DNA from: Patescibacteria group bacterium | GTDB taxonomy: Bacteria; Patescibacteriota; Microgenomatia; UBA8517 | Assembly: GCA_022562395.1 (NCBI GenBank) | Contig: JADFPI010000001.1 | Span: 1,456 to 65,455, forward strand | Direction: 5' to 3' | DNA length: 64,000 nucleotides | In this document: one piece after another, positions 1 to 64,000 of the stretch | Numbering within the stretch: the stretch's first letter is position 1 | Layout of the letters: each line of letters begins with the position of its first letter | Program-made: the position numbers and the translations under genes | Notes under the pieces: generated by a model | Told to the model about the DNA's origin: nothing | Database searches by the model: none | Seen by the model: only the letters and a program-made list of their open reading frames with translations

Positions 1-130
1 TTGATAATCCATATGGAGGATCGGCAAAGATCATATCGAAAGATTCCTTTCTAAATTCGGAAAGTAGTTTTAAAGAATTGCCTAAATAGAGTTTGAAGTT
101 TGGCTTTTCGTAGTAAGACTTAATCCTCAT
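1..130 (-). CDS. DNA methyltransferase, N-terminal fragment (gene runs off window start)
   Basis: Minus-strand ATG at 130-128. Translation MRIKSYYEKPNFKLYLGNSLKLLSEFRKESFDMIFADPPYGLS carries the DPPY motif IV of N6-adenine/N4-cytosine DNA MTases. Not in the ORF track because it is partial. Confidence 0.55.
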   Translation of the reverse strand, partial: MRIKSYYEKPNFKLYLGNSLKLLSEFRKESFDMIFADPPYGLS

Positions 131-331
131 GATCGGGTTTTATTTGGTATATTCATTTGACTATATGTAAGCCTTCTTGTCAAGGGTATTTAAATATATC
201 AAAGTGGGATGCATCCTGAAAGAAGAAATTCTGGCCGTATTATATCAGGTTTTGCGGCAGCAAAAAATGATCGGTGATTAATGATTTGTGGCTAGTCTGT
301 GGATTTTGGAGAGCAAAGGAGAAAAAGATTT

Positions 332-535
332 TTACTTCTTCTTACCCTGAGATTTTCGAATGGGCCAATCCACAATAGTAATTTTCCGTCCCCGAAGTTT
401 GACCACAACCTTTTGCCTCTCGCGCCAGCGGAGTTTGCGCATTATTTCAATCGGTAGGGTCAACCCCAAGCTTCGTCCGCCGCCCATTCTTGTTAGTTTC
501 CTTATATTTTTTTCGCTTAATTTCCTTCTGGCCAT
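332..535 (-). CDS. AbrB/MazE/SpoVT-family small DNA-binding protein (copy 1)
   Basis: 67 aa. RKLTRMGGGRSLGLTLPIEIMRKLRW...KVVVKLRGRKITI fits the swapped-hairpin AbrB/MazE pattern. Duplicated at 1773..1976. Confidence 0.6.
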   Translation of the reverse strand: MARRKLSEKNIRKLTRMGGGRSLGLTLPIEIMRKLRWRERQKVVVKLRGRKITIVDWPIRKSQGKKK

Positions 536-564
536 TTTAACTACTGAGTTAACTACTGAATTAA

Positions 565-584
565 CTACTGAATTAATTCAGTAG
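565..584. promoter_or_regulatory. Perfect 20-bp palindrome CTACTGAATTAATTCAGTAG in the 5' leader of the AbrB-like gene (candidate operator)
   Basis: Exact palindrome, flanked by partial AACTACTGA(A/G)TT tandem units at 539-574. Also found at 1982-2001 and 61545-61564. Confidence 0.6.
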
Positions 585-604
585 CAACTTTCTAATCTGT
601 CCAT

Positions 605-613
605 ATTTTAGCA
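605..613 (-). promoter_or_regulatory. Extended -10 promoter (rc TGCTAAAAT) for AbrB-like copy 1
   Basis: Plus strand reads attttagca; one of seven copies of the motif in the 1-5.4 kb islet. Confidence 0.5.
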
Positions 614-638
614 GAATTGGAGATTAGAGGTTATTTTT

Positions 639-965
639 CTAGGAATTCTGGGCCAAATGGGCCGCGACTTGTGCAACATTAATTGCGTTTACTCCCCAAC
701 GTATTAGATTCCCAATTCTAATAGCTTTTTCGTAAGAAAATGACAACCGGCTACCGGATGCCTTACTCAACGCATATGATCCAATTAACAATGCCGTAAC
801 TCCTGTACTAACTATGGCAGCTGTGTAAAATTCACCACCTTCAGCATATTTGTCTGCGGCAAAGCCTATTTCCTTAAAGCCCAGGCTTGAGTGGGCATAG
901 GTTGAAGTTACAACGTCCACTAAGTTAGCGGCAAAAAAGGAGGTCATTAACGCTTTCTCTTTCAT
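639..965 (-). CDS. hypothetical protein (108 aa)
   Basis: ORF with TGCTAAAAT -10 (979-987) about 14 nt upstream of the ATG and no SD. No recognisable family. Confidence 0.45.
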   Translation of the reverse strand: MKEKALMTSFFAANLVDVVTSTYAHSSLGFKEIGFAADKYAEGGEFYTAAIVSTGVTALLIGSYALSKASGSRLSFSYEKAIRIGNLIRWGVNAINVAQVAAHLAQNS

Positions 966-977
966 AATAATTGGTGG

Positions 978-1051
978 TATTTTAGCACGAAATTAAATTT
1001 TGTGATGTGGATATGAAGTCAAGAGTGTCGAGAGGTCGGACCTCTAAATTG
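978..1051 (-). repeat. Conserved ~74-bp promoter-proximal element (copy a), containing the TGCTAAAAT -10 and an AGAGGTC-G-GACCTCT hairpin
   Basis: About 90% identical to 5337..5411. The hairpin lies at 1031-1045. Confidence 0.7.
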
Positions 1052-1156
1052 TTTCAGATAGAAATAAAATATAATATGTGTTACTATATTAACATCACTA
1101 GGGAGAAACGAACGCTTGACTACGTGTCATGTCGCAACGCCTCCCACTTTTTTTGG

Positions 1157-1690
1157 TTAAATTTTAAGCTTCTCTCTCTCAAATTCTATAAAAGTTTTAT
1201 ATTTATGAAATCGCTTCAATAAAGATGACTCTGATTTTGAATTAGGAATTACGATACGAAGTAACTTTTTCTTTTTCTCTAAGTATTCGTGCAAACAATA
1301 AAAATCGCCGTCTCCTGATACTATTACTGCTCTATCATATTTCGGATACTGAATTGTTGCCGCATGTAAAACCAGCTCTGCGTCAACATTTCCTTTAGGT
1401 TTGCCCAAATTATCCTTGACTGTTGGTTTGAATACCAATTCATAACCGTAAGATTTTAAACGCCCGTAAAGCCTTCGGTTCTGTTTGATATAGCCTATGA
1501 AAAGGAAGGCTTTTTTGACACGAAATTTATCAGCTAAATATATCCTGAATTTTTTGAAATCTAGCTTCCACCCTCTATAAATTAACCTTTTGTTCCTATA
1601 AATATTCTTACTGGTGCCGAGGTTCAAATTTTGGCTATCGATGAAGGCATATATTGCTGGTCGTTTTTTGTTTTTGGAAAGTTTCGCCAT
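1157..1690 (-). CDS. NYN/LabA-like (PIN-related) domain protein, putative RNase
   Basis: IYAFIDSQNL, VDAELVLHAA and VIVSGDGDF motifs typical of NYN/LabA (DUF88). Leaderless with TGCTAAAAT -10 at 1700-1708. The 23-mer cattctggccgtattttagcacg is identical to the one before the protease gene at 5326-5348. Confidence 0.65.
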   Translation of the reverse strand: MAKLSKNKKRPAIYAFIDSQNLNLGTSKNIYRNKRLIYRGWKLDFKKFRIYLADKFRVKKAFLFIGYIKQNRRLYGRLKSYGYELVFKPTVKDNLGKPKGNVDAELVLHAATIQYPKYDRAVIVSGDGDFYCLHEYLEKKKKLLRIVIPNSKSESSLLKRFHKYKTFIEFEREKLKI

Positions 1691-1772
1691 TCTGGCCGTA
1701 TTTTAGCACGCTAAACACTTACGCGTAACGTGGCGAGCCACTTTCTTGAAGCTAAGCAGAGTAAAAAGATTT

Positions 1773-1976
1773 TTACTTCTTCTTGCCCTGAGATTTCCGA
1801 ACGGGCCAATCCACGATAGTAATTTTCTTCCCCCGAAGCCGGACTACCACCTTTTGCCTCTCGCGCCAGCGAAGTTTGCGCATAATTTCAATCGGTAGGG
1901 TTAAGCCGAGGCTTCGTCCGCCGCCCATTCTTGTTAGTTTCCTTATATTTTTTTCGCTTAATTTTCTTCTGGCCAT
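1773..1976 (-). CDS. AbrB/MazE/SpoVT-family small DNA-binding protein (copy 2)
   Basis: 67 aa, 63/67 identical to the 332..535 product. Confidence 0.6.
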   Translation of the reverse strand: MARRKLSEKNIRKLTRMGGGRSLGLTLPIEIMRKLRWRERQKVVVRLRGKKITIVDWPVRKSQGKKK

Positions 1977-1981
1977 TTTAA

Positions 1982-2001
1982 CTACTGAATTAATTCAGTA
2001 G
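1982..2001. promoter_or_regulatory. Palindrome CTACTGAATTAATTCAGTAG (copy 2 operator candidate)
   Basis: Exact palindrome in the leader of 1773..1976, followed by an extra TTAATTCAGTAG half-site. Confidence 0.6.
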
Positions 2002-2058
2002 TTAATTCAGTAGCAATTTTCTAATCTGCCTGTATTTTAGCACAGGCGAAGAATTTGG

Positions 2059-2604
2059 TTATTTTTTGATACTCACTTCAAGTGCGTCGGAGCCGACATC
2101 GTGTGTTGTGCTTTTATATTTCCCGCTTTCGCGCACATATTCCAGGAAGTCGCCCATGTCTTCTTTAAATATTTTTACATTATCCGCAACCACAACCGCT
2201 CCGTTTTGTAAGTTTCCTTCCGCCAGTTTTAAGTAATCCAAATAGTCTTCTTTCGCCGCATCAATGAACATAAAATCAAATGTAGCTGAAAGTGTTGGAA
2301 TCAGCTCTTTTGCGTAGCCTACCTTTATTTCAACTCTATCTTCAAACCCTGCTTTTTTAATATTCTCCCGGGCAATTTCTGCATTTTCCGGATCAACTTC
2401 AATAGTGACTATTTTTGTATTTGCACCAACCGCTTCAGCCATTAGTATTGCAGAATACCCCACATACGTCCCAATCTCTAAAATCCTTTTTGGCTTTTTG
2501 TCTTTAACCACATCCACAAGGACTTTACCTTTTTTAGGTCCGACAAGCATAATATGCCCCTCTGACTCAATTTTTTCTATTACTTTTTTTGCTGCGCTAC
2601 TCAT
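2059..2604 (-). CDS. class I SAM-dependent O-methyltransferase (caffeoyl-CoA OMT / YrrM-TrmR-like family)
   Basis: ILEIGTYVGYSAI is the SAM-binding motif I; FDFMFIDAAKEDY is typical of family-3 O-MTases. A TGCTAAAAT -10 at 2666-2674 leaves an about 60-nt leader. Confidence 0.75.
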   Translation of the reverse strand: MSSAAKKVIEKIESEGHIMLVGPKKGKVLVDVVKDKKPKRILEIGTYVGYSAILMAEAVGANTKIVTIEVDPENAEIARENIKKAGFEDRVEIKVGYAKELIPTLSATFDFMFIDAAKEDYLDYLKLAEGNLQNGAVVVADNVKIFKEDMGDFLEYVRESGKYKSTTHDVGSDALEVSIKK

Positions 2605-2700
2605 ATATTTATTACTTTCTACCGAGCTGGCAAGTTTTTCTTTGTCATACCCAAATTCTGCCCGTATTTTAGCACGGTTTTTAGGCTGAGGCGAAGGCGT

Positions 2701-2982
2701 TTAATTGAGATTTGTAGGTTTGTGTTTTAGCTCAGGAGGAAGAGAAACATTGTGGTGGTAAAGACCCATGAAAATTCTGTCGTAAACATCCGGGTCAATG
2801 CCACCAACCTCATCAACACAAGCTTCTATGTTCTTTTTCTGTTCTACTAAATACCTAGCCGCCTTTTCAACCTCTTCAGGAGAGTGTCTCCCGCGGAAAG
2901 CAATAACCCTCCAGGCTTTTTCACTGTATTGGGAGCCTTTTTTAGCAGTTTCAATCTGCTCTGGCGATAATCTTTCTCTCAT
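2701..2982 (-). CDS. hypothetical protein (93 aa)
   Basis: ORF with TGCTAAAAT -10 (2989-2997) 6 nt before the ATG, so leaderless. Confidence 0.45.
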   Translation of the reverse strand: MRERLSPEQIETAKKGSQYSEKAWRVIAFRGRHSPEEVEKAARYLVEQKKNIEACVDEVGGIDPDVYDRIFMGLYHHNVSLPPELKHKPTNLN

Positions 2983-3133
2983 ATGTATATTTTAGCACGG
3001 AAAGTAAAGCTCGACCGTGGACGAATCTGACAGAAAAATCGAGGGATAATTTACAAGGCAATTGGCCGATTTTTGTGTCTAACTAATATTTAGGCCTTTT
3101 AATGGCAATGATTGTTATCTGCATCTTTCTCTG

Positions 3134-3277
3134 TTACTCAACTGTGTACGGGGGCAACTTATATTTCCCCTTCTCCAGCGCTTTCAAATCCCTGTCGGAC
3201 AGATTAAAAGTTTCTTTCAAATATTTATCCTGCTTCTGCAAAGTAGTAGATTGAACTACTGGCTTTGAATCTTTCAT
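3134..3277 (-). CDS. possible small ORF (47 aa; MKDSKPVVQSTTLQKQDKYLKETFNLSDRDLKALEKGKYKLPPYTVE)
   Basis: Found by manual translation of the minus strand; below the ORF-track size cut-off. No clear SD or promoter. Confidence 0.2.
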   Translation of the reverse strand: MKDSKPVVQSTTLQKQDKYLKETFNLSDRDLKALEKGKYKLPPYTVE

Positions 3278-3350
3278 ATTTTTTAACTATTTAAAAAATC
3301 GGTTAGTTTTTACAGCTTTTCTCAGCAAGGCAAATGGCCGATTATTATGG

Positions 3351-3773
3351 CTAGTGTATCTTTCCGTTAGTGGGAAAGAGTCTTTCGAGTTTGCATTTCT
3401 CTCTATTGCTTAACCCCGGCATTGTTAAATGTATAAAAAATTGTTTCCAGTTTCTTCCGGTAGCTATCAATACTCGTTCGTCGTTTATTATTTTTATTCC
3501 TTCCCACTTATCTTCGTCTTTTGTTATTATCAGCAAATTTTCCCGCCCGTAAATGTTTCTGTAATCCAAACTATATCTTTCTTCTTCTCCGCGGTAGGAT
3601 TCTATTTCCGGTTCGTAAAGCGCGGTTCCGGAAATATCCACTCCTTTCACCTTTCTGTAACTTACAAATAGGACGTTAAAAGGAAAATCATTAAGTTCAG
3701 GCCTATCCTCGATATTTAAATTGTGGGGTATAAACGCGAAACGGTTTTTATATATAAATGTTTCAGCTATCAT
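3351..3773 (-). CDS. hypothetical protein (140 aa) under SAM-I riboswitch control
   Basis: ORF with a strong SD (AGGGAGGTGA) immediately after the riboswitch terminator. No recognisable family. Confidence 0.55.
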   Translation of the reverse strand: MIAETFIYKNRFAFIPHNLNIEDRPELNDFPFNVLFVSYRKVKGVDISGTALYEPEIESYRGEEERYSLDYRNIYGRENLLIITKDEDKWEGIKIINDERVLIATGRNWKQFFIHLTMPGLSNREKCKLERLFPTNGKIH

Positions 3774-3798
3774 TTATATCACCTCCCTTCTAAGTCAC

Positions 3799-3824
3799 GA
3801 AAAAACCTCTCCCGAAAGAGAGGT
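3799..3824 (-). terminator. Intrinsic terminator of the SAM-I riboswitch (GACCUCUC-UUUCGG-GAGAGG + U6)
   Basis: 6-bp GC-rich stem with a 6-nt loop, followed by TTTTTT on the minus strand. Confidence 0.8.
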
Positions 3825-3968
3825 CAAATCTTTGCCAACAAAAAATCGGCCAAATCTTTCCCTTCCGGGCTGGACTTGGCACCGTTTTCCTTCGACTTTA
3901 CTCAGGACCGGTTGCCGGGTGGGTCATTGAGCCAGTACTCTCGCCACCACTCTTGATTTATTGCCTTA
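3799..3968 (-). promoter_or_regulatory. SAM-I (S-box) riboswitch: aptamer (about 3847-3962) plus terminator expression platform
   Basis: Minus-strand RNA matches the S-box consensus. It has AUCAAGAG, then GGUGGCGAGAG-UACUGGCUC (P2 with k-turn-like GA), AAUGACCCACCCGGCAACC, GGUGCCAAGUCC (P3), CCCGGAAGGG (P4 GGAA tetraloop) and GAAAGAUUUGG (P1 3' strand). It is preceded by a TGGTATAAT promoter and followed by a terminator and SD. No ORF lies inside. Confidence 0.85.
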
Positions 3969-3974
3969 CGACTA

Positions 3975-3983
3975 CATTATACC
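3975..3983 (-). promoter_or_regulatory. Extended -10 (rc TGGTATAAT) driving the SAM-I riboswitch transcript
   Basis: Plus strand reads attatacca. The TSS is predicted about 7 nt downstream. Confidence 0.55.
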
Positions 3984-4002
3984 ACACCTTTTTGAGGCTG
4001 AA

Positions 4003-4048
4003 TTTGCCAGAAGTCCTTCGGCAGGCTCAGGATTAAAATCCCTCGGCA
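4003..4048. repeat. Two 21-bp direct repeats (tccttcggcaggctcaggatt / tccctcggcacactcaggatt) separated by aaaa
   Basis: 18/21 identical. They lie between the protease stop and the riboswitch promoter. Confidence 0.6.
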
Positions 4049-4051
4049 CAC

Positions 4052-5329
4052 TCAGGATTGGTCTGCATAGAACCATTCCCAGGAAGGTTCTTCTACCTCC
4101 TTAATCTTGCTTCGATTCATTTTATAAACCCCATCCTCTAAAACTGTCTGCCAGGTACCTTCATAGTAATGATAATCTACTTCTTCGTCATTCCAGTTTT
4201 TTGTTGAAAATTTAACAAAAGCAGTATCGTCGGTATTTTCGTGGGGCTCGGAAATATAAATCTCAACGTCAAGAATATCGGTGAACCTATTTGTCCACTC
4301 CTCAAAATTCGTTTTTTCAAGGTATTTACTAGATAAAAGCGCAAATCCATCCTCCATCCTCCGTGCCTTTAAATAAGTATAAAAAGCTCTAACCGCCTCT
4401 TCCGGGGAAACCGACGGATCTACTTCGATTTTAGTGATTTCGCTGTCGGTAAATTCAGCCGATAGCCCTTCTATCCAATTGGCAGGAATAAATAAAGATA
4501 AACCCGCCAGACCAAGGGTATTCACTCCTACAACTTTACCGCATATATCCACCAGAGGGCCCCCACTCATTCCTTCAACAAGATTTATATCTGTTTGGAT
4601 ATAAGCGGTGCCGGCCGATTTTTGCTCTCTGAACGAGACGTACTCACCTTTTTGGATAGTTGCTTCACCGGCTAAATCTGTTCCCAAGGCGTAACCGGCA
4701 GCAATAAGCTTTTCTCTGTCGTAAAAAACAAGTGGGTCCATCATCTCAAGGACTAAATCCGGATAGTTTTCTTTCGTAAATAAAATGGCAAGGTCATAAT
4801 ATTGGGTACCGGTAATTGTTTCCGGTGTAGCGAAGCTGCCGTCTGAAAAGATTATTTTCGGACTCGGTTCGCCGGCAATGACGTGGAAGTTGGTAAGAAC
4901 CTGATTCTCGGATATAAAAAAGCCCGACCCTTCGGAGTAGCCGCCGACTATCCTTACTACCGAATCTTTAAGTTTTTGGTCCACCCCGTATCCGCACAAG
5001 AATTTAGAGTAGTGTCCGTAGTTTGTTTGGATGTAGTCAACAATGACAAAGAGCGATGCAAAGATATAGATAACCAGTGCCGTTATAAATATCGACTTCA
5101 GAAAGTTTTTCAAACTTCTAAAAGGAAAGGTTATAGTTTCAAAAAATATTTTTATTAATGAAATTAGGGTTTTTATAAAAAACTTAATAATGTAGTAAGT
5201 TGAGTAAGTGATTGTTTTTACTGGGAAAAGATATAGGGGAAAAAGAAGCCGTTTGACGTAATTTTTGAATCTTAAATAAAGCTCGGAGATTCTTTTCTTA
5301 ACGTTTCGCTTAATCCTACCCACCTTCAT
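4052..5329 (-). CDS. membrane-anchored trypsin-like serine protease (S1C/HtrA-like)
   Basis: N-terminal TM segment. Catalytic triad contexts are TNFHVI (His), YDLAIL (Asp) and GMSGGPLV (Ser). Leaderless with TGCTAAAAT at 5339-5347. Confidence 0.8.
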   Translation of the reverse strand: MKVGRIKRNVKKRISELYLRFKNYVKRLLFPLYLFPVKTITYSTYYIIKFFIKTLISLIKIFFETITFPFRSLKNFLKSIFITALVIYIFASLFVIVDYIQTNYGHYSKFLCGYGVDQKLKDSVVRIVGGYSEGSGFFISENQVLTNFHVIAGEPSPKIIFSDGSFATPETITGTQYYDLAILFTKENYPDLVLEMMDPLVFYDREKLIAAGYALGTDLAGEATIQKGEYVSFREQKSAGTAYIQTDINLVEGMSGGPLVDICGKVVGVNTLGLAGLSLFIPANWIEGLSAEFTDSEITKIEVDPSVSPEEAVRAFYTYLKARRMEDGFALLSSKYLEKTNFEEWTNRFTDILDVEIYISEPHENTDDTAFVKFSTKNWNDEEVDYHYYEGTWQTVLEDGVYKMNRSKIKEVEEPSWEWFYADQS

Positions 5330-5336
5330 TCTGGCC

Positions 5337-5411
5337 GTATTTTAGCACGAAATTAGATTTTGTAATGTGGAGATGAAGTCAAGAGTGTCAAGAGGTCGGA
5401 CCTCTACATTG
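5337..5411 (-). repeat. Conserved ~74-bp promoter-proximal element (copy b)
   Basis: About 90% identical to 978..1051. The hairpin agaggtcggacctct lies at 5391-5405. Confidence 0.7.
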
Positions 5412-5433
5412 CCTCACTCTTTCTGTAAGACCG

Positions 5434-5462
5434 TTGACAAAAAGTAAGGAGAATGTTATAAG
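5434..5462 (+). promoter_or_regulatory. sigma70-like promoter TTGACA-N17-TATAAG for vapBC
   Basis: -35 at 5434-5439 and -10 at 5457-5462, 6 nt before the vapB ATG, so leaderless. Confidence 0.6.
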
Positions 5463-5468
5463 TAAGGC

Positions 5469-5726
5469 ATGGCAACGATAATAACCGTTACCAGTAAAGG
5501 ACAAGTGACGCTTCCTAAGAAAATTCGAGAGACCCTTGGTATTAAAAAGGGAGACCGTATTATTGCCAGGACCAAGGGTAAAAAAATAACCCTCGAGCCC
5601 GCAGGACGTGGCATTCTTGATTTTGCTGGAAAACTTGGAAAGCTTAAGGTGCCGAAAGGAAAAACAGTAGATGACCTTATACATGAGGCAACCACAGAAG
5701 TCCTTAGTAAAAATGCTCTCGGGTAA
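5469..5726 (+). CDS. vapB: VapB-like antitoxin (AbrB/SpoVT swapped-hairpin domain)
   Basis: ITVTSKGQVTLPKKIRETLGIKKGDRI motif. Overlaps the downstream PIN gene by 14 nt. Confidence 0.75.
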   Translation: MATIITVTSKGQVTLPKKIRETLGIKKGDRIIARTKGKKITLEPAGRGILDFAGKLGKLKVPKGKTVDDLIHEATTEVLSKNALG

Positions 5727-6120
5727 GATATTTGTCGACACGAACATCTTCATATACCTTCTCTATGAAGTAGATGATAAAAAACATTCTGCGTGTATCG
5801 ATTTACTTAAAAAGGCCAGGGAAGGTGAAGTAAGATTATGGACAACTGAATGGGTTATCGCTGAGCTTATATGGTTTTTACATAGAAGAAAGAAGGTTTG
5901 GAGTGAAATTGAGCTAATAGTAAATAGTATGTTGACTACTAAAGGATTGGAGATAAGAAACAAGAAGTGGCTTTTAGAGATATTGGTACCGTGCAAGAAG
6001 GTAACAGACTTTTTTGATTCTGTAAACATGTCGATTTTATTATCCGAAGGGGTGAATAGAGGCTATTCTTATGACAGGGGGCTTGATAGGTGGAGAAGCT
6101 TCAAAAGGATGGAACCGTAA
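5713..6120 (+). CDS. vapC: VapC toxin (PIN-domain ribonuclease)
   Basis: MLSGKIFVDTNIFIY holds the first PIN Asp; WVIAEL holds the Glu. Start chosen at the internal ATG 5713, since track ORF 5671 overlaps vapB. Confidence 0.75.
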   Translation: MLSGKIFVDTNIFIYLLYEVDDKKHSACIDLLKKAREGEVRLWTTEWVIAELIWFLHRRKKVWSEIELIVNSMLTTKGLEIRNKKWLLEILVPCKKVTDFFDSVNMSILLSEGVNRGYSYDRGLDRWRSFKRMEP

Positions 6121-6250
6121 CTATCTTCAAGTTGTGTCTCTCTTCGTTCGCCACAAGCAAAGCTTGATTCTCGTTGACACTCGCATTCAGCGTTTAATTC
6201 CCTGCACCATTCGGTGCAGGACTAGTCCCATGCCGGATGGTATGGGGCAT

Positions 6251-6275
6251 CCCCAAATTGTTAATTTGGGGTTTT
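6251..6275 (+). terminator. Intrinsic terminator after vapC (CCCCAAATT-gtt-AATTTGGGG + TTTT)
   Basis: 9-bp stem with a 3-nt loop, then a T-run. It follows two further hairpins at 6201-6220 and 6227-6247. Confidence 0.6.
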
Positions 6276-6284
6276 CTTGAATGC

Positions 6285-6293
6285 TGATATAAT
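6285..6293 (+). promoter_or_regulatory. Extended -10 TGATATAAT for the pepE-like gene (leaderless, ATG 6 nt downstream)
   Basis: Sequence tgatataat at 6285-6293; ATG at 6300. Confidence 0.55.
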
Positions 6294-6299
6294 TCAGAC

Positions 6300-6929
6300 A
6301 TGAAACAGCTATTTCTTACTTCCGGTGTCCATGCGGTAGCACACGATATTTCTAAAAAAGTCGACCTTTCTAAAGGCAACAAGCTTGTATTCATTGATAC
6401 CGCTGCAGAGGGTGAAAAGGGAGACAAGCAGTGGCTTAAAAACGACAGGAAAGCACTTGTAGATGCTGGGTTTGAAGTTGCGGACTACTCAATCACAGGT
6501 AAATCAAAGGACGAACTAGAAACTTACCTTCCGAAATTCGACTATATTTATCTCTCGGGCGGTAATACCTCTTACCTTTTACAGCAATCACAAAAGTCGG
6601 GGTTTATTCCTGTAATAAAAGACCTGGTTCTCAAAAAAGGAAAAACATACATTGGCACCAGTGCAGGCTCAATAATTGCCGGCCCGGTGCTACCTGTTTA
6701 TTTACTGGATGACAGCGAGGATATAAAACTAGATGACCCGAAAGGGTATGGTTTTGTTAATTTTACAATTTTGCCGCACTGGGGTTCTGAAGACTTCAAA
6801 AAGATGTATTTAGGGAAAAGATTAGAAACCGTATACAAGGAAGACCAAGTACCGTTACTACTTCTGACGGACAACCAATACGTTCATGTCCGAAACGACC
6901 AAGTGAAGATTGTTGATGTAAACGGTTGA
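6300..6929 (+). CDS. pepE: peptidase S51 (dipeptidase E-like)
   Basis: YIGTSAGS nucleophile-Ser motif and overall PepE-like layout. Confidence 0.65.
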   Translation: MKQLFLTSGVHAVAHDISKKVDLSKGNKLVFIDTAAEGEKGDKQWLKNDRKALVDAGFEVADYSITGKSKDELETYLPKFDYIYLSGGNTSYLLQQSQKSGFIPVIKDLVLKKGKTYIGTSAGSIIAGPVLPVYLLDDSEDIKLDDPKGYGFVNFTILPHWGSEDFKKMYLGKRLETVYKEDQVPLLLLTDNQYVHVRNDQVKIVDVNG

Positions 6930-7071
6930 AGCCCTTCTTCAAAGATTAAAAGTCAAGAAGCTCTTGAGTTACTTTCAGTGTGGTTTCAGGGTGCTCTATC
7001 GTCCCCAACCATTTTAACTGTTCTAAAATCATCCCGTCGGGTGAGGGGTTTCATACAGAGCGAAATATGGG

Positions 7072-7077
7072 TATAAT
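7072..7077 (+). promoter_or_regulatory. -10 TATAAT for alaS (leaderless; ATG at 7087)
   Basis: gggtataat immediately before the CDS. The track's TTG start at 7078 overlaps the -10 and is rejected. Confidence 0.5.
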
Positions 7078-7086
7078 TTGCGCAGG

Positions 7087-8850
7087 ATGAAGGCCAAAAA
7101 TTTGAAGAAAAAATACCTTGATTTTTTTAAAAGTCGGGGGCACGCAGTAATTCCTTCGGCCTCTTTGATTCCAGAGAATGATCCTTCTGTTTTGTTCATT
7201 TCGGCAGGGATGCACCCGTTGGTTCCTTATCTTTTGGGCGAGCCGCACCCGGAAGGCAAAAGGCTGACTAATTTTCAGAGGTGTCTAAGAACCGGTGATA
7301 TTGATGAAGTTGGAGACGCTGCACATCATACCTTTTTCGAGATGCTGGGCAATTGGTCTTTGGGTGATTACTGGAAAAAAGAGGCGATTGAGTGGTCTTA
7401 TGAATTTTTGACCAAAGAACTTTCTTTGAGTTCAAAGAGGCTTTGGATTACCTGTTTTGCAGGAGATAAAGATGCGCCTCGCGACACCGAATCAGCCGAG
7501 GTTTGGAAAAGTTTGGGAGTTCCTGACAAAAGAATATTTTTTTATGGGAAGGAGGAGAATTGGTGGGGGCCGGCAGGAGAAACCGGGCCTTGTGGGCCCG
7601 ACACGGAGATGTTTTATGACACCACCGGTAGTCCACATGCAGGAAATTGTAAGCCCGGCGACAAGTGTGGTCGCTTTTTCGAAATTTGGAACGATGTTTT
7701 CATGCAATACAACAAGACTAAAGAAGGAAAGTATGAACCCCTTGAACAGAAAAATGTCGATACCGGAATGGGAGTTGATCGAACGACTGCGGTTTTATCA
7801 GGGCTCGACGACGATTATAAAGTCACCGACCTCTGGGGAAATATTCTTAAGACAATCGAGGAGTCAACGAAGTCAAAATACAAAGGTAACGAGAAAGCTC
7901 ATCGAGTAATTGCCGACCATGTTCGAGCGGCCACTTTTGTGATTCAAGACGGCGTGGTGCCTTCAAACAAAGAGCGCGGTTATGTTTTAAGAAGACTAAT
8001 AAGAAGGGCGATTCGATACGGACGGATTTTGGGTGTTGATAAACCATTTCTGACAGAAATTTCAAAGTCAGTTATTAAATCTTACCAAGACCAATATCCG
8101 GAACTTGAGGAAAAATCAGGCCAAATAAAAGAGGTGTTGGATGACGAGGAAAATAAGTTTTTCCACACCCTTGCCAAGGGTTTGCGCGAAATCGAAAAAC
8201 TGGGAGAATTGGACGGGAAAAAGGCATTTTTTCTTTACGAAACATTTGGATTTCCCTTGGAGCTTACCGAAGAGATTGCCAGGGACAAGGGGCAAAAAAT
8301 TGATATAGAGGAGTTTGAGGGGCAGTTTGAAAAACATAAAAAGAAATCTCGTAGTGCTTCTGCCGGGATGTTTAAAGGGGGGCTTGCCGATCATTCAAAG
8401 GAGGTAATTAGGCTTCATACTGCAACCCACCTTCTTCATTGGGCCCTGCGGGAAGTCTTAGGCAAAAGTGTTCACCAAGAAGGGAGTAATATTACCAAAG
8501 AGAGGTTAAGATTTGATTTTTCGCACCAACAAAAATTAACTGAAAGTGAAATTAAAAAGGTCGAGAAATTAATTAACGAAAAAATAAAAGAAGATTTACC
8601 CGTTCACAAAAGCGTTGAGGAAAAAGAAAAGGCGTTAAAGTCCGGCGCGCTGGCAAATTTTGCCGAAACTTATCCGGAAAAAGTTTCAGTTTACACCATA
8701 GGGAAAGATTTAAAGAAGAACTGGGTTAGCAAGGAGGTGTGCGGCGGGCCGCACGTAAAGACTACTTCCGAAATTGGGCGTGTTAGAATTAAAAAACAAG
8801 AAAAAATAGGAACGGACCTGATAAGAATATACGCGATTATTGAGAGCTAA
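7087..8850 (+). CDS. alaS: alanyl-tRNA synthetase, short form (catalytic + tRNA-binding + editing core; no C-Ala domain)
   Basis: N-terminal FFKSRGHAVIPSASLIPENDPSVLFISAGMHP class-II AlaRS motifs. Editing motifs HTATHLLHWAL and CGGPHV. The product is only about 588 aa. Confidence 0.85.
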   Translation: MKAKNLKKKYLDFFKSRGHAVIPSASLIPENDPSVLFISAGMHPLVPYLLGEPHPEGKRLTNFQRCLRTGDIDEVGDAAHHTFFEMLGNWSLGDYWKKEAIEWSYEFLTKELSLSSKRLWITCFAGDKDAPRDTESAEVWKSLGVPDKRIFFYGKEENWWGPAGETGPCGPDTEMFYDTTGSPHAGNCKPGDKCGRFFEIWNDVFMQYNKTKEGKYEPLEQKNVDTGMGVDRTTAVLSGLDDDYKVTDLWGNILKTIEESTKSKYKGNEKAHRVIADHVRAATFVIQDGVVPSNKERGYVLRRLIRRAIRYGRILGVDKPFLTEISKSVIKSYQDQYPELEEKSGQIKEVLDDEENKFFHTLAKGLREIEKLGELDGKKAFFLYETFGFPLELTEEIARDKGQKIDIEEFEGQFEKHKKKSRSASAGMFKGGLADHSKEVIRLHTATHLLHWALREVLGKSVHQEGSNITKERLRFDFSHQQKLTESEIKKVEKLINEKIKEDLPVHKSVEEKEKALKSGALANFAETYPEKVSVYTIGKDLKKNWVSKEVCGGPHVKTTSEIGRVRIKKQEKIGTDLIRIYAIIES

Positions 8851-8852
8851 TA

Positions 8853-8976
8853 GTAGAAATTGGTTGTTTGGAAAATGGAAATTAGTAATGGAAATTGGAA
8901 ACTAGAGAATGGATTGAAGCTAATTTCTACTTTCTACTTTCAATTACCAATCTCTAATTTCTAATAACTAATTTCT
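8853..8976. repeat. AT-rich GGAAAT(T)G(G) short tandem repeats in both orientations
   Basis: ggaaaatggaaattagtaatggaaattggaaactagag ... ctaatttctactttctactttcaattaccaatctctaatttctaa. Confidence 0.7.
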
Positions 8977-11220
8977 ATGTCATTAAAGGATTTATTGCCT
9001 AATACAAAAGATAAAGAGAGTAGTGAGCACTTCTGGGCATTGGTTATCGAGCCCGGCTGGGTCCAAGCAGGGATATGGACAATAGAGAAAGATGAGGCAA
9101 GGGTTGTTTCTATGAGTCCGGCCACTGCTTGGGAGGCAGAAGAGGATTTGATAGGAGCTTCTGACACCGCCCTATCGGCCGCAGTTCAGAATTTTGACGA
9201 GGAATTGGGAGAGCCTGAAAAAACTGTTTTTGGAGTTGCTTCTTCTTGGGTTTCCGAGGGCCAGATAAAGAAAGAATACTTGGAAAAAATCAGACAGATA
9301 TGCACCAAGCTTTCTTTGACGCCTTCGGGGTTCGTGGTGCTCCCGGAAGCAATCGCCAATTTTTTGAAGGCTGAAGAGGGCGCGCCGCTAAGCGCAATAG
9401 TGGTTGGCCTTGGGCCGGAAAGTATCGAGGTAGCAGTTTTTAAGCTAGGAAATTTGATAGGAACGGTAGAAGTGGCCAGAAGTGTTTCAATCTCCGACGA
9501 CGTAGCCGAGGGACTTTCTCGCTTTACCCCGGGTGAAACTTTTCCTTCTAGGTTTTTAGTCTATAACGGAAAGAAGGTAGAGTTGGAGGACGCCCGGCAA
9601 GCCTTGCTTAAAACCGACTGGGAGATACTAAAGATTAAATTTTTGCACACTCCCAAAGTTGAACTCATCGACTCTGAAAAGAAAGTTTTAGCGGTTTGTC
9701 TTGCCGGAGCATCAGAACTTGCCGATGTCAACTTGATTGCCAGAGAAGGGGAAGACGAAGAAGCCGTAGAAAATTTGGTTGAGCCCAAAGAAGAAGTTTC
9801 TCCGGAAGAGCTGGGTTTTGTGATAGGCGAGGATATTGCTAAAACTAAGCCCACAAGCGAAGAGGTGAGTGTTCAAGCCCAAGTCCAAAAACAAGTTTCA
9901 AGGCCAGAAAAAGCGGACGTGCCCGAAGCCGGAGAAGTAAAAGAGGCAAAAAAAGAAAAAAAGAAATTTACTGACAGGTTCCTCTTCTTTAAAAAGATTA
10001 ACCCATTTGCTATTTTAAGGGGGGTAAAAAAAGAAATTACGGCCGTTTCTAGAAAAACAGGAAGCTTTGATATTTTAGGTGCAATGACTAAAAGAATGCT
10101 TATCTTTGGGGTAATATTTTTATTTTTGGTTTTGGGTGGCGCTTTTGCTGCTTGGTGGTATTTACCGAAAGCGACGGTTGCAATATTTATTGCTCCCAAA
10201 AAGCTCGAACAGACATTGACCATTTTTGTCGACTCAAGAAACGGCAACCTGGAAGGCAAAGAAAATGTTTTGTCGGGGGAGGCTCTTGAGACAATAGTTT
10301 CTGGAGAAAAAACCAGGCAGGCTTCCGGGACAAAAACGGTCGGCGAGCGGGCCAAAGGAGTTGTCAGTATCCAAAACGGCACAGTAAATGATATCAGTTT
10401 GCCAAGCGGGACTTTTCTTGTTGGGCCAAACGACCTAAGCTTCACCACAGACTCTCAAGTTTTAATCCCGGCGGCTACTTCTCCCAGTAGTCCCGGACAA
10501 GCAGAGACAAACGTGACGGCTTCGGACATTGGGGCGGAATATAACTTGGCAAAGGATGAAAAGTTTAGTGTCGGCAATTTCGCGAAGGCAGAAGTGGATG
10601 CGACCGCTGTTTCTGATTTTAGTGGAGGAACGAGTAAGCAAATAGCGGTTGTTTCGGAAGAAGACCAAACGCAGCTTGAGAATGAGCTAGTCGACGAGCT
10701 TACTGAAAAAGCCTCCAGAGAGCTTCCCGGAAAAATTGCCGAAGGAGAGCTCTTCATTGAAGAGGCATTAAAAAGCGAGATAACAAAGCGCTCCTTTAGC
10801 CATAAGGTTGGCGATGAGACATCTAATGTAAAACTGTCTCTCACAACGGCGGTACTGGGGCTATCGGTGGAACGGGCAGATTTATTACAACTTGCAAAAG
10901 AGATACTTGAGGAGAAAGCTCCAGCCGGCTATGTATTAAGAGAGGAACAGGTGGATGTAAGTTTTAAATTTGTGGGGGAAGAAGAAGGCGTTTATGAATT
11001 GGCGGCGGTGTTCACGGCCAATTTTCTTCCTCAAGTAGATACCGAGGACATAAAGAAAAATATCGTCGGAAAGTATCCAACTATAGCTAGTGATTATTTA
11101 ACGGAGATTGCCGGATTTACCCGCGCTGAAATTTCCATTGTGCCGGAGTTGCCGGGTAGACTCGGAACGTTGCCAAGGATTGGTAAAAATATTAAAATTG
11201 AAATTGCGCCTGAGAGGTAA
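8977..11220 (+). CDS. hypothetical membrane protein (747 aa; N-terminal cytoplasmic domain, one central TM helix, long Glu/Ser/Thr-rich exodomain)
   Basis: Long ORF with TM MLIFGVIFLFLVLGGAFAAWWYL around aa 370. No confident family. The N-terminus faintly resembles the actin/PilM fold (inference, weak). Confidence 0.6.
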   Translation: MSLKDLLPNTKDKESSEHFWALVIEPGWVQAGIWTIEKDEARVVSMSPATAWEAEEDLIGASDTALSAAVQNFDEELGEPEKTVFGVASSWVSEGQIKKEYLEKIRQICTKLSLTPSGFVVLPEAIANFLKAEEGAPLSAIVVGLGPESIEVAVFKLGNLIGTVEVARSVSISDDVAEGLSRFTPGETFPSRFLVYNGKKVELEDARQALLKTDWEILKIKFLHTPKVELIDSEKKVLAVCLAGASELADVNLIAREGEDEEAVENLVEPKEEVSPEELGFVIGEDIAKTKPTSEEVSVQAQVQKQVSRPEKADVPEAGEVKEAKKEKKKFTDRFLFFKKINPFAILRGVKKEITAVSRKTGSFDILGAMTKRMLIFGVIFLFLVLGGAFAAWWYLPKATVAIFIAPKKLEQTLTIFVDSRNGNLEGKENVLSGEALETIVSGEKTRQASGTKTVGERAKGVVSIQNGTVNDISLPSGTFLVGPNDLSFTTDSQVLIPAATSPSSPGQAETNVTASDIGAEYNLAKDEKFSVGNFAKAEVDATAVSDFSGGTSKQIAVVSEEDQTQLENELVDELTEKASRELPGKIAEGELFIEEALKSEITKRSFSHKVGDETSNVKLSLTTAVLGLSVERADLLQLAKEILEEKAPAGYVLREEQVDVSFKFVGEEEGVYELAAVFTANFLPQVDTEDIKKNIVGKYPTIASDYLTEIAGFTRAEISIVPELPGRLGTLPRIGKNIKIEIAPER

Positions 11221-11222
11221 AT

Positions 11223-11930
11223 ATGAAAAAGATGGTTCTTTGGAAAACTGCCAGTCTAGTTTCTTTGATTTTGGGATTTTTTTTATTGGCTTCGGTTGTT
11301 GTTCCCATAATTTCATACGAGAGCGCTTCTCGCGAAAAGTACCCCGATCTCTTGAGCCCTATTGTCGCAAATAAACCCGTCCCCAAGCTTGAGTCCTTTG
11401 ATTATACTCGGGCGAGTAATTGGTTTATTGATGATTTGCCCACGGAAGAATTTATTTCTTCCAATATTTCTTACTATACTTTTTCTATCCCGAAGTTGGG
11501 AATAGAAAATGCCAGGGTCAATATAGGCGGAGAGGATTTGTCAAAGAGCCTTATTCAATATCCCGGAACTGCCCGCCCGGGTAAAGAAGGAAATACTGTA
11601 GTTTTTGGACACTCAATCCTTCCGCAGTTTTTTAATCCAAAAAACTACATTGCAATATTTTCTACATTGCCTGATTTGGAAAAAGGAGACGCAATAAATA
11701 TCGAATATGATGGAATTTCTTATACCTATATAGTTCAGGATATGTTTGAGGTGCTACCGACGGACCTTTATGTATTGGACCAAGGACAGAATGATTCTTA
11801 CCTATCAGTGATAACTTGTGTTCCTCCAGGACACCCTCTTAAGCCAAGAAGATTAGTGGTTAGAGCTAGAATTGTTCCTTTTGAAGCTTCGAGGCTTTCT
11901 CAACAGATAAATGCGGATATTAGGAATTGA
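11223..11930 (+). CDS. sortase (transpeptidase)
   Basis: N-terminal signal-anchor, GNTVVFGHS (His), LSVITCVPPG (TLxTC-type Cys) and RLVVRAR (Arg). Confidence 0.8.
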   Translation: MKKMVLWKTASLVSLILGFFLLASVVVPIISYESASREKYPDLLSPIVANKPVPKLESFDYTRASNWFIDDLPTEEFISSNISYYTFSIPKLGIENARVNIGGEDLSKSLIQYPGTARPGKEGNTVVFGHSILPQFFNPKNYIAIFSTLPDLEKGDAINIEYDGISYTYIVQDMFEVLPTDLYVLDQGQNDSYLSVITCVPPGHPLKPRRLVVRARIVPFEASRLSQQINADIRN

Positions 11931-12291
11931 TTACGGAAAGAAAAAAATTGGATTATCGATAGCGACCTCTCCGATAGCTGAGCCGTATAAGGTTGTCCGT
12001 TTTAAATCAGAAGAGGAGATGTTGGAAAAACTATCAAGGGTGTCAAAGACCCTAAGGGTGGCAAAAATAGTGGTTGGGGTTTCGGAGGGGAAAATGGGAA
12101 AAGAGTCTAGAAGATTTGGCAGTAAAATTGAAGAAAAGCTCAAAATTCCGGTTGTTTTTCAGGATGAGACTTTGACAACCCGAGAGGCCCAAGAACTCTC
12201 ACGAAAAGCAGGACTTAAAAGAAAAAAGAGACGCGGTTTAGAGGATGCCTATTCAGCCACACTAATCCTCCAACGTTATCTTGATAATTAG
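11911..12291 (+). CDS. ruvX: Holliday junction resolvase-like protein YqgF/RuvX
   Basis: ILGIDYGKKKIGLSIA, DETLTTREA and DAYSATLILQRYLD motifs. Confidence 0.8.
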   Translation: MRILGIDYGKKKIGLSIATSPIAEPYKVVRFKSEEEMLEKLSRVSKTLRVAKIVVGVSEGKMGKESRRFGSKIEEKLKIPVVFQDETLTTREAQELSRKAGLKRKKRRGLEDAYSATLILQRYLDN

Positions 12292-12346
12292 AAAATCTTT
12301 ATTTTACTGTTGATACCCTTTACTGTGTTATACTTGGGCTGTCAAT

Positions 12347-12547
12347 ATGTTCAAAAATGTTATCGCGCCGATTCAGGCCTGGCTTTTGAGCCAGGGAAAG
12401 TGTGTGGCCGATGGGCGGTCACTTTCGGAGGGTAAACGTGAGAAAAGGGGCGACGGAACTTTCAAGATTACCCACTCGTGTGGAAGAATATATATGTACG
12501 ACTCCAAAACAAAAAAGTATCGAAGGGCCCTTCTGGAAGAAGTCTAA
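12347..12547 (+). CDS. small hypothetical protein (66 aa)
   Basis: ORF only, with no clear signals. Confidence 0.25.
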   Translation: MFKNVIAPIQAWLLSQGKCVADGRSLSEGKREKRGDGTFKITHSCGRIYMYDSKTKKYRRALLEEV

Positions 12548-12567
12548 TCTGTTAAAATCCTAAAGAA

Positions 12568-13608
12568 ATGAAGAAATTTCCCTTTTTCGTTTTTCTGCTA
12601 ATCATTGTTGCGGTTCTTGTAGGGGTTTTAGGTGCGAGTTGGTGGAAGACCAACATAAAGGCTCCGTCACGCGAAGCTTCAATTGAGAGATTTGTTATTC
12701 CCAAAGGCTATTCTGCTTCCCAAATAGGAAATAGATTGTTTGAGCAGGGATTTATTAAAAATTCTCTGGCTTTCAAGTTTTATGTACAAGTCACCGGAAA
12801 AGCGGAAAAAATTCAAGCAGGTGAATTCACCCTGAGCCAGAACTTTTCATTGATTGAGGTGGTCGAAAGATTAACGGGCGGACCGGAGGAACTTTGGATT
12901 ACAATTCCGGAAGGGTTACGGCGAGAGGAGGTAGTCGAAAGAGTGATAGAAAGCCTGGAATTGGAGCCAGGAAAAGCCACCGTTTTTCGTAAGGAGTTTT
13001 TGGCTGAAACGGATGGTAAAGAGGGATTTTTATTTCCAGATACTTATCTGTTCCCCGGGGACATTGTGGCAAGTGTCGTTGTAGAAAAACTTGAAAGAAC
13101 TCTAGACAATAAAATTAGCGAATTTGCGGGTGCGATCTCTTCAAGCGGATATTCTGAAAAGGAGATTATTACCCTTGCGTCGATTATTGAGAGAGAAACT
13201 AAGACTGATAAAGAAAGGCCGGTTGTTGCCGGAATACTTTTTAATAGGCTTAAAATAGGGATGGCATTGCAAGTAGATGCCACGGTTCAATACGCGGTTG
13301 CAAATGTCAAATGTCAAATGTCCCCGGCCTCGCCAAGCGAAGCGGGGCGGGTAAATGTTAAATGTGGTGACTGGTGGCCGACATTGACGAAACAAGATTT
13401 GAAGATAGATTCACCTTACAATTCGTACAAATTTACCGGCTTACCTCCCGCTCCAATTGCCAATCCCGGAGTTTCTTCAATTCGCGCCGTTATATTCCCT
13501 GAAGATAGTGATTATTTGTATTATATCCACGATTCCGGGGGCAACATTCATTATGCGAAAACGCTAGAAGAACATAATGAGAATGTAAGAAGATATTTGG
13601 GTAAGTAG
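12568..13608 (+). CDS. mltG: endolytic murein transglycosylase MltG/YceG-like
   Basis: N-terminal TM, FVIPKGYSASQIGNRLFEQGFI, LASIIERETK and YNSYKFTGLPPAPIANPG motifs. Contains an in-frame (caaatgt)x3 microrepeat at 13298-13320. Confidence 0.8.
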   Translation: MKKFPFFVFLLIIVAVLVGVLGASWWKTNIKAPSREASIERFVIPKGYSASQIGNRLFEQGFIKNSLAFKFYVQVTGKAEKIQAGEFTLSQNFSLIEVVERLTGGPEELWITIPEGLRREEVVERVIESLELEPGKATVFRKEFLAETDGKEGFLFPDTYLFPGDIVASVVVEKLERTLDNKISEFAGAISSSGYSEKEIITLASIIERETKTDKERPVVAGILFNRLKIGMALQVDATVQYAVANVKCQMSPASPSEAGRVNVKCGDWWPTLTKQDLKIDSPYNSYKFTGLPPAPIANPGVSSIRAVIFPEDSDYLYYIHDSGGNIHYAKTLEEHNENVRRYLGK

Positions 13609-13617
13609 TTTTTCTTC

Positions 13618-13645
13618 TTGACAGGGTCAAAAGTGTGTGTATAAT
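13618..13645 (+). promoter_or_regulatory. Near-consensus sigma70 promoter TTGACA-N16-TATAAT upstream of rpoB
   Basis: -35 at 13618-13623 and -10 at 13640-13645 with an upstream GTGTG. Confidence 0.65.
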
Positions 13646-13675
13646 TTCCCTAGGCGTACGCAACGGTACGCAGAA

Positions 13676-13698
13676 CCCCCGTTTAACGGGGGAATTTT
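13676..13698 (+). promoter_or_regulatory. rpoB leader hairpin CCCCCG-tttaa-CGGGGG + AATTTT (attenuator-like)
   Basis: 6-bp GC stem followed by a U-rich tract, in the 5' UTR. A second hairpin GCGTAC-gcaacg-GTACGC lies at 13654-13671. Confidence 0.5.
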
Positions 13699-13704
13699 CC
13701 GTCT

Positions 13705-16700
13705 TTGACCGCCGAAAGTTTCATCCTAATGGCCCAAGTAAAACGCCGTAATTTTGGAAAAGAAGAAGGTAAGTTGCCTAAGCTGGACCTTTCTGCTGTT
13801 CAGATAGAATCTTGGGAAGGGTTTATAACAGAGGGGATAGCTCAGGAGATTTCCGAAATTACTCCAATAAACGACTTTACTGGAAAAAACTGGCAGCTCA
13901 CCCTTGGTGAGCACATACTTGGCGAACCCTCAATTAGCCCAGGGGTTGCTTCTGAAAAAGGTCTCACTCATTCCTCCCCCCTAAAAGTTAAAACCACCCT
14001 AATAAACAAAAAAACAGGAAAGGAAGTAAGGCAGGAAGTTTTTATGGGAGATCTTCCCCAAATGACCTCTCGCGGAACATTTATAGTAAATGGGGTTGAG
14101 AGAGCCGTGATTAATCAGCTCGTGCGCTCGCCGGGAATTTATTTTTCTGGGGAACTTGATGTCTCCTCAGGCCGAATGCTTTACAAGGCAGAAGTCAGGC
14201 CCCTTCATGGTTCCTGGCTGGAGTTTGAAGTAAACAGAAACGGTGTGATGGCAGCAAGAATAGACAGAAGAAGAAAAGTTACCGCGACCATCCTTCTAAG
14301 AGCGATGGGGATTGAGACAGAAAAAGAGCTAAAGGAGGTTTTTAAAGAGGTAGATAATAATCCTCAGCACAGATATTTGGAAAGTACGCTCGAGAAAGAC
14401 CCGACTGGAAATCGTGAAGAGGCCCTTTTAGAAATTTTTAGAAAGTTAAGACCGGGAGAGCCGGCGGTGCTGGAGAATGCCGAGGAGCTTTTTAATAACT
14501 TGTTCTTTGAGCCAAGGCGCTACAACCTTGGAAAAGTCGGTAGATTCAAAATTAACAAGAGGTTGGGATTGAAGCTCCCTAATGATAAATCAACTTGGGT
14601 TTTGACAAGGCAAGACATTATCGGAACAATTTCCTACCTAATAGGCCTACAAAATGGCGAAGGGAGAGTAGACGACATCGACCATTTAGCCAACAGAAGA
14701 CTAAGGAGGGTTGGTGAACTGGTGGCTACTAATTCTTTCAGGATTGGTCTTTTGAGGCTGGAGAGAAGTGTCAAAGAGAAAATGAGCCTGATTTCGCCGG
14801 ACGACAAGCCAATTCCGGCAAATCTAATAAACGCACGCCCCCTGATTGCTTCCTTGAACGAGTTTTTTCGCTCAAATCAGCTTTCCACAATACTTGACGA
14901 TACCAACCCATTAAGTGAAATAGACAACCTAAGGCGCGTTTCTGTTTTGGGCCCGGGTGGTATCAATCGTGAGCGCGCTTCTTTTTCAATACGCGACGTA
15001 AATTCTTCTCAATACGGAAGAATAGACCCGGTCAGGTCACCGGAGGGACCTAATATTGGTCTGGTTACTTACCTTGCGCTTTATGCACGAGTTAATGAGT
15101 ATGGGTTTTTGGAAACACCTTATAGGAAAGTAAAAAAGGTAAGAAAAGGGAGGAAGATAAAGGCCAAGGTAACCGATGAAATAGAATATCTTGCCGCTGA
15201 TGATGAGGAGGGATATCATATAACACATTCGGGAGTAGGCACAGACGGACATGGGTATATCACCGATAGCAGAGTTGCGTTAAGGTATAAATCAGAGTTT
15301 ATAGAAGGAGCCTCAGAGCTGGTTGACTATATCGATATTAGTCCACGCCAGGTGGTGGGTGCTTCTGCGTCTTTGATTCCTTTCTTGGCCCACGACGAAG
15401 GTAACCGCGCTCTTATGGGCTCGAACATGCAGTGCCAGGCTGTTCCTCTTGTAAAAACAGAATCTCCAATTGTTGGGACTGGAATGGAAGGACCAATTGC
15501 TGAAGGGATGGGAAGAGTTATTAAGGCTAGAAATGCGGGGACGGTGCAAAGCGCTGATGCAAGTCAGGTGGTCGTTAAACTTCACAAAAAGACTTCCGAT
15601 TTTTCCTCAGAAGAGATTGAGGTAAAAGATTCCGGTAAACAGGAGGCATATACGATTACAAAGTTTAAGAAGACTTCGCATTCAACCTGTTATAACCAAA
15701 GGGTTTTGGTCAAAGAAGGACAGAAGATAAAAGCAGGAGATATTTTGGCAGACGGACCGGCAATGGAAGAGGGAGAACTTGCTTTGGGCCAAAACTTACT
15801 AGTTGCCTATTGTTCATTCGAAGGATACGGTTTTGAGGACGCTATTTTGATTTCGGATAGGCTGGTTAAAGAGGACCTGATGACTTCAATTCACATCGAG
15901 GAATATGAGGCAGACATTGTTGATACAAAGCTTGGGCCAGAAGAACTTACTCGCGACATTCCAAATGTGGCGGAGAGTGATTTGGTAAATCTGGCAGAGG
16001 ACGGAATTGTAGTAGTCGGGGCAGAAGTTGGGCCAAACGACATCTTGGTCGGAAAAATTGCGCCCAAAGGGGAAACCGAGCTGACGGCAGAAGAGAGACT
16101 TTTGAGGGCAATTTTTGGCGAAAAGGCGCGTGAAGTTCGCGATACGTCTTTGCGTGTCCCCCATGGCCAAAAGGGAATTGTTGTCGACGTTCAAATACTA
16201 GACCGGGAAAAGGGAGACGAGCTTGGCCCGGGTGTTCTTAAAAGAGTAATAGTGCGTGTTGCCCAGATGAGGAAAATAACGGTAGGAGACAAGGTTGCAG
16301 GAAGACATGGAAACAAGGGGGTTATTGCCAAAATTATGCCGGTTGCCGACATGCCACATCTTGAAGACGGAACGCCAATTGACGTTATTATCTCCCCCCT
16401 GTCAGTTCTTGCTCGAATGAATTTAGGTCAGCTTTTAGAGTGTCACCTTGGTTGGGCCTTAAGCAAAAGGGGCGAGCGTGCCCAAGTTCCTGTGTTTGAG
16501 AAAGTGACCGAGGACATAATCACAAAAGAGCTAAAGGATTCTGGCCTTCCTGTTTCCGGAAAGGCCCAGCTTTATGATGGAAGAACGGGTGAGGCATTTA
16601 AAGAAGATACCGTTGTCGGAATTGGCTACATAATGAAGCTGATACATATGGTTGAGGATAAAACTCACGCTCGTTCTACCGGACCATATTCTTTGGTCAC

Positions 16701-17040
16701 CCAACAGCCATTGGGTGGAAAGGCCCAGATGGGGGGACAGCGTTTAGGAGAAATGGAGGTTTGGGCTCTTGAGGCTCACAGAGCTGCTTACACGTTGCAA
16801 GAGATGTTAACTATTAAAAGTGACGATGTGCTTGGTCGAGATAGAGCCTTTGAGGCGATTGTCAAAGGAGTTGAAATTCCCGAAGCAACGGTACCTGAGA
16901 GCTTTAAAGTTTTAGTTCGTGAACTTAACTCCCTGGGTCTTTCTATTGAAGCAAAGGGGACAGTAGCCGTTAAAGAGGAGGAAAAACCAAAGGACGATGA
17001 AGCAGAAAAACTTGCTCAAGCATCGGGGGCCAAAAATTAA
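13705..17040 (+). CDS. rpoB: DNA-directed RNA polymerase subunit beta
   Basis: 1111-aa ORF with canonical beta-subunit regions. The true start may be the internal MAQVKRR at 13729. Confidence 0.95.
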   Translation: MTAESFILMAQVKRRNFGKEEGKLPKLDLSAVQIESWEGFITEGIAQEISEITPINDFTGKNWQLTLGEHILGEPSISPGVASEKGLTHSSPLKVKTTLINKKTGKEVRQEVFMGDLPQMTSRGTFIVNGVERAVINQLVRSPGIYFSGELDVSSGRMLYKAEVRPLHGSWLEFEVNRNGVMAARIDRRRKVTATILLRAMGIETEKELKEVFKEVDNNPQHRYLESTLEKDPTGNREEALLEIFRKLRPGEPAVLENAEELFNNLFFEPRRYNLGKVGRFKINKRLGLKLPNDKSTWVLTRQDIIGTISYLIGLQNGEGRVDDIDHLANRRLRRVGELVATNSFRIGLLRLERSVKEKMSLISPDDKPIPANLINARPLIASLNEFFRSNQLSTILDDTNPLSEIDNLRRVSVLGPGGINRERASFSIRDVNSSQYGRIDPVRSPEGPNIGLVTYLALYARVNEYGFLETPYRKVKKVRKGRKIKAKVTDEIEYLAADDEEGYHITHSGVGTDGHGYITDSRVALRYKSEFIEGASELVDYIDISPRQVVGASASLIPFLAHDEGNRALMGSNMQCQAVPLVKTESPIVGTGMEGPIAEGMGRVIKARNAGTVQSADASQVVVKLHKKTSDFSSEEIEVKDSGKQEAYTITKFKKTSHSTCYNQRVLVKEGQKIKAGDILADGPAMEEGELALGQNLLVAYCSFEGYGFEDAILISDRLVKEDLMTSIHIEEYEADIVDTKLGPEELTRDIPNVAESDLVNLAEDGIVVVGAEVGPNDILVGKIAPKGETELTAEERLLRAIFGEKAREVRDTSLRVPHGQKGIVVDVQILDREKGDELGPGVLKRVIVRVAQMRKITVGDKVAGRHGNKGVIAKIMPVADMPHLEDGTPIDVIISPLSVLARMNLGQLLECHLGWALSKRGERAQVPVFEKVTEDIITKELKDSGLPVSGKAQLYDGRTGEAFKEDTVVGIGYIMKLIHMVEDKTHARSTGPYSLVTQQPLGGKAQMGGQRLGEMEVWALEAHRAAYTLQEMLTIKSDDVLGRDRAFEAIVKGVEIPEATVPESFKVLVRELNSLGLSIEAKGTVAVKEEEKPKDDEAEKLAQASGAKN

Positions 17041-17164
17041 GGTAACCGATGAGTTGTTGATGCCGACTGGACCGATGGAAATAGAGGAGGCCAAAGCTTA
17101 AACTCGAAGCACGAAAGATATCAGAAATTGGCTGTTAGAAATATGAATTTAGGATTTTAAAACT

Positions 17165-20100
17165 ATGGAGCCTTTAACAAACGTCAGAAATCTAAGTGAC
17201 TTTAAGAGTTTGGTTATTCGTCTTGCATCACCCGAGGAGATAAGGGAATGGTCGAGGGGTGAGGTTACCAAGCCCGAAACGATAAATTACAGAACCTTAA
17301 AGCCTGAAAAGGACGGACTTTTTGACGAGCGCATTTTCGGACCAACAAAAGATTGGGAGTGCTACTGTGGAAAATATAAAAGAATTCGCTTCAAGGGAGT
17401 TGTTTGTGACAAGTGTGGAGTCGAGGTTACTCAAAGCAGAGTTAGAAGGGAGAGAATGGGACATATAAACCTTGCTTCTCCTGTGGTGCACGTTTGGTTT
17501 TTTAAGGGCGCCCCTTCAAAGATCTCTCTCCTTTTAGGGGTTCCGCCCCGTGCAGTTGAGCAGGTAATTTATTTTGCCAAATATTTAATCACAAAAGTAG
17601 ACGATAAAAAGAGGAAAGAGGCGATGGGAGCATTAGAAAAAGTAAGAAGCGAGCGCGAGAATGAAATCAAGGGCACATTTAAGGAGCGAAGGAAGCTTCT
17701 TGCCAAAGAAGTAAAAGAAGCTAAAGAGAAAGTTAGGAAAAAGATTAAAGATAAAGAACAGGCAACTCTTGCTGTTAACGAAATAGATTTGGACGACAGG
17801 AAGAAAGAAACAGCCCTTTTAGAAGAAGAGAAGCAGGTTCAAGAGCAAACGGACAAACTTTTTAGTAATTTAGCCTCTCTGGCTAGAAGCATTAAGCCCC
17901 TGAGTATTCTAAGCGAAGAGGAGTACGACCAACTGGAGAATTACTCAGCCGCCGATTTTATGGAAGTTAAGATGGGTGCCGAGGCTGTTCTTTCGGCAAT
18001 TGAAAAAATTAATTTAGAGGAGCTTGTCGCCAATCTTCGAGAAGAAATTGAAGGATTAAGAGGAAAGGGAGCTCGTTATGTAAAGCTGGTCAAAAGACTT
18101 AAGCTGGCGGATGGCCTGCGGCGGGCAAAGATAGACGCCTCCTGGGTTGTTCTTAAAGTATTGCCGGTACTGCCCCCGGACCTTCGCCCAATGGTTCAGC
18201 TTTCTGGAGGCCGATTTGCCACCAGCGATTTAAACGATTTATACCGAAGGGTAATTAATAGGAATAACAGGTTAAAACACTTGATTGAATTGGGAGCACC
18301 CGAGATTATTTTGAGAAACGAAAAGAGAATGCTCCAGGAATCGGTGGATTCTCTGATAGACGCGTCTCAAAGGAAGGCCACCAGAAGGGGAAGGGGAAGG
18401 CAAGTTTTGCGCTCACTTTCCGATATGTTAAAGGGCAAGCAAGGTCGCTTTCGTCAGAACTTATTGGGAAAAAGGGTCGATTATTCGGGCCGTTCAGTCA
18501 TTATAGTTGGTCCTGAACTAAAGCTTTCAGAGTGTGGATTGCCCAAGGAAATGGCCCTTGAGATGTTTAAGCCTTTTGTTCTTCGCGAGATGATTGCAAG
18601 GGGTCTTGCACCTAACGTTAAAAGCGCAAAAAACATGCTTGAAAGAAGACCCCCTGAAGTTTTTGATATTTTGGAAGAAATTACCGAAAATCACCCAGTT
18701 CTACTGAACCGCGCGCCAACTCTTCACAAGCTAAGCATCCAGGCATTTTACCCCGTATTGATTGAGGGTAGCGCAATTAGGCTTCACCCGGCGGTTTGCT
18801 CCGGTTTTAATGCGGACTTTGACGGAGACCAGATGGCTGTTCATGTTCCTCTTTCCAGAAGGGCAATCGAGGAGGCCAAAGAGCTTATGCTTCCTGACAA
18901 AAACCTTCTTAGGCCAGCTGATGGTTCTCCGATAACAACTCCTGCCAGCAAAGAAATGGCATTAGGAGTCTATTATTTGACAAGTATTGACCCAAGGCTA
19001 AAGGAAAATGACTCCATATTTTCAGATGAACAAGAAGCAATTTTTTCTCATCAGGTGGGGAAGATTGAGCTGAGACAAAAGATGGTAGTTAGGATAAAAG
19101 GAAAGCTTATTACTACCACAATTGGGCGGATTATGTTCAACGAGGTGTTGCCGGCGAACTTTGACTACGTAAACGAAGCCGTTACCTCAACGGTGATAAA
19201 AGAGCTTTTCTCAAAAGCTTATGCTGGCGTTGAAGGTGAAAAGGTTGTCGAAATGGTGGACGCGATTAAAACCCTCGGGTTTTATGGAGGGACAATCTCG
19301 GGCCTTTCGTTTGGAGTTCTGGACATAAAGATTCTACCGGAGAAGGAAGAAATGCTTGAAGAAGCAGAGAAAAAAGTAACCGAAATTGAGAAGAATTACT
19401 CCCAGGGACTGATAACGATAGAGGAAAAAAGGCGTTTAGCTCAGGAGGTTTGGATAAACGTTACAGAGGATTTGGCCGAAAAAACGTGGGAATCCTTTGA
19501 ACCTACAAGCCCAATACGTGTTGTCATTGACGCGAAGGTTGGTCGTGCCTCGCGCGACCAAGTAAAACAGCTTGCCGCAATTAGAGGTTTGGTTGTTGAC
19601 CCCTTGGGAAAAATTGTAGAGTTGCCGATAAAAAGTAACTTTCGTGAGGGGCTATCTGTCTTTGAGTACGTAACTTCATCGCGTGGTTCAAGAAAAGGAT
19701 TGACTGATACGGCTATAAAAACAGCAGACGCCGGATATTTGACCAGAAGACTGGTAGATGTTGCCCATGATGCGATAGTTAGGCTCGAAGATTGCGGCAC
19801 AAATGAGGCAATTGTTATAACGAGGAATACCCGTCCCAAGTCCTTTACCTCAAGGATTAGGGGAAGAATTGCCGCCGAAGATGTGCTGGTTCCAAAAGCA
19901 AAAAAGAAGTTGGTATTAAAAGGTGAATTAATAAGCGAAGAGAAAGCTGAACAAATCGACAAAAAGGAGGTTGAAAAGGTTTCGATACGCTCCCCTCTTA
20001 CCTGTGGGGCAAGATACGGAATTTGTGTAGCCTGTTATGGATGGGATTTATCCGACAAGAAGATGGTTAACGTAGGCACGCCTGTTGGAGTTATTGCAGC

Positions 20101-20896
20101 CCAGTCGATTGGAGAGCCGGGAACCCAGTTGACACTTAGAACAAAACACGCGGCTGGGGCGGTTGGAGTCGACGTTACCCAGGGGTTACCCCGGGTGGAG
20201 GAGCTTTTTGAGGCCAGAACTCCCAAGATTCTCTCTCATCTTTCCGAGATTCCCGGAAAAGTAAAAGTAACAGAAACAGAGGCAGGTTGGAAAGTGAAGG
20301 TGACAAACTCCCAAACAAAGCCCGTCGAGGAGAGAGAGTATCTTATACCAAAAACTCAAGAAGTGACGGTAGAGGATAAGCAGTTAATTAGTGCCGGGAC
20401 TCAACTTGCATCAGGCTCCCTAGATATAAAAGAGGTTTTATCACTAAAGGGGCTGAGAGAAGCACAGGAGTATTTGGTTAATGAGGTTCAAAAAGTTTAT
20501 GAGAGTCAAGGTATCCCAATAGACGACAGGCACTTTGAGGTAATTATCAGAAAAATGAGTGATGAGGTAAGAATTGTAACTCCGGGTGATACCCCACTTT
20601 TGCCAGGAGAGCTAGTTGATAAAGCCTTGTTCGAAGAAGAGAACGAAAAGGTTCTAGCTGCAGGTGGTGAACCAGCCTCAGCTCAGCAGATAGTGCTCGG
20701 TATTACAAGAAGGGCACTTTATACGGCAAGCTGGCTGTCGGCTGCTTCATTTGAACAAACTACTGACGTTTTGACAGAGGCAGCTCTTCTTGCAAGAGAA
20801 GATAGGCTTTTAGGTCTTAAGGAAAATGTGATTATTGGAAGACTAATACCAGTTACTCCGGAGCGTGCTGTCTTGCAGCAAGGTCTGAAGTCATAG
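17165..20896 (+). CDS. rpoC: DNA-directed RNA polymerase subunit beta'
   Basis: 1243 aa with the zinc-binding [23 protein letters not shown] and the NADFDGD active site. Confidence 0.95.
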
Positions 20897-20978
20897 TAAA
20901 ATACGAGCTTGTAAGTCAAAATTCAAAATATTGAATTATAATTTAAGTTTTGAGTTTTTACGTTTTAAGTTAATTATC

Positions 20979-21464
20979 ATGCCTACTGTATCACAATTAG
21001 TAAGACATGGCAGGAAAAAGCCAGTAAAAAAGGTGAAAAAAGCTGCCTTGAGGCGCTGGTTTTCTGCAAAAGACAGAAAGTTTGGAGAATACACCTCTCC
21101 CTTTAAGCGGGGGGTGGTACTTTCCGTAAGAACGATGACTCCCAAAAAGCCGAATTCTGCACTAAGAAAAGTAGCCCGAGTGAGACTTTCCAACAAACAA
21201 GAGGTAACGGTTTATATTCCCGGAGAAGGACACGAGTTGGCCGAGCACTCCATTGTTCTTGTTCGCGGAGGAAGAGTCAAAGATTTACCGGGGGTGAAGT
21301 ATCAGGTAGTCCGTGGAACATACGACACCGCGGGTGTTGTAGGAAGAAAGACCTCAAGAAGCCGTTACGGGACGAAGAAAGGTGGGGTTATAGCTCCCGC
21401 TTCCACGCCAACTGAAGTAGAAAAATCTGATGAGACACCCGAAACTAAATCAACCACGACCTAA
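20979..21464 (+). CDS. rpsL: 30S ribosomal protein S12 with a ~30-aa C-terminal extension
   Basis: Starts [14 protein letters not shown]. Track ORF 20931 begins upstream with no SD and is rejected. Carries a C-terminal [22 protein letters not shown] tail. Confidence 0.9.
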
Positions 21465-21485
21465 TTAACAGATTAACATTTATTT

Positions 21486-21965
21486 ATGCCAAGAAGAGGA
21501 TCAGTTAGAAAAAGAAAAGAAAGCGGCGACCCAATTTACAAAAACAGGCTGGTCGCCAAACTTATAAATAGAAGTATGCGCGACGGTAAAAAAAGCGTCA
21601 TCCAGAAACAAGTCTACAAGGCGCTTGATTTGGTTAAGGAAAAGGAAAAAGACGACCCGATAAAAATTTTTTCCCGGGCGCTTGATAATATCAAGCCAAC
21701 GATGGAGGTTAGACCGAGGCGAGTCGGAGGAGCCGCTTATCAAGTTCCAATGCCTGTAAGAGGCTCAAGGCGCGAATCTCTGGCAATCCGTTGGCTCATT
21801 TTTGCAGCTCGTGCCCTGCCAAATTCTGAATATCACACGTATGCTGAAAAGTTAGCCTTCGAGATTATGGAGGCTGCAAAAAAGGAAGGCGGGGCAGTTA
21901 AAAGGCGCCGAGATATGGAGCGTATGGCAGAGGCCAATAGAGCGTTTGCTCACTTTCGCTGGTAA
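21486..21965 (+). CDS. rpsG: 30S ribosomal protein S7
   Basis: MPRRGSVRKRK...LVAKLINRSMRDGKKS. Confidence 0.95.
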   Translation: MPRRGSVRKRKESGDPIYKNRLVAKLINRSMRDGKKSVIQKQVYKALDLVKEKEKDDPIKIFSRALDNIKPTMEVRPRRVGGAAYQVPMPVRGSRRESLAIRWLIFAARALPNSEYHTYAEKLAFEIMEAAKKEGGAVKRRRDMERMAEANRAFAHFRW

Positions 21966-21968
21966 GGC

Positions 21969-22154
21969 TCAAATGCTCTTTTTTGGTCCTTCCTCTATTT
22001 CCACATCGCCCGATATCTCAACTTTCTTGAAGTGTTGGCCGTAGTGGGTACAATCTTTTGTTTGGCAGACGTGCGCCCCTGCGTCGTGCTCCTCTTGGCT
22101 TACCTCTGCCTTACAAGTACCCGCACAAACGTACTTGACTTTCTTTTCTTCCAA
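21969..22154 (-). CDS. small Cys-rich protein (about 61 aa; CxxxC...CxxxxC, putative zinc ribbon) antisense within the str operon
   Basis: TTG start at 22154, preceded by a perfect SD AGGAGG (22164-22169) and an extended -10 TGGTATAAT (22182-22190). Product MEEKKVKYVCAGTCKAEVSQEEHDAGAHVCQTKDCTHYGQHF.... Track ORF 21969..22202 extends upstream of the SD. Confidence 0.55.
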   Translation of the reverse strand: MEEKKVKYVCAGTCKAEVSQEEHDAGAHVCQTKDCTHYGQHFKKVEISGDVEIEEGPKKSI

Positions 22155-22181
22155 AAAATTCACCTCCTTAACTTGATAGAA

Positions 22182-22190
22182 ATTATACCA
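22182..22190 (-). promoter_or_regulatory. Extended -10 (rc TGGTATAAT) for the small Cys-rich gene
   Basis: Plus strand reads attatacca. Confidence 0.55.
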
Positions 22191-22307
22191 GACTATCCGC
22201 AAGCGCCTGTATTCTCGCCCACTTCAGGTCGTAAGCGTGTGTTGATTTAATACTTATTGACTGGTAAAATCCTTCAAGGAAGCGAGAGGCCGCGTACCAT
22301 GCGGTTA

Positions 22308-22332
22308 CACGGTAAGCTTCCGTGTTTTTTTT
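22308..22332 (+). terminator. Intrinsic terminator-like hairpin CACGG-taagctt-CCGTG + T8, 34 nt upstream of fusA
   Basis: 5-bp stem followed by eight T. Confidence 0.6.
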
Positions 22333-22365
22333 GTTAAGATAAGAAAGTTAATTAACTTAAATACA

Positions 22366-24528
22366 ATGCCTGCACAACAACATAAGAAAAAATCGGCCAT
22401 GGTTATGACGACCACCAAGGACCGTGATGTCCCCATGGAGTTAATCCGAAATATTGGGATTATTGCCCATATTGATGCAGGAAAAACAACCACCACCGAG
22501 CGGATTCTTTTTGAAACCGGAAAAACTTACAAGCTCGGCTCGGTTGACGAAGGAACGACGGTAACTGATTGGATGGAGCAGGAGCGAGAGCGAGGAATTA
22601 CCATAGTATCGGCCGCGATTACTACTTTTTGGGAGCTTAAAAAGGGTGGGGTAGTAAATAAAGGTCGTTATCGAGTAAATATTATTGATACTCCAGGACA
22701 CATTGATTTTACGGCCGAGGTTGAGAGAAGTTTAAGGGTTTTAGATGGAGCCATCATGGTTTTTGACGGACGTACCGGAGTAGAAAGTCAGTCCGAAACC
22801 GTTTGGAGGCAGGCCGACCGCTACGGTGTTCCTCGTATGTGTATTTTAAATAAACTGAATCTTATTGGCGCAGACTTCGAAGGAAGTATTGCTTCAATTA
22901 AAGAGAGATTGGGCGCAAACGCGGCCCCAATTCAAGTCCCAATAGGCTTGGAACATGGTCTTCGCGGGGTTGTCGACTTAGTAACCATGAAAGCCTACAC
23001 CTACAAAGGGATTGAGGATAATAAATTACGCGAAGTTGAAATTCCCCAAGAAGTTATGGCGACTTCAAAAAAATACCGACAAGAGCTAATTGAAAAAGCG
23101 TCTGAGTACGACGATGTTGCCCTGGCGAAATATTTAGAAGGGAAGGAGCCGACAGAGATTGAACTTAAGCGGGCGATAAGAGTAGGGGTAATATCGGGTA
23201 AATTCTTCCCAGTTTTAGGTGGAGATAATCGGACCGTCTTTGTTCAACTTTTACTCGACGCCGTAGTAGAGTATCTTCCGTCGCCCATTGATTTACCGGC
23301 AGCAGAAGGTGAAAATCCAAAAACCGGCAAGAAGGAGACTCGTGAGCCTAAAAACGACGCCCCTTTTTCGGCACTATCTTTTAAGGTTGTTACCGACCCG
23401 CATGTCGGACGACTCGTTTATTTAAGAATTTATTCTGGCAAGCTCAAATCCGGAGAGAAGGTTTACAATGCAACGAAACAAAGAACCGAAAGAGTCGGGA
23501 AACTTGTACTTCTCCACGCCGACCAGAGAGAGCTACTCGACGAGGCATATGCAGGAGAGATAGTTGCCGCCGTTGGAATAAAGGACACGACAACAGGCGA
23601 TACTGTTTGCGACATTAACTACCCGATTTTATTCGAGTCGATTAGATTTCCTGAGCCGGTTATCTCTTTGGCGATAGAGCCGGCTACCAAAGCAGACCAA
23701 GAGAAAATGGGCCTAGCCTTGAAGAAACTCTCTGACGAGGATCCGACCTTTAAGATTAAGTCGGACCAAGAAACAGGACAAACTATAATCTCCGGAATGG
23801 GAGAACTGCAGCTCGAGATTTTGGTCGACAGGATGAAGCGAGAGTTTGGTGTTACGGCAAGAACTGGAAAGCCCCAAGTAGCCTACAAAGAAACAATTAA
23901 AAAGATATCAACCGGTGAGGGTAAGTATATCAGACAAACCGGAGGCAGAGGACAGTACGGCCATTGTTTTTTAAGAATTGAGCCTTTGGGCCGTGGAGAA
24001 GGATACAAGTTTGAATCAGAAATTAAAGGTGCAGCAATTCCATCTGAGTTTATTCCCTCGATTGAAAAAGGAGTCCGCGGAAAGATGGAAAAGGGTATTT
24101 TGGCGGGATATCCGATGACGGATATGAAAGTTATTGTTTATAACGGAACATTTCATGAAGTTGACTCCTCCGACATTGCCTTCAAAATCGCCGGCTCGCT
24201 TGCATTAAGTGAGGCTGCCAAGGGAGCGGACATGGTTCTTTTGGAGCCAATCATGAAGGTTGAGGCGACCACGCCGGAGGAGTTCATGGGAGATATTATC
24301 GGAAACCTATCAGCAAAAAGAGCCCAAATCCAGGGCACAGAAAAGAAAGGTAATTTGATTATAATTTTAGCCCTTGCGCCTTTGGCCGAACTTGCCGGTT
24401 ACGCTACTAAAATTCGCTCAATTTCCCAGGGAAGAGCCTCTTTCTATATGGAGCCTAGTCACTACGAGGAAGTGCCTAGTAACATCGCCGAAAAATTAAT
24501 AGAAAGTAAAGGTGACGATAGAAATTAA
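22366..24528 (+). CDS. fusA: elongation factor G
   Basis: AHIDAGKTTTTE G1 motif, DTPGH and a full domain layout. Confidence 0.95.
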   Translation: MPAQQHKKKSAMVMTTTKDRDVPMELIRNIGIIAHIDAGKTTTTERILFETGKTYKLGSVDEGTTVTDWMEQERERGITIVSAAITTFWELKKGGVVNKGRYRVNIIDTPGHIDFTAEVERSLRVLDGAIMVFDGRTGVESQSETVWRQADRYGVPRMCILNKLNLIGADFEGSIASIKERLGANAAPIQVPIGLEHGLRGVVDLVTMKAYTYKGIEDNKLREVEIPQEVMATSKKYRQELIEKASEYDDVALAKYLEGKEPTEIELKRAIRVGVISGKFFPVLGGDNRTVFVQLLLDAVVEYLPSPIDLPAAEGENPKTGKKETREPKNDAPFSALSFKVVTDPHVGRLVYLRIYSGKLKSGEKVYNATKQRTERVGKLVLLHADQRELLDEAYAGEIVAAVGIKDTTTGDTVCDINYPILFESIRFPEPVISLAIEPATKADQEKMGLALKKLSDEDPTFKIKSDQETGQTIISGMGELQLEILVDRMKREFGVTARTGKPQVAYKETIKKISTGEGKYIRQTGGRGQYGHCFLRIEPLGRGEGYKFESEIKGAAIPSEFIPSIEKGVRGKMEKGILAGYPMTDMKVIVYNGTFHEVDSSDIAFKIAGSLALSEAAKGADMVLLEPIMKVEATTPEEFMGDIIGNLSAKRAQIQGTEKKGNLIIILALAPLAELAGYATKIRSISQGRASFYMEPSHYEEVPSNIAEKLIESKGDDRN

Positions 24529-24538
24529 GTTTTGCTTA

Positions 24539-24568
24539 TTGACAGTTTAATTCGTGCCTAGATATAAT
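24539..24568 (+). promoter_or_regulatory. Consensus promoter TTGACA-N17-(A)TATAAT for tuf
   Basis: -35 at 24539-24544 and -10 at 24563-24568. Confidence 0.65.
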
Positions 24569-24576
24569 ACGAACAT

Positions 24577-24593
24577 ACCGCGTCTGGCGCGGT
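24577..24593 (+). promoter_or_regulatory. tuf leader hairpin ACCGCG-tctgg-CGCGGT followed by a T-rich tract
   Basis: 6-bp stem in the 5' UTR. Confidence 0.4.
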
Positions 24594-24634
24594 TTAGTTT
24601 GTGATTAGGTATTGTTAAGTAATATAATAAAAAT

Positions 24635-25837
<1,203 letters not shown>

Positions 25838-25885
25838 ATATTTAATTTACACCCTAATTTGGGGAAAGTTGCACTTTAAGGGAAT

Positions 25886-26194
25886 ATGCCGCAAGGACGT
25901 CTTCGAATAAAGCTAAAATCTTATGACCACCGCGTCATAGACGAGGCGGCGGCTAAGATATTGGATACAGCAATTGCAACCGGTGCAAAAATTGTTGGTC
26001 CGGTTCCCCTTCCCACTAAGCGCACCGTCATTCCTGTTCAAAAATCTCCCTTTACAGACAAAGACGCTCGAGAGCATTTTGAGATTTTGGTTCACAAGAG
26101 GCTAATTGATCTCATTGACCCTTCCGAGCGAACAATAGATTCCCTCTCGAACCTCGACCTCCCGGCAGGTGTCTCGATTGAGATAAAAATGTAA
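25886..26194 (+). CDS. rpsJ: 30S ribosomal protein S10
   Basis: RLRIKLKSYDHRVIDEAAAKI. Confidence 0.95.
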   Translation: MPQGRLRIKLKSYDHRVIDEAAAKILDTAIATGAKIVGPVPLPTKRTVIPVQKSPFTDKDAREHFEILVHKRLIDLIDPSERTIDSLSNLDLPAGVSIEIKM

Positions 26195-26198
26195 AATC

Positions 26199-26227
26199 TT
26201 GCCCCTTTGTGCTTCATTTGGTATACT
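26199..26227 (+). promoter_or_regulatory. Candidate promoter TTGCCC-N17-TATACT right after rpsJ
   Basis: -35-like at 26199-26204 and -10-like at 26222-26227. Weak. Confidence 0.3.
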
Positions 26228-26292
26228 TTGCCTAACGTGGAGTGGTTCGTCGTAAATAGCCACGATTAGTTTTTTAGGATGTGCCAATTCGA

Positions 26293-26314
26293 GGCGCCTC
26301 CGGCGCCTTTTTTT
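26293..26314 (+). terminator. Intrinsic terminator GGCGCC-tcc-GGCGCC + T7 between rpsJ and rplC
   Basis: Perfect 6-bp GC stem with a 3-nt loop, then TTTTTTT. Confidence 0.7.
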
Positions 26315-26409
26315 GTGCTCGGATTTTCTAAGCACAACCATGGAGAGAGCGAAGCGAACGACAGGGTCTTTGTAATCGCCGAGATTCTATCGCTACGCTC
26401 CAGAATATT

Positions 26410-27186
26410 ATGCTAAATACACTTTTAGGAACAAAGGGACAAATGGGACAAGCCTTCATCGAAGGCGATAGAATTCCTGTTACAAAAATATCTGCGGGAC
26501 CCTGTGTTGTTACCCAAATTAAAAAGGAGGGAAAGGATGGATATTGGGCAGTGCAACTTGGATATGGAGCGAAGAAGATTGGCAAGGTTACCAAGCCAAT
26601 GCAAGGACACCTGAAAGGCGCCACTGAAGGAAAAATGGCGCCTCGTTTTTTGCGCGAGGCCAGGTTAAGCGAAAAGCCGGAATTTAAAGTCGGAGACAAG
26701 GTAGAAGTCTCCGATATTTTTTCTGTCGGAGACAAGGTCGCCGTAACCGGAGTTTCCAAGGGCAAGGGCTTTGCGGGGGTAGTAAAGCGTTGGGGTTTTA
26801 AAGGAGGCCCTAAAACTCACGGGCAATCTGACCGTCCGAGGTCAGCTGGCTCTATTGGCCAAGGGACAACTCCAGGTCGAGTATGGAAGGGCAAAAAAAT
26901 GCCTGGCCGAATGGGTAATCTAAGGAAAACTATTAGCGGCTTGCAAATTACCTCTATTGACCTTGAAACAGGCGAGATTTCTGTTTCGGGCCCCGTACCC
27001 GGAACCTACGGCAGCTTATTGGTTATTAAAAAACTTTCTTCCGGGAAACTTGAGGAGCTTCTTAAAGGAACACAAAAGAGGGTTGTAGAAGGCAAAGAGG
27101 AAGAAGGTGTTGGGGAAGAAGGAGAGCTTAAAGAAGAAAAGAAGGAAAGAGAGAACGAAGGAGAGAAAGGAGTAAAAAATGATTAG
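26410..27186 (+). CDS. rplC: 50S ribosomal protein L3 with a Glu/Lys-rich C-terminal extension
   Basis: L3 core motifs plus a tail EGKEEEGVGEEGELKEEKKERENEGEKGVKND. Confidence 0.93.
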   Translation: MLNTLLGTKGQMGQAFIEGDRIPVTKISAGPCVVTQIKKEGKDGYWAVQLGYGAKKIGKVTKPMQGHLKGATEGKMAPRFLREARLSEKPEFKVGDKVEVSDIFSVGDKVAVTGVSKGKGFAGVVKRWGFKGGPKTHGQSDRPRSAGSIGQGTTPGRVWKGKKMPGRMGNLRKTISGLQITSIDLETGEISVSGPVPGTYGSLLVIKKLSSGKLEELLKGTQKRVVEGKEEEGVGEEGELKEEKKERENEGEKGVKND

Positions 27187-27847
27187 AGTAAATTTGTACA
27201 CCGCGAAAGGTATAAAAAAATCTAGTATTAACTTGCCAAAGAAGTTTAGCGAGAAAGAGAATTTTGTCCTTTTGGCTCAAGCTCTTAGAGTATATGAAGC
27301 CAGAAAGCACCCGGGCTTATCCAAAGTAAAATCCAGGGGTGAGGTTTCTTTGACAACTAGAAAATTGTACCGCCAAAAAGGTACCGGTCGAGCTAGGCAC
27401 GGTGCGCGCTCAGCCCCAATTTTTGTAGGCGGTGGTGTTGCCCACGGGCCAAAAGGGGTCAAAAGAGAACTTTCTCTTCCAAAAAAAATGCGCCAAAAAG
27501 CGCTCAATATTGCGCTAAGCCTGAAAGCCCAAAATGGCGAGGTCGTTGCGGTGAGCGGACTCGATACTTTGAAAAAGACAAAAGAGGCTAAAAAACTGAT
27601 CGATAGCCTGCTTGCCAAAGAAAAAAAAGAAGGGAAAAAGACAACCTTTGTCTTGTCAGAAGCAAGTAAAAACGCGTCCTTGGCGCTAAGGAATATCAAG
27701 GGTGTTGCGATAGTTGATTTTAAAAGCCTCAACGCTTACCAGGTTTATTTTGGCGGAGTTTTAGTGGTTGATAAAAAAGCAATCGCAAAAACACAAAAAG
27801 GCAAACACAGAAACTCAAAACGGACGCAAGGATACAAAAACCCTTAG
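27179..27847 (+). CDS. rplD: 50S ribosomal protein L4
   Basis: Family match and synteny. Confidence 0.93.
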   Translation: MIRVNLYTAKGIKKSSINLPKKFSEKENFVLLAQALRVYEARKHPGLSKVKSRGEVSLTTRKLYRQKGTGRARHGARSAPIFVGGGVAHGPKGVKRELSLPKKMRQKALNIALSLKAQNGEVVAVSGLDTLKKTKEAKKLIDSLLAKEKKEGKKTTFVLSEASKNASLALRNIKGVAIVDFKSLNAYQVYFGGVLVVDKKAIAKTQKGKHRNSKRTQGYKNP

Positions 27848-27878
27848 TGCTTTAGTGTGAATTTGGTGATTTAGTGAT

Positions 27879-28166
27879 ATGAAATTGTTACCGCTACTGA
27901 CAGAAAAAAGCTTAAATGAAGCCAAGAAAGGCAACTATACTTTTTGGGTAGATATGGGTATGAATAAGGCCCAAATCAAAAAAGCCGTAGAAGAAATTTT
28001 TGGCGTAAACGTTGGTCGGGTGCGGACAATGAATTATAAAGGACGACGCGAAAAAGATTCTAAAGGGAGAATTCGTAGGATTTCTCCAAGAAAAAAAGCA
28101 ATGGTGACCGTTGGCGAAAAAGAAAAAATCGATTTGTTTGAGACAGAAACTAAAAAGAAAAAATAA
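27879..28166 (+). CDS. rplW: 50S ribosomal protein L23
   Basis: Family match and synteny. Confidence 0.93.
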   Translation: MKLLPLLTEKSLNEAKKGNYTFWVDMGMNKAQIKKAVEEIFGVNVGRVRTMNYKGRREKDSKGRIRRISPRKKAMVTVGEKEKIDLFETETKKKK

Positions 28167-28243
28167 GCGAAGCTTGCGACTACGTTTACAGCAACGCTGT
28201 ACGGCTTCGTTGTAAAGCAAAGCTTGTTTTTCGTAAACTCAAA

Positions 28244-28996
28244 ATGAAAAGTTTGACGACAATTTTACCTAAAAAAGCAGGCCGTTCTGGCGGCAAGATT
28301 ACCGTTCGGCACAGAGGAGGTAGGAGAAAGAGAAGGTTGAGAGAAGTTGACTTTAAAAGAGGCAAGAGAGACGTTTGGGGAAGGGTTGAGCAGATTGAGT
28401 ATTCGCCAAATAGAAATGCAGAGCTTGCTCTGATTCTTTATGAAGACGGTGAGCGACGCTACATCTTGGCACCGGACACTCTAAAATTAGGACAAAAAAT
28501 TATTGCTTCTGAAAAAGCGCCGCTAGAAATTGGCAACGCCTTACCTCTTTCCAAAATACCGGTAGGTACAACAGTTCATAATATCGAAATAATGCCGGGT
28601 AAGGGAGGCCAGATTGTTAAGAGTGCAGGGGCAGCAGCAGTTATAAAAAGCAAAGAAGACGGATTTGTGGTCGTTCGTTTGCCTTCGAGCGAACTAAGGA
28701 GGTTTAGGCCTGAGTGTTTTGTAACCCTTGGTCAAGTGGGAAGAGTTGAGGCAAGAACACAAAAACTGGGAAAAGCCGGTAGAAAAAGAAGAATGGGTAT
28801 TAGGCCCACGGTTCGTGGAGTAGCAATGCATCCGGGAGCTCATCCTCACGGAGGAGGAGAGGGAAGAAGTGGAGTTGGCCTTAAATATCCTAAAACAGTT
28901 TATGGTAAACCTGCCGTAGGAAAAACTAGGAAGAAAGGCAAATACTCTGATAAGTTAGTTGTTAAAGCAAGAAAGAAAGGCCCACATGTGGGATAA
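28244..28996 (+). CDS. rplB: 50S ribosomal protein L2
   Basis: GRRKRRLREVDFKR...MHPGAHPHGGGEG. Confidence 0.95.
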   Translation: MKSLTTILPKKAGRSGGKITVRHRGGRRKRRLREVDFKRGKRDVWGRVEQIEYSPNRNAELALILYEDGERRYILAPDTLKLGQKIIASEKAPLEIGNALPLSKIPVGTTVHNIEIMPGKGGQIVKSAGAAAVIKSKEDGFVVVRLPSSELRRFRPECFVTLGQVGRVEARTQKLGKAGRKRRMGIRPTVRGVAMHPGAHPHGGGEGRSGVGLKYPKTVYGKPAVGKTRKKGKYSDKLVVKARKKGPHVG

Positions 28997-29023
28997 GCCT
29001 GAGCTAAGCTCATGAAATTCCAA

Positions 29024-29122
29024 ATTCCAAATGGCAAATTCCAAATGGTTCGACAAGCTCACCATCCTGAGCAAAGTCGAAGGACAAATTCAAATAACCA
29101 AAGTCCAAAATTACAAATCAAT
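29024..29122. repeat. CAAATTCCAAATGG-type tandem repeats (rc of GGAAATT family) between rplB and rpsS
   Basis: gaaattccaaattccaaatggcaaattccaaatgg, then degenerate caaattcaaataaccaaagtccaaaattacaaatcaa. Confidence 0.7.
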
Positions 29123-29145
29123 ATATTTGAGACAGTAAAAAGAGA

Positions 29146-29427
29146 ATGAGTAGAAGCAGCAAAAAAGGTCCCTATGTTGACGAGCGCCTTCTAAAGAGGG
29201 TAAAAGCAGGTATGGGAGAAAAAGGCAAGCCGATAAAGACTTGGGCGAGAAATAGCCAGATCCCACCGGAGTTTGTAGGAAAATATTTTGCCGTCCACAA
29301 CGGCAAAATATTCATTGAGGTTTTTGTTACCGAGGACATGGTTGGTCACAGACTGGGGGAATTTGCGCCGACTAGGACGTTTCGTGGACACGGACAAGTG
29401 GTCAAAAGGATAATCGAAAAGACATAA
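29146..29427 (+). CDS. rpsS: 30S ribosomal protein S19
   Basis: Family match. Confidence 0.95.
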
Positions 29428-29478
29428 GGAGGAAATAAGAACCTGCGCTGCGCGCAGAGCCTTGTTTCCATACCGCGT

Positions 29479-29979
29479 ATGGAAATAAAAGCGATACAGA
29501 AGTTTGTTAGAATGTCGCCTAGAAAACTAAGGCTAGTGGCTTCTTTAGTTAATAAATTGCCGCCGACAAAGGCAGTTGAAACACTACCCCACACGGGTAA
29601 AAGAGCAGCCGAGCCTCTTGCCAAAGTCATTCAGTCGGCTATATCAAATGCCAAAAATAAAGGTGTTTCAGAGAGCGATTTAGTTTTTAAGGAAATTCAA
29701 ATAAACGATGGACCGAGACTGAAAAGGGGAAGGCCGGTCGGGCATGGACGTTTCCATCCCTACAAGAAAAGAATGAGCCATATCCGTGTTGTCTTAATGA
29801 CTAAAGAGCCCGAAGCGATAAAGGAAGCCAGAAAGAAAATTGAAAAGAAGGCAGAAATAGAGAAAGAAAAGGAAAAAATAGAGTTAAAGTCAAAATCAGA
29901 ACCCAAGAAACCTAAAAAAGGAGTTAAAATTTTGAAAAAGTTGGCCGGCAAGATTACAAAAAGAAAGGAGGAAAACTAG
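29479..29979 (+). CDS. rplV: 50S ribosomal protein L22 with a K/E-rich C-terminal extension
   Basis: Family match plus an extension. Confidence 0.93.
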   Translation: MEIKAIQKFVRMSPRKLRLVASLVNKLPPTKAVETLPHTGKRAAEPLAKVIQSAISNAKNKGVSESDLVFKEIQINDGPRLKRGRPVGHGRFHPYKKRMSHIRVVLMTKEPEAIKEARKKIEKKAEIEKEKEKIELKSKSEPKKPKKGVKILKKLAGKITKRKEEN

Positions 29980-30012
29980 ACGCTAAACACTAAGCGCTAG
30001 ACCCTAGTTAAT

Positions 30013-30672
30013 ATGGGACAAAAAGTAAATCCAGTAGGTTTTAGAGTAGGGATATTCCTTCCTTGGAAGTCACGTTGGTTTGCAGACGACGGGTCTTACA
30101 AAGATTTGCTTTTAGAAGATATTAAGATTCGAAAAGCGCTTATGCAAAAACTGAAACTTGCTGGAATAACCGACGTAGAAATCGAGAGACTGCCAAAAAA
30201 TATGGCCATAACGATGACCGTTTCCAGACCGGGAGTAGTGATTGGCAGAGGTGGAAGTGGAATCGAGGATGTTAAAAAGTTTGTTTTGGACATTATTCAA
30301 AAAACGCGCGGTTTAAAACAAAAGGAACTGAAGGATTTAAAAATAGACTTAAGGGTAAATGAGCTGAAAAACCCCGAGCTTTCGGCTCAGCTTGTGGCGG
30401 TAAGAATTGCATCAGAGTTTGAGCGCAGACTCCCCCACAGAAGAGTAATTGCCTGGGCAATAGAGCGAGTTATGCAGGCAGGAGCAAAGGGAATTAAAGT
30501 GGTTTTGTCCGGAAGAATTGCCGGCGCAGAAATTGCAAGAACAGAAAAATATCACAAAGGTTCTGTCCCAACTCAGGTTTTAAGAGCAGAGATCGATTAT
30601 GCACAAGTTCCGGCTCTTCTTAAAAGAGGATACGTGGGTATTAAAGTTTGGATACACAAGGAGAAAGAGTAA
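30013..30672 (+). CDS. rpsC: 30S ribosomal protein S3
   Basis: KH domain and S3 C-terminal motifs. Confidence 0.95.
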   Translation: MGQKVNPVGFRVGIFLPWKSRWFADDGSYKDLLLEDIKIRKALMQKLKLAGITDVEIERLPKNMAITMTVSRPGVVIGRGGSGIEDVKKFVLDIIQKTRGLKQKELKDLKIDLRVNELKNPELSAQLVAVRIASEFERRLPHRRVIAWAIERVMQAGAKGIKVVLSGRIAGAEIARTEKYHKGSVPTQVLRAEIDYAQVPALLKRGYVGIKVWIHKEKE

Positions 30673-30678
30673 AAGACC

Positions 30679-31089
30679 ATGTTACAGCCAAAAAAGCAAA
30701 AGTATAGAAAATCATTTCGCGGAAGAAGAAAGGGCAGGTCACATCGAGGAGCCACTGTGGCGTTTGGAGAATACGGATTAAAGGCATTAGGACGTGGTTG
30801 GCTCACCGGAGCACAAATAGAAGCTGCGCGCCGGGCGATAACCAGAAGTATAAAAAGGGGCGGGAAGGTTTGGATAAGAGTTTTTCCGGATAAGCCTGTT
30901 ACGGCAAGGCCGTCTGGACAGAGAATGGGAGGAGGAAAAGGCGAAGTAGAAAAGTTTGTATTTACAGTGACTCCCGGACGCGTGCTGTTTGAAATTGCAG
31001 GAGTCGCCGAAGAATTGGTCAAGGAGGCTTTTGGGAAGGCTGCTACAAAGCTTCCCTTCAAAACAAAAATTGTTAGTAGAGAAGGTTAG
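30679..31089 (+). CDS. rplP: 50S ribosomal protein L16
   Basis: Family match. Confidence 0.95.
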
Positions 31090-31092
31090 TCT

Positions 31093-31350
31093 ATGAAAAA
31101 AAACGATTTAAATTCATTAAGGGCGAAAACTGTTGCCGAGCTTAGAAAAGAGGCAGCCAAGAGGCAAGTCGAGTTATCGAGCTTTTATGCCAAGATAAAA
31201 GCAGGGCAGGAGAAAAATTTGAAAAGGGCTAAAAACGCAAGACGCGACCTCGCCCAGATATTGACATTGATTCGCCAAAAAGAATTATTAGAACAAAGGG
31301 CAGAGAACAAAGAACACAGGAAGAGAGAGGAGACTGAAAAGAGCCCATGA
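31093..31350 (+). CDS. rpmC: 50S ribosomal protein L29
   Basis: Family match. Confidence 0.9.
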   Translation: MKKNDLNSLRAKTVAELRKEAAKRQVELSSFYAKIKAGQEKNLKRAKNARRDLAQILTLIRQKELLEQRAENKEHRKREETEKSP

Positions 31351-31619
31351 AAGTTTTTATCGGTAAAGTAGTCAGTAAAAAGATGGATAAAACAGCCACC
31401 GTAATGGTTGAAAGAGTGGTTGTGCACCCAATTTATCTCAAAAGATACAAAAGAACTAAAAAATATCAGATACACGATGAATTAGGGACAAATGTTGGAG
31501 ACAAAGTTAAGTTTTCTGCTAGTAAACCTTACAGCAAATTAAAAAGGTGGAAGATAGTTGAGATAGTAAAGGTCGATAAGAAACTGACTAAAAGTGGGAA
31601 GAAAAGGAGCAAAAAGTGA
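31347..31619 (+). CDS. rpsQ: 30S ribosomal protein S17
   Basis: Family match. Confidence 0.93.
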   Translation: MKVFIGKVVSKKMDKTATVMVERVVVHPIYLKRYKRTKKYQIHDELGTNVGDKVKFSASKPYSKLKRWKIVEIVKVDKKLTKSGKKRSKK

Positions 31620-31981
31620 TTCAACTAAGAAGTGTGCTAAAGCCAGCAGATAACTCAGGAGCAAAAAAGCTTTTGGTCATCGGTATTTCTACTAAGATCG
31701 GCAAGAAAGCAAGTATTGGAGACGTTGTCACTTGTGTAGTACGTGGGTCAGACCCCGCGGGAGTGGTAGAGAACAAAGAAAAAGTAAAGGCTCTAATTGT
31801 TAGAACAAAAAAGGAAATTAGACGCAAGGATGGTAGTTATGTAAGATTTGACGACAACGCGGCAGTTGTTATTAATAAACAGGGCTTGCCGCGCGGGACC
31901 AGGATTCTTGGGCCGGTGGCTAGGGAAGTCAAAGAGGCTGGTTATAACAAAATTGCGTCGCTTGCTCGTGAAGTTGTTTAA
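31616..31981 (+). CDS. rplN: 50S ribosomal protein L14
   Basis: Family match. Confidence 0.95.
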   Translation: MIQLRSVLKPADNSGAKKLLVIGISTKIGKKASIGDVVTCVVRGSDPAGVVENKEKVKALIVRTKKEIRRKDGSYVRFDDNAAVVINKQGLPRGTRILGPVAREVKEAGYNKIASLAREVV

Positions 31982-31986
31982 AAAAT

Positions 31987-32307
31987 ATGCACAAATTTAA
32001 AGTTGGCGATACGGTAAAAGTAACCTTGGGCAAAGACAGGGATCGTGAAGGAAAGATTGAAAAAATTTTTCCCCAAAAAGACTCGGTTTTAATTCATGGA
32101 ATCAATATTTATAAAAAGCATGTAAAAGGAATTCAAGGCAAAAAGGGAGGAATTTATGATATACCAAGACCTTTATCTTTTGCCAAGATTACCCTTGTTT
32201 GTCCAAAGTGTAAAAAGGCAACAAGAGTAGGTTTTAGGATGACGGGTAAAGAAAAGTCAAGAGTTTGTAAAAAATGCGGAAGAGAAATTGATACGAGAAA
32301 GAAGTGA
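31987..32307 (+). CDS. rplX: 50S ribosomal protein L24, C4 zinc-ribbon variant
   Basis: KOW motif KVGDTVKVTLGKDRDREGKI. The C-terminus LVCPKCKKATRVGFRMTGKEKSRVCKKCGRE (CxxC...CxxC) aligns to the normally Cys-free L24 tail. Confidence 0.9.
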   Translation: MHKFKVGDTVKVTLGKDRDREGKIEKIFPQKDSVLIHGINIYKKHVKGIQGKKGGIYDIPRPLSFAKITLVCPKCKKATRVGFRMTGKEKSRVCKKCGREIDTRKK

Positions 32308-32333
32308 GAAGTGCAAGGTGAGAAGCTAGATTT

Positions 32334-32894
32334 TTGAACATGAGTAGATTAAAGGAAAAGTACGAAAAAGAAATCGCCCCTAAGCTTGCCAAAGAGCTTG
32401 GGATCGAAAATGTTAACGACGTTCCTAAAGTTACCAAGATAGTTGTTAATTCAGGTATTGGCGAAATAGCAAAAGACAAGGGAGCAATTGAGGATTATGC
32501 TAAAGAACTCTCGGTTATTTTGGGACAAAGGCCTGCCATCCGGCAAGCCAAGGTGTCAGAAGCAGGATTTAACTTAAGGGCCGGGATGCCGGTCGGGTTG
32601 AAGGTGACCCTAAGAGGAAAACGTATGTATGAATTTCTAGACAGGCTTATTTCAATAACTCTGCCACGATTAAGAGATTTCAGAGGTTTGTCTTTGAAAA
32701 GCTTTGACAAAGGCGGTAATTATACGATTGGAATATCAGACCATACCGTTTTTCCAGAGCTTGACTTGGGCAAGGTGGGCAAGCCAAGAGGTTTTGAAAT
32801 AACAATTGTAACCAAAAGCAGAAACCCAAAGGAATCTAAAAGATTGCTGGAGCTTATGGGAATGCCGTTTGAGAAACACGAAAACACAAAATGA
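32334..32894 (+). CDS. rplE: 50S ribosomal protein L5
   Basis: Family match. Confidence 0.95.
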   Translation: MNMSRLKEKYEKEIAPKLAKELGIENVNDVPKVTKIVVNSGIGEIAKDKGAIEDYAKELSVILGQRPAIRQAKVSEAGFNLRAGMPVGLKVTLRGKRMYEFLDRLISITLPRLRDFRGLSLKSFDKGGNYTIGISDHTVFPELDLGKVGKPRGFEITIVTKSRNPKESKRLLELMGMPFEKHENTK

Positions 32895-32925
32895 ACACAG
32901 GAGACAACTTAATGTTTTTAGATTA

Positions 32926-32946
32926 CAAATTTGCGAAGCAAATTTG
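32926..32946 (+). promoter_or_regulatory. Hairpin CAAATTTGC-gaa-GCAAATTTG in the rplE-rpsN gap
   Basis: 9-bp perfect stem with no U-run. Confidence 0.35.
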
Positions 32947-33019
32947 AGAGGAGTTGTCGGCTGAAAGCTGAAGGTTCCGAGGTTGACGAGGAACGGAAAG
33001 CCTAAGCCGAACAAGGACG

Positions 33020-33205
33020 ATGGCTAGGAAAGCAAAAGTAGTAAGAGAAAAGAAAAAACTAAGGTACAAAACACGCTATATGAATAGATGCCAACTCTGT
33101 GGGAGGCCGCGTGGTTACATGAGGCGTTTTGGATTGTGTAGGCTTTGTTTTAGGGAACACGCGCATAGGGCAGAAATCCCCGGTGTAAAAAAGGCGAGTT
33201 GGTAA
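33020..33205 (+). CDS. rpsN: 30S ribosomal protein S14, zinc-binding (Z) type
   Basis: 61 aa with [23 protein letters not shown]. Confidence 0.93.
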
Positions 33206-33212
33206 CCTTACT

Positions 33213-33239
33213 CGCACTTTCTTTGGGAAAGAAAGTGCG
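33213..33239 (+). promoter_or_regulatory. Strong hairpin CGCACTTTCTTT-ggg-AAAGAAAGTGCG immediately upstream of rpsH
   Basis: 12-bp perfect stem with a 3-nt loop and no U-run. It lies 23 nt before the rpsH ATG. Confidence 0.45.
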
Positions 33240-33262
33240 GCAAAGAAAAGAGAAGGAAAGTT

Positions 33263-33700
33263 ATGGTAAAGGAAAAATCTAAAAAACAAAAAGGTAGGCA
33301 AAAGACTACCAAAAGAATTGGAAGCTTAGGCTATCCGGTAGGTGATTTTTTGATTAGAGTTAAAAATGCAGCTCTTGCGTACAACAAAGAAATTGAAGTT
33401 GACAAGACAAAATATATCGAGGCGGTAGCAAAGGTTCTAAAAGAGGAAGGCTTTGTTGACGAAGTAAAGGTATCCGGAGAAAAACTTAAAGTCAGACTTG
33501 CATATCAAAAAAAAGAGCCGGTCATGTTAGGCTTGAAGCTTATATCTAAACCAGGCCTGAGAATTTACTCGGATGTTAAAGCGATTGAGAATAGAAAGGG
33601 ACCGTCTGTTTTGATTATTTCTACCCCGAGGGGGGTGGTGTCTACTCGCCGAGCCCTGAAGCTACGTGTCGGCGGAGAAGTTATCGCAAAAATATGGTAA
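33263..33700 (+). CDS. rpsH: 30S ribosomal protein S8 (with a ~20-aa basic N-terminal extension)
   Basis: Family match from YPVGDFLIRVKNAAL onward. Confidence 0.92.
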   Translation: MVKEKSKKQKGRQKTTKRIGSLGYPVGDFLIRVKNAALAYNKEIEVDKTKYIEAVAKVLKEEGFVDEVKVSGEKLKVRLAYQKKEPVMLGLKLISKPGLRIYSDVKAIENRKGPSVLIISTPRGVVSTRRALKLRVGGEVIAKIW

Positions 33701-33724
33701 CCGAAAAGAAAGTACGAGTAGGTT

Positions 33725-34276
33725 ATGAGCAGAATAGGTAAACAACCAATAGAATTGCCCTCCGGCGTTAGCGTCGAGGTTTCTGGTAAGGTAGTTTTCG
33801 TCAGAGGACCCAAAGGGTCCTTAGATAAAAAGTTGCCGGATGGAATTGAAGTTGTGGTTAAAAACTCCGAAGTTAAAGTGGAAAAGAAAAAAAATACTTT
33901 AAAAACCAAAGCTTTACACGGGACGCTTCGGGCGTTAATTAATAACATGGTACGAGGAGTATCCGAGGGTTGGACTAAGGAACTTGAGTTAGTTGGTACG
34001 GGTTATCGAGCAGAAGCCGTCGGTCCCGACCTCGTTCTTAATGTCGGCTATTCTCATTCTGTAAAAATCCAAGCTCCTGAGGGAATATTTTTCAAAGTGC
34101 AAAAGACAGAAATAATAATTGAGGGGGTCGATAAAGAATTAGTTGGTCAAATTGCTGCAAAAATCAGGGCAGTTAGACCACCCGAACCCTACAAAGGCAA
34201 AGGAATAAAGTATAAAGATGAGGTTATTAGAAGAAAGCCGGGCAAGGCTGCAAAAGGAGAAGGGGCAACAGTATGA
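33725..34276 (+). CDS. rplF: 50S ribosomal protein L6
   Basis: Family match. Confidence 0.95.
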
Positions 34277-34638
34277 ACAAAACTAAGTCTAAGGGTGGAA
34301 GAGTGGCAAGGAGAAAACAAAGGACTCGCGCCAAAATTAAAGGTACGGCGGAGCGTCCCAGGCTTTCTGTTTTTCGCTCAAATAAACACGTTTATGCCCA
34401 GCTTATCGACGATACCAGGGGTGTTGTCTTACTCTCAGTTTCCGATAAAAAACTTGCAGAAAATAAAAAAGAGGGAAAGAAAAAGAAAGAGGTAGCCCAG
34501 ATGATTGGCGAGGCTATTGCCGAGAAGGCAAAAAAGAAAAAAATCAAAAAAGTCGTTTTTGATAGGGGTGCCTATAAGTATCACGGAAGGGTTGAGGCAG
34601 TTGCAGAGGGCGCTAGGAGAGGAGGGCTGAAATTTTAA
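34273..34638 (+). CDS. rplR: 50S ribosomal protein L18
   Basis: Family match. Confidence 0.93.
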
Positions 34639-35120
34639 TGTATCAGAGACAAAACGATCAGTTAAAAGAATATCAGGAAACGGTTGTTTCCATAAATAGA
34701 GTTTCCAAAAAGACAAAAGGTGGAAACCGAATGAGGTTTACGGCCTTGGTTGTGGTTGGTGATAAAAAGGGAAAGGTGGGGATTGCTCTTGCTAAGGCAC
34801 CGGACGTTCGTGGGGCAATTACCAAAGCATTCTATACCGCAAAAAGAAAGATGGTCAAAATTTCTCTAAGGGGCGGGACGATTCCATGCTCCGTCACCGA
34901 GAAGTACTCTGCGGCAAGGGTTTTGTTAAAACCCGCTCCTGCCGGAACGGGAATTATCGCAGGGGGCCCGATGCGAGTTGTCTTGGAAGCGGTAGGGGTA
35001 AGAGACGCTGTCGGAAAAATTTTGGGAACTAAAAATAAAATCTCAAATGTTTACGCGACCCTGAACGCTTTAAAGACAATAACCAAAATCGCCGAAAGAA
35101 AGGAAAGAAGGGAGAGATAA
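34638..35120 (+). CDS. rpsE: 30S ribosomal protein S5
   Basis: Family match. It is followed directly by rplO with no rpmD (L30) between them. Confidence 0.95.
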   Translation: MYQRQNDQLKEYQETVVSINRVSKKTKGGNRMRFTALVVVGDKKGKVGIALAKAPDVRGAITKAFYTAKRKMVKISLRGGTIPCSVTEKYSAARVLLKPAPAGTGIIAGGPMRVVLEAVGVRDAVGKILGTKNKISNVYATLNALKTITKIAERKERRER

Positions 35121-35594
35121 ATGCAAAAGAGTTTACCAAAGACTACGACAAAAAGAAAAAAAAGAGTGGGTAGAGGATATGGTAGTGGTCGAGGAGGACA
35201 TACGGCAGGGCGCGGGCAAAAGGGTCAGAAATCGAGGACTAAGTTGGGCGTACTCTTCGAAGGGACAAAGATGAAGAAGTCTTTTATAAAAAGGCTTCCT
35301 TTAAGGCGCGGCAAGGGAAAGTTTAAAGCCAGGCAAAAACCCCTAATCGTCAAGCTTTCTTATTTGAATCTTTTACCAAACGGTGCAAAAGTTAATATAG
35401 AAACATTATCCAAAAATGGCATAGTTAAAGAGGCCGACGCAAAGGAAGCGGGTGTAAAAATTTTGGGCGGCGGGGATTTAAAGAAGAAGCTAATTGTGGA
35501 ATTGCCTATTTCCAAGTCCGCTGCAAAAAAAGTCGAAAAAGTCGGGGGTAAAGTGGTCAAAGAAAGCACTAAGTCAAGAAAGAAAAAAGCATAA
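35121..35594 (+). CDS. rplO: 50S ribosomal protein L15
   Basis: Family match. Confidence 0.95.
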   Translation: MQKSLPKTTTKRKKRVGRGYGSGRGGHTAGRGQKGQKSRTKLGVLFEGTKMKKSFIKRLPLRRGKGKFKARQKPLIVKLSYLNLLPNGAKVNIETLSKNGIVKEADAKEAGVKILGGGDLKKKLIVELPISKSAAKKVEKVGGKVVKESTKSRKKKA

Positions 35595-35597
35595 AAT

Positions 35598-36878
35598 ATG
35601 TTAACTTCAATAACTCAATTTTTCTCACGAGTTGCAAAGTCACCCGATATTATGAGAAAACTGGGAATTACGGCGGTAATACTTTTGGTTTTTAGAATTG
35701 TTGCTCACATCCCGGCAGCCGGAATTGACAGGGGCTCTCTTCAAGCACTTTTCCAAGGAAGCCCCTTGCTTTCCATGCTGGATATGTTTTCGGGGGGTAC
35801 TCTTGCCAACTTTTCGATTATGGCACTAGGGCTTGGGCCTTATATTAACGCCTCAATTATTTTTCAGCTTTTAACTTTTGTAGTTCCTTCTTTGGAGGAG
35901 CTTTCAAAAGAAGGAGAATTCGGCCGGGAAAGGATTAATCAATATACTAGATTTTTGACAGTTCCGCTGGCTTCGCTTCAAGCTTTTGGGATGTATACCC
36001 TTCTTAAAGGACAGGGCGTAATAGGTTCTATTCCGCCACTTTCGCTTTTGGCGCTTGTTCTAACTATGACTGCAGGGACAATCTTTGCCGTTTGGTTGGG
36101 TGAGCTAATCACAGAGTATGGAATAAGTAATGGCATCTCTTTTCTGATATTTGCGGGAATTGTTGCCCGCCTTCCTGTTACCCTCGGTCAGTCGATCAGT
36201 ATAATAAACCCCCAAGACCTCTTGAAGGTAGCTATGTTTTTAGTTTTGGCAGTCGTAATCATGGGGCTTATTGTTTTCATGAACGAGGCGACTCGACAGA
36301 TTCCTATAAACTATGCAAGACGAGCCAGGGGGGGGGCTGGTTCTTCTTCGTATCTTCCGTTAAGGCTCAATCAGGCTGGAGTAATTCCTATTATCTTTGC
36401 ATTGTCCTTAGTGCTTCTTCCTTCACTCGTGAGCCAGTATTTAGCCGGAGTAGGTAATCCGAATATAGCCCTCCTTGCAACAAAACTTGCCACCTCTTTT
36501 AATCCGCAGTCTTTTGTCTATAATGTAGTCTATTTTCTCTTGGTTTTTGGCTTCACCTATTTTTATACAGCCATTGTTTTTAACCCAGAAAAAATCGCCG
36601 AGAATTTGCAAAAAAATGGAGGTTTTATTCCCGGTATTCGACCCGGGAGTCAGACAACCAAGTATGTATCGCATGTTCTTAACAGAATTACGCTAGTTGG
36701 GGCTGCATTTTTAGGTCTCATTGCAATCCTTCCGTCTTTTTTCCAAAATACAATTGGGGTTGCCAATTTGGCCATAGGAGGAACCGGAATTTTAATTGTT
36801 GTGTCGGTTGTATTAGAAATAACTCGTGAACTCGAAGCCAAACTTGTTATGGGGAGGTATGAGGGATTATTGAGATGA
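35598..36878 (+). CDS. secY: preprotein translocase subunit SecY
   Basis: 10 TM segments and SecY motifs. Confidence 0.95.
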
Positions 36879-37513
36879 ATATAATAATATTAGGCCCATC
36901 TGGTTCTGGTAAGGGAACTCAGGCAAAACTGATCTGCAAGGAGTTGGGACTGAACTGTGTTTCAATGGGGGCGATATTAAGAAATGCGGCAAAAAATCGG
37001 CCCGATATTAATGAGCGGATTAACAAAAAAGGAGAACTAGTTCCAGATGAGATAACTTTTAGCGTGTTAAAGGATTATCTTGAGGGGAGGAAAATTTTTG
37101 ACGGTATTTTATTCGACGGTTATCCACGGTCTGTTAAGCAATATAATCTTTTGAAATCTTGGATTGGGAAGAGAGGCGGCCGACTTGATCTGGCGCTGCT
37201 TTTACAAATAAGCGACGAAGAGTCTGTAAGAAGACTTTCTGCTCGAAGAATAGATAAGAAGACCGGCGAAATCTATAATTTAATTACCGAGCCTCCACCC
37301 CAAAGCGTACTTTCAGCCAACCTTATTCAAAGGGATGACGACAAGCCAGAGGCTATTAGAAAACGCCTTCAGTGGTATAAAGACATGACTAATCCCTTGA
37401 CAAGAGTGTTAAAAGAAGAAGGGATTTTGATAGAGATTGACGGCGAGCGGCCTGTAAAAACTATTTTTGAAGACACAATGAGGAAACTCAAAGCAAAAGA
37501 TGGCAAAAAGTAA
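36875..37513 (+). CDS. adk: adenylate kinase
   Basis: [11 protein letters not shown]-loop. Confidence 0.93.
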
Positions 37514-38264
37514 AATAAAAGTAAAGACCAAAAGAGAGATAGAAATTATGAAAGAAGGAGGTAAAAAACTGTCAAACATTAAAACAAAATTATCCAAAGC
37601 GATAAAGGGAGAAACAGACGCTGCAGAAATTGAGAAGATGGCAAATAAGTTAATAGAAGAAGCTGGAGGTAAGCCTTCTTTCAAAATGGTAGCAGGTTAT
37701 TCTTGGGCAACTTGTATTAATGTAAATGAGGGAGTTGTCCACGGAATTCCTAAAAAGGAAACAATTTTTTCAAAAGGAGACATTGTAAGTGTTGATGTAG
37801 GAATGTTTTATAAAGGATTTCATACCGATACCTCATTTACCGTTGGAATTTCGCCAAGCAAAGAGACGACTTTTTTTCTTATGTCTGGTAAAAAAGCTTT
37901 GGAGGCTGCTATAAAACAAGCAGACCTGGGAAGTCGGGTTTTTGATATATCAAAAGCAATACAGGTTAGTATTGAAAACTCTGGTTTTACGCCGGTTCGA
38001 GCACTGGTGGGTCACGGAATAGGTAGGGATTTGCACGAGGAGCCACAAATTCCTTGTTTTGTAAAGGGAGCGCGAAACCGCTCGCCCCTCTTGCCAGAAG
38101 GGGCAGTTTTAGCAATTGAGGTTATGTATACCAAGGGAACACCCAGCGTAACCGTTGTCGATGACGGATGGACAATTGAAACCTCTGATGGTAAAATGGC
38201 AGGGCTTTTTGAAGAGACCGTAGCTGTAACAGGCAACGGTCCTTTAGTTTTGACGACCAACTAG
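37500..38264 (+). CDS. map: methionine aminopeptidase type I
   Basis: Family match. Confidence 0.92.
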   Translation: MAKSKIKVKTKREIEIMKEGGKKLSNIKTKLSKAIKGETDAAEIEKMANKLIEEAGGKPSFKMVAGYSWATCINVNEGVVHGIPKKETIFSKGDIVSVDVGMFYKGFHTDTSFTVGISPSKETTFFLMSGKKALEAAIKQADLGSRVFDISKAIQVSIENSGFTPVRALVGHGIGRDLHEEPQIPCFVKGARNRSPLLPEGAVLAIEVMYTKGTPSVTVVDDGWTIETSDGKMAGLFEETVAVTGNGPLVLTTN

Positions 38265-38282
38265 TTTCTTTTCTGAATATCT

Positions 38283-38504
38283 ATGGTGAAAAATACAAAA
38301 AAGACAGAAAATTTTGACGGCGAAGTAACCGAAGCTTTGCCAAATACCATGTTTAGAGTAACCCTGAAAGATGGGAGAAAAATTTTGGCAATCTTAAAGG
38401 GAAGATTAAGGCGTCGATATGTACGAGTTTTTCCCGGAGACAAGGTTAAGGTTGAAATGACGCCGTATGATAAGGAGAGAGGAAGGATAATATATAAGTA
38501 TTAA
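38283..38504 (+). CDS. infA: translation initiation factor IF-1
   Basis: Family match. Confidence 0.93.
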   Translation: MVKNTKKTENFDGEVTEALPNTMFRVTLKDGRKILAILKGRLRRRYVRVFPGDKVKVEMTPYDKERGRIIYKY

Positions 38505-38522
38505 AAATACTAAATCTCAAGC

Positions 38523-38641
38523 GCCAAATTTCAAACAAATTCAAATGTCTAAAGCACAAAACTTAAAACAAACGAACCAGAATACATTTAAAATTTGAAT
38601 TTAGATATTGTTTGGAAATTGAAAATTGGAAATTGGTAATT
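38523..38641. repeat. GGAAATTG tandem repeats and a conserved 21-mer ttagatattgtttggaaattg upstream of rpmJ
   Basis: ggaaattgaaaattggaaattgg at 38614-38641. The 21-mer recurs at 42563-42583. Confidence 0.7.
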
Positions 38642-38655
38642 TAAGCGTAGCGCAT

Positions 38656-38769
38656 ATGAAGGTTCAATCGTCTATTAAAAAACGTTGTAAAAACTGCAAA
38701 ATTGTCAGAAGGCGTGGGGTAATTTACGTTATTTGTAATAACCCGCGCCATAAGCAAAGACAAGGATGA
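38656..38769 (+). CDS. rpmJ: 50S ribosomal protein L36 (C3H zinc ribbon)
   Basis: Manual translation gives [37 protein letters not shown]. It is below the ORF-track size cut-off. Confidence 0.9.
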
Positions 38770-38859
38770 TATTAGAGTAGAAGAACAGGAGAGTGGGAGA
38801 GCAGGAATCAATTTTATACTCTTCCACTCTTTTACTCTCTTGCTCTAAGCAAAGCGAAT

Positions 38860-39264
38860 ATGGCAAGAATCGCTGGAGTCGAACTAAACGATAACTTTAG
38901 GATAGATTACGCCCTAACTCAAATTAAGGGAATAGGGTGGTCATTGTCCAAGGACCTTTTGGAGAAATTGAAGATAGACGAATCAAAAAGAGTTTCTGAG
39001 CTCACATCAGAGGAACGTGCAAATATTGCCAGTAAAGTTGAGGAGCAGACAATTGAGGGAGAGCTGGCCAGGATAGTTAGGGGGAATATTTCGAGACTGC
39101 AGGCAATCGGTTCATATAGAGGATTAAGACATTCTAGGGGCTTGCCGGTAAGGGGACAGAGAACTCGAACAAACGCTAGAACCAAAAGAGGTAAAAGAAG
39201 AACAGTCGGTGCTTTCAAAAAAGAAGCACTTGTAAAAATGAAACAAACAAAAGAGGTAAAATAA
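38860..39264 (+). CDS. rpsM: 30S ribosomal protein S13
   Basis: Family match. Confidence 0.95.
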   Translation: MARIAGVELNDNFRIDYALTQIKGIGWSLSKDLLEKLKIDESKRVSELTSEERANIASKVEEQTIEGELARIVRGNISRLQAIGSYRGLRHSRGLPVRGQRTRTNARTKRGKRRTVGAFKKEALVKMKQTKEVK

Positions 39265-39265
39265 T

Positions 39266-39631
39266 ATGGCTGCTAAAAAAAAGACAAAGAAGGGACGAGC
39301 CTATATTTCGGCGTCATTTAACAATACTTTGGTGACAATTACCGATACTGAAGGAAATACTTTGACGTGGGGCTCAGCCGGTGCAGGTGGATTTAAAGGA
39401 ACAAGAAAATCTACCCCTTATGCTGCCACGAGCGCCGTCGATAAAGTAATTAGGCGTGCAAAGGACGAGCATGGGGTAGAAGAAGTTGAGATTTACATAA
39501 AGGGGCCGGGTCCGGGAAGAGACGCTGCTTTGAGAGCAATAAAAGGTTCGGGAGTTAAGATTTCAATGATTGCGGATGTTACTCCGATACCGTTCAATGG
39601 CCCAAGACAGAAGAAGAAAAGGAGAGTATAG
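39266..39631 (+). CDS. rpsK: 30S ribosomal protein S11
   Basis: Family match. Confidence 0.95.
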   Translation: MAAKKKTKKGRAYISASFNNTLVTITDTEGNTLTWGSAGAGGFKGTRKSTPYAATSAVDKVIRRAKDEHGVEEVEIYIKGPGPGRDAALRAIKGSGVKISMIADVTPIPFNGPRQKKKRRV

Positions 39632-39720
39632 GTTTAATGTTCAATTATCAATTATCAATTATTAAACAACACAAGGGAATTAATCTTTTTGGAAATTGGA
39701 AATTGGAAATTGGAAATTGG
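39632..39720. repeat. Tandem heptamers (CAATTAT)x3, then (GGAAATT)x4, between rpsK and rpsD
   Basis: caattatcaattatcaattat at 39643-39663. ggaaattggaaattggaaattggaaattgg at 39691-39720. Confidence 0.8.
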
Positions 39721-39736
39721 AGCGAAGGCGACTAAT

Positions 39737-40336
39737 ATGGCTAGATACACTGGACCAAAAGATAGACTGTCAAGACGCGAGGGTTTTGACCTTTTTGGCA
39801 AAGGGGCAAAACTGACTCGCTTAACCGTTCCGCCCGGGGTTCACGGACCAAAAGGTACCAGAAGGCGTTCGGAATATGGAAGGCAGTTGAGAGAAAAACA
39901 AAAAGCAAAAAGATTTTATGGGTTGATGGAGAGGCAGTTTAGAAGATACGTAAGTCAGGCCTTAAAAGCAAAAGGAAACACAGGGGAGAAGCTTATGAAT
40001 CTTTTAGAAAAAAGGCTAGACAACATTGTTTATAGACTTGGTTTTGCTCCGACAAGGCCTGCGGCAAGACAACTTGTGTCACACAAACACGTTTTGGTAG
40101 ATGGAAAGAAAGTAAATATACCTTCCTGTCAGGTCAAACCAGGACAGATAATAAGTTTAACTAAAACCGCTATGGAGATGCCGACTGTTAAGAAGCTTTT
40201 GAGTATTAAGAACCCAAAGGTGCCGGAATGGCTCGAAAGAAAAGCAGCTGTCGGGAAAGTTAAAAGAGAGCCTAAAAGAGAAGACATAATTGAGCCGATT
40301 GTAGAACAGGATATAGTAGAATTCTACTCTCGTTAA
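39737..40336 (+). CDS. rpsD: 30S ribosomal protein S4
   Basis: Starts MARYTGPKDRLSRREG. Track ORF 39689 begins inside the GGAAATT repeat and is rejected. Confidence 0.93.
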   Translation: MARYTGPKDRLSRREGFDLFGKGAKLTRLTVPPGVHGPKGTRRRSEYGRQLREKQKAKRFYGLMERQFRRYVSQALKAKGNTGEKLMNLLEKRLDNIVYRLGFAPTRPAARQLVSHKHVLVDGKKVNIPSCQVKPGQIISLTKTAMEMPTVKKLLSIKNPKVPEWLERKAAVGKVKREPKREDIIEPIVEQDIVEFYSR

Positions 40337-40466
40337 AAGTAGAAAATAACCAATTTCTAATTTCTAAACAATTTAAAAATGAAAAAATGTTTGAATGAAA
40401 TAAAAGTTGAAATTTCGAATTTTGAGATTAATTATTGTTTGGGATTTGAGTATTGTTATTTAGTAT

Positions 40467-40497
40467 TTCCCCGCCCAAATATGGAAATTTTTGGCGG
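40467..40497 (+). promoter_or_regulatory. Hairpin CCCCGCC-(17 nt)-GGCGGGG immediately upstream of the rpoA SD
   Basis: 7-bp GC stem. Confidence 0.35.
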
Positions 40498-40517
40498 GGC
40501 GCGGGGAGGTGAATTAT

Positions 40518-41426
40518 ATGAATGAGCCGTTATTTGAGACTAAACAAAAGAAAAAAGGTGATTATGCTAGGTTTGTGATTTCTCCCCTTGAACAAGGGTA
40601 CGGGTCCACGCTGGGAAATGCTTTAAGACGCGTTTTATTAACCAGCTTGCCGGGAGCTGCAGTAACTGGTGTAAAGATATCTGGTGTTAAACATCAGTTT
40701 TCAACTCTTTCAGGAGTTAAGGAAGACATTGTAGAGTTTTTACTTAATCTTAAAAAAGTAAGGTTTACCTATGATGGTGAAAAGAGTGTTAAAGCCTCTC
40801 TTTCGGTCAATGGCGCAGGGGACGTTAAGGCCAAGGAGATTAAGGTTCCAGCGACCGTAAAGATTGCCAACCCCGAGTTAGTACTGGCCACTCTTAGTAG
40901 AGGAGCAAAGTTAGACGCACAGATTGAAATAGAATCAGGTGCTGGATATTCGCTAGCAGAGGATAGAGAAAAACAAGGAATTGGATACATTCCTTTGGAT
41001 GCTTCATTCTCGCCCATTACCAGAGTCAATTATAAAATCGAAGAGACTCGTGTCGGAAGGTTGACAAACTATGACAAATTGATTTTGGAAATTTGGACAG
41101 ACGGAACAATAGCGCCCAAAGATGCACTTATTAAAGCCGCCAAAACTTTGGTTCCTTATCTAAATCAAATAATTTCTCCTAAAAAAGTCAAGAAAAAGGA
41201 AGAGAAGAAAGATGACGGCCTTGGACAGGTCGGGAAGCTTTCGGTAGAAGAGATTGGCTTACCCACGAGAGTGGCAAACGCTTTGGTTAAAGCGGGATAT
41301 GATTCTGTTGAGGACTTGGCTAAAGCAAAGAGAGAAGATTTTGTGAAGGTGAGGAACTTAGGAGAAAAGTCAATAAAAATTATTACACTTGCTCTTAAGG
41401 AGAAAGGAGTAGATTTTAAGGAGTAA
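40518..41426 (+). CDS. rpoA: DNA-directed RNA polymerase subunit alpha
   Basis: Family match. Start chosen at MNEPLF after the SD GGGGAGGTGA. Confidence 0.93.
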   Translation: MNEPLFETKQKKKGDYARFVISPLEQGYGSTLGNALRRVLLTSLPGAAVTGVKISGVKHQFSTLSGVKEDIVEFLLNLKKVRFTYDGEKSVKASLSVNGAGDVKAKEIKVPATVKIANPELVLATLSRGAKLDAQIEIESGAGYSLAEDREKQGIGYIPLDASFSPITRVNYKIEETRVGRLTNYDKLILEIWTDGTIAPKDALIKAAKTLVPYLNQIISPKKVKKKEEKKDDGLGQVGKLSVEEIGLPTRVANALVKAGYDSVEDLAKAKREDFVKVRNLGEKSIKIITLALKEKGVDFKE

Positions 41427-41430
41427 TATT

Positions 41431-41889
41431 ATGCGGAAAAGAGTGTATGGGCGAAAACTATCAAGAGGAGGTGGGGCAAGAAAGGCACTTTTTAGGGGGC
41501 TTATTTCTGCCATTGTTGCCAATGGGAAGATAAAAACAACAAAGGCTAAGGCAAAAGCAATCCAGGGGCAAATAGACAGACTAATAAATATTTCCAAAAA
41601 GGACACTGTTTCTACAAGGAGAAAAGTCTTGGCATTACTAGGTAACGATAGAGAAACATCTCAAAAAATATTCGAATATATTTCAAAGGCTTTCCCTAAT
41701 AGGAAAAGCGGCTATACTAGGTTGATTCCACTTCCGGTAAGACGCGGAGACGCAGCAGAAATGGTCAGGATGGAGTGGGTGAAAGAGATAGAGATAAGTA
41801 AGCAGCCTAAGTCTAAGAAAGAAAAAGAAAAGATTGAAAAGTCTACAAAGAGCAAGAAGTTAAGAAGTAAAATTTTTAGGAAAAAATAG
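41431..41889 (+). CDS. rplQ: 50S ribosomal protein L17 (K/E-rich C-terminal extension)
   Basis: Family match. Confidence 0.93.
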   Translation: MRKRVYGRKLSRGGGARKALFRGLISAIVANGKIKTTKAKAKAIQGQIDRLINISKKDTVSTRRKVLALLGNDRETSQKIFEYISKAFPNRKSGYTRLIPLPVRRGDAAEMVRMEWVKEIEISKQPKSKKEKEKIEKSTKSKKLRSKIFRKK

Positions 41890-41896
41890 CTTAGAC

Positions 41897-41925
41897 TTCA
41901 ACTTAGACTAAACTCTATTTATAAT
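41897..41925 (+). promoter_or_regulatory. Promoter TTCAAC-N17-TATAAT for rplM-rpsI
   Basis: -35 at 41897-41902 and -10 at 41920-41925. Confidence 0.45.
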
Positions 41926-42045
41926 CGTTGGCAGAACACCCCGATTTAATCGGGGCTGAATGCCAAAAACGATTACAAAATTCCGAGGCAGAATTTAAAA
42001 AAAATTAGCAATGAGCCCGCCAACTCATGTAAACTTGAAAAAATA

Positions 42046-42066
42046 CCGAGGGCTAAAAGCCCTCGG
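42046..42066 (+). promoter_or_regulatory. Hairpin CCGAGGGC-taaaa-GCCCTCGG 6 nt upstream of the rplM ATG
   Basis: 8-bp GC stem, sitting where the SD would be. Confidence 0.45.
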
Positions 42067-42072
42067 AAGTTT

Positions 42073-42501
42073 ATGAAAACTTTTCAACCAAAAGCAAAAG
42101 ATATAAAAAGGCAGTGGCATCTTATTGATATAAAAGGTGCTGTGCTAGGAAGAACTGCAAGCAAAATTTCTACTCTTTTGATGGGTAAAAATAAGGTAAA
42201 TTATGCGCCCCATATGGACATGGGAGATTATGTAGTTGTTGTAAACGCAAAGGACGTTAGAGTAACGGGAAAGAAGGAAAGCCAAAAGGTATATTATAGA
42301 CATTCTGGTTACCCCGGCGGCTTTAAAGAGATTGCTTTTTCAAAATTAAAAAAAAAGCATCCCGAAAAAATAATTGAACTTGCCGTAAAAAGAATGCTTC
42401 CCACTAACAGATTAAAGGATAAAAGAATGAGCAGGCTTAAGGTTTTTGCCGATAGTAATAATCCATATAAGGATAAATTTAAAAATCCAAGCACCAAATA
42501 G
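42073..42501 (+). CDS. rplM: 50S ribosomal protein L13
   Basis: Family match. Confidence 0.95.
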   Translation: MKTFQPKAKDIKRQWHLIDIKGAVLGRTASKISTLLMGKNKVNYAPHMDMGDYVVVVNAKDVRVTGKKESQKVYYRHSGYPGGFKEIAFSKLKKKHPEKIIELAVKRMLPTNRLKDKRMSRLKVFADSNNPYKDKFKNPSTK

Positions 42502-42507
42502 CAAATA

Positions 42508-42606
42508 AATCCAAAATCCAAATGTCAAAATCCAAAATGTTTTGAACATTCGGAAATTTGAACTTAGATATTGTTTGGAAATTGGAAATTGAGAATTGGA
42601 AATTCT
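42508..42606. repeat. AAATCCAAAAT-type and GGAAATTG tandem repeats plus the 21-mer ttagatattgtttggaaattg upstream of rpsI
   Basis: ggaaattggaaattgagaattggaaattc at 42577-42605. Confidence 0.7.
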
Positions 42607-42625
42607 CGACCAAAAGGAGAGTAAA

Positions 42626-43036
42626 GTGGTGAGAAAAAAGAAGAAAAATTACACTTATAGTGTAGGCCGAAGAAGAACGGCTTCTGCTCGTGTGCGCCTT
42701 TTCAGAGGAAAAGGCGAAAATATTGTTAACGATAAGCCGTTTGGGAAATATTTTCCCGGTACTGTTAATAAAATAGCCTGGGAAAGACCTTTCAAAATAA
42801 CCGATACAGAAGGAAAGTATTATGTAACAGTGAAAGTTGTCGGCGGCGGTAAAAACGGGCAACTTGGTGCAGTGGTGCATGGGGTGGCAAGGACCTTGGC
42901 CAAAGTCGACAAGGAAAAATTCAGACATCCTCTTAAAAAAGCGGGCCTTCTAACTCGCGACGCCAGGATTCGCGAGCGCCGTAAAGTCGGCACCGGCGGT
43001 AAAGCAAGAAGAAAGAAGCAATCTCCGAAGAGGTAG
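42626..43036 (+). CDS. rpsI: 30S ribosomal protein S9
   Basis: Family match. GTG start chosen 6 nt after the SD AAGGAG; track ORF 42596 begins inside the repeat and is rejected. Confidence 0.9.
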   Translation: MVRKKKKNYTYSVGRRRTASARVRLFRGKGENIVNDKPFGKYFPGTVNKIAWERPFKITDTEGKYYVTVKVVGGGKNGQLGAVVHGVARTLAKVDKEKFRHPLKKAGLLTRDARIRERRKVGTGGKARRKKQSPKR

Positions 43037-43038
43037 CG

Positions 43039-44706
43039 TTATTCCTCTATCCTCGACCAAAAGATATACACTTCGGATTCGTCGGGGCGCAAAACCCGGC
43101 GAAGGATTTCGACATCTTCTCTGTCTTTTAAATTACTTTCCGTTGCACATCCTTCTGCGTCAACAACCAGTAATCTTTTTACTTCCGGTTTTTCGAAAGC
43201 GTCGCGTGAGGGACAGCGCTGGCCGGTAAAAACGAAATTCTCATGCGTCCAGACCCCCTGTTCTCGCGCAATGGCGTCTTGGTTAAAAATCCTAGGGTCA
43301 CGGCCGGTGAAAAAGGCAATCCAAGGGTAGGGGTCGTCCGGAATATTTGTCAAAATAATTTTGTCATAGTTATCTTGCACCTCATTTAATAAAAGTGCCA
43401 ATTCTTTTGCACCAACATTTCTATAGAGGGGAAGGTGAATCTTGTTGTGGACGAAATACATGTGCAAGAAAAATATTAAGTTAAAAGTTAAAAGTAAAAA
43501 TGCAAAAATCACGACACTTTTTCCTTTTTTAGTTAAGCTGTGAAGAAACCCGATTCCGTAAGCAGCGATAATGCTTATAAATGGGAGCATGAATAAAGCT
43601 CGGTGGAGGTTGGGCGCATCTTCCGTTGTCATGGCAGCAGGAATTGGGGCAAGCAGTAGAAGCAAAAGGGGTAAAGCGCTGTTTTTTCGTTGTGCTATTG
43701 TGACTAATCCTAAGACGAAAAGTAGTGCCCCGACATAGGTCAAAAGCCCCACCCCGACTGTTTGGTAGCGGGTTGGTTTTGGAGTCGTATCTTCTAAGAA
43801 AAAATTGGAGCTGAAATATTTTGCATATTCATTAATAAAATGCCTTGCGTAAACCGAGGGTTTGTTGTGAAACAAGCGGGCGATAAATACTTTGTTTGGC
43901 CCTTCTTCAAAAGGCATTCTTGAAAGTTCATACTGTACGTCTAAATCAGAAAATATTGACACTTGAGAAAAGCGACCCCGGGCCTCTTTGTTTTGAATAA
44001 AGAGAAGAGTAATTATAAATAGTACTCCGAGTACTCCCAAAATGACTTTCTTAATTTTTGTTTTTGAAATTATTTTCCATGAATAGAGAATTATTGCCGC
44101 TATAAAGATTGGAGCTAGCACTCTTACCGTGTGATAAAAGAAATAACTTGTGGCTACAAGCGCTATTGAAGCTAGAGCATGTTTTAGTTTCTGCTCATTT
44201 AGTAATCTCAAAAAAAAGTAAAGCCCAAAAAGTGCCAGAAAAAGTGCAACTACTACTTCGCTCGTTGCCCGACTGACGGAAATGTGCCAGGGAGAAACAG
44301 CCAGTAGCGCGCCTGCTGTAACGGCTAATGGCCAATGGTTAATGTTTGACTTTTTCTTTTTAGCTAACTCCTTAACAAAAAGATAAAGGGGAATGACAGT
44401 CAGGGCTCCGAAAAGGGCAGATGGGAAACGGACGGCGAACTCGTTAGTTCCAAAAACGGCAATCGAGGGAATAGTTAAATAAAAAATTCCAGTTGGCCGG
44501 AAGTCCCCGAAGGTGTTGTAGTAAAGAGCAAATTTATTTCCGCGGTCGTCCTTTCCAGTTTTCAAAATCGAGTATGCATTCCAGCCCACCCTAACTTCGT
44601 CTGCATGAAAGCCAAAAGGAAAGGTTGAGAGGCGATAGGTTCTTAGAAAAAAGGCAAGAAGAAAAACCAGCAAAAGAATTTTTACCTGACGACTAAGCTT
44701 AAACAT
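43039..44706 (-). CDS. GT39/GT83-type (PMT/ArnT-family) integral-membrane glycosyltransferase
   Basis: About 12 TM helices, a first-loop DE motif in FHADEVRVGWNAYSIL, and a C-terminal soluble domain. Confidence 0.75.
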   Translation of the reverse strand: MFKLSRQVKILLLVFLLAFFLRTYRLSTFPFGFHADEVRVGWNAYSILKTGKDDRGNKFALYYNTFGDFRPTGIFYLTIPSIAVFGTNEFAVRFPSALFGALTVIPLYLFVKELAKKKKSNINHWPLAVTAGALLAVSPWHISVSRATSEVVVALFLALFGLYFFLRLLNEQKLKHALASIALVATSYFFYHTVRVLAPIFIAAIILYSWKIISKTKIKKVILGVLGVLFIITLLFIQNKEARGRFSQVSIFSDLDVQYELSRMPFEEGPNKVFIARLFHNKPSVYARHFINEYAKYFSSNFFLEDTTPKPTRYQTVGVGLLTYVGALLFVLGLVTIAQRKNSALPLLLLLLAPIPAAMTTEDAPNLHRALFMLPFISIIAAYGIGFLHSLTKKGKSVVIFAFLLLTFNLIFFLHMYFVHNKIHLPLYRNVGAKELALLLNEVQDNYDKIILTNIPDDPYPWIAFFTGRDPRIFNQDAIAREQGVWTHENFVFTGQRCPSRDAFEKPEVKRLLVVDAEGCATESNLKDREDVEILRRVLRPDESEVYIFWSRIEE

Positions 44707-44749
44707 TTGTCTAGGCCATTTTAATCTATTGAAAAAGTTTTTACACCTT

Positions 44750-44778
44750 TTTGACGATAAGTCTTCTGGGTGCGATAC
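44750..44778 (+). promoter_or_regulatory. Promoter TTGACG-N17-GATACT for the dockerin-enzyme operon
   Basis: -35 at 44750-44755 and -10 at 44773-44778. The GTG start of the first gene lies 11 nt downstream. Confidence 0.45.
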
Positions 44779-44788
44779 TTAAGATAAA

Positions 44789-46498
44789 GTGAGAAAGATA
44801 GCTTTACTTTTCTTCTTGACTGGCGTTTTTGCTATTGGCGCCCTACGTGCCGAGGTGGTTTATGGCGCGGGAAAGGGCTCTTTGACCAACCTTGGAGGGA
44901 TGTGGGGTTGGACTGGGACGAACGAGGCGTTTGTACCGCAGCTAGTTATGTACGCTGACGTGCCGCGTTACTACAATAATCCTGGAAAGATTGATGCAGA
45001 TATTCAGACATTCATCAAAGGACACGGCTTCAGTGGTTTCCATGTAGGAGTCGCTTGCCGCTGGTTTGATTTGAATGAGAAGGATTGTCGCAATATTTCA
45101 GGAAGTAACCCCTTGCCAGACCAGAGGACAATTGATGCCTTAAAAATGCTTATTCAAAAAACTCATGCGGCTGGTGGTATGGTCCACATTTGGATGTGGG
45201 GGGACGCAGAACGCGGGCAAAATCCTTCAGTCAGAAGCGATTGGGGCGGTCTTATGGGGAGTGTTGACAAGCGCCTTCAGGACAAAATTGCCCAGGAATT
45301 GGGGTCGCTGGACGGTTGGAGCATGGGCTACGGGTTTGACCTTGATGAATGGGTAGGGGCAAGTAAGTTAAAGCAGTGGCGGGATTATCTCCAAGGGAGA
45401 CTTCCGAAGTTTCATTTTCTCGGCGGTCGACCGGCAGGACCTAATTCTGGCACAAACCACTCGGCTTTTGTTTCTTGGAATAAGCCGATGGACTACTCAA
45501 GTTACGAACATCACCGACCAACTTACAACGTCTATGTCGCCGCGCTTAGCGCGGTCTCCGGACAGCCGGTGATGTCCGAAGATCGCTTCCGCGTCCGTAG
45601 TGGCGGTCGTTCTAAAGACTACAATTTGGACGATACACGACGAGGCCTTTGGACTTCTACACTGGCGGGGGGAGTTGCAAACATCTGGGGGTACCTGAAA
45701 GACGGCGGCTCCCATGATGCCGGCTCGGCGCCTTATCCAAATAAAAACCAGATCAAAACTTATTCGCGCTTTTTTGAGGACAGGTTTAAAAAAGATATGA
45801 GTAGGTGTGGCAGTTTAACAAGTGGAGGTGCAAGGTGTTTGAAACGTTCAAATAACCGGGATTATGTTTTTTATAGAGAGAGTACTTCGTCCATCCAGAT
45901 GGATTTATCGGGAATGAGCGGTTCACAACCTGCCGTAGCCGTTGATACTAAAAAGACATATGGCGAGATTGACCTAGGTGCATTACAAGCAAAAAACCAG
46001 ACCTGGAATGCGCCGTATTCTTCCGACTGGGCCATTGCAGTCGGAAGTTTTGGTGGTGTCGTTCCTCCACCCTCGCTCACGCCTACTCCGACCGGGCAAG
46101 TTTCACCAACTCCTCCTTCTGATGGTTGGATTTTCTGTGTAAATGAACACGGATTCTGCTCATTCTCCGGAACCAAAGAGGTTAGGTACGGTGCTAACGG
46201 TTTCTATCGCTATCTAGTTTTGTCAAACGGTACCGACTGCACTAATGCGGTTTTTGGCGATCCAATTAAGGGAGTATTTAAGCAATGCCACTACAGGGAT
46301 GTTACTACCGTTTCGCCTTCTCCTATACCTAAACAAGGGGATATTGATAATGATGGAGATGTTGATATATTCGATTACAATATCCTTATTGAAAACTTTG
46401 GCAGCACTAATTGCGGTAATGTAGCCGACATTAACGGAGACTGTAAAGTAGATATTTTTGACTACAACATATTAGTTGAAAACTTCGGTGCGACTTAG
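44789..46498 (+). CDS. secreted protein with a C-terminal dockerin-like module (N-terminal putative glycoside-hydrolase-like domain + Cys-rich beta domain)
   Basis: Signal peptide MRKIALLFFLTGVFAIGALRA. The C-terminus is GDIDNDGDVDIFDYNILIENFG...CGNVADINGDCKVDIFDYNILVENFG, two EF-hand-like Ca loops. Confidence 0.75.
   Translation: MRKIALLFFLTGVFAIGALRAEVVYGAGKGSLTNLGGMWGWTGTNEAFVPQLVMYADVPRYYNNPGKIDADIQTFIKGHGFSGFHVGVACRWFDLNEKDCRNISGSNPLPDQRTIDALKMLIQKTHAAGGMVHIWMWGDAERGQNPSVRSDWGGLMGSVDKRLQDKIAQELGSLDGWSMGYGFDLDEWVGASKLKQWRDYLQGRLPKFHFLGGRPAGPNSGTNHSAFVSWNKPMDYSSYEHHRPTYNVYVAALSAVSGQPVMSEDRFRVRSGGRSKDYNLDDTRRGLWTSTLAGGVANIWGYLKDGGSHDAGSAPYPNKNQIKTYSRFFEDRFKKDMSRCGSLTSGGARCLKRSNNRDYVFYRESTSSIQMDLSGMSGSQPAVAVDTKKTYGEIDLGALQAKNQTWNAPYSSDWAIAVGSFGGVVPPPSLTPTPTGQVSPTPPSDGWIFCVNEHGFCSFSGTKEVRYGANGFYRYLVLSNGTDCTNAVFGDPIKGVFKQCHYRDVTTVSPSPIPKQGDIDNDGDVDIFDYNILIENFGSTNCGNVADINGDCKVDIFDYNILVENFGAT
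46334..46495 (+). repeat. dockerin-like module 1 (approximate bounds)
   Basis: DxDxDGDVDIFDYNxLxENFG x2 with a CGN...GxC pair. Confidence 0.75.
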
Positions 46499-46535
46499 AG
46501 ATGAAATCTTTTAAATTTGCTACCATGTAGGTGGC

Positions 46536-48023
46536 ATGAAGAGGTATTTGTTTTTCTTTCCCCTTCCATTTTTTTTGCTTGCATTTGCTTCTTATGTTCA
46601 GGCGCAGACGATTTGCAAGGTTGGCAATGCGACGGGGAATGATACTGCCAAAATTCAGGCTGCAATTAACTCCTGTGCTGGGGGTGGTGAGGTAAAGTTA
46701 AGTTCGGGCAAAACTTATACTGCGGGGACAATTGTGCTTAAAAGCGGCGTTACGCTGAATTTAAACGGCGCGATACTTGAAACCAGTGCAAAGGAAAGTG
46801 ATTTTCAAAGCATTAGTAACGATACGACCCGGATTACATTTGTGGGAGCTGATAAGGGTACCGCCAATGTGGTCATCGTGGGGCCAGGGATGATAAAAAA
46901 ATCATCCCAATCGGATTTCGAGATTGCCTTTTTGCGTTTTGTGGGAAATACCAATCTCACGTTGAAAAATTTTGAAGTGAACTCTTTATCCGCGCCTCCA
47001 ACCGCGGGGGGATTTCACATTACGCTTGATGATAGCGACGGCGTATTGCTCGATGAGATTACTGTACGAGGCAGGCGAGGAGGGGGACAGGTGTGGGGAA
47101 ATGATGGCATTGATGTTCGCTCTCGCAATGTCACAATTAGGAATTGTGATGTGAATACGCACGATGACGGGATTGTAATTGCAACCCCAGAGAAGTACCC
47201 GAAAGGTGTAAGTAACGTTACGGTGGAAAATTGCCGTGTCTCAAGCGATTCTTCCGCTCTTAAGTTTGGGACCGGCACCCACCATGATATTAACAATGTC
47301 ACATTTGACAAGATAACGATTTACGATGGAGCGGGGATCCGTTTTTCCGTATATGATGGTGCAGAATTGAGTAATGTAATATTTTCGAATATTACATACG
47401 AATCGAATATGAATTATCTTTTTGCGTGTGGCGGGGGCGCGAGTGGCCTCGGAATCATGAAAGATTGCGCAGGCCCTGTTGATCGTGACGGCGATGGTAT
47501 TAAAGAGACAGCCGGAGGGTATATTCGTGACATTGTGTTTGAAGATTTTGACATTTTTGATATAGGTAGCAGGAATGCTCACGGTGAGGCATCGCTTAAT
47601 ACTATGGACCGCGTGACGTTTAAAAATATCCGTTTTCATTCCGGATCCGGTTCTCCGCCTCTCGCTCGCTTTCGAAATATCTGTGGGTTGTCCATTTCGA
47701 ATATTACTTACCCCCACCCTACGATTGCCAATCCGCAAAATGATCTGAATATAGAAGTAAGCGTTACGAACGTCCGCTATGACGGCGGTGCCCCCGTCTG
47801 CGGTGGTGCTCTGCCCACTTCGACTTCTACGCCCACAAAAGAGCCGTCTCCGATGCCAACCGGTGGAGATTTAGACTCCGACGGTGATGTAGATATTTTT
47901 GATTACAACGCTCTAGTTGAGAATTTTGGAGCTAGTGTCTGCGGGAATATCGCCGACATTGACGGGAACTGTAAAGTAGATATTTTTGACTACAATATTC
48001 TGGTAGAGAATTTCGGGCGATAA
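46536..48023 (+). CDS. secreted right-handed beta-helix glycoside hydrolase/lyase (GH28-like motifs) with a C-terminal dockerin-like module
   Basis: Signal peptide; GNDGIDVRSRNVTIRNCDVNTHDDGIVIA resembles the GH28 NTDG/DD motifs; ST-rich linker; dockerin. Confidence 0.7.
   Translation: MKRYLFFFPLPFFLLAFASYVQAQTICKVGNATGNDTAKIQAAINSCAGGGEVKLSSGKTYTAGTIVLKSGVTLNLNGAILETSAKESDFQSISNDTTRITFVGADKGTANVVIVGPGMIKKSSQSDFEIAFLRFVGNTNLTLKNFEVNSLSAPPTAGGFHITLDDSDGVLLDEITVRGRRGGGQVWGNDGIDVRSRNVTIRNCDVNTHDDGIVIATPEKYPKGVSNVTVENCRVSSDSSALKFGTGTHHDINNVTFDKITIYDGAGIRFSVYDGAELSNVIFSNITYESNMNYLFACGGGASGLGIMKDCAGPVDRDGDGIKETAGGYIRDIVFEDFDIFDIGSRNAHGEASLNTMDRVTFKNIRFHSGSGSPPLARFRNICGLSISNITYPHPTIANPQNDLNIEVSVTNVRYDGGAPVCGGALPTSTSTPTKEPSPMPTGGDLDSDGDVDIFDYNALVENFGASVCGNIADIDGNCKVDIFDYNILVENFGR
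47862..48020 (+). repeat. dockerin-like module 2 (approx.)
   Basis: GGDLDSDGDVDIFDYNALVENFGASVCGNIADIDGNCKVDIFDYNILVENFG. Confidence 0.75.
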
Positions 48024-48053
48024 TTAATTACTCTCACATTTTCTTCTGATAGA

Positions 48054-49508
48054 ATGGGTTCAGTGCCTATTAACCTCAAACCCTTCTTTATTATTGTTAT
48101 TGGTGGCCTGCTATTTATATTCATTTCTTTATTTAAAACTTATAGCTTTACTTATGCAGCTACCCCGGAGCTTAAATGGAGCGAAGGTTTTGAAGGAAGC
48201 AAGACCGGGGGTACTCATAGTAGCGGTTGTGGAAATCAAGAATATATTAAAGGGAACCCCGGACTGGCTCATTCTGGTGGGGGAGTTCACATGTCCGAAG
48301 CTACTCAAGATCCGTGTAGTTCCGCGATTCGCTATTACCCAACTTGGGATGGCAACATCCCGCTTCCAGTTCTGGTGATGTTTTGGATGAAAACAGATGT
48401 TCCGGGTTACCCGGGAATATCAAAAACCCAAGCTTATAAAATCATTGGTGGGGATAGATTCAGCCCTTTGACGGTTAAAGAGCGGACCGATAAGGGGAAA
48501 AGTTATCAGTGCGTCGCCAGTGTTTGCAATGGTGGCTTTCGTGCAGGTAAATCTTGCTCAAAAAATGGTGAATGTCCCAATAATGCCCTTCTAATGACTA
48601 CTCACATTCGCAGTGATGGGACCTTTGATATTGGCCACGTTCTAATGACCTTCCGCTCCACCAGTATCAAAGCTCCAATTAATGAGTGGTTTTTGCACAG
48701 TGCCTATATTGAAAATGTTGGTAGTGGTTCAAACTTAAAAACTTGGGTGACTATTTATATGAATGAAAAGGAAGTCTCCCGTGGTTACACTTACGAAACA
48801 GAAAATAAACCTTGGACCGGAGCAGCCAAGCATTGGCACATGGGTTGGTATGGTGACCGAAATGGCAATAGTGGACCTTTTAAAATCTACAACGACGATA
48901 TGAAATTTTACGATGTATCGAGCCAGAATGAGGCTGAATCGATTATTGCCAATGAGATTGGTGGAAGCCCGCCGCCGACCTCGCCACCCGGTACGCCAAC
49001 GCCGACGAAAAAACCGACATCTACTCCAGGTGTACCAACGCCTACTCCAACAACTCCGTCCGACCCAAGTGCTAAGTTTAAGATTGGTGATCGAGTCGAA
49101 ACAACGGAAACGGCCAATGTCAGAGAAAGTCCAGGAGAAGGATTAATTGGTACTCAACCTCCTGGTGTTTCCGGAACAGTCGTTGGTGGTCCAGGATTGG
49201 GTGTAGGAGGTGATCATTGGTGGTGGGTGATTGACTACGACACAGGGACTGACGGCTGGAGCCGAGAAGACCTGCTCAAAAAAATAGCGTCAGCTCCATC
49301 TCCTACACTAACTTCAACGCGGACGCCTACACCTTCCCCGAGTATTCCCGGAGATTTGGATAACGACAACGATGTAGATATTTTCGACTACAATACACTT
49401 TTAGAGAATTTTGGAAATACAAACTGCGGAAATGTAGCCGACATCGACGGAAATTGCAAAGTAGATATCTTTGACTACAATATCCTTTTGGAGAACTTTG
49501 GTTTATGA
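48054..49508 (+). CDS. secreted jelly-roll (ConA-like) domain protein + SH3b-like domain + C-terminal dockerin-like module
   Basis: Signal-anchor; PT-rich linkers; SH3b-like KFKIGDRVETTETANVRESPGEGLIGTQPPGVSGTVVGGP...WWWVIDYDTGTDGWSREDLL; dockerin. Confidence 0.7.
   Translation: MGSVPINLKPFFIIVIGGLLFIFISLFKTYSFTYAATPELKWSEGFEGSKTGGTHSSGCGNQEYIKGNPGLAHSGGGVHMSEATQDPCSSAIRYYPTWDGNIPLPVLVMFWMKTDVPGYPGISKTQAYKIIGGDRFSPLTVKERTDKGKSYQCVASVCNGGFRAGKSCSKNGECPNNALLMTTHIRSDGTFDIGHVLMTFRSTSIKAPINEWFLHSAYIENVGSGSNLKTWVTIYMNEKEVSRGYTYETENKPWTGAAKHWHMGWYGDRNGNSGPFKIYNDDMKFYDVSSQNEAESIIANEIGGSPPPTSPPGTPTPTKKPTSTPGVPTPTPTTPSDPSAKFKIGDRVETTETANVRESPGEGLIGTQPPGVSGTVVGGPGLGVGGDHWWWVIDYDTGTDGWSREDLLKKIASAPSPTLTSTRTPTPSPSIPGDLDNDNDVDIFDYNTLLENFGNTNCGNVADIDGNCKVDIFDYNILLENFGL
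49350..49505 (+). repeat. dockerin-like module 3 (approx.)
   Basis: PGDLDNDNDVDIFDYNTLLENFGNTNCGNVADIDGNCKVDIFDYNILLENFG. Confidence 0.75.
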
Positions 49509-50887
49509 CAAAAGTACGTTTACTATTGGCAGTTTTGGCTTTTCTAACCAGTGCTTTTATTAGTCTCTCTGCTCCGGCAGGATCGTTAGCCGCAAAACTT
49601 ATTTTCAATAGCGGTTTTGAAGCGGATTCTCAGATTACAGGGGGATACGCGGATATATCAGGCACAGATCGTTCTGTTTCGTCTCCCAATAATTGGGATA
49701 ATGCCTGGGATTTTCATTTCAATTACAACGGGGGTAACGGTAGCACAAGGAAGGCTGAGATCGTAGACGATCCAGCAGGAGGGAATAACAAAGTACTTCG
49801 TTTATGGTTGAGGGATGCATATGGTGGCTCGGTACGCTCAACTTCGCGAATCCGACGGCTAGGCAGGACGGAGTGGTTCAGCCGAAGGAGAGTCTATGTA
49901 GACCCGGATTTCTTGTTACTCTCGAATTATACAGGATCCTCAAGGGTCATGTTTGAGGAGATCAAAGTTACACAAACCAAGACGAGTCCAAGCTTTCGCA
50001 TTACCGCGGCCTGGGGTGATATAGCCCGAGGGGTGTCTTGGGATATTGAGGCCGAAGACTTGAGAGCTTCTGGTCCAGCATTTTGGACTTGTACGTCAAG
50101 AACTAGCGTTCCAATCGGCGAGTGGTTTACGCTTGAGACATATTACAGGGCGGGAGACGCGAAAAACGGCCGCTATGTCCTTACCTTCCAAAGGGACGGC
50201 GGGTCTAAACAGACGATTTGTGACGTAACCAACTGGACGTATCATCCCGACATGGGGCCATCCTCTCCATGGACCTACAATCCCATGAAACTCTATATGT
50301 CTCGAGGAGATGACGTGGATTGGATTCGAAACAACGGCGGGGTAGCGCAACTCTATTTTGACGACTGGGAGGTGTGGTCTACAATGCCGGATGGAGAAAT
50401 CCCACCTTTAACTTCAACTTTAAAACCGACCCCTACTATTAGTAAGATCCCCGGAGGAAAATTTAAAGTAGGCGATCGGGTGGAAGTGACTGTTACAGCC
50501 AATGTGAAGTTGACCGCAGGACAAGGATTAAGAGGTACTCAGCCTCCGGGTGCAAGGGGAACCGTCCTTGGCGGACCCGAGATTGGGATAGGAGGTCAGA
50601 ATTGGTGGTGGGAGATTGATTATGATTCTTGGCCTGATGGTTGGAGCCGAGAAGATTTACTTGAAAAGGTTGGTGGTCCAACCTCAACGCCGACACCAAC
50701 TCCTGCAAAAGTTCCAGTTCCTGGCGATATAGATGGCGATGGTGATGTTGATATTTTTGACTACAACATTCTTGTCGCAGAGTTTGGAAGTACAGATTGC
50801 GGCAGAGTGGCAGATATTAATGGCGATTGTAAAGTTGATATTTTTGACTACAATTCTCTGGTTGAAAATTTTGGGAGAACAGTATGA
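49505..50887 (+). CDS. secreted polysaccharide-lyase/glycanase-like jelly-roll protein (PL7-like YYRAG motif) + SH3b-like domain + dockerin-like module
   Basis: Signal peptide. RTEWFSRRRVY and YYRAGDAKNGRYVLTFQ resemble the PL7 RxELR / YFKAG motifs (weak). SH3b-like KFKVGDRVEVTVTANVKLTAGQGLRG...; dockerin. Confidence 0.65.
   Translation: MTKVRLLLAVLAFLTSAFISLSAPAGSLAAKLIFNSGFEADSQITGGYADISGTDRSVSSPNNWDNAWDFHFNYNGGNGSTRKAEIVDDPAGGNNKVLRLWLRDAYGGSVRSTSRIRRLGRTEWFSRRRVYVDPDFLLLSNYTGSSRVMFEEIKVTQTKTSPSFRITAAWGDIARGVSWDIEAEDLRASGPAFWTCTSRTSVPIGEWFTLETYYRAGDAKNGRYVLTFQRDGGSKQTICDVTNWTYHPDMGPSSPWTYNPMKLYMSRGDDVDWIRNNGGVAQLYFDDWEVWSTMPDGEIPPLTSTLKPTPTISKIPGGKFKVGDRVEVTVTANVKLTAGQGLRGTQPPGARGTVLGGPEIGIGGQNWWWEIDYDSWPDGWSREDLLEKVGGPTSTPTPTPAKVPVPGDIDGDGDVDIFDYNILVAEFGSTDCGRVADINGDCKVDIFDYNSLVENFGRTV
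50723..50884 (+). repeat. dockerin-like module 4 (approx.)
   Basis: PGDIDGDGDVDIFDYNILVAEFGSTDCGRVADINGDCKVDIFDYNSLVENFG. Confidence 0.75.
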
Positions 50888-52357
50888 GGAAACTTTTTTT
50901 CGCCTCCTTCTTAACTATATTTATCCTTGCACTTCACTTAAATAAAGTAGACGCACAGACTGTATGTAATGTCGGCAGTGCGACTGGCAATGATACCCAA
51001 AAAATTCAAAATGCTATTGATTCCTGTGCTGGGGGTGGCGAGGCAAAGTTAAGTTCGGGCGAGACTTATACTGCGGGGACAATTGTGCTTAAAAGTGGAG
51101 TAACGCTCAATTTAAATAGCTCAACCATTCAGGCCTCTGATAACGAGAATGACTTTATTTCTTGTAAAGAGGGAAGCACTCGAAATTTTTTCATATGCAC
51201 GAGGGCCAAAACGGACAGTGTGGTCATTACTGGACCGGGGGCTTTAACTAAGACTCCGGGGAGCAAGGTTGACCATTCAATGGTGGAATTTTGGAACTCG
51301 AGCAACTTAACCGTAAGGAACTTAACTATTGATACTACCATGGCAGACAAAACGGTTAGTGGTTTTCACCTGAACACCGCTGCCAGCAATAATATTTTGT
51401 TTGAGAGCATTACTGTGCGCGGTGGTCGGGCAGGAGGACAGGTATGGGGCAACGATGGTATCCACCTCCAGGGTTCACAGAACGTTACTGTCAGAAATTG
51501 CGATATTAGTACCCACGATGACGGAATTCCTATCCCCGCTTCATCAGGTGAAGGGGCGCGGAACGTGTTAGTTGAGGATTGTGTTGTATCAAGCGACTCT
51601 AGCGCACTTAAGTTCGGTACGGGCTCCAGTGATAAATGGGACGGTATAACATTCAGGAACATAACGATAAAGAACACTAACGTTGCAATTGGCTTTGCTG
51701 TTTATGATGGAGGTGAGGTAAGCAATGTAATCTACGACAATATAACTGTTGAGTCAGATGTAAAAGTATTGTTTGCCTGCGGCGGCGGCGCTGCAGGCTT
51801 AGGTGGCATGAAAGACTGTGCCGGGCCGGTGGATAGGGACGGAGACGGAGTTAAAGAGACTCCCGGGGGATATATTCATGATGTAACTTTTCAAAACTTC
51901 GAAATCTTCGGCGGCGGCAGTTCGACATCGCACGGTGAAGCTTCGCTAAATACAATGGATAGAGTGACTTTGAAAAATATTAATTTCCACGAAGGTTCTG
52001 GAACGGCCCCGCTGGCATGGTTCAGGGATATATGTGGGCTTTCAATTTCTGGTTTCACCTCGCACTTAACAGGCGACCCGACTAAGGATATGCAAATTGA
52101 TTCGAAGTGTTACCAATTTAAGGCTGGATGGCGGTACGCCAAACTGTGGGGGTGCCGGTTCTACTCCCACTCCTACTTCCAAACCTCCTCTTACAGGAGA
52201 TTTAGACGGCGATAACGATGTTGATATTTTTGACTACAATATCCTTGTTACAAATTTCGGACAGGCTGGGGAAAACCTAGCAGACATTGATGGTAACGGC
52301 GATGTAGATGTCTTTGACTACAACATACTTCTTGAGAATTTTGGTAAGATACCGTAG
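50884..52357 (+). pseudogene. second GH28-like beta-helix + dockerin gene, split by a +1 frameshift near 52104-52110 (track ORFs 50884..52215 and 52097..52357)
   Basis: Paralog of 46536..48023. Frame 1 ends DMQIDSKCYQ.... Frame 2 continues SVTNLRLDGGTPNCGG...dockerin, matching the paralog's SVTNVRYDGGAPVCGG. This is a real pseudogene or a homopolymer error. Confidence 0.6.
52199..52354 (+). repeat. dockerin-like module 5 (lacks the Cys pair: QAGENLADIDGNGDVDVFDYNILLENFG)
   Basis: GDLDGDNDVDIFDYNILVTNFG...ADIDGNGDVDVFDYNILLENFG. Confidence 0.7.
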
Positions 52358-52464
52358 AACGGTTTGTCCATCAGGAATCATCCTCTTGCCACAAAATACT
52401 TTTCCATCATTCGTTTATCTTGAGAAAGAGGTGTTTAAGAGTGTAGAGTCTAAGAGAGGGCAAA

Positions 52465-54480
52465 ATGAAATTTAGCCGTAATTTACTTCCTTTTTTTCTT
52501 GCCGTCTTTTTCCTATCGAGCCTCTTTCCTTTTAGAGCACTAGCCCAGACCGGAGGAGTAGGAGCTGATGGCAAAACCTTTGAAGAGCGCAAAAAAGACT
52601 GGCTTAACTTTGTTCCACAGCCAAGCTCTGAGATGGACATGACGACGCGTCGACGCTACCTTTTTAGTTGGCTAGAGAAGGGTATATATAACAATGTTGT
52701 TTCCGAGTCAATTCAAGACTTTGTCGGTGGTTATTGGCTGGGTGGTATCAGGGCCCAGGGTGGATATGCGGTTATGATATTAAAAAAATATGGCCAGAAG
52801 GGTTCAGGGCTAATTAGCTCAAATGACGAGAGCAAAATCAAGAACAGGTATAGGCGCTCGATAGAAAACAGCGGTTTTTTCGGACATCTCAATCCAAACA
52901 AGCAGGTATATGCAATGGTTGGGACATATCTTTATACACATTACTACGAGAATAGCTTGCAGTTTCCAGTTTACGGTTACCCCACGTCCCAAGACCCAAG
53001 CAATTTACCCTCCTACTACCAAGATCAGTGGCCGACCTTTTCCTATGGCGGGCGTACCTACAAGTTCGGAAGCGGACCATACAATGCCCAGCAACTTTCA
53101 AGGGACTGGTTGCTGTGGGCTTTTGATAAATGGTATGTTGGCAAATCTCCTTCTAAGGGGCCTCGTGAGTTTGATTCCATCGACTATGCTCGAGCCTTTC
53201 CTGGCGCGACTGCTTTGCTTTGGAGTCTTGCACCCAACTCTGACCAAGCAATTAAGACTCGTGCCAAGATGGCGACGGACCTGCTTCTTCTTGACTCGGT
53301 TCTCGATTTCTCGGCCAATTCATGGGGTGGAACTATGAGCCGCGCAGATTACTACTGGATGGGTCGCTCTCCAATTTTTCCAATGCACATCTATTGGGGA
53401 ATGGGAGAAGACACCGACAGGTTTGACGTGCGTGTTCTCTACCAGGTTGGGTATGTCCCTCCTGATGTAATAATTGACGCTGGGGTTCTAACCGACGAGG
53501 CTGATAACTATTGGTACTGGCACACAGAACATCAGGCTAATGGGTTACTTAATCAGTGGGAGTTTGGCAAATGGAACTTTGTTACCAAAAATTACAATAT
53601 TGGCTCGAATGTAGGATGGGGAAAGAGGGGTTGGCAGGTTAATGTAAAAGGTCCTGGAAGAAAAGCGTTTATCAGATTATGGGTTAATCAGGATGACACA
53701 GAGCCTGTGTCAACCAGCGAAGGCAGCCATATGGGCAACAAAGGGAGGCAGTTTCGTAATGCAATTTTTGCAGATGTTGGCTCTCAACCCTTTTTGTGGG
53801 AAAAAAGAGTTAAGACTGATTGGGACAAAGATGAAATTGATAGCGGGATACAATGCTCAAATGTCGCCTCAAGCACCTGGCGCTGTAGCGGTAGCGGATG
53901 GATTTTTAGAAAGAAAGATAAATCCATGGTGGCCATTTCTCTTGGCGCAAAAACCGCCTCAGCCGAGGTGGCAACAGAAGGTGTAGAGTATTCTAATTGG
54001 AATGCTTTCAAAGGCGCAGTAAGGGCAAACGCTTCTTTAACAACAGGCTCTTACACGACATCTCAAGGTTCAACTATTGGTAAAGAGGACTATTGTGGCC
54101 TAAATGCACCCGGAGATTGCCAGTTTCCCTTTGAGCGAATGAACACACAAGACTTTCGAGGAAATAAGATTGTTGAATGGCTCGCTGGTGACAAAATGAG
54201 AGTTTCTCTTCGTGGTAAAACTTGCACTTACGACTTTAGTAAATGGACTTATTCAGGAAGCTGTGGGGAGAAAGTCCCTGGCCCAACAGATACTCCAACT
54301 CCTACGCCATCCAAAGTAGAAGGCGACCTTGATGGTGACGGTGATGTTGATATTTTTGATTACAACTTTTTGATTGAGAACTTTGGCGATGCTAAGTGTG
54401 GTAATGAAGCAGATATAGACGGAAATTGCAAGGTAGACATATTTGATTACAATATTCTGGTAGAGAATTTCGGTAAATGA
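52465..54480 (+). CDS. secreted protein of unknown function (about 600-aa N-terminal domain) with a C-terminal dockerin-like module
   Basis: Signal peptide, PT linker and dockerin EGDLDGDGDVDIFDYNFLIENFGDAKCGNEADIDGNCKVDIFDYNILVENFG. Confidence 0.7.
   Translation: MKFSRNLLPFFLAVFFLSSLFPFRALAQTGGVGADGKTFEERKKDWLNFVPQPSSEMDMTTRRRYLFSWLEKGIYNNVVSESIQDFVGGYWLGGIRAQGGYAVMILKKYGQKGSGLISSNDESKIKNRYRRSIENSGFFGHLNPNKQVYAMVGTYLYTHYYENSLQFPVYGYPTSQDPSNLPSYYQDQWPTFSYGGRTYKFGSGPYNAQQLSRDWLLWAFDKWYVGKSPSKGPREFDSIDYARAFPGATALLWSLAPNSDQAIKTRAKMATDLLLLDSVLDFSANSWGGTMSRADYYWMGRSPIFPMHIYWGMGEDTDRFDVRVLYQVGYVPPDVIIDAGVLTDEADNYWYWHTEHQANGLLNQWEFGKWNFVTKNYNIGSNVGWGKRGWQVNVKGPGRKAFIRLWVNQDDTEPVSTSEGSHMGNKGRQFRNAIFADVGSQPFLWEKRVKTDWDKDEIDSGIQCSNVASSTWRCSGSGWIFRKKDKSMVAISLGAKTASAEVATEGVEYSNWNAFKGAVRANASLTTGSYTTSQGSTIGKEDYCGLNAPGDCQFPFERMNTQDFRGNKIVEWLAGDKMRVSLRGKTCTYDFSKWTYSGSCGEKVPGPTDTPTPTPSKVEGDLDGDGDVDIFDYNFLIENFGDAKCGNEADIDGNCKVDIFDYNILVENFGK
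54322..54477 (+). repeat. dockerin-like module 6 (approx.)
   Basis: See the CDS. Confidence 0.75.
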
Positions 54481-54560
54481 TTATGGCCCTAATTCATAGC
54501 TTGCCCTGAGCTTGTCGAAGGGTTGAAAACTTTGGTAAAAATTAGCCGTTACTTTAACAG

Positions 54561-54592
54561 TTGACAAAACTAGCGCTTTTCATGACTATAAA
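54561..54592 (+). promoter_or_regulatory. Candidate promoter (TTGACA ... CTATAAAT) for the cohesin operon
   Basis: TTGACA at 54561-54566. The -10 is either GACTAT with a 17-nt spacer or TATAAA with a 20-nt spacer. Confidence 0.35.
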
Positions 54593-54634
54593 TACAGTTA
54601 TCTTATTTGGATTTGCAGTCTTAAAGATATTCGT

Positions 54635-54676
54635 ACCCGCCTGCAAAAGCTATCGCTTAAGCGATTGCGGGCAGGT
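54635..54676. promoter_or_regulatory. Nested inverted repeat with a perfect 14-bp palindrome ATCGCTTAAGCGAT (operator-like) upstream of the cohesin operon
   Basis: Palindrome at 54652-54665, flanked by imperfect arms ACCCGCCTGCAA / TTGCGGGCAGGT. Confidence 0.5.
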
Positions 54677-54776
54677 ATACCCAAAATGTTATTTTTAAAA
54701 CTGTAAACTAAAGTATTTTGAGTATATAGGGGTTGAGGAGACCTCAAATTTCGCATACAATTAAAAAGGACGATTA

Positions 54777-55991
54777 ATGCCAGACACAAGTTCAAATTCG
54801 GGGGAGGGTTTATCAAGATTGCTTTCTAGTAAAAAAGACTTATCCCCATTGGTTTTGGTTTTTATTCTTCTTCTCGGTATAGTAGTCGGAGTTTTTTTGA
54901 TTCAGTTCAGGCAAGAGCTTCGAAGGCGCGCAGCGGTAGCCGGAGTGGATTTCTCGCTTGTTCCCAGTAAAACCACCGTTTCTCCAAATGAGAAGTTTAC
55001 GGTAGATATTGTGATGAATACTAACGAATTTAGCGTCTCGGCTACAGAAATCCACGTTGCCTTTGACGCAAATTATCTTGAGGCTGAAAGTATTCAAGAA
55101 AGCGGCTTTTTGCCGGTTGTTTTGCCGCCTGGGCCACAAGTTGGCAGTGGTACGGCCTCAATTATTTTAGGAAGCTTGCCTTCTGACCCAAAGAAGGGAA
55201 CTGGTACGGTAGCCACGATTAATTTCAAGGCGCTTAAAGCATCAGGTGGGCCAACCGAGATTCGCTTTGATTCAGGCACTCAAACTGCCGCACTTGGAAA
55301 TGCCGGGGATGTAACCAGAAATCTCAGCCCAACCAGCGTAACTGTTCAAGGTGTGGTTGCTCCAACTCCGACGAAAACGCCAACGCCGACAAAGAAACCA
55401 ACAGCAACTCCTACGTCCAAACCTGCGCCGACTTCTACTCCCACTCCCAAAGCAACGGCTACTCCAACTCCTTTGCCAACTCCGACTCCTCTACCGAGCC
55501 CAACACCGGGTAAAGCAAACCTTGAGTTTAAAGTGAAATTCCAGGGAATTTCCTCTCAAAAATCGGCTAGGCTAGTAAGAGTGATGTTAATGCAAGGGGG
55601 AAGTGAAGTGTATAGGTTTGACGACGTTAGTGTAACCGCTGACCAATCTGGAGTTTACCTGGGTTCAGTTGGAAATATCACGCCAGGTACATACGACGTT
55701 TATATTAAAGGCCCGATTCATCTGCAAAAGAGATTTACCAGTATTTCCATCTCATCGGGTTCAAATAGCCAAGATTGGTCTGGAGTGACTCTTAAAGCGG
55801 GCGACTTTGACGCCAATAACGTTTTGAACATTATCGACATTGCGGGCATGTTGGCGGAGTACACTGCACTTTCTGTCCCTGCCAATCAGTCAAATCAAAA
55901 GTTCGACATCGACGCAAATGGTGTTATAAATATTATTGACGTAGCTTTGGTTTTGACAAACTATACAGCGTTGGAGGTACCAGGAGACTAA
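54777..55991 (+). CDS. membrane-anchored adaptor scaffoldin-like protein: N-terminal TM, cohesin-like domain, PT linker, beta-sandwich domain, C-terminal dockerin of a second sequence type
   Basis: TM LVLVFILLLGIVVGVFLI. Cohesin-like FSLVPSKTTVSPNEKFTVDIVMNTNEFSVSATEIHVAFDANYLE...GTVATINFKALKASGGPTEIRFD. (TPTP)n linker. Dockerin DFDANNVLNIIDIAGML...DIDANGVINIIDVALVLTNY. Confidence 0.7.
   Translation: MPDTSSNSGEGLSRLLSSKKDLSPLVLVFILLLGIVVGVFLIQFRQELRRRAAVAGVDFSLVPSKTTVSPNEKFTVDIVMNTNEFSVSATEIHVAFDANYLEAESIQESGFLPVVLPPGPQVGSGTASIILGSLPSDPKKGTGTVATINFKALKASGGPTEIRFDSGTQTAALGNAGDVTRNLSPTSVTVQGVVAPTPTKTPTPTKKPTATPTSKPAPTSTPTPKATATPTPLPTPTPLPSPTPGKANLEFKVKFQGISSQKSARLVRVMLMQGGSEVYRFDDVSVTADQSGVYLGSVGNITPGTYDVYIKGPIHLQKRFTSISISSGSNSQDWSGVTLKAGDFDANNVLNIIDIAGMLAEYTALSVPANQSNQKFDIDANGVINIIDVALVLTNYTALEVPGD
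54939..55347 (+). repeat. cohesin-like domain 1 (approx.)
   Basis: See the CDS. Confidence 0.6.
55800..55988 (+). repeat. type-2 dockerin-like module (DxDANxVxNIIDxAxxL x2)
   Basis: Its sequence differs from the six enzyme dockerins. Confidence 0.65.
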
Positions 55992-56597
55992 ATGAAAAAC
56001 CTGTCCCAAAAAAATAGGTTGCTGCTTGCTTTCGTAATTGGAGGTGTAGGGATATTAATTGGAGTTTCCTTGGGCAATTATTTTGTAAAGGGAAGAGGCC
56101 CGAGTCCAACGCCCGAGGTTACAACAGCGCCTTCAAAAAGTAGGGCAACCCTTTCTTTCTATCCCGAGGAAACAGAGGTTGACGTGGGTGATGAATTTAG
56201 CGTTGAGATTAGGCTAAATGCTGAAGGCTTAGTTCTTTCCGGATTAGCGGTAAGGATGGTTTACGAATACGAGGGCGATTTGCCGCTTGAGCCCCAGGAT
56301 GTAAAGATGAGAGTCAATCCAGCGCTAGCTGGAATGGATTGGGTGTTTCCAGTAAATACGATAGAGGTTGATGAGAGGAACAAAAGAGTCGTCGCAGAGC
56401 TGGCCGCAGTCAATTTAAACCCCGGAGGATATCCGGCCGAAGGCTCAGTCACTTTTGCGACTATTGATTTTAATGCTGAAAGCTCAAGCAGTAACGACTT
56501 GGCCTTTACTTTTGACGCTGAAAACACGAAATTACTTACCAAAGATGGACGAGAGGTGGAGATAGAACTAGTCGAGAGGCTGTACAGCGTAGATTAA
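55992..56597 (+). CDS. membrane-anchored cohesin-like domain protein (201 aa)
   Basis: N-terminal TM LLLAFVIGGVGILIGVSL. Cohesin-like LSFYPEETEVDVGDEFSVEIRLNAEGLVLSGLAVRMVYEYEGDL...GSVTFATIDFNAESS. Its start abuts the stop of the previous gene. Confidence 0.65.
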   Translation: MKNLSQKNRLLLAFVIGGVGILIGVSLGNYFVKGRGPSPTPEVTTAPSKSRATLSFYPEETEVDVGDEFSVEIRLNAEGLVLSGLAVRMVYEYEGDLPLEPQDVKMRVNPALAGMDWVFPVNTIEVDERNKRVVAELAAVNLNPGGYPAEGSVTFATIDFNAESSSSNDLAFTFDAENTKLLTKDGREVEIELVERLYSVD

Positions 56598-56646
56598 AAT
56601 TACGCAGTTGACGGGTCGCAACATTCGTCTCTATGATTAAAATACT

Positions 56647-57558
56647 ATGGCAGTAAAACCAACCGTTAAAACAATTCTTGCAATTTTGGTAATTTTAGTG
56701 CTGGTAATAAGCATTCCAGTTGCCGTGTTTTTGATAAGACAGCGGCAGGAGATTAGGGAGAAAGCTGCAGTTCCCACTGGACAGGCAACCGTATCCCTAT
56801 CACCGACGAGTGCAACTTACGATGTTGGGCAGTCGTTTAGTGTTAGCGTTTCTTTTAATACGGCAAATATAGCGATATCAGCAGTCGCGGTCAGGCTAAC
56901 TTATCCCTACTCTGGAACAACACCGGAACTTACAGCCTCCGATATTCAAATAAATCCGTCACTATTGGCGACAGGAAGCTGGAGCTGTCCGGTTAAAACG
57001 ATTACCCCTTCAAGCGGAACGGTTCAAATAGATATAGCCTGTGTAAACACCGATATTAATGGATATACCTCGGCAACCGATACACAACTGGCGTCATTTA
57101 GCGTGGTTGCCAACCAAGTTCCAGCAACCAACCCAACCACTTTGAGGTTCGACCCGAATTTGAGTGTTATTACCCAAAAATCAGACGGGCAAGACGTCCT
57201 TTTGATTCCCACAAGCACTGGTTCTTATACAATTTCCGGAGGTGCAGGTCCAACTCCAACCCCAACTCCAACTCCAACGCCCACCCCGACAAGTGGTATA
57301 GGCGGTGGGGCAACCGCAACTCCAACCCCCACTCTCACAGAAGACGAGCAAGATTTGACACCAACCCCCACTCCTAGCCCAACCCCTACGGGAGGCACTG
57401 GCGGTGGGGCAACCGCAACACCAACCCCCACTCCGACAGAAATTGAGGAGCTTCTAGACTCGGGGGTATCAACGCCTACTTTACTGGCCGCATTTGTAGG
57501 ATTTTTGCTGCTTCTTGTTAGCGCTGGAACCTTCTCAGTGGTATTTTTGAGAAAGTAG
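56647..57558 (+). CDS. cohesin-like domain protein with an N-terminal TM, a (PTPT)n linker and a C-terminal hydrophobic anchor
   Basis: TM ILAILVILVLVISIPVAVFLI. Cohesin-like VSLSPTSATYDVGQSFSVSVSFNTANIAISAVAVRLTYPY...TQLASFSVVANQV. GPTPTPTPTPTPTPTSG linkers. C-terminal LLAAFVGFLLLLVSAGTFSVVFLRK. Confidence 0.65.
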   Translation: MAVKPTVKTILAILVILVLVISIPVAVFLIRQRQEIREKAAVPTGQATVSLSPTSATYDVGQSFSVSVSFNTANIAISAVAVRLTYPYSGTTPELTASDIQINPSLLATGSWSCPVKTITPSSGTVQIDIACVNTDINGYTSATDTQLASFSVVANQVPATNPTTLRFDPNLSVITQKSDGQDVLLIPTSTGSYTISGGAGPTPTPTPTPTPTPTSGIGGGATATPTPTLTEDEQDLTPTPTPSPTPTGGTGGGATATPTPTPTEIEELLDSGVSTPTLLAAFVGFLLLLVSAGTFSVVFLRK

Positions 57559-57753
57559 TTTAGGAGTTATTTTTCTCCATTTGCTTTTGAGCTTTTTCTT
57601 TTTGTTTTTCTATTTTTTCGTCTTCCTCTTACATTATATACCTAGTTTCACTCTAGTTTGCATTAAAAATAGCTGTTATAGGTATATACGAATACCTTAT
57701 TTTTGCAAATTCAAGTAAGATGAGTATACCCATTGGTACAGGCAAAATTTTTA

Positions 57754-58473
57754 CTAAGAGAATACTAATAATTTTATCCCTATTAGGAAAAGAAAAATTG
57801 AAATCACCAGTCTAAATTTTTCTTGCGGAATTTTTCCGACCGTTCTTTTTGCCAATCCGGCTCCCACAAGGGAAATGGGAATTGAGAAAAGAAGCGCAAG
57901 TAAAAGTTGTCTTGGAAAGGTAGTTCCACTAGAAATATAAGTGGTGATTCGTGTTGTGTCTATTATTAAGGCAATTGCCCCGGAGGTAAATATGTACGTT
58001 GTTTTAGGCAAGTCAAAAGCGGAAAGAAAGGCTCCTCTGATTGCGCCCCCTATTCCAAAAACTCCGGCGAAGAATCCTGATAAAACTCCGCCTGATACAG
58101 CGGTAGATAAATTTTGTGCAAGTTTGAAAGCTGGTTTTAGGGCTAGAAATACTACGTAAGAAATCAAAAAAACTCCGAGAATTCGCGACAGGATAGCCTC
58201 GGGAGCTGTCAAGACTATCGATGCCCCAAGATAGCTTGCGATAATTCCAGGAATGCCGAATCCGAGAATAATTTTCCAATTGACAGCCTTTTTAAAAAGA
58301 ATTATTTTCCAAATGTCGTTGAACCAATGGATTATGCCGACGAACAGAAGTGCTTGCGGTAGGGGGAAAAATATGACAATGACTGGGAGCATGATAGTTG
58401 ATGAGCCAAAACCGGTGAGGGTTCCCACAAAAGCAGCAACGATTGTCAAAAGGGCAATCAATGCTATTTCCAT
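57754..58473 (-). CDS. TauE/SafE-family (DUF81) anion exporter
   Basis: Seven to eight TM segments and a duplicated GxGGG-type motif. Confidence 0.7.
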   Translation of the reverse strand: MEIALIALLTIVAAFVGTLTGFGSSTIMLPVIVIFFPLPQALLFVGIIHWFNDIWKIILFKKAVNWKIILGFGIPGIIASYLGASIVLTAPEAILSRILGVFLISYVVFLALKPAFKLAQNLSTAVSGGVLSGFFAGVFGIGGAIRGAFLSAFDLPKTTYIFTSGAIALIIDTTRITTYISSGTTFPRQLLLALLFSIPISLVGAGLAKRTVGKIPQEKFRLVISIFLFLIGIKLLVFS

Positions 58474-58612
58474 TAATTAAGAATATCACGACCATAATTT
58501 TTACTGCGATGATTGTCGAAGAAAAGCAGTAAGGTGAGTGGAGAAAAGTAGCGTTTAGCTTGGGGAAATTCTATCTTCATAAGTTTTACTCGGCTCTGAA
58601 AGAAAGAGTAGC

Positions 58613-60421
58613 TTAGATTTTCCCCAGGTTCTTTGCGAGGGCGTTTGTTTCCTTGAGAAGAGTTTCAACTTCGGCGATGCCCTTTTCCCAGAAGTCTTTT
58701 TTTGAAATATCGATGCCAAGCTTTTTGAAACTGTCCTTAGGGGATTCGGACAGCCCCACCGAAAGGAATTCTTTTACAGCACCTATAAATTTGGAATCTT
58801 TTTTGACTTCGGCTTGCATGGTTTTTGAGATTAGTAGGCCTCCGGCATAGGAGTAAACGTAGAAGAAAAAGCGAATATGTTGCCAGTGTACCCACCAGTT
58901 TTCAGAGCCAGGGGATTGCAGCACGTAAGGGCCCATGTACGAATCCATATGTTTCTGAAACGTTTTGCCGATTTCTTCCTTGCTTAGATAACCCCTCTCT
59001 CGAAAAGTTTTATGCAACTCGGTTTCAAAGTTATAAAGGGCGATCTGCCTAAAGATTGTTTTTACGTCTTCGTCGAGTTTATTGACCATTAAAGCAAGCC
59101 TGGTTTCCTTGTCAGCCCTTTTTAACAATTCTTGAAATACAAAGTCTTCCATAAATGTACTCGCAACTTCTGCCGTTGACCTGGGTGTGCCAAAATTGAG
59201 CGCGTTTTGTTTTCTGCGAATGAGCTCAAAGTTTATTCCGTGTCCGAGTTCGTGTGCAAAAGTTAGAACGTCTTTGAGCATGTTTGTCCAATTGAGAAGT
59301 AAAAAGGTCGGCTGGGACAAGAGTGTGTAGGCTGTAAAAGCTCCACTACGCTTTCCACTTCTAGGGTAAACGTCGACTCTGCCCTCATTTACAAAGTCTG
59401 AGAAGAGATTGCTGAAATCTTTATCTAGGTTTTTGTATACGCTTTCAATTATTGAAACGGCGTCTTTATAAGAATATTTCGCTTCGATTTTGCCGTATTC
59501 AACGAGCCTTTCGTGATACTCCAACTTTTTAACTCCTAGAAGTTTTGCTTTGAGCTTGTAATGATGCATTGCTACGTCAAAGTGTGAAGATACAGAGCTC
59601 ACTAGTGTGTCGACAGTGTCGGTGTCGACGTCGTCTGAAATGTGGCGATCAGTATCTGCTCTTTCGTAATTACGCAATCCGTCGTCTATTTTTTTGTTTT
59701 GCAGTACGGCGTTTAACTCATGCTCTGCTGTATCGGTATGACTTGCTAAAATGTCGTTGAATGCATTAGCGGCAGAATTCCGAACTCTTTTGTTCCTAGA
59801 ACCCATTAACCCCAGGATGTCAGAGAAACTCTTCTTGTCCTTTCTCCTTTTTTCATTTAATATCATCCTTTCTTCCTTAGACAAAAATCCAGAAGTCATT
59901 TTTGTCCAGTTGTCGTGAGCCACGGGGGATTTTAGATTCATTATTTTTTCTTCTGGCTCGGTGAGTAGGTGTTTCGCCTGCAAAAACAGTCTCTCCAAAA
60001 AGTGTTTATAGGGCATTAGTGGTTTGTAGTTTAAAAACTGGCTTTGTTGACGGGGATCGATCTTCGCAAGCCTTAACTCGAAAAATTGAATTTGATTTTG
60101 CATTTTTTTAACAAATTCTATTGATTTATTGTATTTGGCTTTGAGTTTTGGAGCGTTTTGGTCTTGTGAGGTTTTTAGCGAGTAATAGTAGTGTTCGCCG
60201 CCTTTGGGATCAAAATTTTTTCTCCAATCTTCGTATTCGCTTAGCGCTGCAAGTAATACTTTTGGTTTTTTAAGGTAATCGTCTCTGTTCTTCCACTTCT
60301 TTACAAACTGGCTAGTTTTCTTCTCGGTTATCTTTCTGAGTTTTTGGATTTCTGTGTCATTCTCTGATTTGAATAAAAGAGTTAGGTCCCAGGAGGTTCT
60401 ATTAGCTTTTAGTTTTGCCAT
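58613..60421 (-). CDS. pepF: oligoendopeptidase F (M3B family)
   Basis: HELGHGINFE HExxH zinc site and an overall M3B layout. Confidence 0.85.
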   Translation of the reverse strand: MAKLKANRTSWDLTLLFKSENDTEIQKLRKITEKKTSQFVKKWKNRDDYLKKPKVLLAALSEYEDWRKNFDPKGGEHYYYSLKTSQDQNAPKLKAKYNKSIEFVKKMQNQIQFFELRLAKIDPRQQSQFLNYKPLMPYKHFLERLFLQAKHLLTEPEEKIMNLKSPVAHDNWTKMTSGFLSKEERMILNEKRRKDKKSFSDILGLMGSRNKRVRNSAANAFNDILASHTDTAEHELNAVLQNKKIDDGLRNYERADTDRHISDDVDTDTVDTLVSSVSSHFDVAMHHYKLKAKLLGVKKLEYHERLVEYGKIEAKYSYKDAVSIIESVYKNLDKDFSNLFSDFVNEGRVDVYPRSGKRSGAFTAYTLLSQPTFLLLNWTNMLKDVLTFAHELGHGINFELIRRKQNALNFGTPRSTAEVASTFMEDFVFQELLKRADKETRLALMVNKLDEDVKTIFRQIALYNFETELHKTFRERGYLSKEEIGKTFQKHMDSYMGPYVLQSPGSENWWVHWQHIRFFFYVYSYAGGLLISKTMQAEVKKDSKFIGAVKEFLSVGLSESPKDSFKKLGIDISKKDFWEKGIAEVETLLKETNALAKNLGKI

Positions 60422-60708
60422 GTAGGGATTTTAACATAAAAAGAGCCCGGTAGAAGACATCTCTCCAGACAGTTATAAGTTTTCATAGATCTATTTACAT
60501 TCAACTCTACACGCGCGATCGCCTACAAATAGTTGAGGCTATTTGAGAGAAAGAAATTATTTTTATTGGGAGAACCGTATTTATCAATTTCTTGAAGTGC
60601 AACCTTTTCAGCTTTTTAAGCAACCTCTTTATATCTTTTAACTTCAAATATTGTCGTGAATGTCCGAAAGTACTGTAACCTTCATGCTAAAGTCTATTAT
60701 GCCGAAAC

Positions 60709-60736
60709 TTGACAATCTTTATCAGAACATTATAAT
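60709..60736 (+). promoter_or_regulatory. Consensus promoter TTGACA-N16-TATAAT for the relB/yafQ-like pair (leaderless; ATG 9 nt after the -10)
   Basis: -35 at 60709-60714 and -10 at 60731-60736. Confidence 0.65.
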
Positions 60737-60745
60737 TATATTGCT

Positions 60746-61033
60746 ATGCAGAAGGTGATTGTACAGGTTCCAATGACTAAAAAATTAAGAGACGCCGCAA
60801 CTCGCGCTGCGAAAGATTCAGGTTTCTCGTCTTTACAGGAAGTAATTCGTTTGTTTACCACCAAGCTTGCCAAGAAGCAGGTTTCGATTGATATTTCTGG
60901 AGTGGAATATTTGACTCCCCAGGAAGATGCTATTTTGGAAAAGAGGTATAAAGAATTTCTAGCCGAGAAGAAGAAGGGTAAAACTTATAAAGCAACCTCT
61001 GCCAAGGAGATGATAAGGCAACTGACTTCTTAA
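60746..61033 (+). CDS. RelB/DinJ-like antitoxin (putative)
   Basis: 95-aa basic protein immediately upstream of a RelE/YafQ-family toxin; assigned by gene context. Confidence 0.5.
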   Translation: MQKVIVQVPMTKKLRDAATRAAKDSGFSSLQEVIRLFTTKLAKKQVSIDISGVEYLTPQEDAILEKRYKEFLAEKKKGKTYKATSAKEMIRQLTS

Positions 61034-61036
61034 TAG

Positions 61037-61312
61037 ATGGCCACAATCGAATACGACAGGAGGTTTAAGAAGCACTTCAAAACAAGAATTTTTCTCAATA
61101 GAAAACTTGCAAAAAGATATGAAGAACGACTGGATTTATTTTTGAAAGATAGACGTAATTCCATATTAAATGACCATAAGCTTGTTGGGAGGCTAGAAGG
61201 CACGAAAGCTTTTAATATTACCGGGGATATTAGAGTTATTTATGTCGAAGCATGAGACACAAGCTATGCTTATGTCGAAGTAGACAAGAACCACTTTATT
61301 TTTCTAGATATC
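61037..61312 (+). pseudogene. RelE/YafQ-family toxin interrupted by an in-frame 30-bp tandem duplication carrying a TGA stop (track ORF 61037..61255)
   Basis: HKLVGRLEGTKAFNITGDIRVIYVEA then stop. Removing 61251-61280 restores ...VIYVEVDKNHFIFLDIGTHPQIYGM, the expected RelE/YafQ C-terminus. The duplicated ttatgtcgaag is visible at 61240-61250 and 61270-61280. Confidence 0.6.
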
Positions 61313-61396
61313 GGCACCCATCCTCAAATTTATGGTATGTAGCTAGGGGGGAATTTCGCTTCAATTTAAACACAGGGTTTGGTAAAATACAACAAG

Positions 61397-61467
61397 CGGG
61401 GAGTAGTTTAGTGGTAGAATGTGCGCATGGGGTGCGTGCGGCCCGAGTTCGATTCTCGGCTCCCCGA
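61397..61467 (+). tRNA. tRNA-Pro (anticodon GGG)
   Basis: Manual fold gives acceptor CGGGGAG/CTCCCCG, anticodon loop AT-GGG-GT with U33 and G37, T-arm CCGAG-TTCGATT-CTCGG, discriminator A and no encoded CCA. The D-stem is weak (GU pairs). Confidence 0.65.
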
Positions 61468-61489
61468 CACTATAGGATTTTGATATTCC

Positions 61490-61773
61490 AGTTGTTGACT
61501 TAGGGTTATCTTTGATGACAATAATGATTTCACTTTGTAAATTTGCTACTGAATTAATTCAGTAGTTAAGACAACTGCATCAAGCCGAATTCCCCCCGCC
61601 AGCAACTGCGTAGCTTTGAGCGGGGGGCGGGTGAGGCGTAGTCTCCGATAAAATCGGGGTAGCAATGCGGCGTCTAGAAGCCTCTCGGCAAAGCCGAGTT
61701 AATCCTTCAGGATATTGAAGAAGTCCCGAGCCTCTGTGCTCGGGGAGGCTTCACTTCAGTAGTTAAAATGGCC
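61490..61773 (+). repeat. Degenerate third AbrB-like cassette on the plus strand: promoter, palindrome (61545-61564), a ~190-bp hairpin-rich insert (61565-61754), then ttcagtagttaaaATGGCCAGCCCCGACTAA (5-codon remnant)
   Basis: Matches the 5' leader and first codons of copies 1 and 2. The ttcagtagttaa on each side of the insert looks like a 12-bp duplication. Confidence 0.6.
61565..61754. mobile_element. ~190-bp hairpin-rich insertion (MITE-like or structured ncRNA candidate)
   Basis: Stems CCCCCCGC/GCGGGGGG, CCGAT-aaa-ATCGG, CTCGGC-aaa-GCCGAG, CTTCA-ggatat-TGAAG and CCCGAGC-ctctgt-GCTCGGG. Flanked by a ttcagtagttaa direct repeat. No ORF. Confidence 0.4.
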
Positions 61774-61781
61774 AGCCCCGA

Positions 61782-62423
61782 CTAAATTATCTTGTGCTCA
61801 ACTAAGAAATCTCTGACAATCTCAAAAATTTTCTTATGACCTTCAGTGTTTGGATGTATACCGTCAAAAAGTAATGTGTCTACTTTTGCTTGAGACGTTT
61901 TCCTTAAATTAACATAGTCTAAATTTTTCTCATTACAGACAGATTTAATTATATTATTAAACTCAGAGATTGATGTGTTTTTGTAAGATAATTCTTTGTC
62001 CCATGGCACGGGATTAACCCTTTTTTCATCGACACGAGTTAATCCCAGAAAAATTATTACATTTGTAAACTTTTTTGCAAGTGAAACAAGTTTAATTAGA
62101 TTTTTTTGAAATTCATTCGGTGTAAATCTTGCATTACCGCCGGGGTATTTTACAGCAGAATCGTTTGTTCCTAGTTGGAAGATAATTATCAGCTTTCCTC
62201 CCTCCCAGGCCCGAGGTTTGGTCTCAACCTCAAAGTGCTCTAATAATGTTTCAGCTGTCTCGCCGGCTACACCAAGGTTATAAACCGTAAAAGTTTCCTT
62301 AAGCCACCAGTTTTGCCTGGTATACTTTTTGTCTACAAAGTTTCTTAATTTATTGACCCATCCGCTTTCTTTGTCCCAGCGACCGTAAGCAACACTGTCT
62401 CCAAAAACCAGGATATTCGCCAT
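61782..62423 (-). CDS. SGNH/GDSL-family hydrolase
   Basis: VFGDS (block I Ser), GTND and DGIHPN (block V Asp-His). Confidence 0.75.
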   Translation of the reverse strand: MANILVFGDSVAYGRWDKESGWVNKLRNFVDKKYTRQNWWLKETFTVYNLGVAGETAETLLEHFEVETKPRAWEGGKLIIIFQLGTNDSAVKYPGGNARFTPNEFQKNLIKLVSLAKKFTNVIIFLGLTRVDEKRVNPVPWDKELSYKNTSISEFNNIIKSVCNEKNLDYVNLRKTSQAKVDTLLFDGIHPNTEGHKKIFEIVRDFLVEHKII

Positions 62424-62567
62424 GAAGAAATTTTACCACAACCTTGAGCGAAATTGAGGTTATTAAAAGCTTCAAGAATACCCCGATTCAGTCGGGGATG
62501 AATTGAAGCTGTAACAATATCTTCCTTTACGACGAAGACGTACAGCTTTGCTGTAGAGGGGAAGATG

Positions 62568-63077
62568 TTATTTTTTAGCTTTGTTTTTATACCACTTTTG
62601 TAAATCTTTTATAGCTTCGTTTGCGCTTTTGAAGGACATTTTAGGGACTTTGTCTATGGGAAACCAGACCAGCTCACTTACGTCATCTTCGGCCTTCATT
62701 TCCCCGCCCTTTATTTCTGCCAAATAGTAGAGATTAAGAGTTTCATAGACTATTCCTTCATACTCGTAGCTATCCGTGTAAATTCCAAGTAAATTGCCAA
62801 GCTTTATGTCAAGCCCGGTTTCTTCTTTTGTTTCTCTCGCAGCAGCGGCTGGAGGGGATTCTCCTTCATTTAAAAATCCCCCTATTGAGTCCCACCTGCC
62901 TTTTTTGGGCTCTCTGGCTCTTTTGGCAATAAGCACTTTGCCACCTTTTATGAGTAAGACTGATACTCCGGGATAAGAACGCGCAAAAACCTTTCTTTTA
63001 CAAGATAAGCATTGATAACTCTCTCCGCTGTAGGAAAGCTTTCCCTTGCAATAAGGACAGTATTTGTACGCTAGCAT
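62568..63077 (-). CDS. NUDIX hydrolase with an N-terminal C4 zinc ribbon
   Basis: Nudix box GGFLNEGESPPAAAARETKEETGL. CPYC...CLSC ribbon. Start moved to the internal ATG (MLAYKYCPYC) so as not to overlap recA; the track ORF ends at 63140. Confidence 0.7.
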   Translation of the reverse strand: MLAYKYCPYCKGKLSYSGESYQCLSCKRKVFARSYPGVSVLLIKGGKVLIAKRAREPKKGRWDSIGGFLNEGESPPAAAARETKEETGLDIKLGNLLGIYTDSYEYEGIVYETLNLYYLAEIKGGEMKAEDDVSELVWFPIDKVPKMSFKSANEAIKDLQKWYKNKAKK

Positions 63078-63133
63078 TATCGGGATAGATGTATCTTGTA
63101 TTTTACCAGAGAGTGTGATACAAATTTGGCGAG

Positions 63134-64000
63134 ATGGCAAGAAAGAAGAAAAAGGAAGTTAAGAAACCAGAGCCTCAAAAAGATGCATCAGCTAAACTTC
63201 AAGCAATAAAACTTGCCATGGAACAGATTGAAAAGCAGTACGGCAAGGGTTCTATTATGCGCCTTGGAGCAAAAACTGACGGGAGACTTAAGATTAGCGT
63301 TATCCCCACTGGGTCAATTGCGCTTGATTTGGCTTTGGGGGTTGGGGGATTGCCTCGAGGGCGTATTGTTGAAATTTATGGGCCGGAAGCCTCGGGAAAG
63401 ACTACTCTGGCGCTGTCAGTTATCGCCGAGGCTCAAAAAGCTGGGGGGCAAGCAGCCTTTGTAGATGCTGAGCACGCAGTTGACGCTACTTGGGCAGAGA
63501 TTGTTGGAGTTAATTTAGACGACCTTCTTTTATCTCAACCTGACACAGGAGAGCAAGCTTTGGAGATAACGGAGACGCTGATTCGTTCCGGTGCACTAGA
63601 TGTAATTGTTGTCGACTCGGTTGCGGCACTTGTCCCACGGGCTGAGCTTGAAGGTGAAATGGGAGATGCGGTTATGGGAATGCAGGCGAGGCTTATGAGT
63701 CAGGCATTGAGAAAGTTAACTGGTGCAATTTCAAAGTCTAGGACTATTCTGGTATTTACTAATCAAATAAGGATGAAAATTGGAGTGATGTTTGGAAATC
63801 CGGAAACTACTTCGGGAGGACTGGCTCTTAAGTTTTATTCTTCGGTCAGGCTTGATGTCAGGCGAATAGAGATATTAAAAGATGGAGAGGTCGCAATCGG
63901 CTCAAGACACAGAGTGCGAGTTGTTAAGAATAAGGTTGCGCCTCCTTTGAGGGTTGCGGAGCTTGACATTATGGCCGATGAGGGAATTTCAAAGGCAGGG
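63134..64000 (+). CDS. recA: recombinase RecA, 5' partial (runs off window end)
   Basis: Manual translation gives [45 protein letters not shown]...[17 protein letters not shown]...[19 protein letters not shown]. Absent from the ORF track because there is no stop within the window. Confidence 0.9.

Follow-up and report, generated by a model that had tools for sequence, protein, structure and literature searches.

Promoters of the extended -10 class within the sigma-70/sigma-A type carry a 'TGn' element, which in Gram-positive bacteria forms the '-16 region' TRTG. In ordinary core promoters the discriminator and start region are seldom conserved as strongly as at the locus described here, and most operators possess dyad or direct-repeat symmetry. 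In the 'group C' genomes of GeneMarkS-2, which have mainly been described for Actinobacteria and Deinococcus-Thermus, the Pribnow box precedes the start codon of an operon's first gene by ~6-8 nt, and this distance marks leaderless genes (Lomsadze et al. 2018, PMC6028130). Our literature search found no paper describing this architecture for Patescibacteria. Putative mobile promoters are segments of 50-100 nt with at least 80% identity that precede non-homologous genes (Matus-Garcia, Nijveen & van Passel 2012, PMC3488235). Here we describe an islet in which, we think it reasonably probable, a portable family of extended -10, near-leaderless promoters has spread among single-gene cassettes.

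In the window (the whole 64-kb stretch of DNA that was analysed), TGCTAAAAT has eight matches against 1.19 expected, a count reached in none of 100 shuffles. Seven are on the minus strand at 605, 979, 1700, 2034, 2666, 2989 and 5339, exactly where the preliminary description had placed them, and the eighth, at 59744 on the plus strand, is intragenic. A further minus-strand copy upstream of the DNA methyltransferase fragment, a TGATATAAT variant with the sequence TGATATAATACGGCCAGAAT, had been overlooked. With up to three mismatches the 17-mer TAAAATACGGCCAGAAT matches the window seven times (0.18 expected), six of them within 228-5344, the only interval in which ACGGSCAGA occurs, and the long module TGCTAAAAT-ACGG(C/G)C-AGA-ATG is found only in 1-5.4 kb. 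The 23-mer CGTGCTAAAATACGGCCAGAATG, ATG included, is indeed 100% identical at the NYN and protease genes. All features are listed in the table.

Table. Genes and predicted promoter modules of the islet, and comparator promoters elsewhere in the window
Feature	Position	Strand	Details
Type II N6/N4 DNA methyltransferase (MTase), N-terminus	1..129	-	Runs past window edge; PF01555 in L001
Eighth module CCTGATATAATACGGCCAGAATT	227..249	-	109 nt upstream of DNA MTase start at 129
67-aa AbrB/MazE-like protein, copy 1	332..535	-	
AbrB-like copy 1 module TCTGCTAAAATATGGACAGATTA	593..615	-	69-nt leader with palindrome and repeats at 541-584
108-aa hypothetical protein	639..965	-	Whole cassette absent in L003
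108-aa ORF module CGTGCTAAAAT-ACCACCAATTATT-ATG	967..989	-	13-nt spacer; within 85-nt repeat 972-1056
177-aa NYN-domain protein (predicted RNase)	1157..1690	-	PF01936, E=3.6e-14
NYN gene module CGTGCTAAAATACGGCCAGAATG	1688..1710	-	9-nt spacer, ATG 1690
67-aa AbrB/MazE-like protein, copy 2	1773..1976	-	ORF list; sister copy's PF04014 score
Palindrome and 12-nt repeats (CTACTGAATTAA)	1978..2013	.	Between promoter and AbrB-like start (copy 2)
AbrB-like copy 2 module TGTGCTAAAATACAGGCAGATTA	2022..2044	-	57-nt leader
181-aa O-methyltransferase (O-MTase; Methyltransf_3)	2059..2604	-	Pfam
O-MTase module CGTGCTAAAATACGGGCAGAATT	2654..2676	-	ATT at ATG position; gene start 61 nt downstream
93-aa hypothetical protein, no family match	2701..2982	-	Pfam search
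93-aa ORF promoter CGTGCTAAAAT-ATACAT-ATG	2980..2999	-	6-nt spacer
425-aa membrane-anchored trypsin-like protease (Trypsin_2)	4052..5329	-	Conserved islet backbone gene; Pfam
Protease promoter/start module CGTGCTAAAATACGGCCAGAATG	5327..5349	-	-10 box 5344-5339, 9-nt spacer, ATG 5329
85-nt repeat copy 2: hairpin AGAGGTCCGACCTCT and promoter, up to TGCTAAAATAC	5332..5416	-	89% identical to 972-1056
Comparator VapB: TTGACA-17-TATAAG-6-ATG	5434..5471	+	ATG 5469; leaderless, without ACGGSCAGA
Comparator pepE-like 209-aa gene: TGATATAAT-TCAGAC-ATG	6285..6302	+	ATG 6300
Comparator AlaRS: TATAAT-TTGCGCAGG-ATG	7072..7089	+	9-nt spacer, ATG 7087
Comparator EF-Tu: TATAAT-AAAAAT-ATG	24623..24637	+	6-nt spacer, ATG 24635
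Comparator 602-aa gene: TGTTAAAAT-CCCTAC-ATG	60419..60436	-	Start 60421
Comparator 213-aa gene: TGGTAAAAT-TTCTTC-ATG	62421..62438	-	Start 62423

The core (C)GTGnTAAAAT agrees with TATAAT at five of six hexamer positions. The proposed assignment to the extended -10 class is supported: TG is correctly placed before the hexamer in all sites, RTG is present in most, and a -35 hexamer, even a weak one, accompanies only two of the seven. The -10 box had also been said to lie 6-14 nt before the start codon, which is true of four of the seven units (6-13 nt), whereas the O-MTase and both AbrB-like units have leaders of 57-69 nt, and the eighth module is leadered as well. In the O-MTase module ATT occupies the position of the ATG and the gene starts 61 nt downstream, which makes this unit leadered. 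The palindrome and repeats in the leader of AbrB-like copy 2 are a putative auto-operator of that gene; the match of copy 1 to PF04014 (E=9e-5) is under the gathering cut-off.

Promoter activity, transcription start and leaderless translation are read here from sequence rather than from mapped 5' ends. Transcription generally starts ~7 nt past the -10 box, with a pyrimidine at -1 and a purine at +1 (PMC12641261), and the start would thus be expected at the A after ACGGSC. In versions with a 6-nt spacer, such as that of the 93-aa ORF, this A would be the A of the ATG and the mRNA fully leaderless; in 9-nt versions it would lie 3 nt before the ATG, predicting an mRNA that begins 5'-AGAAUG and is not strictly leaderless. 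Either position would leave no space for a Shine-Dalgarno site, and the four -10 boxes closest to the ATG imply mRNAs that are leaderless or nearly so.

A -10 box close to the ATG is not the islet signature it had been taken for. The same placement occurs at AlaRS, EF-Tu, VapB and other genes of the window, including those at 12568 and 60746. Spacers of 6 or 9 nt between -10 box and ATG are found in 9-10 genes that do not belong to the motif family. TAWAAT peaks at spacers of 6-9 nt in the rest of the window (6/19), and 17 of 32 instances in other Patescibacteria loci have spacers of 5-9 nt. GGAG-type Shine-Dalgarno sites precede several operon-internal genes of the window, and near-leaderless placement would be the general mode for first genes of operons in the source genome. 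The spacers of the housekeeping leaderless promoters are unrelated to ACGGSCAGA. Judged from these 64 kb of the source genome, the 6- or 9-nt placement is ordinary architecture; the islet is set apart by its longer ACGG(C/G)C-AGA module.

Related genomes carry the module before non-homologous accessory and defence genes, including restriction-modification (R-M) genes, SNF2/PLD helicase, DUF3800, TspO, RadC and EVE. A scan of metagenomes with the 21-mer returned 10 contigs, seven of which have a long ORF starting at the ATG (the protease, an Eco57I-type R-M protein of 932 aa, an SNF2/PLD helicase of 1065 aa, DUF5680 and a toxin-like protein). In L008, L011 and L016 the syntenic islet includes at least eight different genes with TAAAAT-ACGG..., and in L008 it also holds an 86-aa homologue of the 93-aa protein. 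Another site, before an EcoRI-type methylase/GmrSD pair, lies on a Woesebacteria-related contig that was retrieved via the protease and not via the motif. Longer upstream stretches also recur: a ~50-nt TGATATAAT module lies before RadC in L037 and before the MTase leader in the window (44/50 identical), and tttagcttcaagcacgaaaaggTGSTAAAAT lies before the protease in L006 and L012 and before a 67-aa gene in L008. In reference genomes the exact 20-mer is rare, with one Patescibacteria match among 185,579 species.

The gene content of the islet differs between near-identical strains. In this respect the description of the region as accessory stands; the protease, however, is a widely conserved Patescibacteria gene with 894 homologues, mostly from that group (WWE3, Woesebacteria, Woykebacteria), and its promoter has stayed conserved in the orthologues of L008, L037 and L012, whose flanks have diverged. 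In relatives, the islet next to this protease appears to be a defence hotspot. The same contig in another sample (L001) continues past position 1 with a type II MTase, a PD-T7-4-like DUF4145 protein and a PycTM-like protein. The islet had further been proposed to be horizontally acquired, and neither composition (GC3 0.407 in the islet vs 0.400 elsewhere, p=0.84) nor a search for DNA matches to phages or plasmids gave any sign of foreign origin.

When strains are compared, homology breaks off at four points that lie within the module or at its edge. Two separate L003 from the window: L003 lacks the whole 108-aa cassette, and it keeps the NYN gene behind a different upstream cassette, with identity starting at ...CAGAATG. 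Between L008 and L011, 99.9% identity stops at the 5' edge of TAAAAT, and homology of the TGATATAAT module between L037 and the window stops exactly after CAGAAT. The breakpoints do not coincide: they fall after TGCTAAAATAC, after CAGAAT, between GG(C/G) and ATG, and before TAAAAT. They come from short-read metagenome assemblies, which can mis-join at repeats, but independent assemblies show the same arrangements, and the L003 and L037 flanks do not occur in the window. The module marks points of gene swapping between strains.

Taken together, these data are best accounted for by a sigma-70/sigma-A-type extended -10 promoter that would act independently of a -35 box and is fused to a conserved discriminator/start segment, ACGG(C/G)C-A-GA followed by ATG. 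The abundance of copies would follow from the make-up of the islet, a mosaic of cassettes that each consist of one gene and its own promoter, and the near-identity of the copies would stem from the spread of ~25-85-nt promoter modules from one unrelated gene to another, inside a genome as well as across related genomes. Cassettes would probably be exchanged or lost by recombination inside shared modules, which would leave a working promoter in every recombinant.

Selection for common control, as the preliminary description proposed, would explain the promoter similarity differently: ACGG(C/G)CAGAAT, lying over the transcription start, would be a putative site for a trans-acting factor (a repressor or RNAP-associated protein) that jointly switches accessory and defence cassettes. 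Across 25 non-redundant instances, invariance at positions 10-20 of the 21-mer is 80-100%, far above usual discriminators, although some of it reflects ascertainment: 13 instances match the scan patterns, the other 12 being bystanders that those patterns could not reach (the EcoRI-type methylase/GmrSD site, also a bystander, is not among the 25 because its spacer is 8 nt). In several genomes the segment accompanies accessory and defence genes; it is missing from the housekeeping leaderless promoters of the window, and it persists even in leadered units whose ATG is replaced (CAGAATT, CAGATTA). Propagation alone leaves unexplained why AGAAT is retained where no ATG follows. Such conservation hints at an additional function. 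Against a regulon, the segment has neither dyad nor direct-repeat symmetry nor a linked candidate regulator, and the palindrome of the AbrB-like genes differs from it and is absent at the other promoters. Moreover, copies from one genome are alike (GGCC in the window, GGGC in L008), a pattern that propagation or gene conversion would produce. We regard a shared operator as rather unlikely; co-regulation of the motif-bearing genes is possible, the one feature pointing to it being the conserved ACGGSCAGAAT downstream of the -10 box.

Ordinary promoters copied by recent segmental duplications inside one islet are improbable as the whole explanation. The seven sites are not all independent, since two pairs lie in clear repeats: the AbrB-like units form a 231-nt duplication (91% identical), and the protease and 108-aa promoters share the 85-nt repeat, which in L003 also precedes an AbrB-like gene, fused to its leader. 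However, in five or more contexts of the window the 21-23-mer is all that is shared, the flanks being unrelated, and the cross-genome data disfavour this reading, as the module precedes non-homologous genes elsewhere and outlasts divergence of the adjoining coding sequence (for the protease, window vs L008, the module is 89% identical, upstream DNA 57% and the first 87 coding bases 61%).

Highly improbable, finally, is a module that serves as core site of a dedicated recombinase, by analogy with integron attC/attI or Xer/pdif, with a secondary promoter role: the four breakpoints, the strain-variable single-gene cassettes and the hotspot position would suit it, but the proteins scanned from the window and its 6.3-kb extension included no integrase or recombinase family, the module is non-palindromic and occupies the 5' end of genes, and the breakpoints fall at no one fixed nucleotide, a scatter in keeping with homologous or microhomology recombination and subsequent selection for promoter retention.

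Compared with known systems, the promoter architecture of the window resembles group C in its -10 box 6 or 9 nt before ATG/GTG without a Shine-Dalgarno site, in the Shine-Dalgarno sites of several operon-internal genes, and in the TAWAAT peak at 6-9 nt in the window and related loci; it differs in having a further spacer mode of 9 nt, with a predicted leader of 3 nt, and a sub-family with a fixed discriminator. The islet module shares its core hexamer and absent or weak -35 with extended -10 promoters, but the 9-11 nt past the hexamer (ACGGSCAGAAT) are nearly as conserved as the hexamer, unlike in the generic class. The 85-nt repeat within the genome and the TGATATAAT module between genomes (RadC vs MTase) resemble mobile promoters in length and identity, whereas several copies share only 21-23 nt, under the length criterion of PMC3488235, different upstream modules converge on one core/start sequence, and modules coincide with cassette breakpoints. 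As in integron cassettes and Xer/pdif arrays, strain-variable single-gene units are joined at a short conserved sequence; here, by contrast, neither an integrase nor an Xer-type site was found and crossovers are scattered, and where the integron has a palindromic 3' attC, the conserved sequence of this islet is the 5' promoter of each gene.

The promoter boxes of the islet at window positions 1-6120 combine two features. On the sequence evidence, they are probably extended -10 promoters of a (near-)leaderless kind typical of the lineage, which within the islet form part of a conserved, portable promoter/start module, TGnTAAAAT followed by ACGG(C/G)C-AGA-ATG. The preliminary description had placed TGCTAAAAT at seven minus-strand sites (605, 979, 1700, 2034, 2666, 2989 and 5339), all of which we confirmed, and the exact 23-mer CGTGCTAAAATACGGCCAGAATG is indeed common to the NYN and protease genes. 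Over the 64 kb of the source genome covered by our motif counts and promoter comparisons, TGCTAAAAT occurs eight times against 1.19 expected, a number reached in 0 of 100 shuffles. With up to three mismatches, TAAAATACGGCCAGAAT occurs seven times against 0.18 expected, and six of these occurrences fall between 228 and 5344; the relaxed pattern TGNTANAAT gave 23 sites against 11.2 expected. Duplications of 231 nt and 85 nt account for two pairs of sites, which are therefore not independent. We also found an eighth unit that had been missed, with the variant TGATATAAT. At all seven TGCTAAAAT sites and at this eighth one, TG stands one base upstream of a near-TATAAT -10 hexamer, and the CGTG of five sites matches the RTG of the -16 region; a -35 hexamer with four of six bases at 16-nt spacing is present at only two of the seven, which would fit a promoter class that works in the absence of a good -35 box.

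Similarity among the islet sites runs on beyond the -10 box, and TGC together with ACGG(C/G)CAGA(AT) is common to them. The base after TG is C at 7/7 islet sites and T or G at seven promoter-like TGNTAAAAT sites elsewhere in the window, and the spacers of housekeeping leaderless promoters are unrelated (TCAGAC, CCCTAC, TTCTTC, AAAAAT and CCTAAAGAA).

Distance to the start codon, which had been put at 6-14 nt for all seven units and taken as a shared islet architecture, does not set the islet apart. The claim holds for four units (protease and NYN gene, 9 nt each; 93-aa ORF, 6 nt; 108-aa ORF, 13 nt) but not for the O-MTase (61 nt) or the AbrB-like genes (57 and 69 nt). Spacers of 6 or 9 nt are also seen at several sites outside the islet; since this placement is found at housekeeping genes too, it is no islet marker. 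For genes outside the islet, TAWAAT hexamers peak at spacers 6 and 9 in the window, and in other Patescibacteria loci (104 genes) they cluster at spacers 5-9. The tRNA (61397) and the SAM riboswitch (3962) likewise follow such boxes at the expected distance, and GGAG-type Shine-Dalgarno sites precede several operon-internal genes. In the case of AlaRS (7078-7089, plus strand), the longest-ORF start is a TTG at 7078, and the TATAAT-9-ATG arrangement indicates that the true start is probably the ATG at 7087 (MKAKNLKKKYLDFF...). Gene starts in this lineage may thus be mis-called by Shine-Dalgarno-tuned tools.

Features of the islet and of the promoters elsewhere in the window
Feature	Position	Strand	Remark
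DNA MTase N-terminus	1-129	-	window edge
Eighth promoter unit	227-249		TGATATAAT variant
Two 67-aa AbrB/MazE-like genes, 108-aa ORF, NYN-domain gene, O-methyltransferase	within 1-6120	-	islet
93-aa ORF, 47-aa ORF, 140-aa ORF behind SAM riboswitch, 425-aa trypsin-like protease	within 1-6120	-	islet
AbrB-like gene openings, TAAAATGGCCAGAAG	533-539; 1974-1980	-	
Hairpin AGAGGTCC(G/A)ACCTCT	1031-1045; 5391-5405		no T-run
Short element AATCGGCCAATTGCCTTG	3054-3081; 3326-3353	-	3' of 47-aa and 140-aa ORF stops
140-aa ORF	3351-3773	-	downstream of riboswitch
Intrinsic terminator	3804-3825	-	belongs to SAM riboswitch
SAM riboswitch	3849-3962	-	RF00162, 48.9 bits
TGGTATAAT promoter	3976-3984	-	riboswitch's own
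Trypsin_2 protease	4052-5329	-	membrane-anchored; the 425-aa protease above
vapBC pair	after protease	+	
Housekeeping genes	6300 onward		AlaRS, rpoBC, EF-G, EF-Tu, ribosomal proteins
TGATATAAT-6-ATG	6300		outside islet
AlaRS TATAAT-9-ATG	7087		plain -10 hexamer
TGTTAAAAT-9-ATG	12568		outside islet
TATGAT-9-ATG	56647		
TGTTAAAAT-6-ATG	60421		outside islet
TTGACA-17-TATAAT-9-ATG	60746		
TGGTAAAAT-6-ATG	62423		outside islet
EF-Tu TATAAT-6-ATG			plain -10 hexamer
VapB TTGACA-17-TATAAG-6-ATG			
tRNA	61397-61467		
AbrB-leader palindrome CTACTGAATTAATTCAGTAG with AbrB start TTCAGTAGTTAAAATGGCCAG	61546-61775	+	just 3' of tRNA
GC-rich insert, 195 nt	61566-61760		between CTACTGAATTAATTCAGTAG and TTCAGTAGTTAAAATGGCCAG

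By the general rule (PMC12641261), transcription starts at a purine some 7 nt past the -10 box, and the base at -1 is a pyrimidine. In every member of the class, position 7 after the hexamer is an A preceded by C (ACGGSC-A), which fits this rule. With a 6-nt spacer, as in the 93-aa ORF, an ACGGCC-ATG promoter of the related locus L008 and the housekeeping 6-nt promoters, the predicted start is the A of ATG and the mRNA would be truly leaderless. A 9-nt spacer predicts the 5' end AGAAUG, probably a 3-nt leader, and a 13-nt spacer a 7-nt leader, while the O-MTase and AbrB-like units would start at the same A and carry longer leaders. No intrinsic terminator other than that of the riboswitch was found between cassettes on the minus strand, so read-through between units is possible.

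The proteins of the window are identical to NCBI entries MCH77298xx/MCH77299xx (locus tags IID21_000xx), encoded on a 67-kb contig of a Patescibacteria-group MAG. Defence-related content within it is confined to VapBC, the NYN RNase, the AbrB-like genes and the MTase fragment, with PADLOC matches at domain level only; the same contig from another sample (L001), which runs past window position 1, adds a type II MTase with a 171-aa partner, a PD-T7-4-like DUF4145 protein and a weak PycTM match. The start codon of the AbrB-like genes lies within a mimic of the promoter core, TAAAAT..GGCCAGA, which may be coincidence or a recombination trace at the motif. With 894 homologue matches, the protease is widely conserved in Patescibacteria and belongs to a family widespread in the group, and defence genes adjoin it in every relative inspected, among them GmrSD, DISARM-like genes, type I/IIG R-M, RadC and LexA. 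Across the loci L028, L031, L034 and L038 its neighbours are an EcoRI-type MTase with GmrSD, DrmE/NERD/helicase/MZB genes, LexA with type I/IIG R-M, and RadC with type I R-M, and the Trypsin_2 protease may mark a conserved defence-island hotspot.

The 140-aa ORF has a strong Shine-Dalgarno site and is putatively SAM-regulated through the riboswitch; comparison with Pfam, NCBIfam and PADLOC assigned it to no family. In locus L039, a 65-aa ORF next to the protease has a comparable leader. The element AATCGGCCAATTGCCTTG also recurs in other genomes, namely the strain variant L003 and L039, and in the latter it lies directly upstream of the protease promoter.

The module itself recurs in related genomes. 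A 20-mer scan of 185,579 species genomes gave three matches, of which one was relevant, a Patescibacteria MAG (L006); the exact sequence is therefore rare and the family degenerate, rather than a widespread exact element. In this MAG, TAAAAT-A(C)GG(C/G)CAG(N)-ATG/GTG stands at the start of three genes: a homologue of the protease, one for a small toxin-like protein and one with an EVE domain. Scanning metagenome contigs with TGNTAAAATACGGSCAGAATG yielded 10 contigs, in 7 of which the ATG opens a long ORF, and the genes behind it encode the protease, an Eco57I-type R-M enzyme (932 aa), an SNF2/PLD helicase-nuclease (1065 aa), DUF5680 and a toxin-like protein. A partly syntenic islet in L008, L011 and L016 comprises an 86-aa gene, the protease, a 67-aa gene, a homologue of the 93-aa ORF, DUF3800, TspO and NYN, and TAAAAT-ACGG... 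stands before eight or more different genes there, with spacers of 6, 8 or 9 nt. The 9-nt class numbers 25 non-redundant instances, 12 of them beyond retrieval by the scan patterns, and some of the related loci were retrieved via protease homologues, independently of the motif. Among the latter, the module precedes the protease and RadC in L037, and a degenerate form of it precedes both genes in L038; in the Woesebacteria-related contig L028 it lies before an EcoRI-type methylase/GmrSD pair. More divergent protease orthologues are preceded by other promoters or by a Shine-Dalgarno site instead. The protease modules of the window and L008 share 89% identity, against 57% for the upstream 56 nt and 61% for the first 87 coding bases. 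Directly 3' of a full module, L008 also carries a remnant of 21 codons of the RadC N-terminus (MMKIKDFPKVTPSQEKLFDKI*; 533-595, minus strand), RadC being the gene that follows such a module in L037 and L038. A literature search with the motif string returned unrelated primers only, and exact-protein look-ups for further strain variants (protease, O-MTase, AbrB copy 2) gave no match.

The same upstream modules were found before different genes. An 85-nt repeat, hairpin AGAGGTCCGACCTCT plus promoter, lies before the protease and the 108-aa ORF in the window and before an AbrB-like leader in L003. A module of about 50 nt, ...cgcaaaaccTGATATAATACGGCCAGAAT (window 227-280), is identical at 44 of 50 positions to one in L037; it is followed by the MTase leader in the former and by RadC in the latter, and homology stops exactly after CAGAAT. 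The sequence tttagcttcaagcacgaaaaggTGSTAAAAT precedes the protease in L006 and L012 and a 67-aa gene in L008, where two other modules are each present two or three times. The NYN gene of L003 differs from that of the window by 1 mismatch in 534 nt, with a different upstream cassette and identity from ...CAGAATG; the entire 108-aa cassette is missing from L003 as well, and the endpoints of this gap lie in the two TGCTAAAATA repeats. The 99.9% identity of L008 and L011 ends at the 5' edge of a TAAAAT box, beyond which they diverge. The breakpoints occupy four different positions in a stretch of about 20 nt, in short-read assemblies that are prone to mis-joins at repeats; against mis-joins, the window does not contain the alternative flanks, and independent assemblies show these arrangements again. 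This suggests that the repeated promoters may act as recombination linkers. The hairpin AGAGGTCC(G/A)ACCTCT is kept across genomes between cassettes (L006 568-582, L012 6602-6616 and L013 403-417), and in L006 a T-run 3' of it makes a classic terminator.

The observation behind the preliminary description stands, and its interpretation as a co-regulated, horizontally acquired defence module is supported in part: gene content is variable between strains, but composition does not distinguish the islet and the protease is conserved. The unusual conservation of ACGGSCAGAAT makes co-regulation of the islet cassettes a working hypothesis; the motif has no operator-like symmetry and no linked regulator.

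A further-reaching reading is that a fixed promoter-plus-start adaptor (TGnTAAAAT-ACGGSC-AGA-ATG) in Microgenomates-type Patescibacteria would be a universal plug for accessory and defence genes, each inserted gene being expressed immediately, from a (near-)leaderless mRNA. Crossovers at the adaptors themselves would shuffle cassettes in a hotspot next to the conserved membrane protease; the whole would be an integrase-free, promoter-delimited analogue of the integron, possibly with one common regulator reading ACGGSCAGA. We consider this unlikely as a whole. As to a site-specific cassette array like that of integrons, such a system would have a linked recombinase, a palindromic site and a fixed crossover point, none of which was found here: no tyrosine or serine recombinase family was detected among the proteins scanned from window 1-6120 and 6.3 kb beyond, and the module has no dyad symmetry.

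The AbrB-like protein was rejected as the common regulator, as CTACTGAATTAA repeats are limited to the leaders of the two AbrB-like genes and a remnant near the tRNA at 61.5 kb; this palindrome is a separate element, not present at other islet promoters. At the remnant, which has a third copy of the palindrome, the AbrB start is present and the AbrB gene missing; the insert between palindrome and start shows strong folding on each strand (z -3.9 and -4.35) and matched no Rfam family. The region looks like what is left of an islet-type cassette, broken up by a structured element.

Foreign origin had been proposed subject to a GC and codon-usage comparison, and composition gives no sign of it: GC and GC3 of the islet genes (GC3 0.407 vs 0.400 elsewhere, p=0.84) do not differ from the rest of the window. 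Phage or plasmid origin was also rejected, blastn of 1-6120 giving no match in 50,697 phage or 72,556 plasmid records; a 17-mer had seven viral-contig matches, most not at a plausible gene start, which are probably chance, their number being near a rough chance estimate. Also discarded were a LexA box CTGT-N8-ACAG (seen by eye in one copy only, 2029-2044), an R-M site (GGCC/CGGCCA in window copies, GGGC instead in relatives) and MITE or IS ends (every copy is co-oriented with its gene, with no inverted partners). To our knowledge, the SigH GAAT -10, sigma-54, sigma-28, ECF and T7-like single-subunit promoter consensus sequences fit in neither spacing nor sequence.

Patescibacteria (CPR) are almost wholly uncultured, and little is known of their transcription and translation initiation. 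At the sequence level, our data suggest that a -10 box placed on the start codon is a routine means of first-gene expression in this lineage, a point of relevance when gene starts are called in CPR MAGs. Several genomes carry one particular promoter/start module in front of unrelated accessory and defence genes, and gene gain and loss between strains appears to occur at it. If this module acts as a regulatory box or as an adaptor for recombination, it would offer a handle to find the variable gene pool of these reduced genomes and predict its expression, and a portable promoter for emerging CPR genetic tools.

Two known systems resemble the islet promoters. In group C of GeneMarkS-2 (PMC6028130), leaderless first genes have a Pribnow box 6-8 nt from their start. 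The 64-kb window is similar in its localised -10 peak and in the Shine-Dalgarno sites of internal genes, and a box near the start, at about 6-10 nt in this class, is found at four of the seven units (spacers 6, 9, 9 and 13) and at nine to ten genes elsewhere in it; our literature search found no description of leaderless (group C) expression in Patescibacteria. Putative mobile promoters (PMC3488235) are defined by upstream regions of 50-100 nt with at least 80% identity before non-homologous genes. Within the window the 85-nt repeat before the protease and the 108-aa ORF (89% identical) is of this kind, whereas the other copies share only 21-26 nt, which is under the length limit; between genomes, the same promoter does stand before different genes. 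The strain variants and reused modules fit this concept, and we regard the conserved portable module common to accessory cassettes across related Patescibacteria as a variant of leaderless and mobile promoters.

Follow-up and report, generated by a model that had tools for sequence, protein, structure and literature searches.

The start of the window (the whole 64,000-nucleotide stretch of patescibacterial DNA analysed) carries two copies of a cassette of about 300 bp, and raises the question of what such a cassette is: a mobile element, half of a toxin-antitoxin pair, an RNA hairpin, or a small regulator gene with its own operator. Two minus-strand open reading frames, at 332-535 (copy 1) and 1773-1976 (copy 2), encode 67 aa apiece. 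The features of this region are:

1..130, minus strand: putative DNA methyltransferase gene with a DPPY motif; only its start, downstream of copy 1, falls within the window.
332..535, minus strand: copy 1 coding sequence, a 67-aa protein of AbrB/MazE fold (open reading frame, Pfam PF04014, AF2 topology, Foldseek).
541..584, minus strand: putative operator array of copy 1, with the palindrome at 565-584 and units at 553-564 and 541-552 (one mismatch).
604..613, minus strand: extended -10 box TGCTAAAATA of copy 1, the left limit of the block conserved in six related cassettes.
639..965, minus strand: 108-aa hypothetical gene between the NYN gene and copy 1, without a family match.
1157..1690, minus strand: NYN-domain gene (177 aa) lying between the two copies and preceded by a TGCTAAAATA promoter-like motif (1699-1708).
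1773..1976, minus strand: copy 2 coding sequence, 67 aa, three conservative differences from copy 1 (open reading frame, Pfam).
1982..2013, minus strand: putative operator array of copy 2, with the palindrome at 1982-2001 and a unit at 2002-2013.
2033..2042, minus strand: extended -10 box TGCTAAAATA of copy 2 (motif, six-cassette alignment).

The original prediction of a duplicated cassette is borne out by the two reading frames and the conserved block flanking them, but its figure of about 93% identity was slightly high. The duplicated block (322-552 versus 1763-1993) aligns without gaps at 91% identity and extends to the promoter at about 615 and 2044, and the coding sequences are 90.7% identical. 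Thirteen of their 19 differences fall in codons with an unchanged amino acid, a pattern that points to purifying selection acting on both genes, and the amino acid differences (K46R, R50K and I59V) are all conservative. At 90.7% identity the copies are no closer to each other than either is to cassettes on other contigs (87–92%), and they are therefore not the product of a recent local duplication.

The encoded protein is a known kind of regulator, belonging to a family for which no published description was found; a literature search on AbrB in Patescibacteria or the Candidate Phyla Radiation returned no papers. The window copies score just under the PF04014 cut-off of 24.7 bits (22.8 bits for copy 1, E 8.9e-5, and 23.8 bits for copy 2), and several homologues pass it (P0038, 30.3; L037, 29.2; P0071, 26.6 bits). 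A single-chain AF2 model of moderate quality (pLDDT 65) has a beta-beta-alpha-beta-beta topology (E13-17, E22-26, H29-34, E43-48, E51-56), and the top 12 Foldseek matches are AbrB, MazE, SpoVT and VapB proteins, with probabilities of 0.9–0.98 and E-values that are weak because the protein is so small. The best match in a PDB sequence-profile search was the N-domain of AbrB. Topology and structural matches thus agree with the swapped-hairpin, AbrB/MazE-like protein first proposed. Members of the family have a conserved basic N-terminal arm (MARRKLxEKNIRK) followed by the single beta-beta-alpha-beta-beta domain, which fills residues 13-57 of a protein that is typically 57–60 aa long, and the C-terminal partner-binding region is absent; the window proteins carry an additional basic tail, PIRKSQGKKK. 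Searches gave 595 matches to this family of roughly 59-aa proteins, which is limited to Patescibacteria-type genomes; it forms 474 clusters at 50% identity, and species-representative genomes contain 261 loci. Neither window copy nor the AlaRS P0269 has an exact protein match on record; by homology, the AlaRS assigns the window to a 'Patescibacteria group bacterium' whose relatives are Microgenomates-like.

A TGCTAAAAT -10 box precedes each coding sequence, and about 20 nt beyond the box comes an array built of 12-bp units (CTACTGAATTAA); promoters and transcription starts in the window were assigned solely by motif conservation. The perfect 20-bp palindrome predicted for each leader was found within the arrays (CTACTGAATTAATTCAGTAG, at 565-584 and 1982-2001) and again at 61546-61565, and the 64 kb contains no other perfect 20-bp palindrome; any such palindrome was found in just one of 50 shuffled controls. 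Read in gene orientation, the array of copy 1 is F-R-R-R*, where R* is the last unit with its one mismatch, and stops 6 nt short of the ATG, while that of copy 2 is F-F-R. The tandem AACTACTGA(A/G)TT half-sites described earlier for both leaders can therefore be read in copy 1 (on the plus strand) but not in copy 2. A block of 32 nt is inverted between the copies: positions 1982-2013 of copy 2 are the exact reverse complement of 553-584 of copy 1.

Similar arrays accompany the gene across the family. Most homologues examined have two to four repeats at 12-bp spacing just upstream of the gene, and an 8-mer recurring at least four times in the 120 nt upstream was present at 37 of 55 loci versus 21 of 139 control stretches, with repeat spacings peaking at 6 and 12 nt. 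The repeat differs between protein groups. Proteins with ...RMGGG(R/K)S... have the upstream repeat TACTGAATTAATTCAGTA, those with ...VGGTS... have three copies of AATACGTATTTA, those with ...G(K/Q)xS... have ATTACGTAATTA, and those with ...RTGxG(K/R)S... have AACTCnnGAGTT or GCTCCGGAGC. Sorted by the beta1-beta2 loop, RMGGGRS proteins are of the TACTGAAT type and VGGTS proteins of the ATACGTAT type. The more alike two proteins are, the more upstream 7-mers they share (Mantel rho 0.16, 0/1000 permutations); downstream 7-mers show no such correlation (198/1000 permutations). The position of the array also varies. In the window and in L001, L131, L133 and L115 an F-R-R array follows the -10 box. 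At least seven relatives have this array in front of a -10-like hexamer instead (including L007, L009, L012, L016, L019 and L031, where the hexamer sits 6–7 nt before the ATG). In the latter the array would not be transcribed and the element must therefore act as DNA. Since the repeat varies with the beta1-beta2 loop, and the array can stand on either side of the -10 box, the data argue for a DNA operator and autoregulation.

These comparisons lend support to the suggestion that the leader repeats are the protein's own operator: the tiny AbrB-like protein most likely binds the adjoining 12-bp motif and thereby controls itself. Each copy is likely to be a module complete in itself, comprising promoter, operator and regulator gene, and is predicted to be autoregulated. 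We infer DNA binding, dimerisation, repression (rather than activation) and the role of controller, and the mechanism would run as follows. The 67-aa protein would dimerise (to our knowledge, all solved members of the AbrB/MazE fold are dimers), and the dimer would recognise the 12-bp-spaced units with their core CTGAA-TTAA-TTCAG, beginning at the palindrome and spreading along the adjoining direct units. Because the array lies between the -10 box and the ATG, the bound dimer would stand in the way of initiation or early elongation and so repress its own gene (negative autoregulation), and any genes read through from the cassette promoter would be controlled together with the regulator. The same protein would also be expected to occupy a third site at 61546.

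That site belongs to a third, broken cassette at 61546-61775, beginning 78 nt past a tRNA-Pro gene and split by a 185-nt insert, which had been missed on first reading:

61546..61569, plus strand: 20-bp palindrome and TTAA, 78 nt after tRNA-Pro(GGG) at 61397-61468.
61570..61754, plus strand: insert in the third array, 185 nt, 58% GC, predicted to be structured.
61755..61775, plus strand: cassette remnant TTCAGTAG-TTAAA-ATGGCCAG, truncated thereafter.

The remnant matches exactly the last array unit followed by 8 nt from the beginning of the cassette coding sequence, and a sigma-70-like match (TTGACT-16-GACAAT, 61495-61522) lies 23 nt upstream of the palindrome. The insert has no open reading frame, no Rfam family at either gathering or permissive thresholds, and no second copy in a BLAST search of the window and all fetched loci.

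Between the two intact copies, the NYN gene comes directly after copy 2, separated from it by 82 nt in which a TGCTAAAATA promoter-like motif of its own is located; neither this placement nor the motif figured in the original prediction. Homologues of the NYN gene are found just upstream of AbrB-like genes in L134, L034/L063 and L002, and in the relative L134 a different gene, of 154 aa, takes the place of the window's 108-aa gene. The methyltransferase-like gene at 1-130 lies 200 nt past copy 1 and has its own TATAAT-like motif. It was recognised from its translation and a tblastn match to L052, with the DPPY motif read from the sequence, and the 43-aa fragment had no Pfam match. As both the NYN and methyltransferase genes have promoter-like motifs of their own, control of cargo genes by the cassettes is uncertain in the window.

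The arrangement of the copies around the 108-aa and NYN genes had been likened to a composite transposon. The copies are direct repeats that encode only the 67-aa protein, and since the cassette region has no transposase, terminal inverted repeat or target-site duplication, they do not form one. The block conserved in six cassettes (87–92% identity) comprises exactly the -10 box, the array, the coding sequence and about 15 nt past the stop codon; no terminal inverted repeats were seen in the six-cassette alignment, the sequences outside the copies, to the left of about 322 and to the right of about 2044, share no short direct repeat, and no transposase or integrase gene was found in the cassette region or around the third site. 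On the narrower question of what the cassette is, the answer is an ordinary type of element, a probably autoregulated regulator of AbrB type, and no transposon. A wider version of the idea is that the arrays serve as recombination sites, or that the ~300-bp cassettes are homology handles that capture, duplicate or delete the genes they bracket, which is a weaker form of the composite-element proposal. Near-identical cassettes (87–92%) do occur in five different contexts, and direct pairs bracket cargo both in the window and, independently, in L036, where two cassettes (95% identity over 258 nt) surround a Fic gene; given this recurrence and the L036 pair, cassette turnover of some form is real. 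L051, L056, L115 and the third site in the window have extra arrays that either flank cargo or mark decayed cassettes, L007 and L067 have arrays with a duplicated tRNA 3' end next to them, and the 32-nt inversion between the window copies would also fit. Against this, besides the lack of a transposase or integrase in the regions scanned and of inverted repeats or target-site duplications at the cassette edges, stand the 9% divergence of the window copies, the absence of a duplicated tRNA-Pro 3' end (an integration scar) within the window, and the lack of any relative of the 67-aa protein among 2.9 million viral contigs. The association of AbrB-like genes with tRNA genes is weak, about 6 of 60 loci having a tRNA gene within 500 nt, not clearly above chance; stand-alone palindromes do show such an association. 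Ordinary recombination can account for recurrence in variable regions, and this recurrence is compatible with a regulator; a mobile or recombination element is considered unlikely.

If the protein were an antitoxin, as part of a type II toxin-antitoxin pair or as an orphan, it would counteract a toxin encoded nearby (for instance the PIN-like NYN nuclease) and repress the pair through the palindrome. The nearest structures include antitoxins of the AbrB/MazE fold (MazE and AbrB-type VapB), the NYN gene directly follows copy 2 and has homologues beside AbrB-like genes in three or four lineages, a Fic gene is bracketed by the cassette pair of L036, and AbiEii, Fic and YafQ genes occur among the neighbours. 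However, the survey of neighbours showed no toxin family dominating on either side of the AbrB-like genes, and 45 of 50 downstream proteins were unrelated singletons, in keeping with the earlier statement that there is no cognate toxin and leaving no conserved partner. NYN genes of other lineages are upstream, 180–440 nt away and outside any operon, and that of the window has its own promoter-like motif. With the fold at 13-57 of a typical 59-aa protein, no toxin-binding tail is left. Searches of NCBIfam, PHROGs and PADLOC with the 67-aa protein, the NYN gene and the 108-aa ORF yielded no informative family, and the missing PADLOC match is a further point against an antitoxin, which we regard as quite improbable.

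The survey of neighbours also placed the start of the downstream gene within 25 nt of the stop codon in 21 of 50 cases, with components of restriction-modification (R-M) systems directly downstream at about 8 of 50 loci. The gene order NYN, AbrB-like, R-M is found in L002 (Dam-like methylase), L034 (HsdM-like methylase) and L063 (ResIII helicase), and is repeated in the window with its putative DPPY methylase. Across Patescibacteria the module stands ahead of many unrelated genes, often of R-M or toxin-like function, and is probably a portable controller of them.

A last alternative places the palindrome at the RNA level, as a 5'-UTR hairpin, attenuator or terminator that does not need the encoded protein. 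Both leaders are predicted to fold stably (-21.5 and -14.9 kcal/mol, z about -4), and a terminator scan marked 1982-2013 on the plus strand. A metagenome scan showed that about 33 of 40 loci with the exact palindrome have no AbrB-like gene within 260 nt, and for this reason the palindrome may have a role independent of the protein. Many of these stand-alone copies are terminator-like 17-bp hairpins with A and T runs, located after tRNA genes or between convergent genes, and their flanks vary yet stay complementary. For GC-rich elements beside the palindrome in other loci, Rfam searches at gathering and permissive thresholds gave nothing except tRNA genes and, elsewhere, a SAM riboswitch, and the palindrome had a single, unrelated match in viral contigs. 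In the cassettes themselves, however, the hairpin on the mRNA strand is not followed by a U-run, the array would be untranscribed in the relatives where it precedes the -10-like hexamer, a hairpin has no need of direct repeats spaced at 12 bp, and protein sequence tracks repeat sequence, so that an RNA element as the explanation of the cassettes is highly improbable.

Two further kinds of palindrome were ruled out: an integron attC-like site, as there is no integrase in the cassette region or around the third site, and a DNA uptake sequence, as three sites in 64 kb are far too few.

Gene regulation in Patescibacteria is little known, and these organisms are widely held to encode few transcription factors. 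A self-regulating module of the kind proposed here can be set in a broader picture, conceivable but doubtful, in which Patescibacteria share plug-in control modules, each with a private 12-bp code, that are recombined in front of defence or toxin-like cargo and accompanied by stand-alone operator hairpins. Recognition of the TTAA centre would then fall to the conserved N-terminal arm, and that of the variable core to the variable beta1-beta2 loop. Where the hairpins stand alone, behind tRNA genes and other genes, protein bound to them could serve as terminator, insulator or roadblock; alternatively, such sites could be recombination handles for gene capture. The structured 185-nt insert of the third site could, in this picture, be a non-coding RNA under the same control. 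The family offers a compact protein-DNA pairing, a protein of about 59 aa with a sharply defined site, and because the site differs between paralogues, natural variation could reveal the recognition code, and orthogonal repressor-operator pairs could be built from it. It also marks variable, defence-rich regions with R-M, NYN, Fic, PRTase and toxin-antitoxin genes, and may show how very small genomes restrain newly acquired, potentially harmful genes.

Among known systems, the MazE and AbrB-type VapB antitoxins share the fold and the small size, and use palindromic operators to repress their own promoter, but a toxin gene (MazF or PIN) is always co-transcribed with theirs and a toxin-binding tail forms their C terminus; the present family has neither. 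C68 (pSSVx), C56 (pSSVi) and Sso7c4 of Sulfolobus, which are among the fold matches, are likewise stand-alone AbrB-like proteins of about 56–68 aa with no partner domain. They are archaeal and found on plasmid-virus hybrids, whereas the family has no relatives in the viral contigs searched.

The C proteins of R-M systems (HsdC of Mollicutes, C.Kpn2I) are also tiny, autoregulated DNA-binding proteins that head R-M genes. Their operators consist of repeats, inverted or direct, which either overlap the promoter or form a roadblock to elongation (PMC6237814), and HsdC of the genome-reduced Mycoplasma gallisepticum has extra targets that include a tRNA cluster (PMC5282649). C proteins have an unrelated, Xre-like helix-turn-helix fold, while the family described here is AbrB-like and mostly not beside R-M genes.

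MraZ, of the AbrB superfamily, is encoded by the first gene of its operon and binds direct repeats upstream of that gene, spaced at about one helical turn (PMC12957436); a second source cites the motif as (AAAGTGKN3)3 (PMC5282649). MraZ has two fused domains, forms large oligomers and is fixed at the head of the dcw cell-division cluster next to rsmH, whereas the family members are single-domain proteins of 59–67 aa with variable neighbours and a mixture of inverted and direct units.

AbrB, Abh and SpoVT of Bacillus are swapped-hairpin, transition-state DNA-binding regulators that also control their own genes. Their N-terminal domains share the beta-beta-alpha-beta-beta arrangement and are the best PDB matches by both profile and fold. 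AbrB, at 96 aa in total, has a C-terminal multimerisation domain and binds many sites without a clear consensus; the cassette protein, in contrast, is 59–67 aa long and combines a basic N-terminal arm with a sharply defined array of 12-bp repeats.

Two intact copies of the AbrB/MazE-type cassette lie near the start of the window, and ORF calls, block identity and a palindrome scan confirmed the duplicated 67-aa cassette with a perfect 20-bp palindrome that had been described in the original prediction.

Features of the two intact cassettes
332-535, minus strand, 67-aa ORF of copy 1 (ORF call)
604-613, minus strand, extended -10 motif TGCTAAAATA of copy 1 (motif match)
1773-1976, minus strand, 67-aa ORF of copy 2 (ORF call)
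2033-2042, minus strand, extended -10 motif TGCTAAAATA of copy 2 (motif match)

Self-comparison of the first 2 kb gave a gap-free block of 231 nt (91% identity), extending from about 15 nt 3' of the stop codon to the extended -10 motif. The coding sequences differ at 19 of 204 positions; the amino acid is unchanged in the codons of 13 of these differences and the three residue changes (K46R, R50K and I59V) are all conservative, which argues that both copies are maintained genes. Between the -10 box and the ATG, each copy carries an array of 12-bp units (CTACTGAATTAA), ordered in gene orientation forward, reverse, reverse, reverse in copy 1 (the last with one mismatch) and forward, forward, reverse in copy 2, and a 32-nt block of copy 1 is present as its exact reverse complement in copy 2. 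The window has three copies of the perfect palindrome and no other 20-bp palindrome, and a shuffled-sequence control gave any 20-bp palindrome in 1 of 50 shuffles.

By Pfam, the window copies fall just below the cut-off for PF04014 (MazE_antitoxin), and several homologues lie above it. An AlphaFold model built from 31 family sequences (pLDDT 65, moderate confidence) has a predicted beta-beta-alpha-beta-beta topology, and its Foldseek matches were AbrB, MazE, SpoVT, AbrB-type VapB and C68/C56 of Sulfolobus elements, while the top PDB profile match was the AbrB N-domain (E = 0.2). In the family alignment the N-terminal arm is basic and conserved, the core is invariant and the loop joining strands 1 and 2 varies. 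The 595 relatives found are mostly of 57-60 aa and carry the names Jorgensenbacteria, Parcubacteria, Woesebacteria, Falkowbacteria and 'Patescibacteria group'; species-representative genomes hold 261 family loci. The AlaRS encoded in the window likewise places this DNA in a Patescibacteria bacterium. Clustering at 50% identity gave 474 family clusters among 1.84 billion representatives, and in that search the family profile stayed separate from the wider AbrB superfamily. None of 2.9 million viral contigs contained a family protein, and no published description of the family was found in the literature on AbrB in Patescibacteria/Candidate Phyla Radiation. As a regulator the element is of a kind already known, but it belongs to a minimal, modular family whose specificity has diversified. 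Assignment as an antitoxin was not adopted, since the protein is without a C-terminal tail for toxin binding.

Most homologues examined have 2-4 upstream repeats at 12-bp spacing. Of 55 upstream regions, 37 contain an 8-mer at least four times, compared with 21 of 139 control stretches, and the repeat spacings in the family upstream regions have maxima at 6 and 12 nt. Subgroups differ in their repeat sequence, which tracks the beta1-beta2 loop, and an AT-rich centre (TTAA or TTTAAA) is common to the repeats of every loop group.

Loop sequence and upstream repeat
...RMGGG(R/K)S..., repeat TACTGAATTAATTCAGTA
...VGGTS..., repeat AATACGTATTTA
...G(K/Q)xS..., repeat ATTACGTAATTA
...RTGxG(K/R)S..., repeat AACTCnnGAGTT or GCTCCGGAGC
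...MGRAGxS..., repeat GTTAAGTAAC

Protein identity correlates with the sharing of upstream 7-mers (0 of 1000 permutations reached the observed value), and no correlation was seen with downstream 7-mers (198 of 1000). The usual orders among the 34 distinct upstream regions of the TACTGAAT group are forward-reverse-reverse (12/34) and forward-reverse (9/34). Arrays of this group occupy two positions. The first, which includes the window, is 3' of the -10 box, with the array stopping 6-11 nt short of the ATG; the second, seen in the fetched loci L007, L009, L012, L016, L019 and L031, is 5' of a -10-like hexamer that itself lies 6-7 nt before the ATG. RNA folding gave stable structures for the leaders; arrays of the second class would not be transcribed, which favours recognition as DNA over an element that works purely as RNA. 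Since the repeats track the protein, the proposed autoregulation by the encoded AbrB/MazE-type protein is well supported by comparative evidence.

The same-strand downstream genes are unrelated singletons in 45 of 50 cases, and in 21 of 50 the start is no more than 25 nt from the stop codon, so that many of the modules head an operon. Pfam showed this cargo to be very diverse, with restriction-modification (R-M) components at about 8 of 50; upstream genes are equally diverse, the commonest being NYN (3/57). In L134, L034/L063 and the L002 group, the AbrB-like gene has a NYN homologue (42-87% identical to that of the window) just 5' of it and an R-M component 3' of it. The type of R-M component differs from one lineage to the next: L002 has a Dam-like methylase, L034 an HsdM-like methylase and L063 a ResIII helicase. 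The window shows the same order: NYN, the 108-aa gene, copy 1, and a gene with a DPPY methyltransferase motif at its start. In metagenome locus L115 (479-3205), an AbrB-like cassette lies amid defence-type genes, namely DUF4145 (PD-T7-4-like hit), ParB_N and PRTase-CE (PRTase_III-A hit). A palindrome there directly follows the TATAAT box of the DUF4145 gene, making this gene probably a second target.

Cassettes sharing 87-92% DNA identity are found in five settings (following a MOSC gene, preceding a LexA-like gene, next to ftsK, following NYN and a 154-aa gene, and the two window contexts), and the block conserved across them is exactly the -10 box, array, gene and about 15 nt more. The composite-transposon-like arrangement suggested originally does not fit, as cassette alignment showed neither inverted termini nor target-site duplications at the block edges, and copies 1 and 2 resemble one another no more than they resemble other cassettes, which also rules out a recent local duplication. 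Module turnover by recombination is plausible. In L051, L056, L087 and L115, additional arrays either flank cargo genes or point to decayed cassettes. Locus L036 has a direct cassette pair of another repeat type, TTACGTAA (3930-4187 and 5487-5744; 95% identity over 258 nt), bracketing a 377-aa Fic-family gene (HPFLDGNGRTGR motif) in the same layout as the window. In L007 (Asp; 425-464 and 590-630) and L067 (Pro; 211-227 and 293-308), a tRNA 3' end is duplicated 65-150 nt downstream, right beside the operator array, and looks like an old integration scar.

A third, broken copy follows tRNA-Pro.

Features around the third copy
60746-61345, plus strand, candidate RelB/YafQ-type toxin-antitoxin pair
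61546-61565, plus strand, third palindrome, 78 nt past tRNA-Pro(GGG), followed by TTAA
61570-61754, plus strand, 185-nt insert (58% GC) splitting the operator array

Immediately 3' of the insert is TTCAGTAG-TTAAA-ATGGCCAG, the last unit and first 8 nt of the cassette CDS, where similarity ends. Folding predicts strong structure in this non-coding insert (z = -4.0 on the plus strand, -5.5 on the minus strand); it matched no Rfam family, and neither the window nor the fetched loci contain a second copy. The end of a sigma-70-like match lies 23 nt 5' of the palindrome, near the 20-nt spacing of intact cassettes, and with this promoter-like site and palindrome just upstream the insert may be a small RNA that is controlled in the same way as the cassettes. 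The pair at 60746-61345 looks like a RelB/YafQ type from its translated sequence and L007 neighbours. Its candidate toxin ORF is shortened by a 30-nt insertion flanked by an 11-nt direct repeat, TTATGTCGAAG (61240 and 61270), and removing the insertion in silico gives a full-length ORF ending ...DIGTHPQIYGM.

The exact motif TGCTAAAATA occurs seven times, always on the minus strand and within the first 5.4 kb, and is absent from the rest of the 64 kb.

Features of the first 6 kb
228-249, 594-615, 968-989, 1689-1710, 2023-2044, 2655-2676, 2988-2997 and 5338-5347, minus strand, TGCTAAAATA-type motif sites
3849-3962, minus strand, SAM riboswitch (Rfam RF00162, 48.9 bits), 5' of the 140-aa ORF 3351-3773

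At three genes the motif is included in a longer one, CGTGCTAAAATACGGCCAGAAT(G). Start codons lie just 6-10 nt past the -10 box, which suggests leaderless mRNAs. The 140-aa ORF downstream of the riboswitch is without family assignment. At about 4000-6000 the GC skew changes sign, and near 5.5 kb coding passes from the minus to the plus strand; a replication origin or terminus may lie here.

In metagenomes, an exact-match scan located the palindrome at 40 loci, all intergenic, with an AbrB-like gene within 260 nt at only about seven. Many of the 40 sites are just 3' of genes or between convergent genes, and five are at tRNA 3' ends. At 14 of the 40 sites the palindrome is extended by at least 5 complementary bp, and these flanks vary in sequence with pairing kept, the pattern that marks a hairpin. 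Unrelated Patescibacteria contigs also share a GC-rich palindrome, CTGCCTGCCGGCAGGCAG, between genes (L002 2776-2795; also L007, L021, L079, L082 and L121). Four metagenome contigs (L115 3380-3560, L096 4161-4338, L110 1054-1242 and L092 3425-3512) have in common a conserved, GC-rich stretch of about 180 nt, starting GATCATGCCTGCCCCGTATA and without a match in Rfam, at a distance of 20-60 nt from a stand-alone palindrome. The stand-alone palindromes may be protein targets, cassette relics or independent terminators. Among small R-M controllers, C.Kpn2I is an elongation roadblock (PMC6237814), and HsdC of Mycoplasma gallisepticum binds repeats at its own promoter and a tRNA cluster (PMC5282649), which by analogy would provide a precedent for stand-alone sites as protein targets.

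Follow-up and report, generated by a model that had tools for sequence, protein, structure and literature searches.

The closest described relatives of the element reported here are the SAM-I riboswitches of Firmicutes (RF00162), such as the yitJ, metE and metK leaders of B. subtilis and the aptamer of T. tengcongensis, whose usual targets are genes for the biosynthesis, salvage or transport of methionine, cysteine or SAM. The element we describe was found in a 64,000-nucleotide stretch of DNA that we analyzed as a whole (hereafter, the window). It has the four-way junction and the core nucleotides of its Firmicutes relatives, as well as their pseudoknot between the P2 loop and J3/4, and it is predicted to follow the same terminator/antiterminator OFF logic. 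It differs from them in its host, a member of the Patescibacteria, and in its target, a solitary uncharacterised gene that we call X. Moreover, its P3 carries an insertion and its P4 is short, and the leaders of the X family share extra motifs outside the aptamer. Patescibacteria have a minimal metabolism and take most of their building blocks from their hosts; to our knowledge, how they sense a cofactor shortage and respond to it is largely unknown. Our literature search returned no paper on the association of a SAM switch with X, an absence that is not proof, and nothing relevant on SAM riboswitches in Patescibacteria, CPR or Parcubacteria.

The preliminary description of this DNA had matched its minus strand to the SAM-I consensus helix by helix. 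All the strings quoted there (AUCAAGAG, GGUGGCGAGAG/CUGGCUC, CCCGGCAACC, GGUGCCAAGUCC, CCCGGAAGGG and GAAAGAUUUGG) are present on that strand, and a cmscan of the whole window with Rfam 15, run at gathering thresholds, returned a match to RF00162 with 48.9 bits (E 3.6e-8), above the gathering score of 44.4 bits for this family (Table 1). The match is untruncated and spans model positions 1-108 of 108. The 64 kb yielded two matches in total, this one and a tRNA, so RF00162 is the sole riboswitch. The score exceeds the gathering threshold by just 4.5 bits, and this modest value is explained by 9 nt inserted in the P3 loop and by a short P4, not by the loss of core positions. Indeed, the consensus is matched at all the strongly conserved (upper-case) positions: AUCAAGAG, GAG...CUGGC...AUGA (P2), GGCAACC, GGUGCCAA, UCC-GC and GAAAGAU.

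We aligned the window aptamer with 22 aptamers located upstream of X homologs (23 leaders) and scored the pairs of P1, proximal P3, P4, the J3/4-J4/1 pair and the pseudoknot, using as a control the same partners slid by 1-3 columns. Standard pairs occupied 89.7% of the cells, compared with 33-44% in the slid controls, and 12 of the 22 pairs showed changes on both sides, a value that no shuffle reached. Across the related leaders P1, P3 and P4 were 73-100% paired. The core AUC-AGAG, GCAACC and GGUGC is invariant in all 23 leaders, and GA-AGAU is also listed among the conserved positions. The pseudoknot lies outside the Rfam model and therefore provides independent evidence for a SAM-I aptamer; it is 100% paired, with compensatory changes in all four of its pairs (CUGG/CCAG, CUAG/CUAG, CCGA/UCGG and UUGG/CCAA). 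In the P2 kink-turn region, the GA-containing strands CGAGAG and AAUGAC stand at the expected place in the Rfam alignment; the MAFFT alignment is unreliable in P2 for pair counts. These results show that the window RNA is a SAM-I aptamer under purifying selection rather than a chance match. Short of biochemistry, the riboswitch call can be taken as secure, and the RNA is expected to bind SAM. It is a fresh instance of a long-known riboswitch class and adds nothing new to riboswitch biology.

Table 1. Coordinates of the riboswitch, its predicted promoter and expression platform, and the genes discussed with them in the window.
Feature	Position	Strand	Details	Basis
Extended -10 box	3976..3984	-	TGGTATAAT (TG-n-TATAAT); no good -35 element	sequence
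SAM-I (S-box) aptamer	3849..3962	-	four-way junction P1-P4	RF00162 cmscan and leader alignment
P1	3960..3955 with 3856..3851	-	extendable by GGC 3965..3963 with GCC 3850..3848	
Pseudoknot P2 loop/J3-4	3935..3932 with 3873..3870	-	CUGG with CCAG	leader alignment
Antiterminator strand	3859..3867	-	CGGAAGGGA (P4 loop and P4 3' side); partner TCTCTTTCG at 3821..3813, in the terminator 5' half	
Linker motif	3834..3848	-	CGATTTTTTGTT, directly after the P1 3' strand	conserved among leaders
Intrinsic terminator	3798..3825	-	9-bp stem GACCTCTCT/GGAGAGGTT, loop TTCG, U-run	terminator scan
Shine-Dalgarno sequence	3780..3788	-	AGGGAGGTG, 6 nt before ATG 3773	sequence
Gene X	3351..3773	-	140-aa soluble protein; ATG at 3773	ORF
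O-methyltransferase	2059..2604	-	PF01596, E 1e-27	

The riboswitch had also been said to have a promoter of its own, and the extended -10 box found just upstream of the aptamer makes this credible. A generic sigma-70 scan missed this promoter because its -35 element is poor. Boxes of this type are over-represented before genes in the window: the pattern TGnTAwAAT occurs 19 times, against 7.0 +/- 2.7 in shuffles, none of which reached 19, and nearly every copy sits just upstream of a gene or a tRNA. The host genome thus appears to rely on extended -10 promoters, and from the one before the aptamer transcription would start at about 3969. Several of these boxes lie only ~7-15 nt from a start codon (for example the box at 2989-2997, with its ATG at 2982, and that at 6285-6293, with its start at 6300), and the organism may therefore have many mRNAs that are leaderless or have a very short leader.

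Downstream of the aptamer, the strong terminator reported before the Shine-Dalgarno sequence of X was recovered as a 9-bp hairpin with a U-run. The hairpin, at 3825..3804 (-) and followed by TTTT, has a predicted energy of -12.0 kcal/mol (RNAfold), and nearly all the related leaders have a hairpin (-8 to -17 kcal/mol) and a U-run between the aptamer and the start codon. In these leaders the 3' part of the aptamer, which comprises the 3' side of P4, J4/1 and the beginning of the P1 3' strand, has its complement in the 5' half of the terminator. The corresponding antiterminator duplex of the window reaches -10.9 kcal/mol with RNAduplex, versus -7.3 +/- 2.4 for shuffled sequences; it consists of 9 bp, including 2 G-U pairs, is weaker than average and was equalled by 17 of 200 shuffles. 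An equivalent pairing is found in 19 other leaders; most leaders outpair all or nearly all of their shuffled controls, and the two strands covary across leaders (GGGAAAGA with TCTTTCC, GGGGAGA with TCTCCCC). The leader therefore contains the mutually exclusive terminator and antiterminator that characterize a SAM-I expression platform, with a pairing that is weak in the window, and we infer that it works by antitermination.

As for the motifs outside the aptamer, (G)GTCGATTTTTT(A/G)TTT recurs just after P1 in most leaders of the X family, and in the window the U-run of this linker motif is able to pair with the downstream GCAAAGA. Between the -10 box and P1, TACAAYTGAATA(G/A) is conserved in the related leaders (L003-L071), outside the Rfam aptamer; it is missing from the window and L001, where GTAGTCG(T/C)AAGGC takes its place. 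On paper, ACAATTGA on the 5' side and TCGATT on the 3' side could form a 'P0' helix; we discarded it, as it has no backing from covariation and the frequent ACAACTGA variant breaks the pairing without compensation. We likewise discarded the direct repeat AAAGATTTG(G/A)C of the window leader (P1 3' strand, 3830s) as a decoy P1, since L001, the closest relative, does not conserve it.

Homologs of X elsewhere also sit behind S-box elements. We gathered 76 loci around X homologs from assemblies, GTDB genomes and JGI metagenomes, of which 67 were left after de-duplication, and searched them for Rfam families. Of the 63 assessable loci, 52 (~80%) have a SAM-I or SAM-I/IV aptamer just upstream of X, on the same strand. 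In 43 of them it is a SAM-I aptamer and in seven a SAM-I/IV aptamer; one more has a SAM-I core with a large P2 insertion that cmscan missed (L008), and in another the aptamer is cut by the contig end (L073). The count takes in two matches slightly below their gathering scores (L001, 44.2 bits; L005, 35.6), and relatives score up to 75 bits. In four other loci the upstream sequence was too short to assess. The remaining 11 had no detectable element: a core-motif regex found none in any of the 11, and neither did a search at a permissive E-value in the five to which it was applied. The permissive checks were also run on L008 and on the contig-end loci, and only L008 and L073 were rescued.

Within the CPR, the pairing of switch and X is carried by Wildermuth-, Gribaldo-, Portnoy-, Staskawicz- and Wolfe-bacteria, Paceibacterota and Peregrinibacteria; the other carriers are MAGs labelled Gammaproteobacteria, Gastranaerophilales, Pseudobdellovibrionaceae and Acidobacteriaceae. 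Loci with X and no element were found in MAGs labelled Acidobacteriota, Acidobacteriaceae and Binataceae; they also include a Saccharibacteria copy, which is truncated, and one from Moraniibacteriota, and all the others are unlabelled metagenome contigs. The window itself comes from a CPR genome, as had been surmised, since a protein identical to X (P0001) has been annotated as a hypothetical protein of a 'Patescibacteria group bacterium'. The expectation that a SAM riboswitch would be notable in such a genome does not hold: dozens of CPR loci carry one, and the unusual part is the target gene. In the reading that we favour, the X family would regularly form part of the SAM regulon of Patescibacteria and of a few further phyla. 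Against this reading we count the 11 loci with X but no SAM element, together with the fact that X adjoins metK in only one of the 67 loci.

Some of the gathered loci have arrangements of their own. A Peregrinibacteria MAG (L028, 3948..4050 and 4879..4981) has two copies of the riboswitch together with the first codons of X, one on either side of an inserted antitoxin/PIN pair; both aptamers lack P4, end 7 nt before the ATG and are not followed by a terminator, which suggests that control may be translational in this lineage. In an Acidobacteriaceae MAG (L030, 4263..5324) a SAM-I/IV aptamer precedes the gene of a DUF3293 protein and then a frameshifted X, an order that would place DUF3293 as another uncharacterised family under SAM control. 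LOOT RNA (RF03000; 83 and 70 bits) is found ~1-1.5 kb upstream of the riboswitch and X in two metagenome contigs (L048, 2257..2380; L050, 2956..3088).

Several repeats and small gene modules surround the locus in the window. A 231-nt direct repeat, 91% identical between 322..552 and 1763..1993, carries in each copy a 67-aa MazE/AbrB-like ORF (332..535 and 1773..1976, minus strand); its copies are adjoined by AT-rich palindromic repeats (CTACTGAATTAA...; 549..638 and 1978..2067) and flank an NYN-domain gene (1157..1690) and a 108-aa ORF. The region looks like a duplicated antitoxin-like module. An 85-nt repeat (972..1056 and 5332..5416; 89% identical) precedes both the 108-aa ORF and a trypsin-like protease gene on the minus strand. 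With its GC hairpin (AGAGGTCCGACCTCT), TTGACT and TGCTAAAAT, it is apparently a reused terminator-plus-promoter module. Beside the protease gene, at 5469..6120 (+), an ORF for an 85-aa MazE/AbrB-type antitoxin overlaps a 149-aa PIN-domain ORF, a predicted VapBC-like toxin-antitoxin pair. The protease is membrane-anchored (PF13365) and occurs near X in three loci (window, 4052..5329, minus strand; L001, 2648..3775; L053, 4503..5795), upstream of X in two of them and downstream in one. This adjacency may reflect lineage synteny or a weak functional link, for example peptide or methionine scavenging. Finally, the O-methyltransferase also matches PADLOC 'mad2', a component of the MADS system (E 4.7e-22), which may be mere shared similarity of the methyltransferase fold.

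The target of the switch had been presented as a 140-aa protein with no recognisable family, and so it remained after our searches: X had no match in Pfam-A, NCBIfam, PADLOC or PHROGs, and a profile search found no PDB relative. It has 20 close homologs, and its family amounts to 192 representatives at 50% identity, mostly from CPR lineages. X is therefore a real, conserved gene of an unnamed family. In an alignment of 109 sequences, P16, N33, Y53, P55, Y71, N73, K94, W109, F113 and G120 are invariant, and E125 and C127 near-invariant. The AlphaFold2 model obtained with this alignment (pLDDT 90.1, pTM 0.83) is mostly beta-sheet: its six strands are antiparallel, residues 109-117 form the one helix, and the N-terminal segment is extended and conserved. 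No structural relative of the model was found in the fold libraries searched. The conserved residues alternate along the strands (G49/A51/Y53/P55, M69/Y71/N73 and Y90/G92/K94), so that one face of the sheet is rich in Tyr, Asn, Lys and Gly or other small residues. In the model, this face resembles what may be a ligand cradle.

X usually appears to be a single-gene unit: in an all-against-all BLAST of the flanking ORFs, no partner was present in more than three loci. In Wolfebacteria GWA1_42_9 (L023), the riboswitch is followed by metK, which holds all three S-AdoMet_synt domains, and then by X, which begins 20 nt past metK; this operon has the only metK found in any of the loci. In three loci (L021, L024 and L061) a 78-96-aa ORF, 'Y', stands between the switch and X, and P0116 and P0140 are fusions with Y N-terminal to X. 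A different ORF of 86 aa, 'Z', takes the position of Y in L038, and P0066 has a Z-like segment joined to X. Other fusions join X to a preceding DSP-PTPase domain (P0095), to a weak HD_4-like domain (P0032), to TPR repeats (five proteins) and to zinc-finger-like tails (P0050, P0110, P0185 and P0239), and P0052 is a tandem X-X.

All this evidence makes it very likely, in our judgment, that the element is a canonical SAM-I transcriptional OFF switch on a one-gene unit and that X is a conserved family of the SAM regulon. Transcription would begin at the extended -10 promoter, a few bases ahead of the aptamer. When SAM is plentiful, the aptamer would fold (P1-P4 and the pseudoknot) and sequester the strand 3867..3859; with this strand locked, the hairpin 3825..3804 and its U-run would form and transcription would stop before X. 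When SAM is scarce, the same strand would pair with the 5' half of the terminator, RNA polymerase would read through and X would be made. Given that X is paired with a SAM switch in ~80% of the loci, it has a probable role in SAM shortage, and since the rule of making X at low SAM has been retained in two aptamer sub-classes and in several phyla, what the protein does must be important specifically in such conditions. The X family is probably an undescribed part of the response of ultra-small bacteria to SAM shortage.

What X does in this response can only be proposed tentatively. Our preference, held with somewhat less than even confidence, is for a small ligand-binding or regulatory protein that restores or spares SAM in shortage, beside SAM synthetase, and not for a classical biosynthetic enzyme. 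A role in restoring or sparing SAM is favoured by the metK operon and the OFF logic. The small size of X, its conserved sheet face and the interaction and phosphatase domains fused to it speak more for a protein that binds a ligand or regulates than for a pathway enzyme. On the other side, X is patchy and accessory and has no conserved metabolic neighbour, which makes it a poor fit to a core metabolic role.

The same observations bear on the possibility that X is a new-fold enzyme that makes or recycles methionine or SAM, in salvage or in the methyl cycle, as the preliminary description had suggested alongside a role as transport partner; we consider this rather unlikely. Such an enzyme would share the OFF logic of classical S-box biosynthetic and salvage genes and would be at home in the metK-X operon, and the invariant polar residues N33, Y53, Y71, N73 and K94 could form an active site with the near-invariant E125 and C127. 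However, C127 and H115 are not strictly invariant in the 109-sequence alignment, the distribution of X is that of an accessory gene, and a beta-sheet protein of 130-140 aa with no cofactor motif and no pathway neighbours is unlikely to be a stand-alone pathway; its fusion partners, moreover, are TPR repeats, zinc fingers and phosphatases, not metabolic enzymes. We rejected X as a SAM lyase, an MsrB-like or another small SAM- or methionine-related enzyme, as sequence and fold support is lacking.

The accessory, mobile-looking distribution of X and its variable partner ORFs led us to keep another reading open, improbable as we take it to be: that X is a conflict or stress effector and the switch a SAM-depletion alarm. 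A crash in SAM, through attack by phage SAM lyases, severe starvation or loss of the host supply, would release X; as a signal-binding module or an effector with a new fold, the protein would then act through phosphatase- or alarmone-type signalling or through growth arrest, and the riboswitch would take the part of the antitoxin. X does behave as a solitary, patchy cassette of variable regions, often near tRNA genes or toxin-antitoxin pairs. Its neighbourhoods often include DNA methyltransferases, restriction and defence genes and transposases, with GmrSD, AIPR, AbiV and Cas3 among the neighbours, and the window copy sits among MazE/PIN and NYN genes. HD_4 hydrolase genes (RelA/SpoT-type HD) are the immediate upstream neighbours of the cassette in L006, L031 and L048, three distant loci; several of the architectures listed above are conflict-like (DSP-PTPase-X, HD-X, X-TPR, X-zinc finger and tandem X-X), and Y and Z are small, variable upstream partners that other genomes fuse to X. 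Nevertheless, a PADLOC scan of the 95 nearest neighbours of X gave scattered matches only, a handful in all, so defence-island enrichment stays a weak lead, and restriction-modification and toxin-antitoxin genes abound in CPR genomes in any case. Neither PADLOC nor PHROGs gave a match to X itself, which was also not found in IMG/VR or in deposited phage genomes, and co-transcription with metK would be odd for a toxin. If the alarm reading were true, a metabolite riboswitch would be the sensor of a stress or immune response and not of a biosynthetic pathway.

Returning to the transcriptional OFF switch, we regard it as very unlikely that control is instead mainly translational, by sequestration of the Shine-Dalgarno sequence, or that read-through also governs the two genes downstream of X, a 93-aa ORF and the O-methyltransferase. 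The minimum free energy fold of the full window leader does pair ACCUCUCU with AGGGAGGU, that is, CCUCUCU of the terminator 5' half with the Shine-Dalgarno sequence, and in the second L028 copy (L028b) the aptamer ends 7 nt before the ATG. However, most of the other leaders examined do not have this pairing, and nearly all have the strong hairpin and U-run. As to read-through, the terminator scan of the window found no clear terminator after X, and the O-methyltransferase that the preliminary description had placed downstream, in the same orientation, is indeed there. Its membership in the regulated unit is another matter: extended -10 boxes precede both the 93-aa ORF (2989-2997) and the O-methyltransferase (2666-2674), and neither gene is syntenic with X elsewhere, so both are probably outside the unit, and we rejected an operon of X with the O-methyltransferase. 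Finally, an aptamer that has drifted to sense SAH or another SAM analogue, or that is a decaying relic, might be suspected from the low score of the window match, from the two relatives just under their gathering scores and from a target that is not a known SAM gene, but it is hardly credible given the invariant core of the 23 leaders, the helices and pseudoknot that covary under selection, the relatives that reach 75 bits and the aptamer of the same type that precedes metK in L023.

The new content of this work is the conserved link between a SAM switch and an unnamed family with a confident predicted fold and no detectable relatives. The value of the riboswitch is as a pointer to this family of ~190 sequence clusters, whose protein, judging from the switch, would be made only at low SAM by cells in at least six phylum-level groups. 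A conserved, SAM-switched protein that is small and soluble offers a concrete entry point to the SAM-related biology of ultra-small bacteria, and leads to its binding and interactions come from the metK operon and from what it is naturally fused to (PTPase, HD, TPR, zinc finger, Y and Z).

Among known systems, SAM-I/IV riboswitches (RF01725) belong to the same clan as the window SAM-I element and share its ligand-binding core; the window element is of the SAM-I type, with a P4 helix, and does not have the I/IV pseudoknot arrangement. Since SAM-I/IV aptamers precede X homologs in seven loci, the regulatory link is kept across the sub-classes. Phage SAM lyases (T3 SAMase, Svi3-3) are small proteins, ~140-150 aa long, with ties both to SAM levels and to restriction-modification conflict (PMC7877911). 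X is likewise small and tied to SAM levels; unlike these lyases, it is not found in phages, it has neither sequence nor fold similarity to T3 SAMase or Svi3-3, and a gene switched off by SAM would have the wrong logic for a SAM-degrading enzyme. The ykkC/guanidine riboswitch, with its sugE and carboxylase targets, is an example of the discovery of gene function led by a riboswitch (PMC7266159). As in that case, the tight, conserved pairing of a riboswitch with uncharacterised genes points to their pathway; unlike in that case, here the ligand is known and the gene is uncharacterised, and the inference runs from the RNA to the protein.
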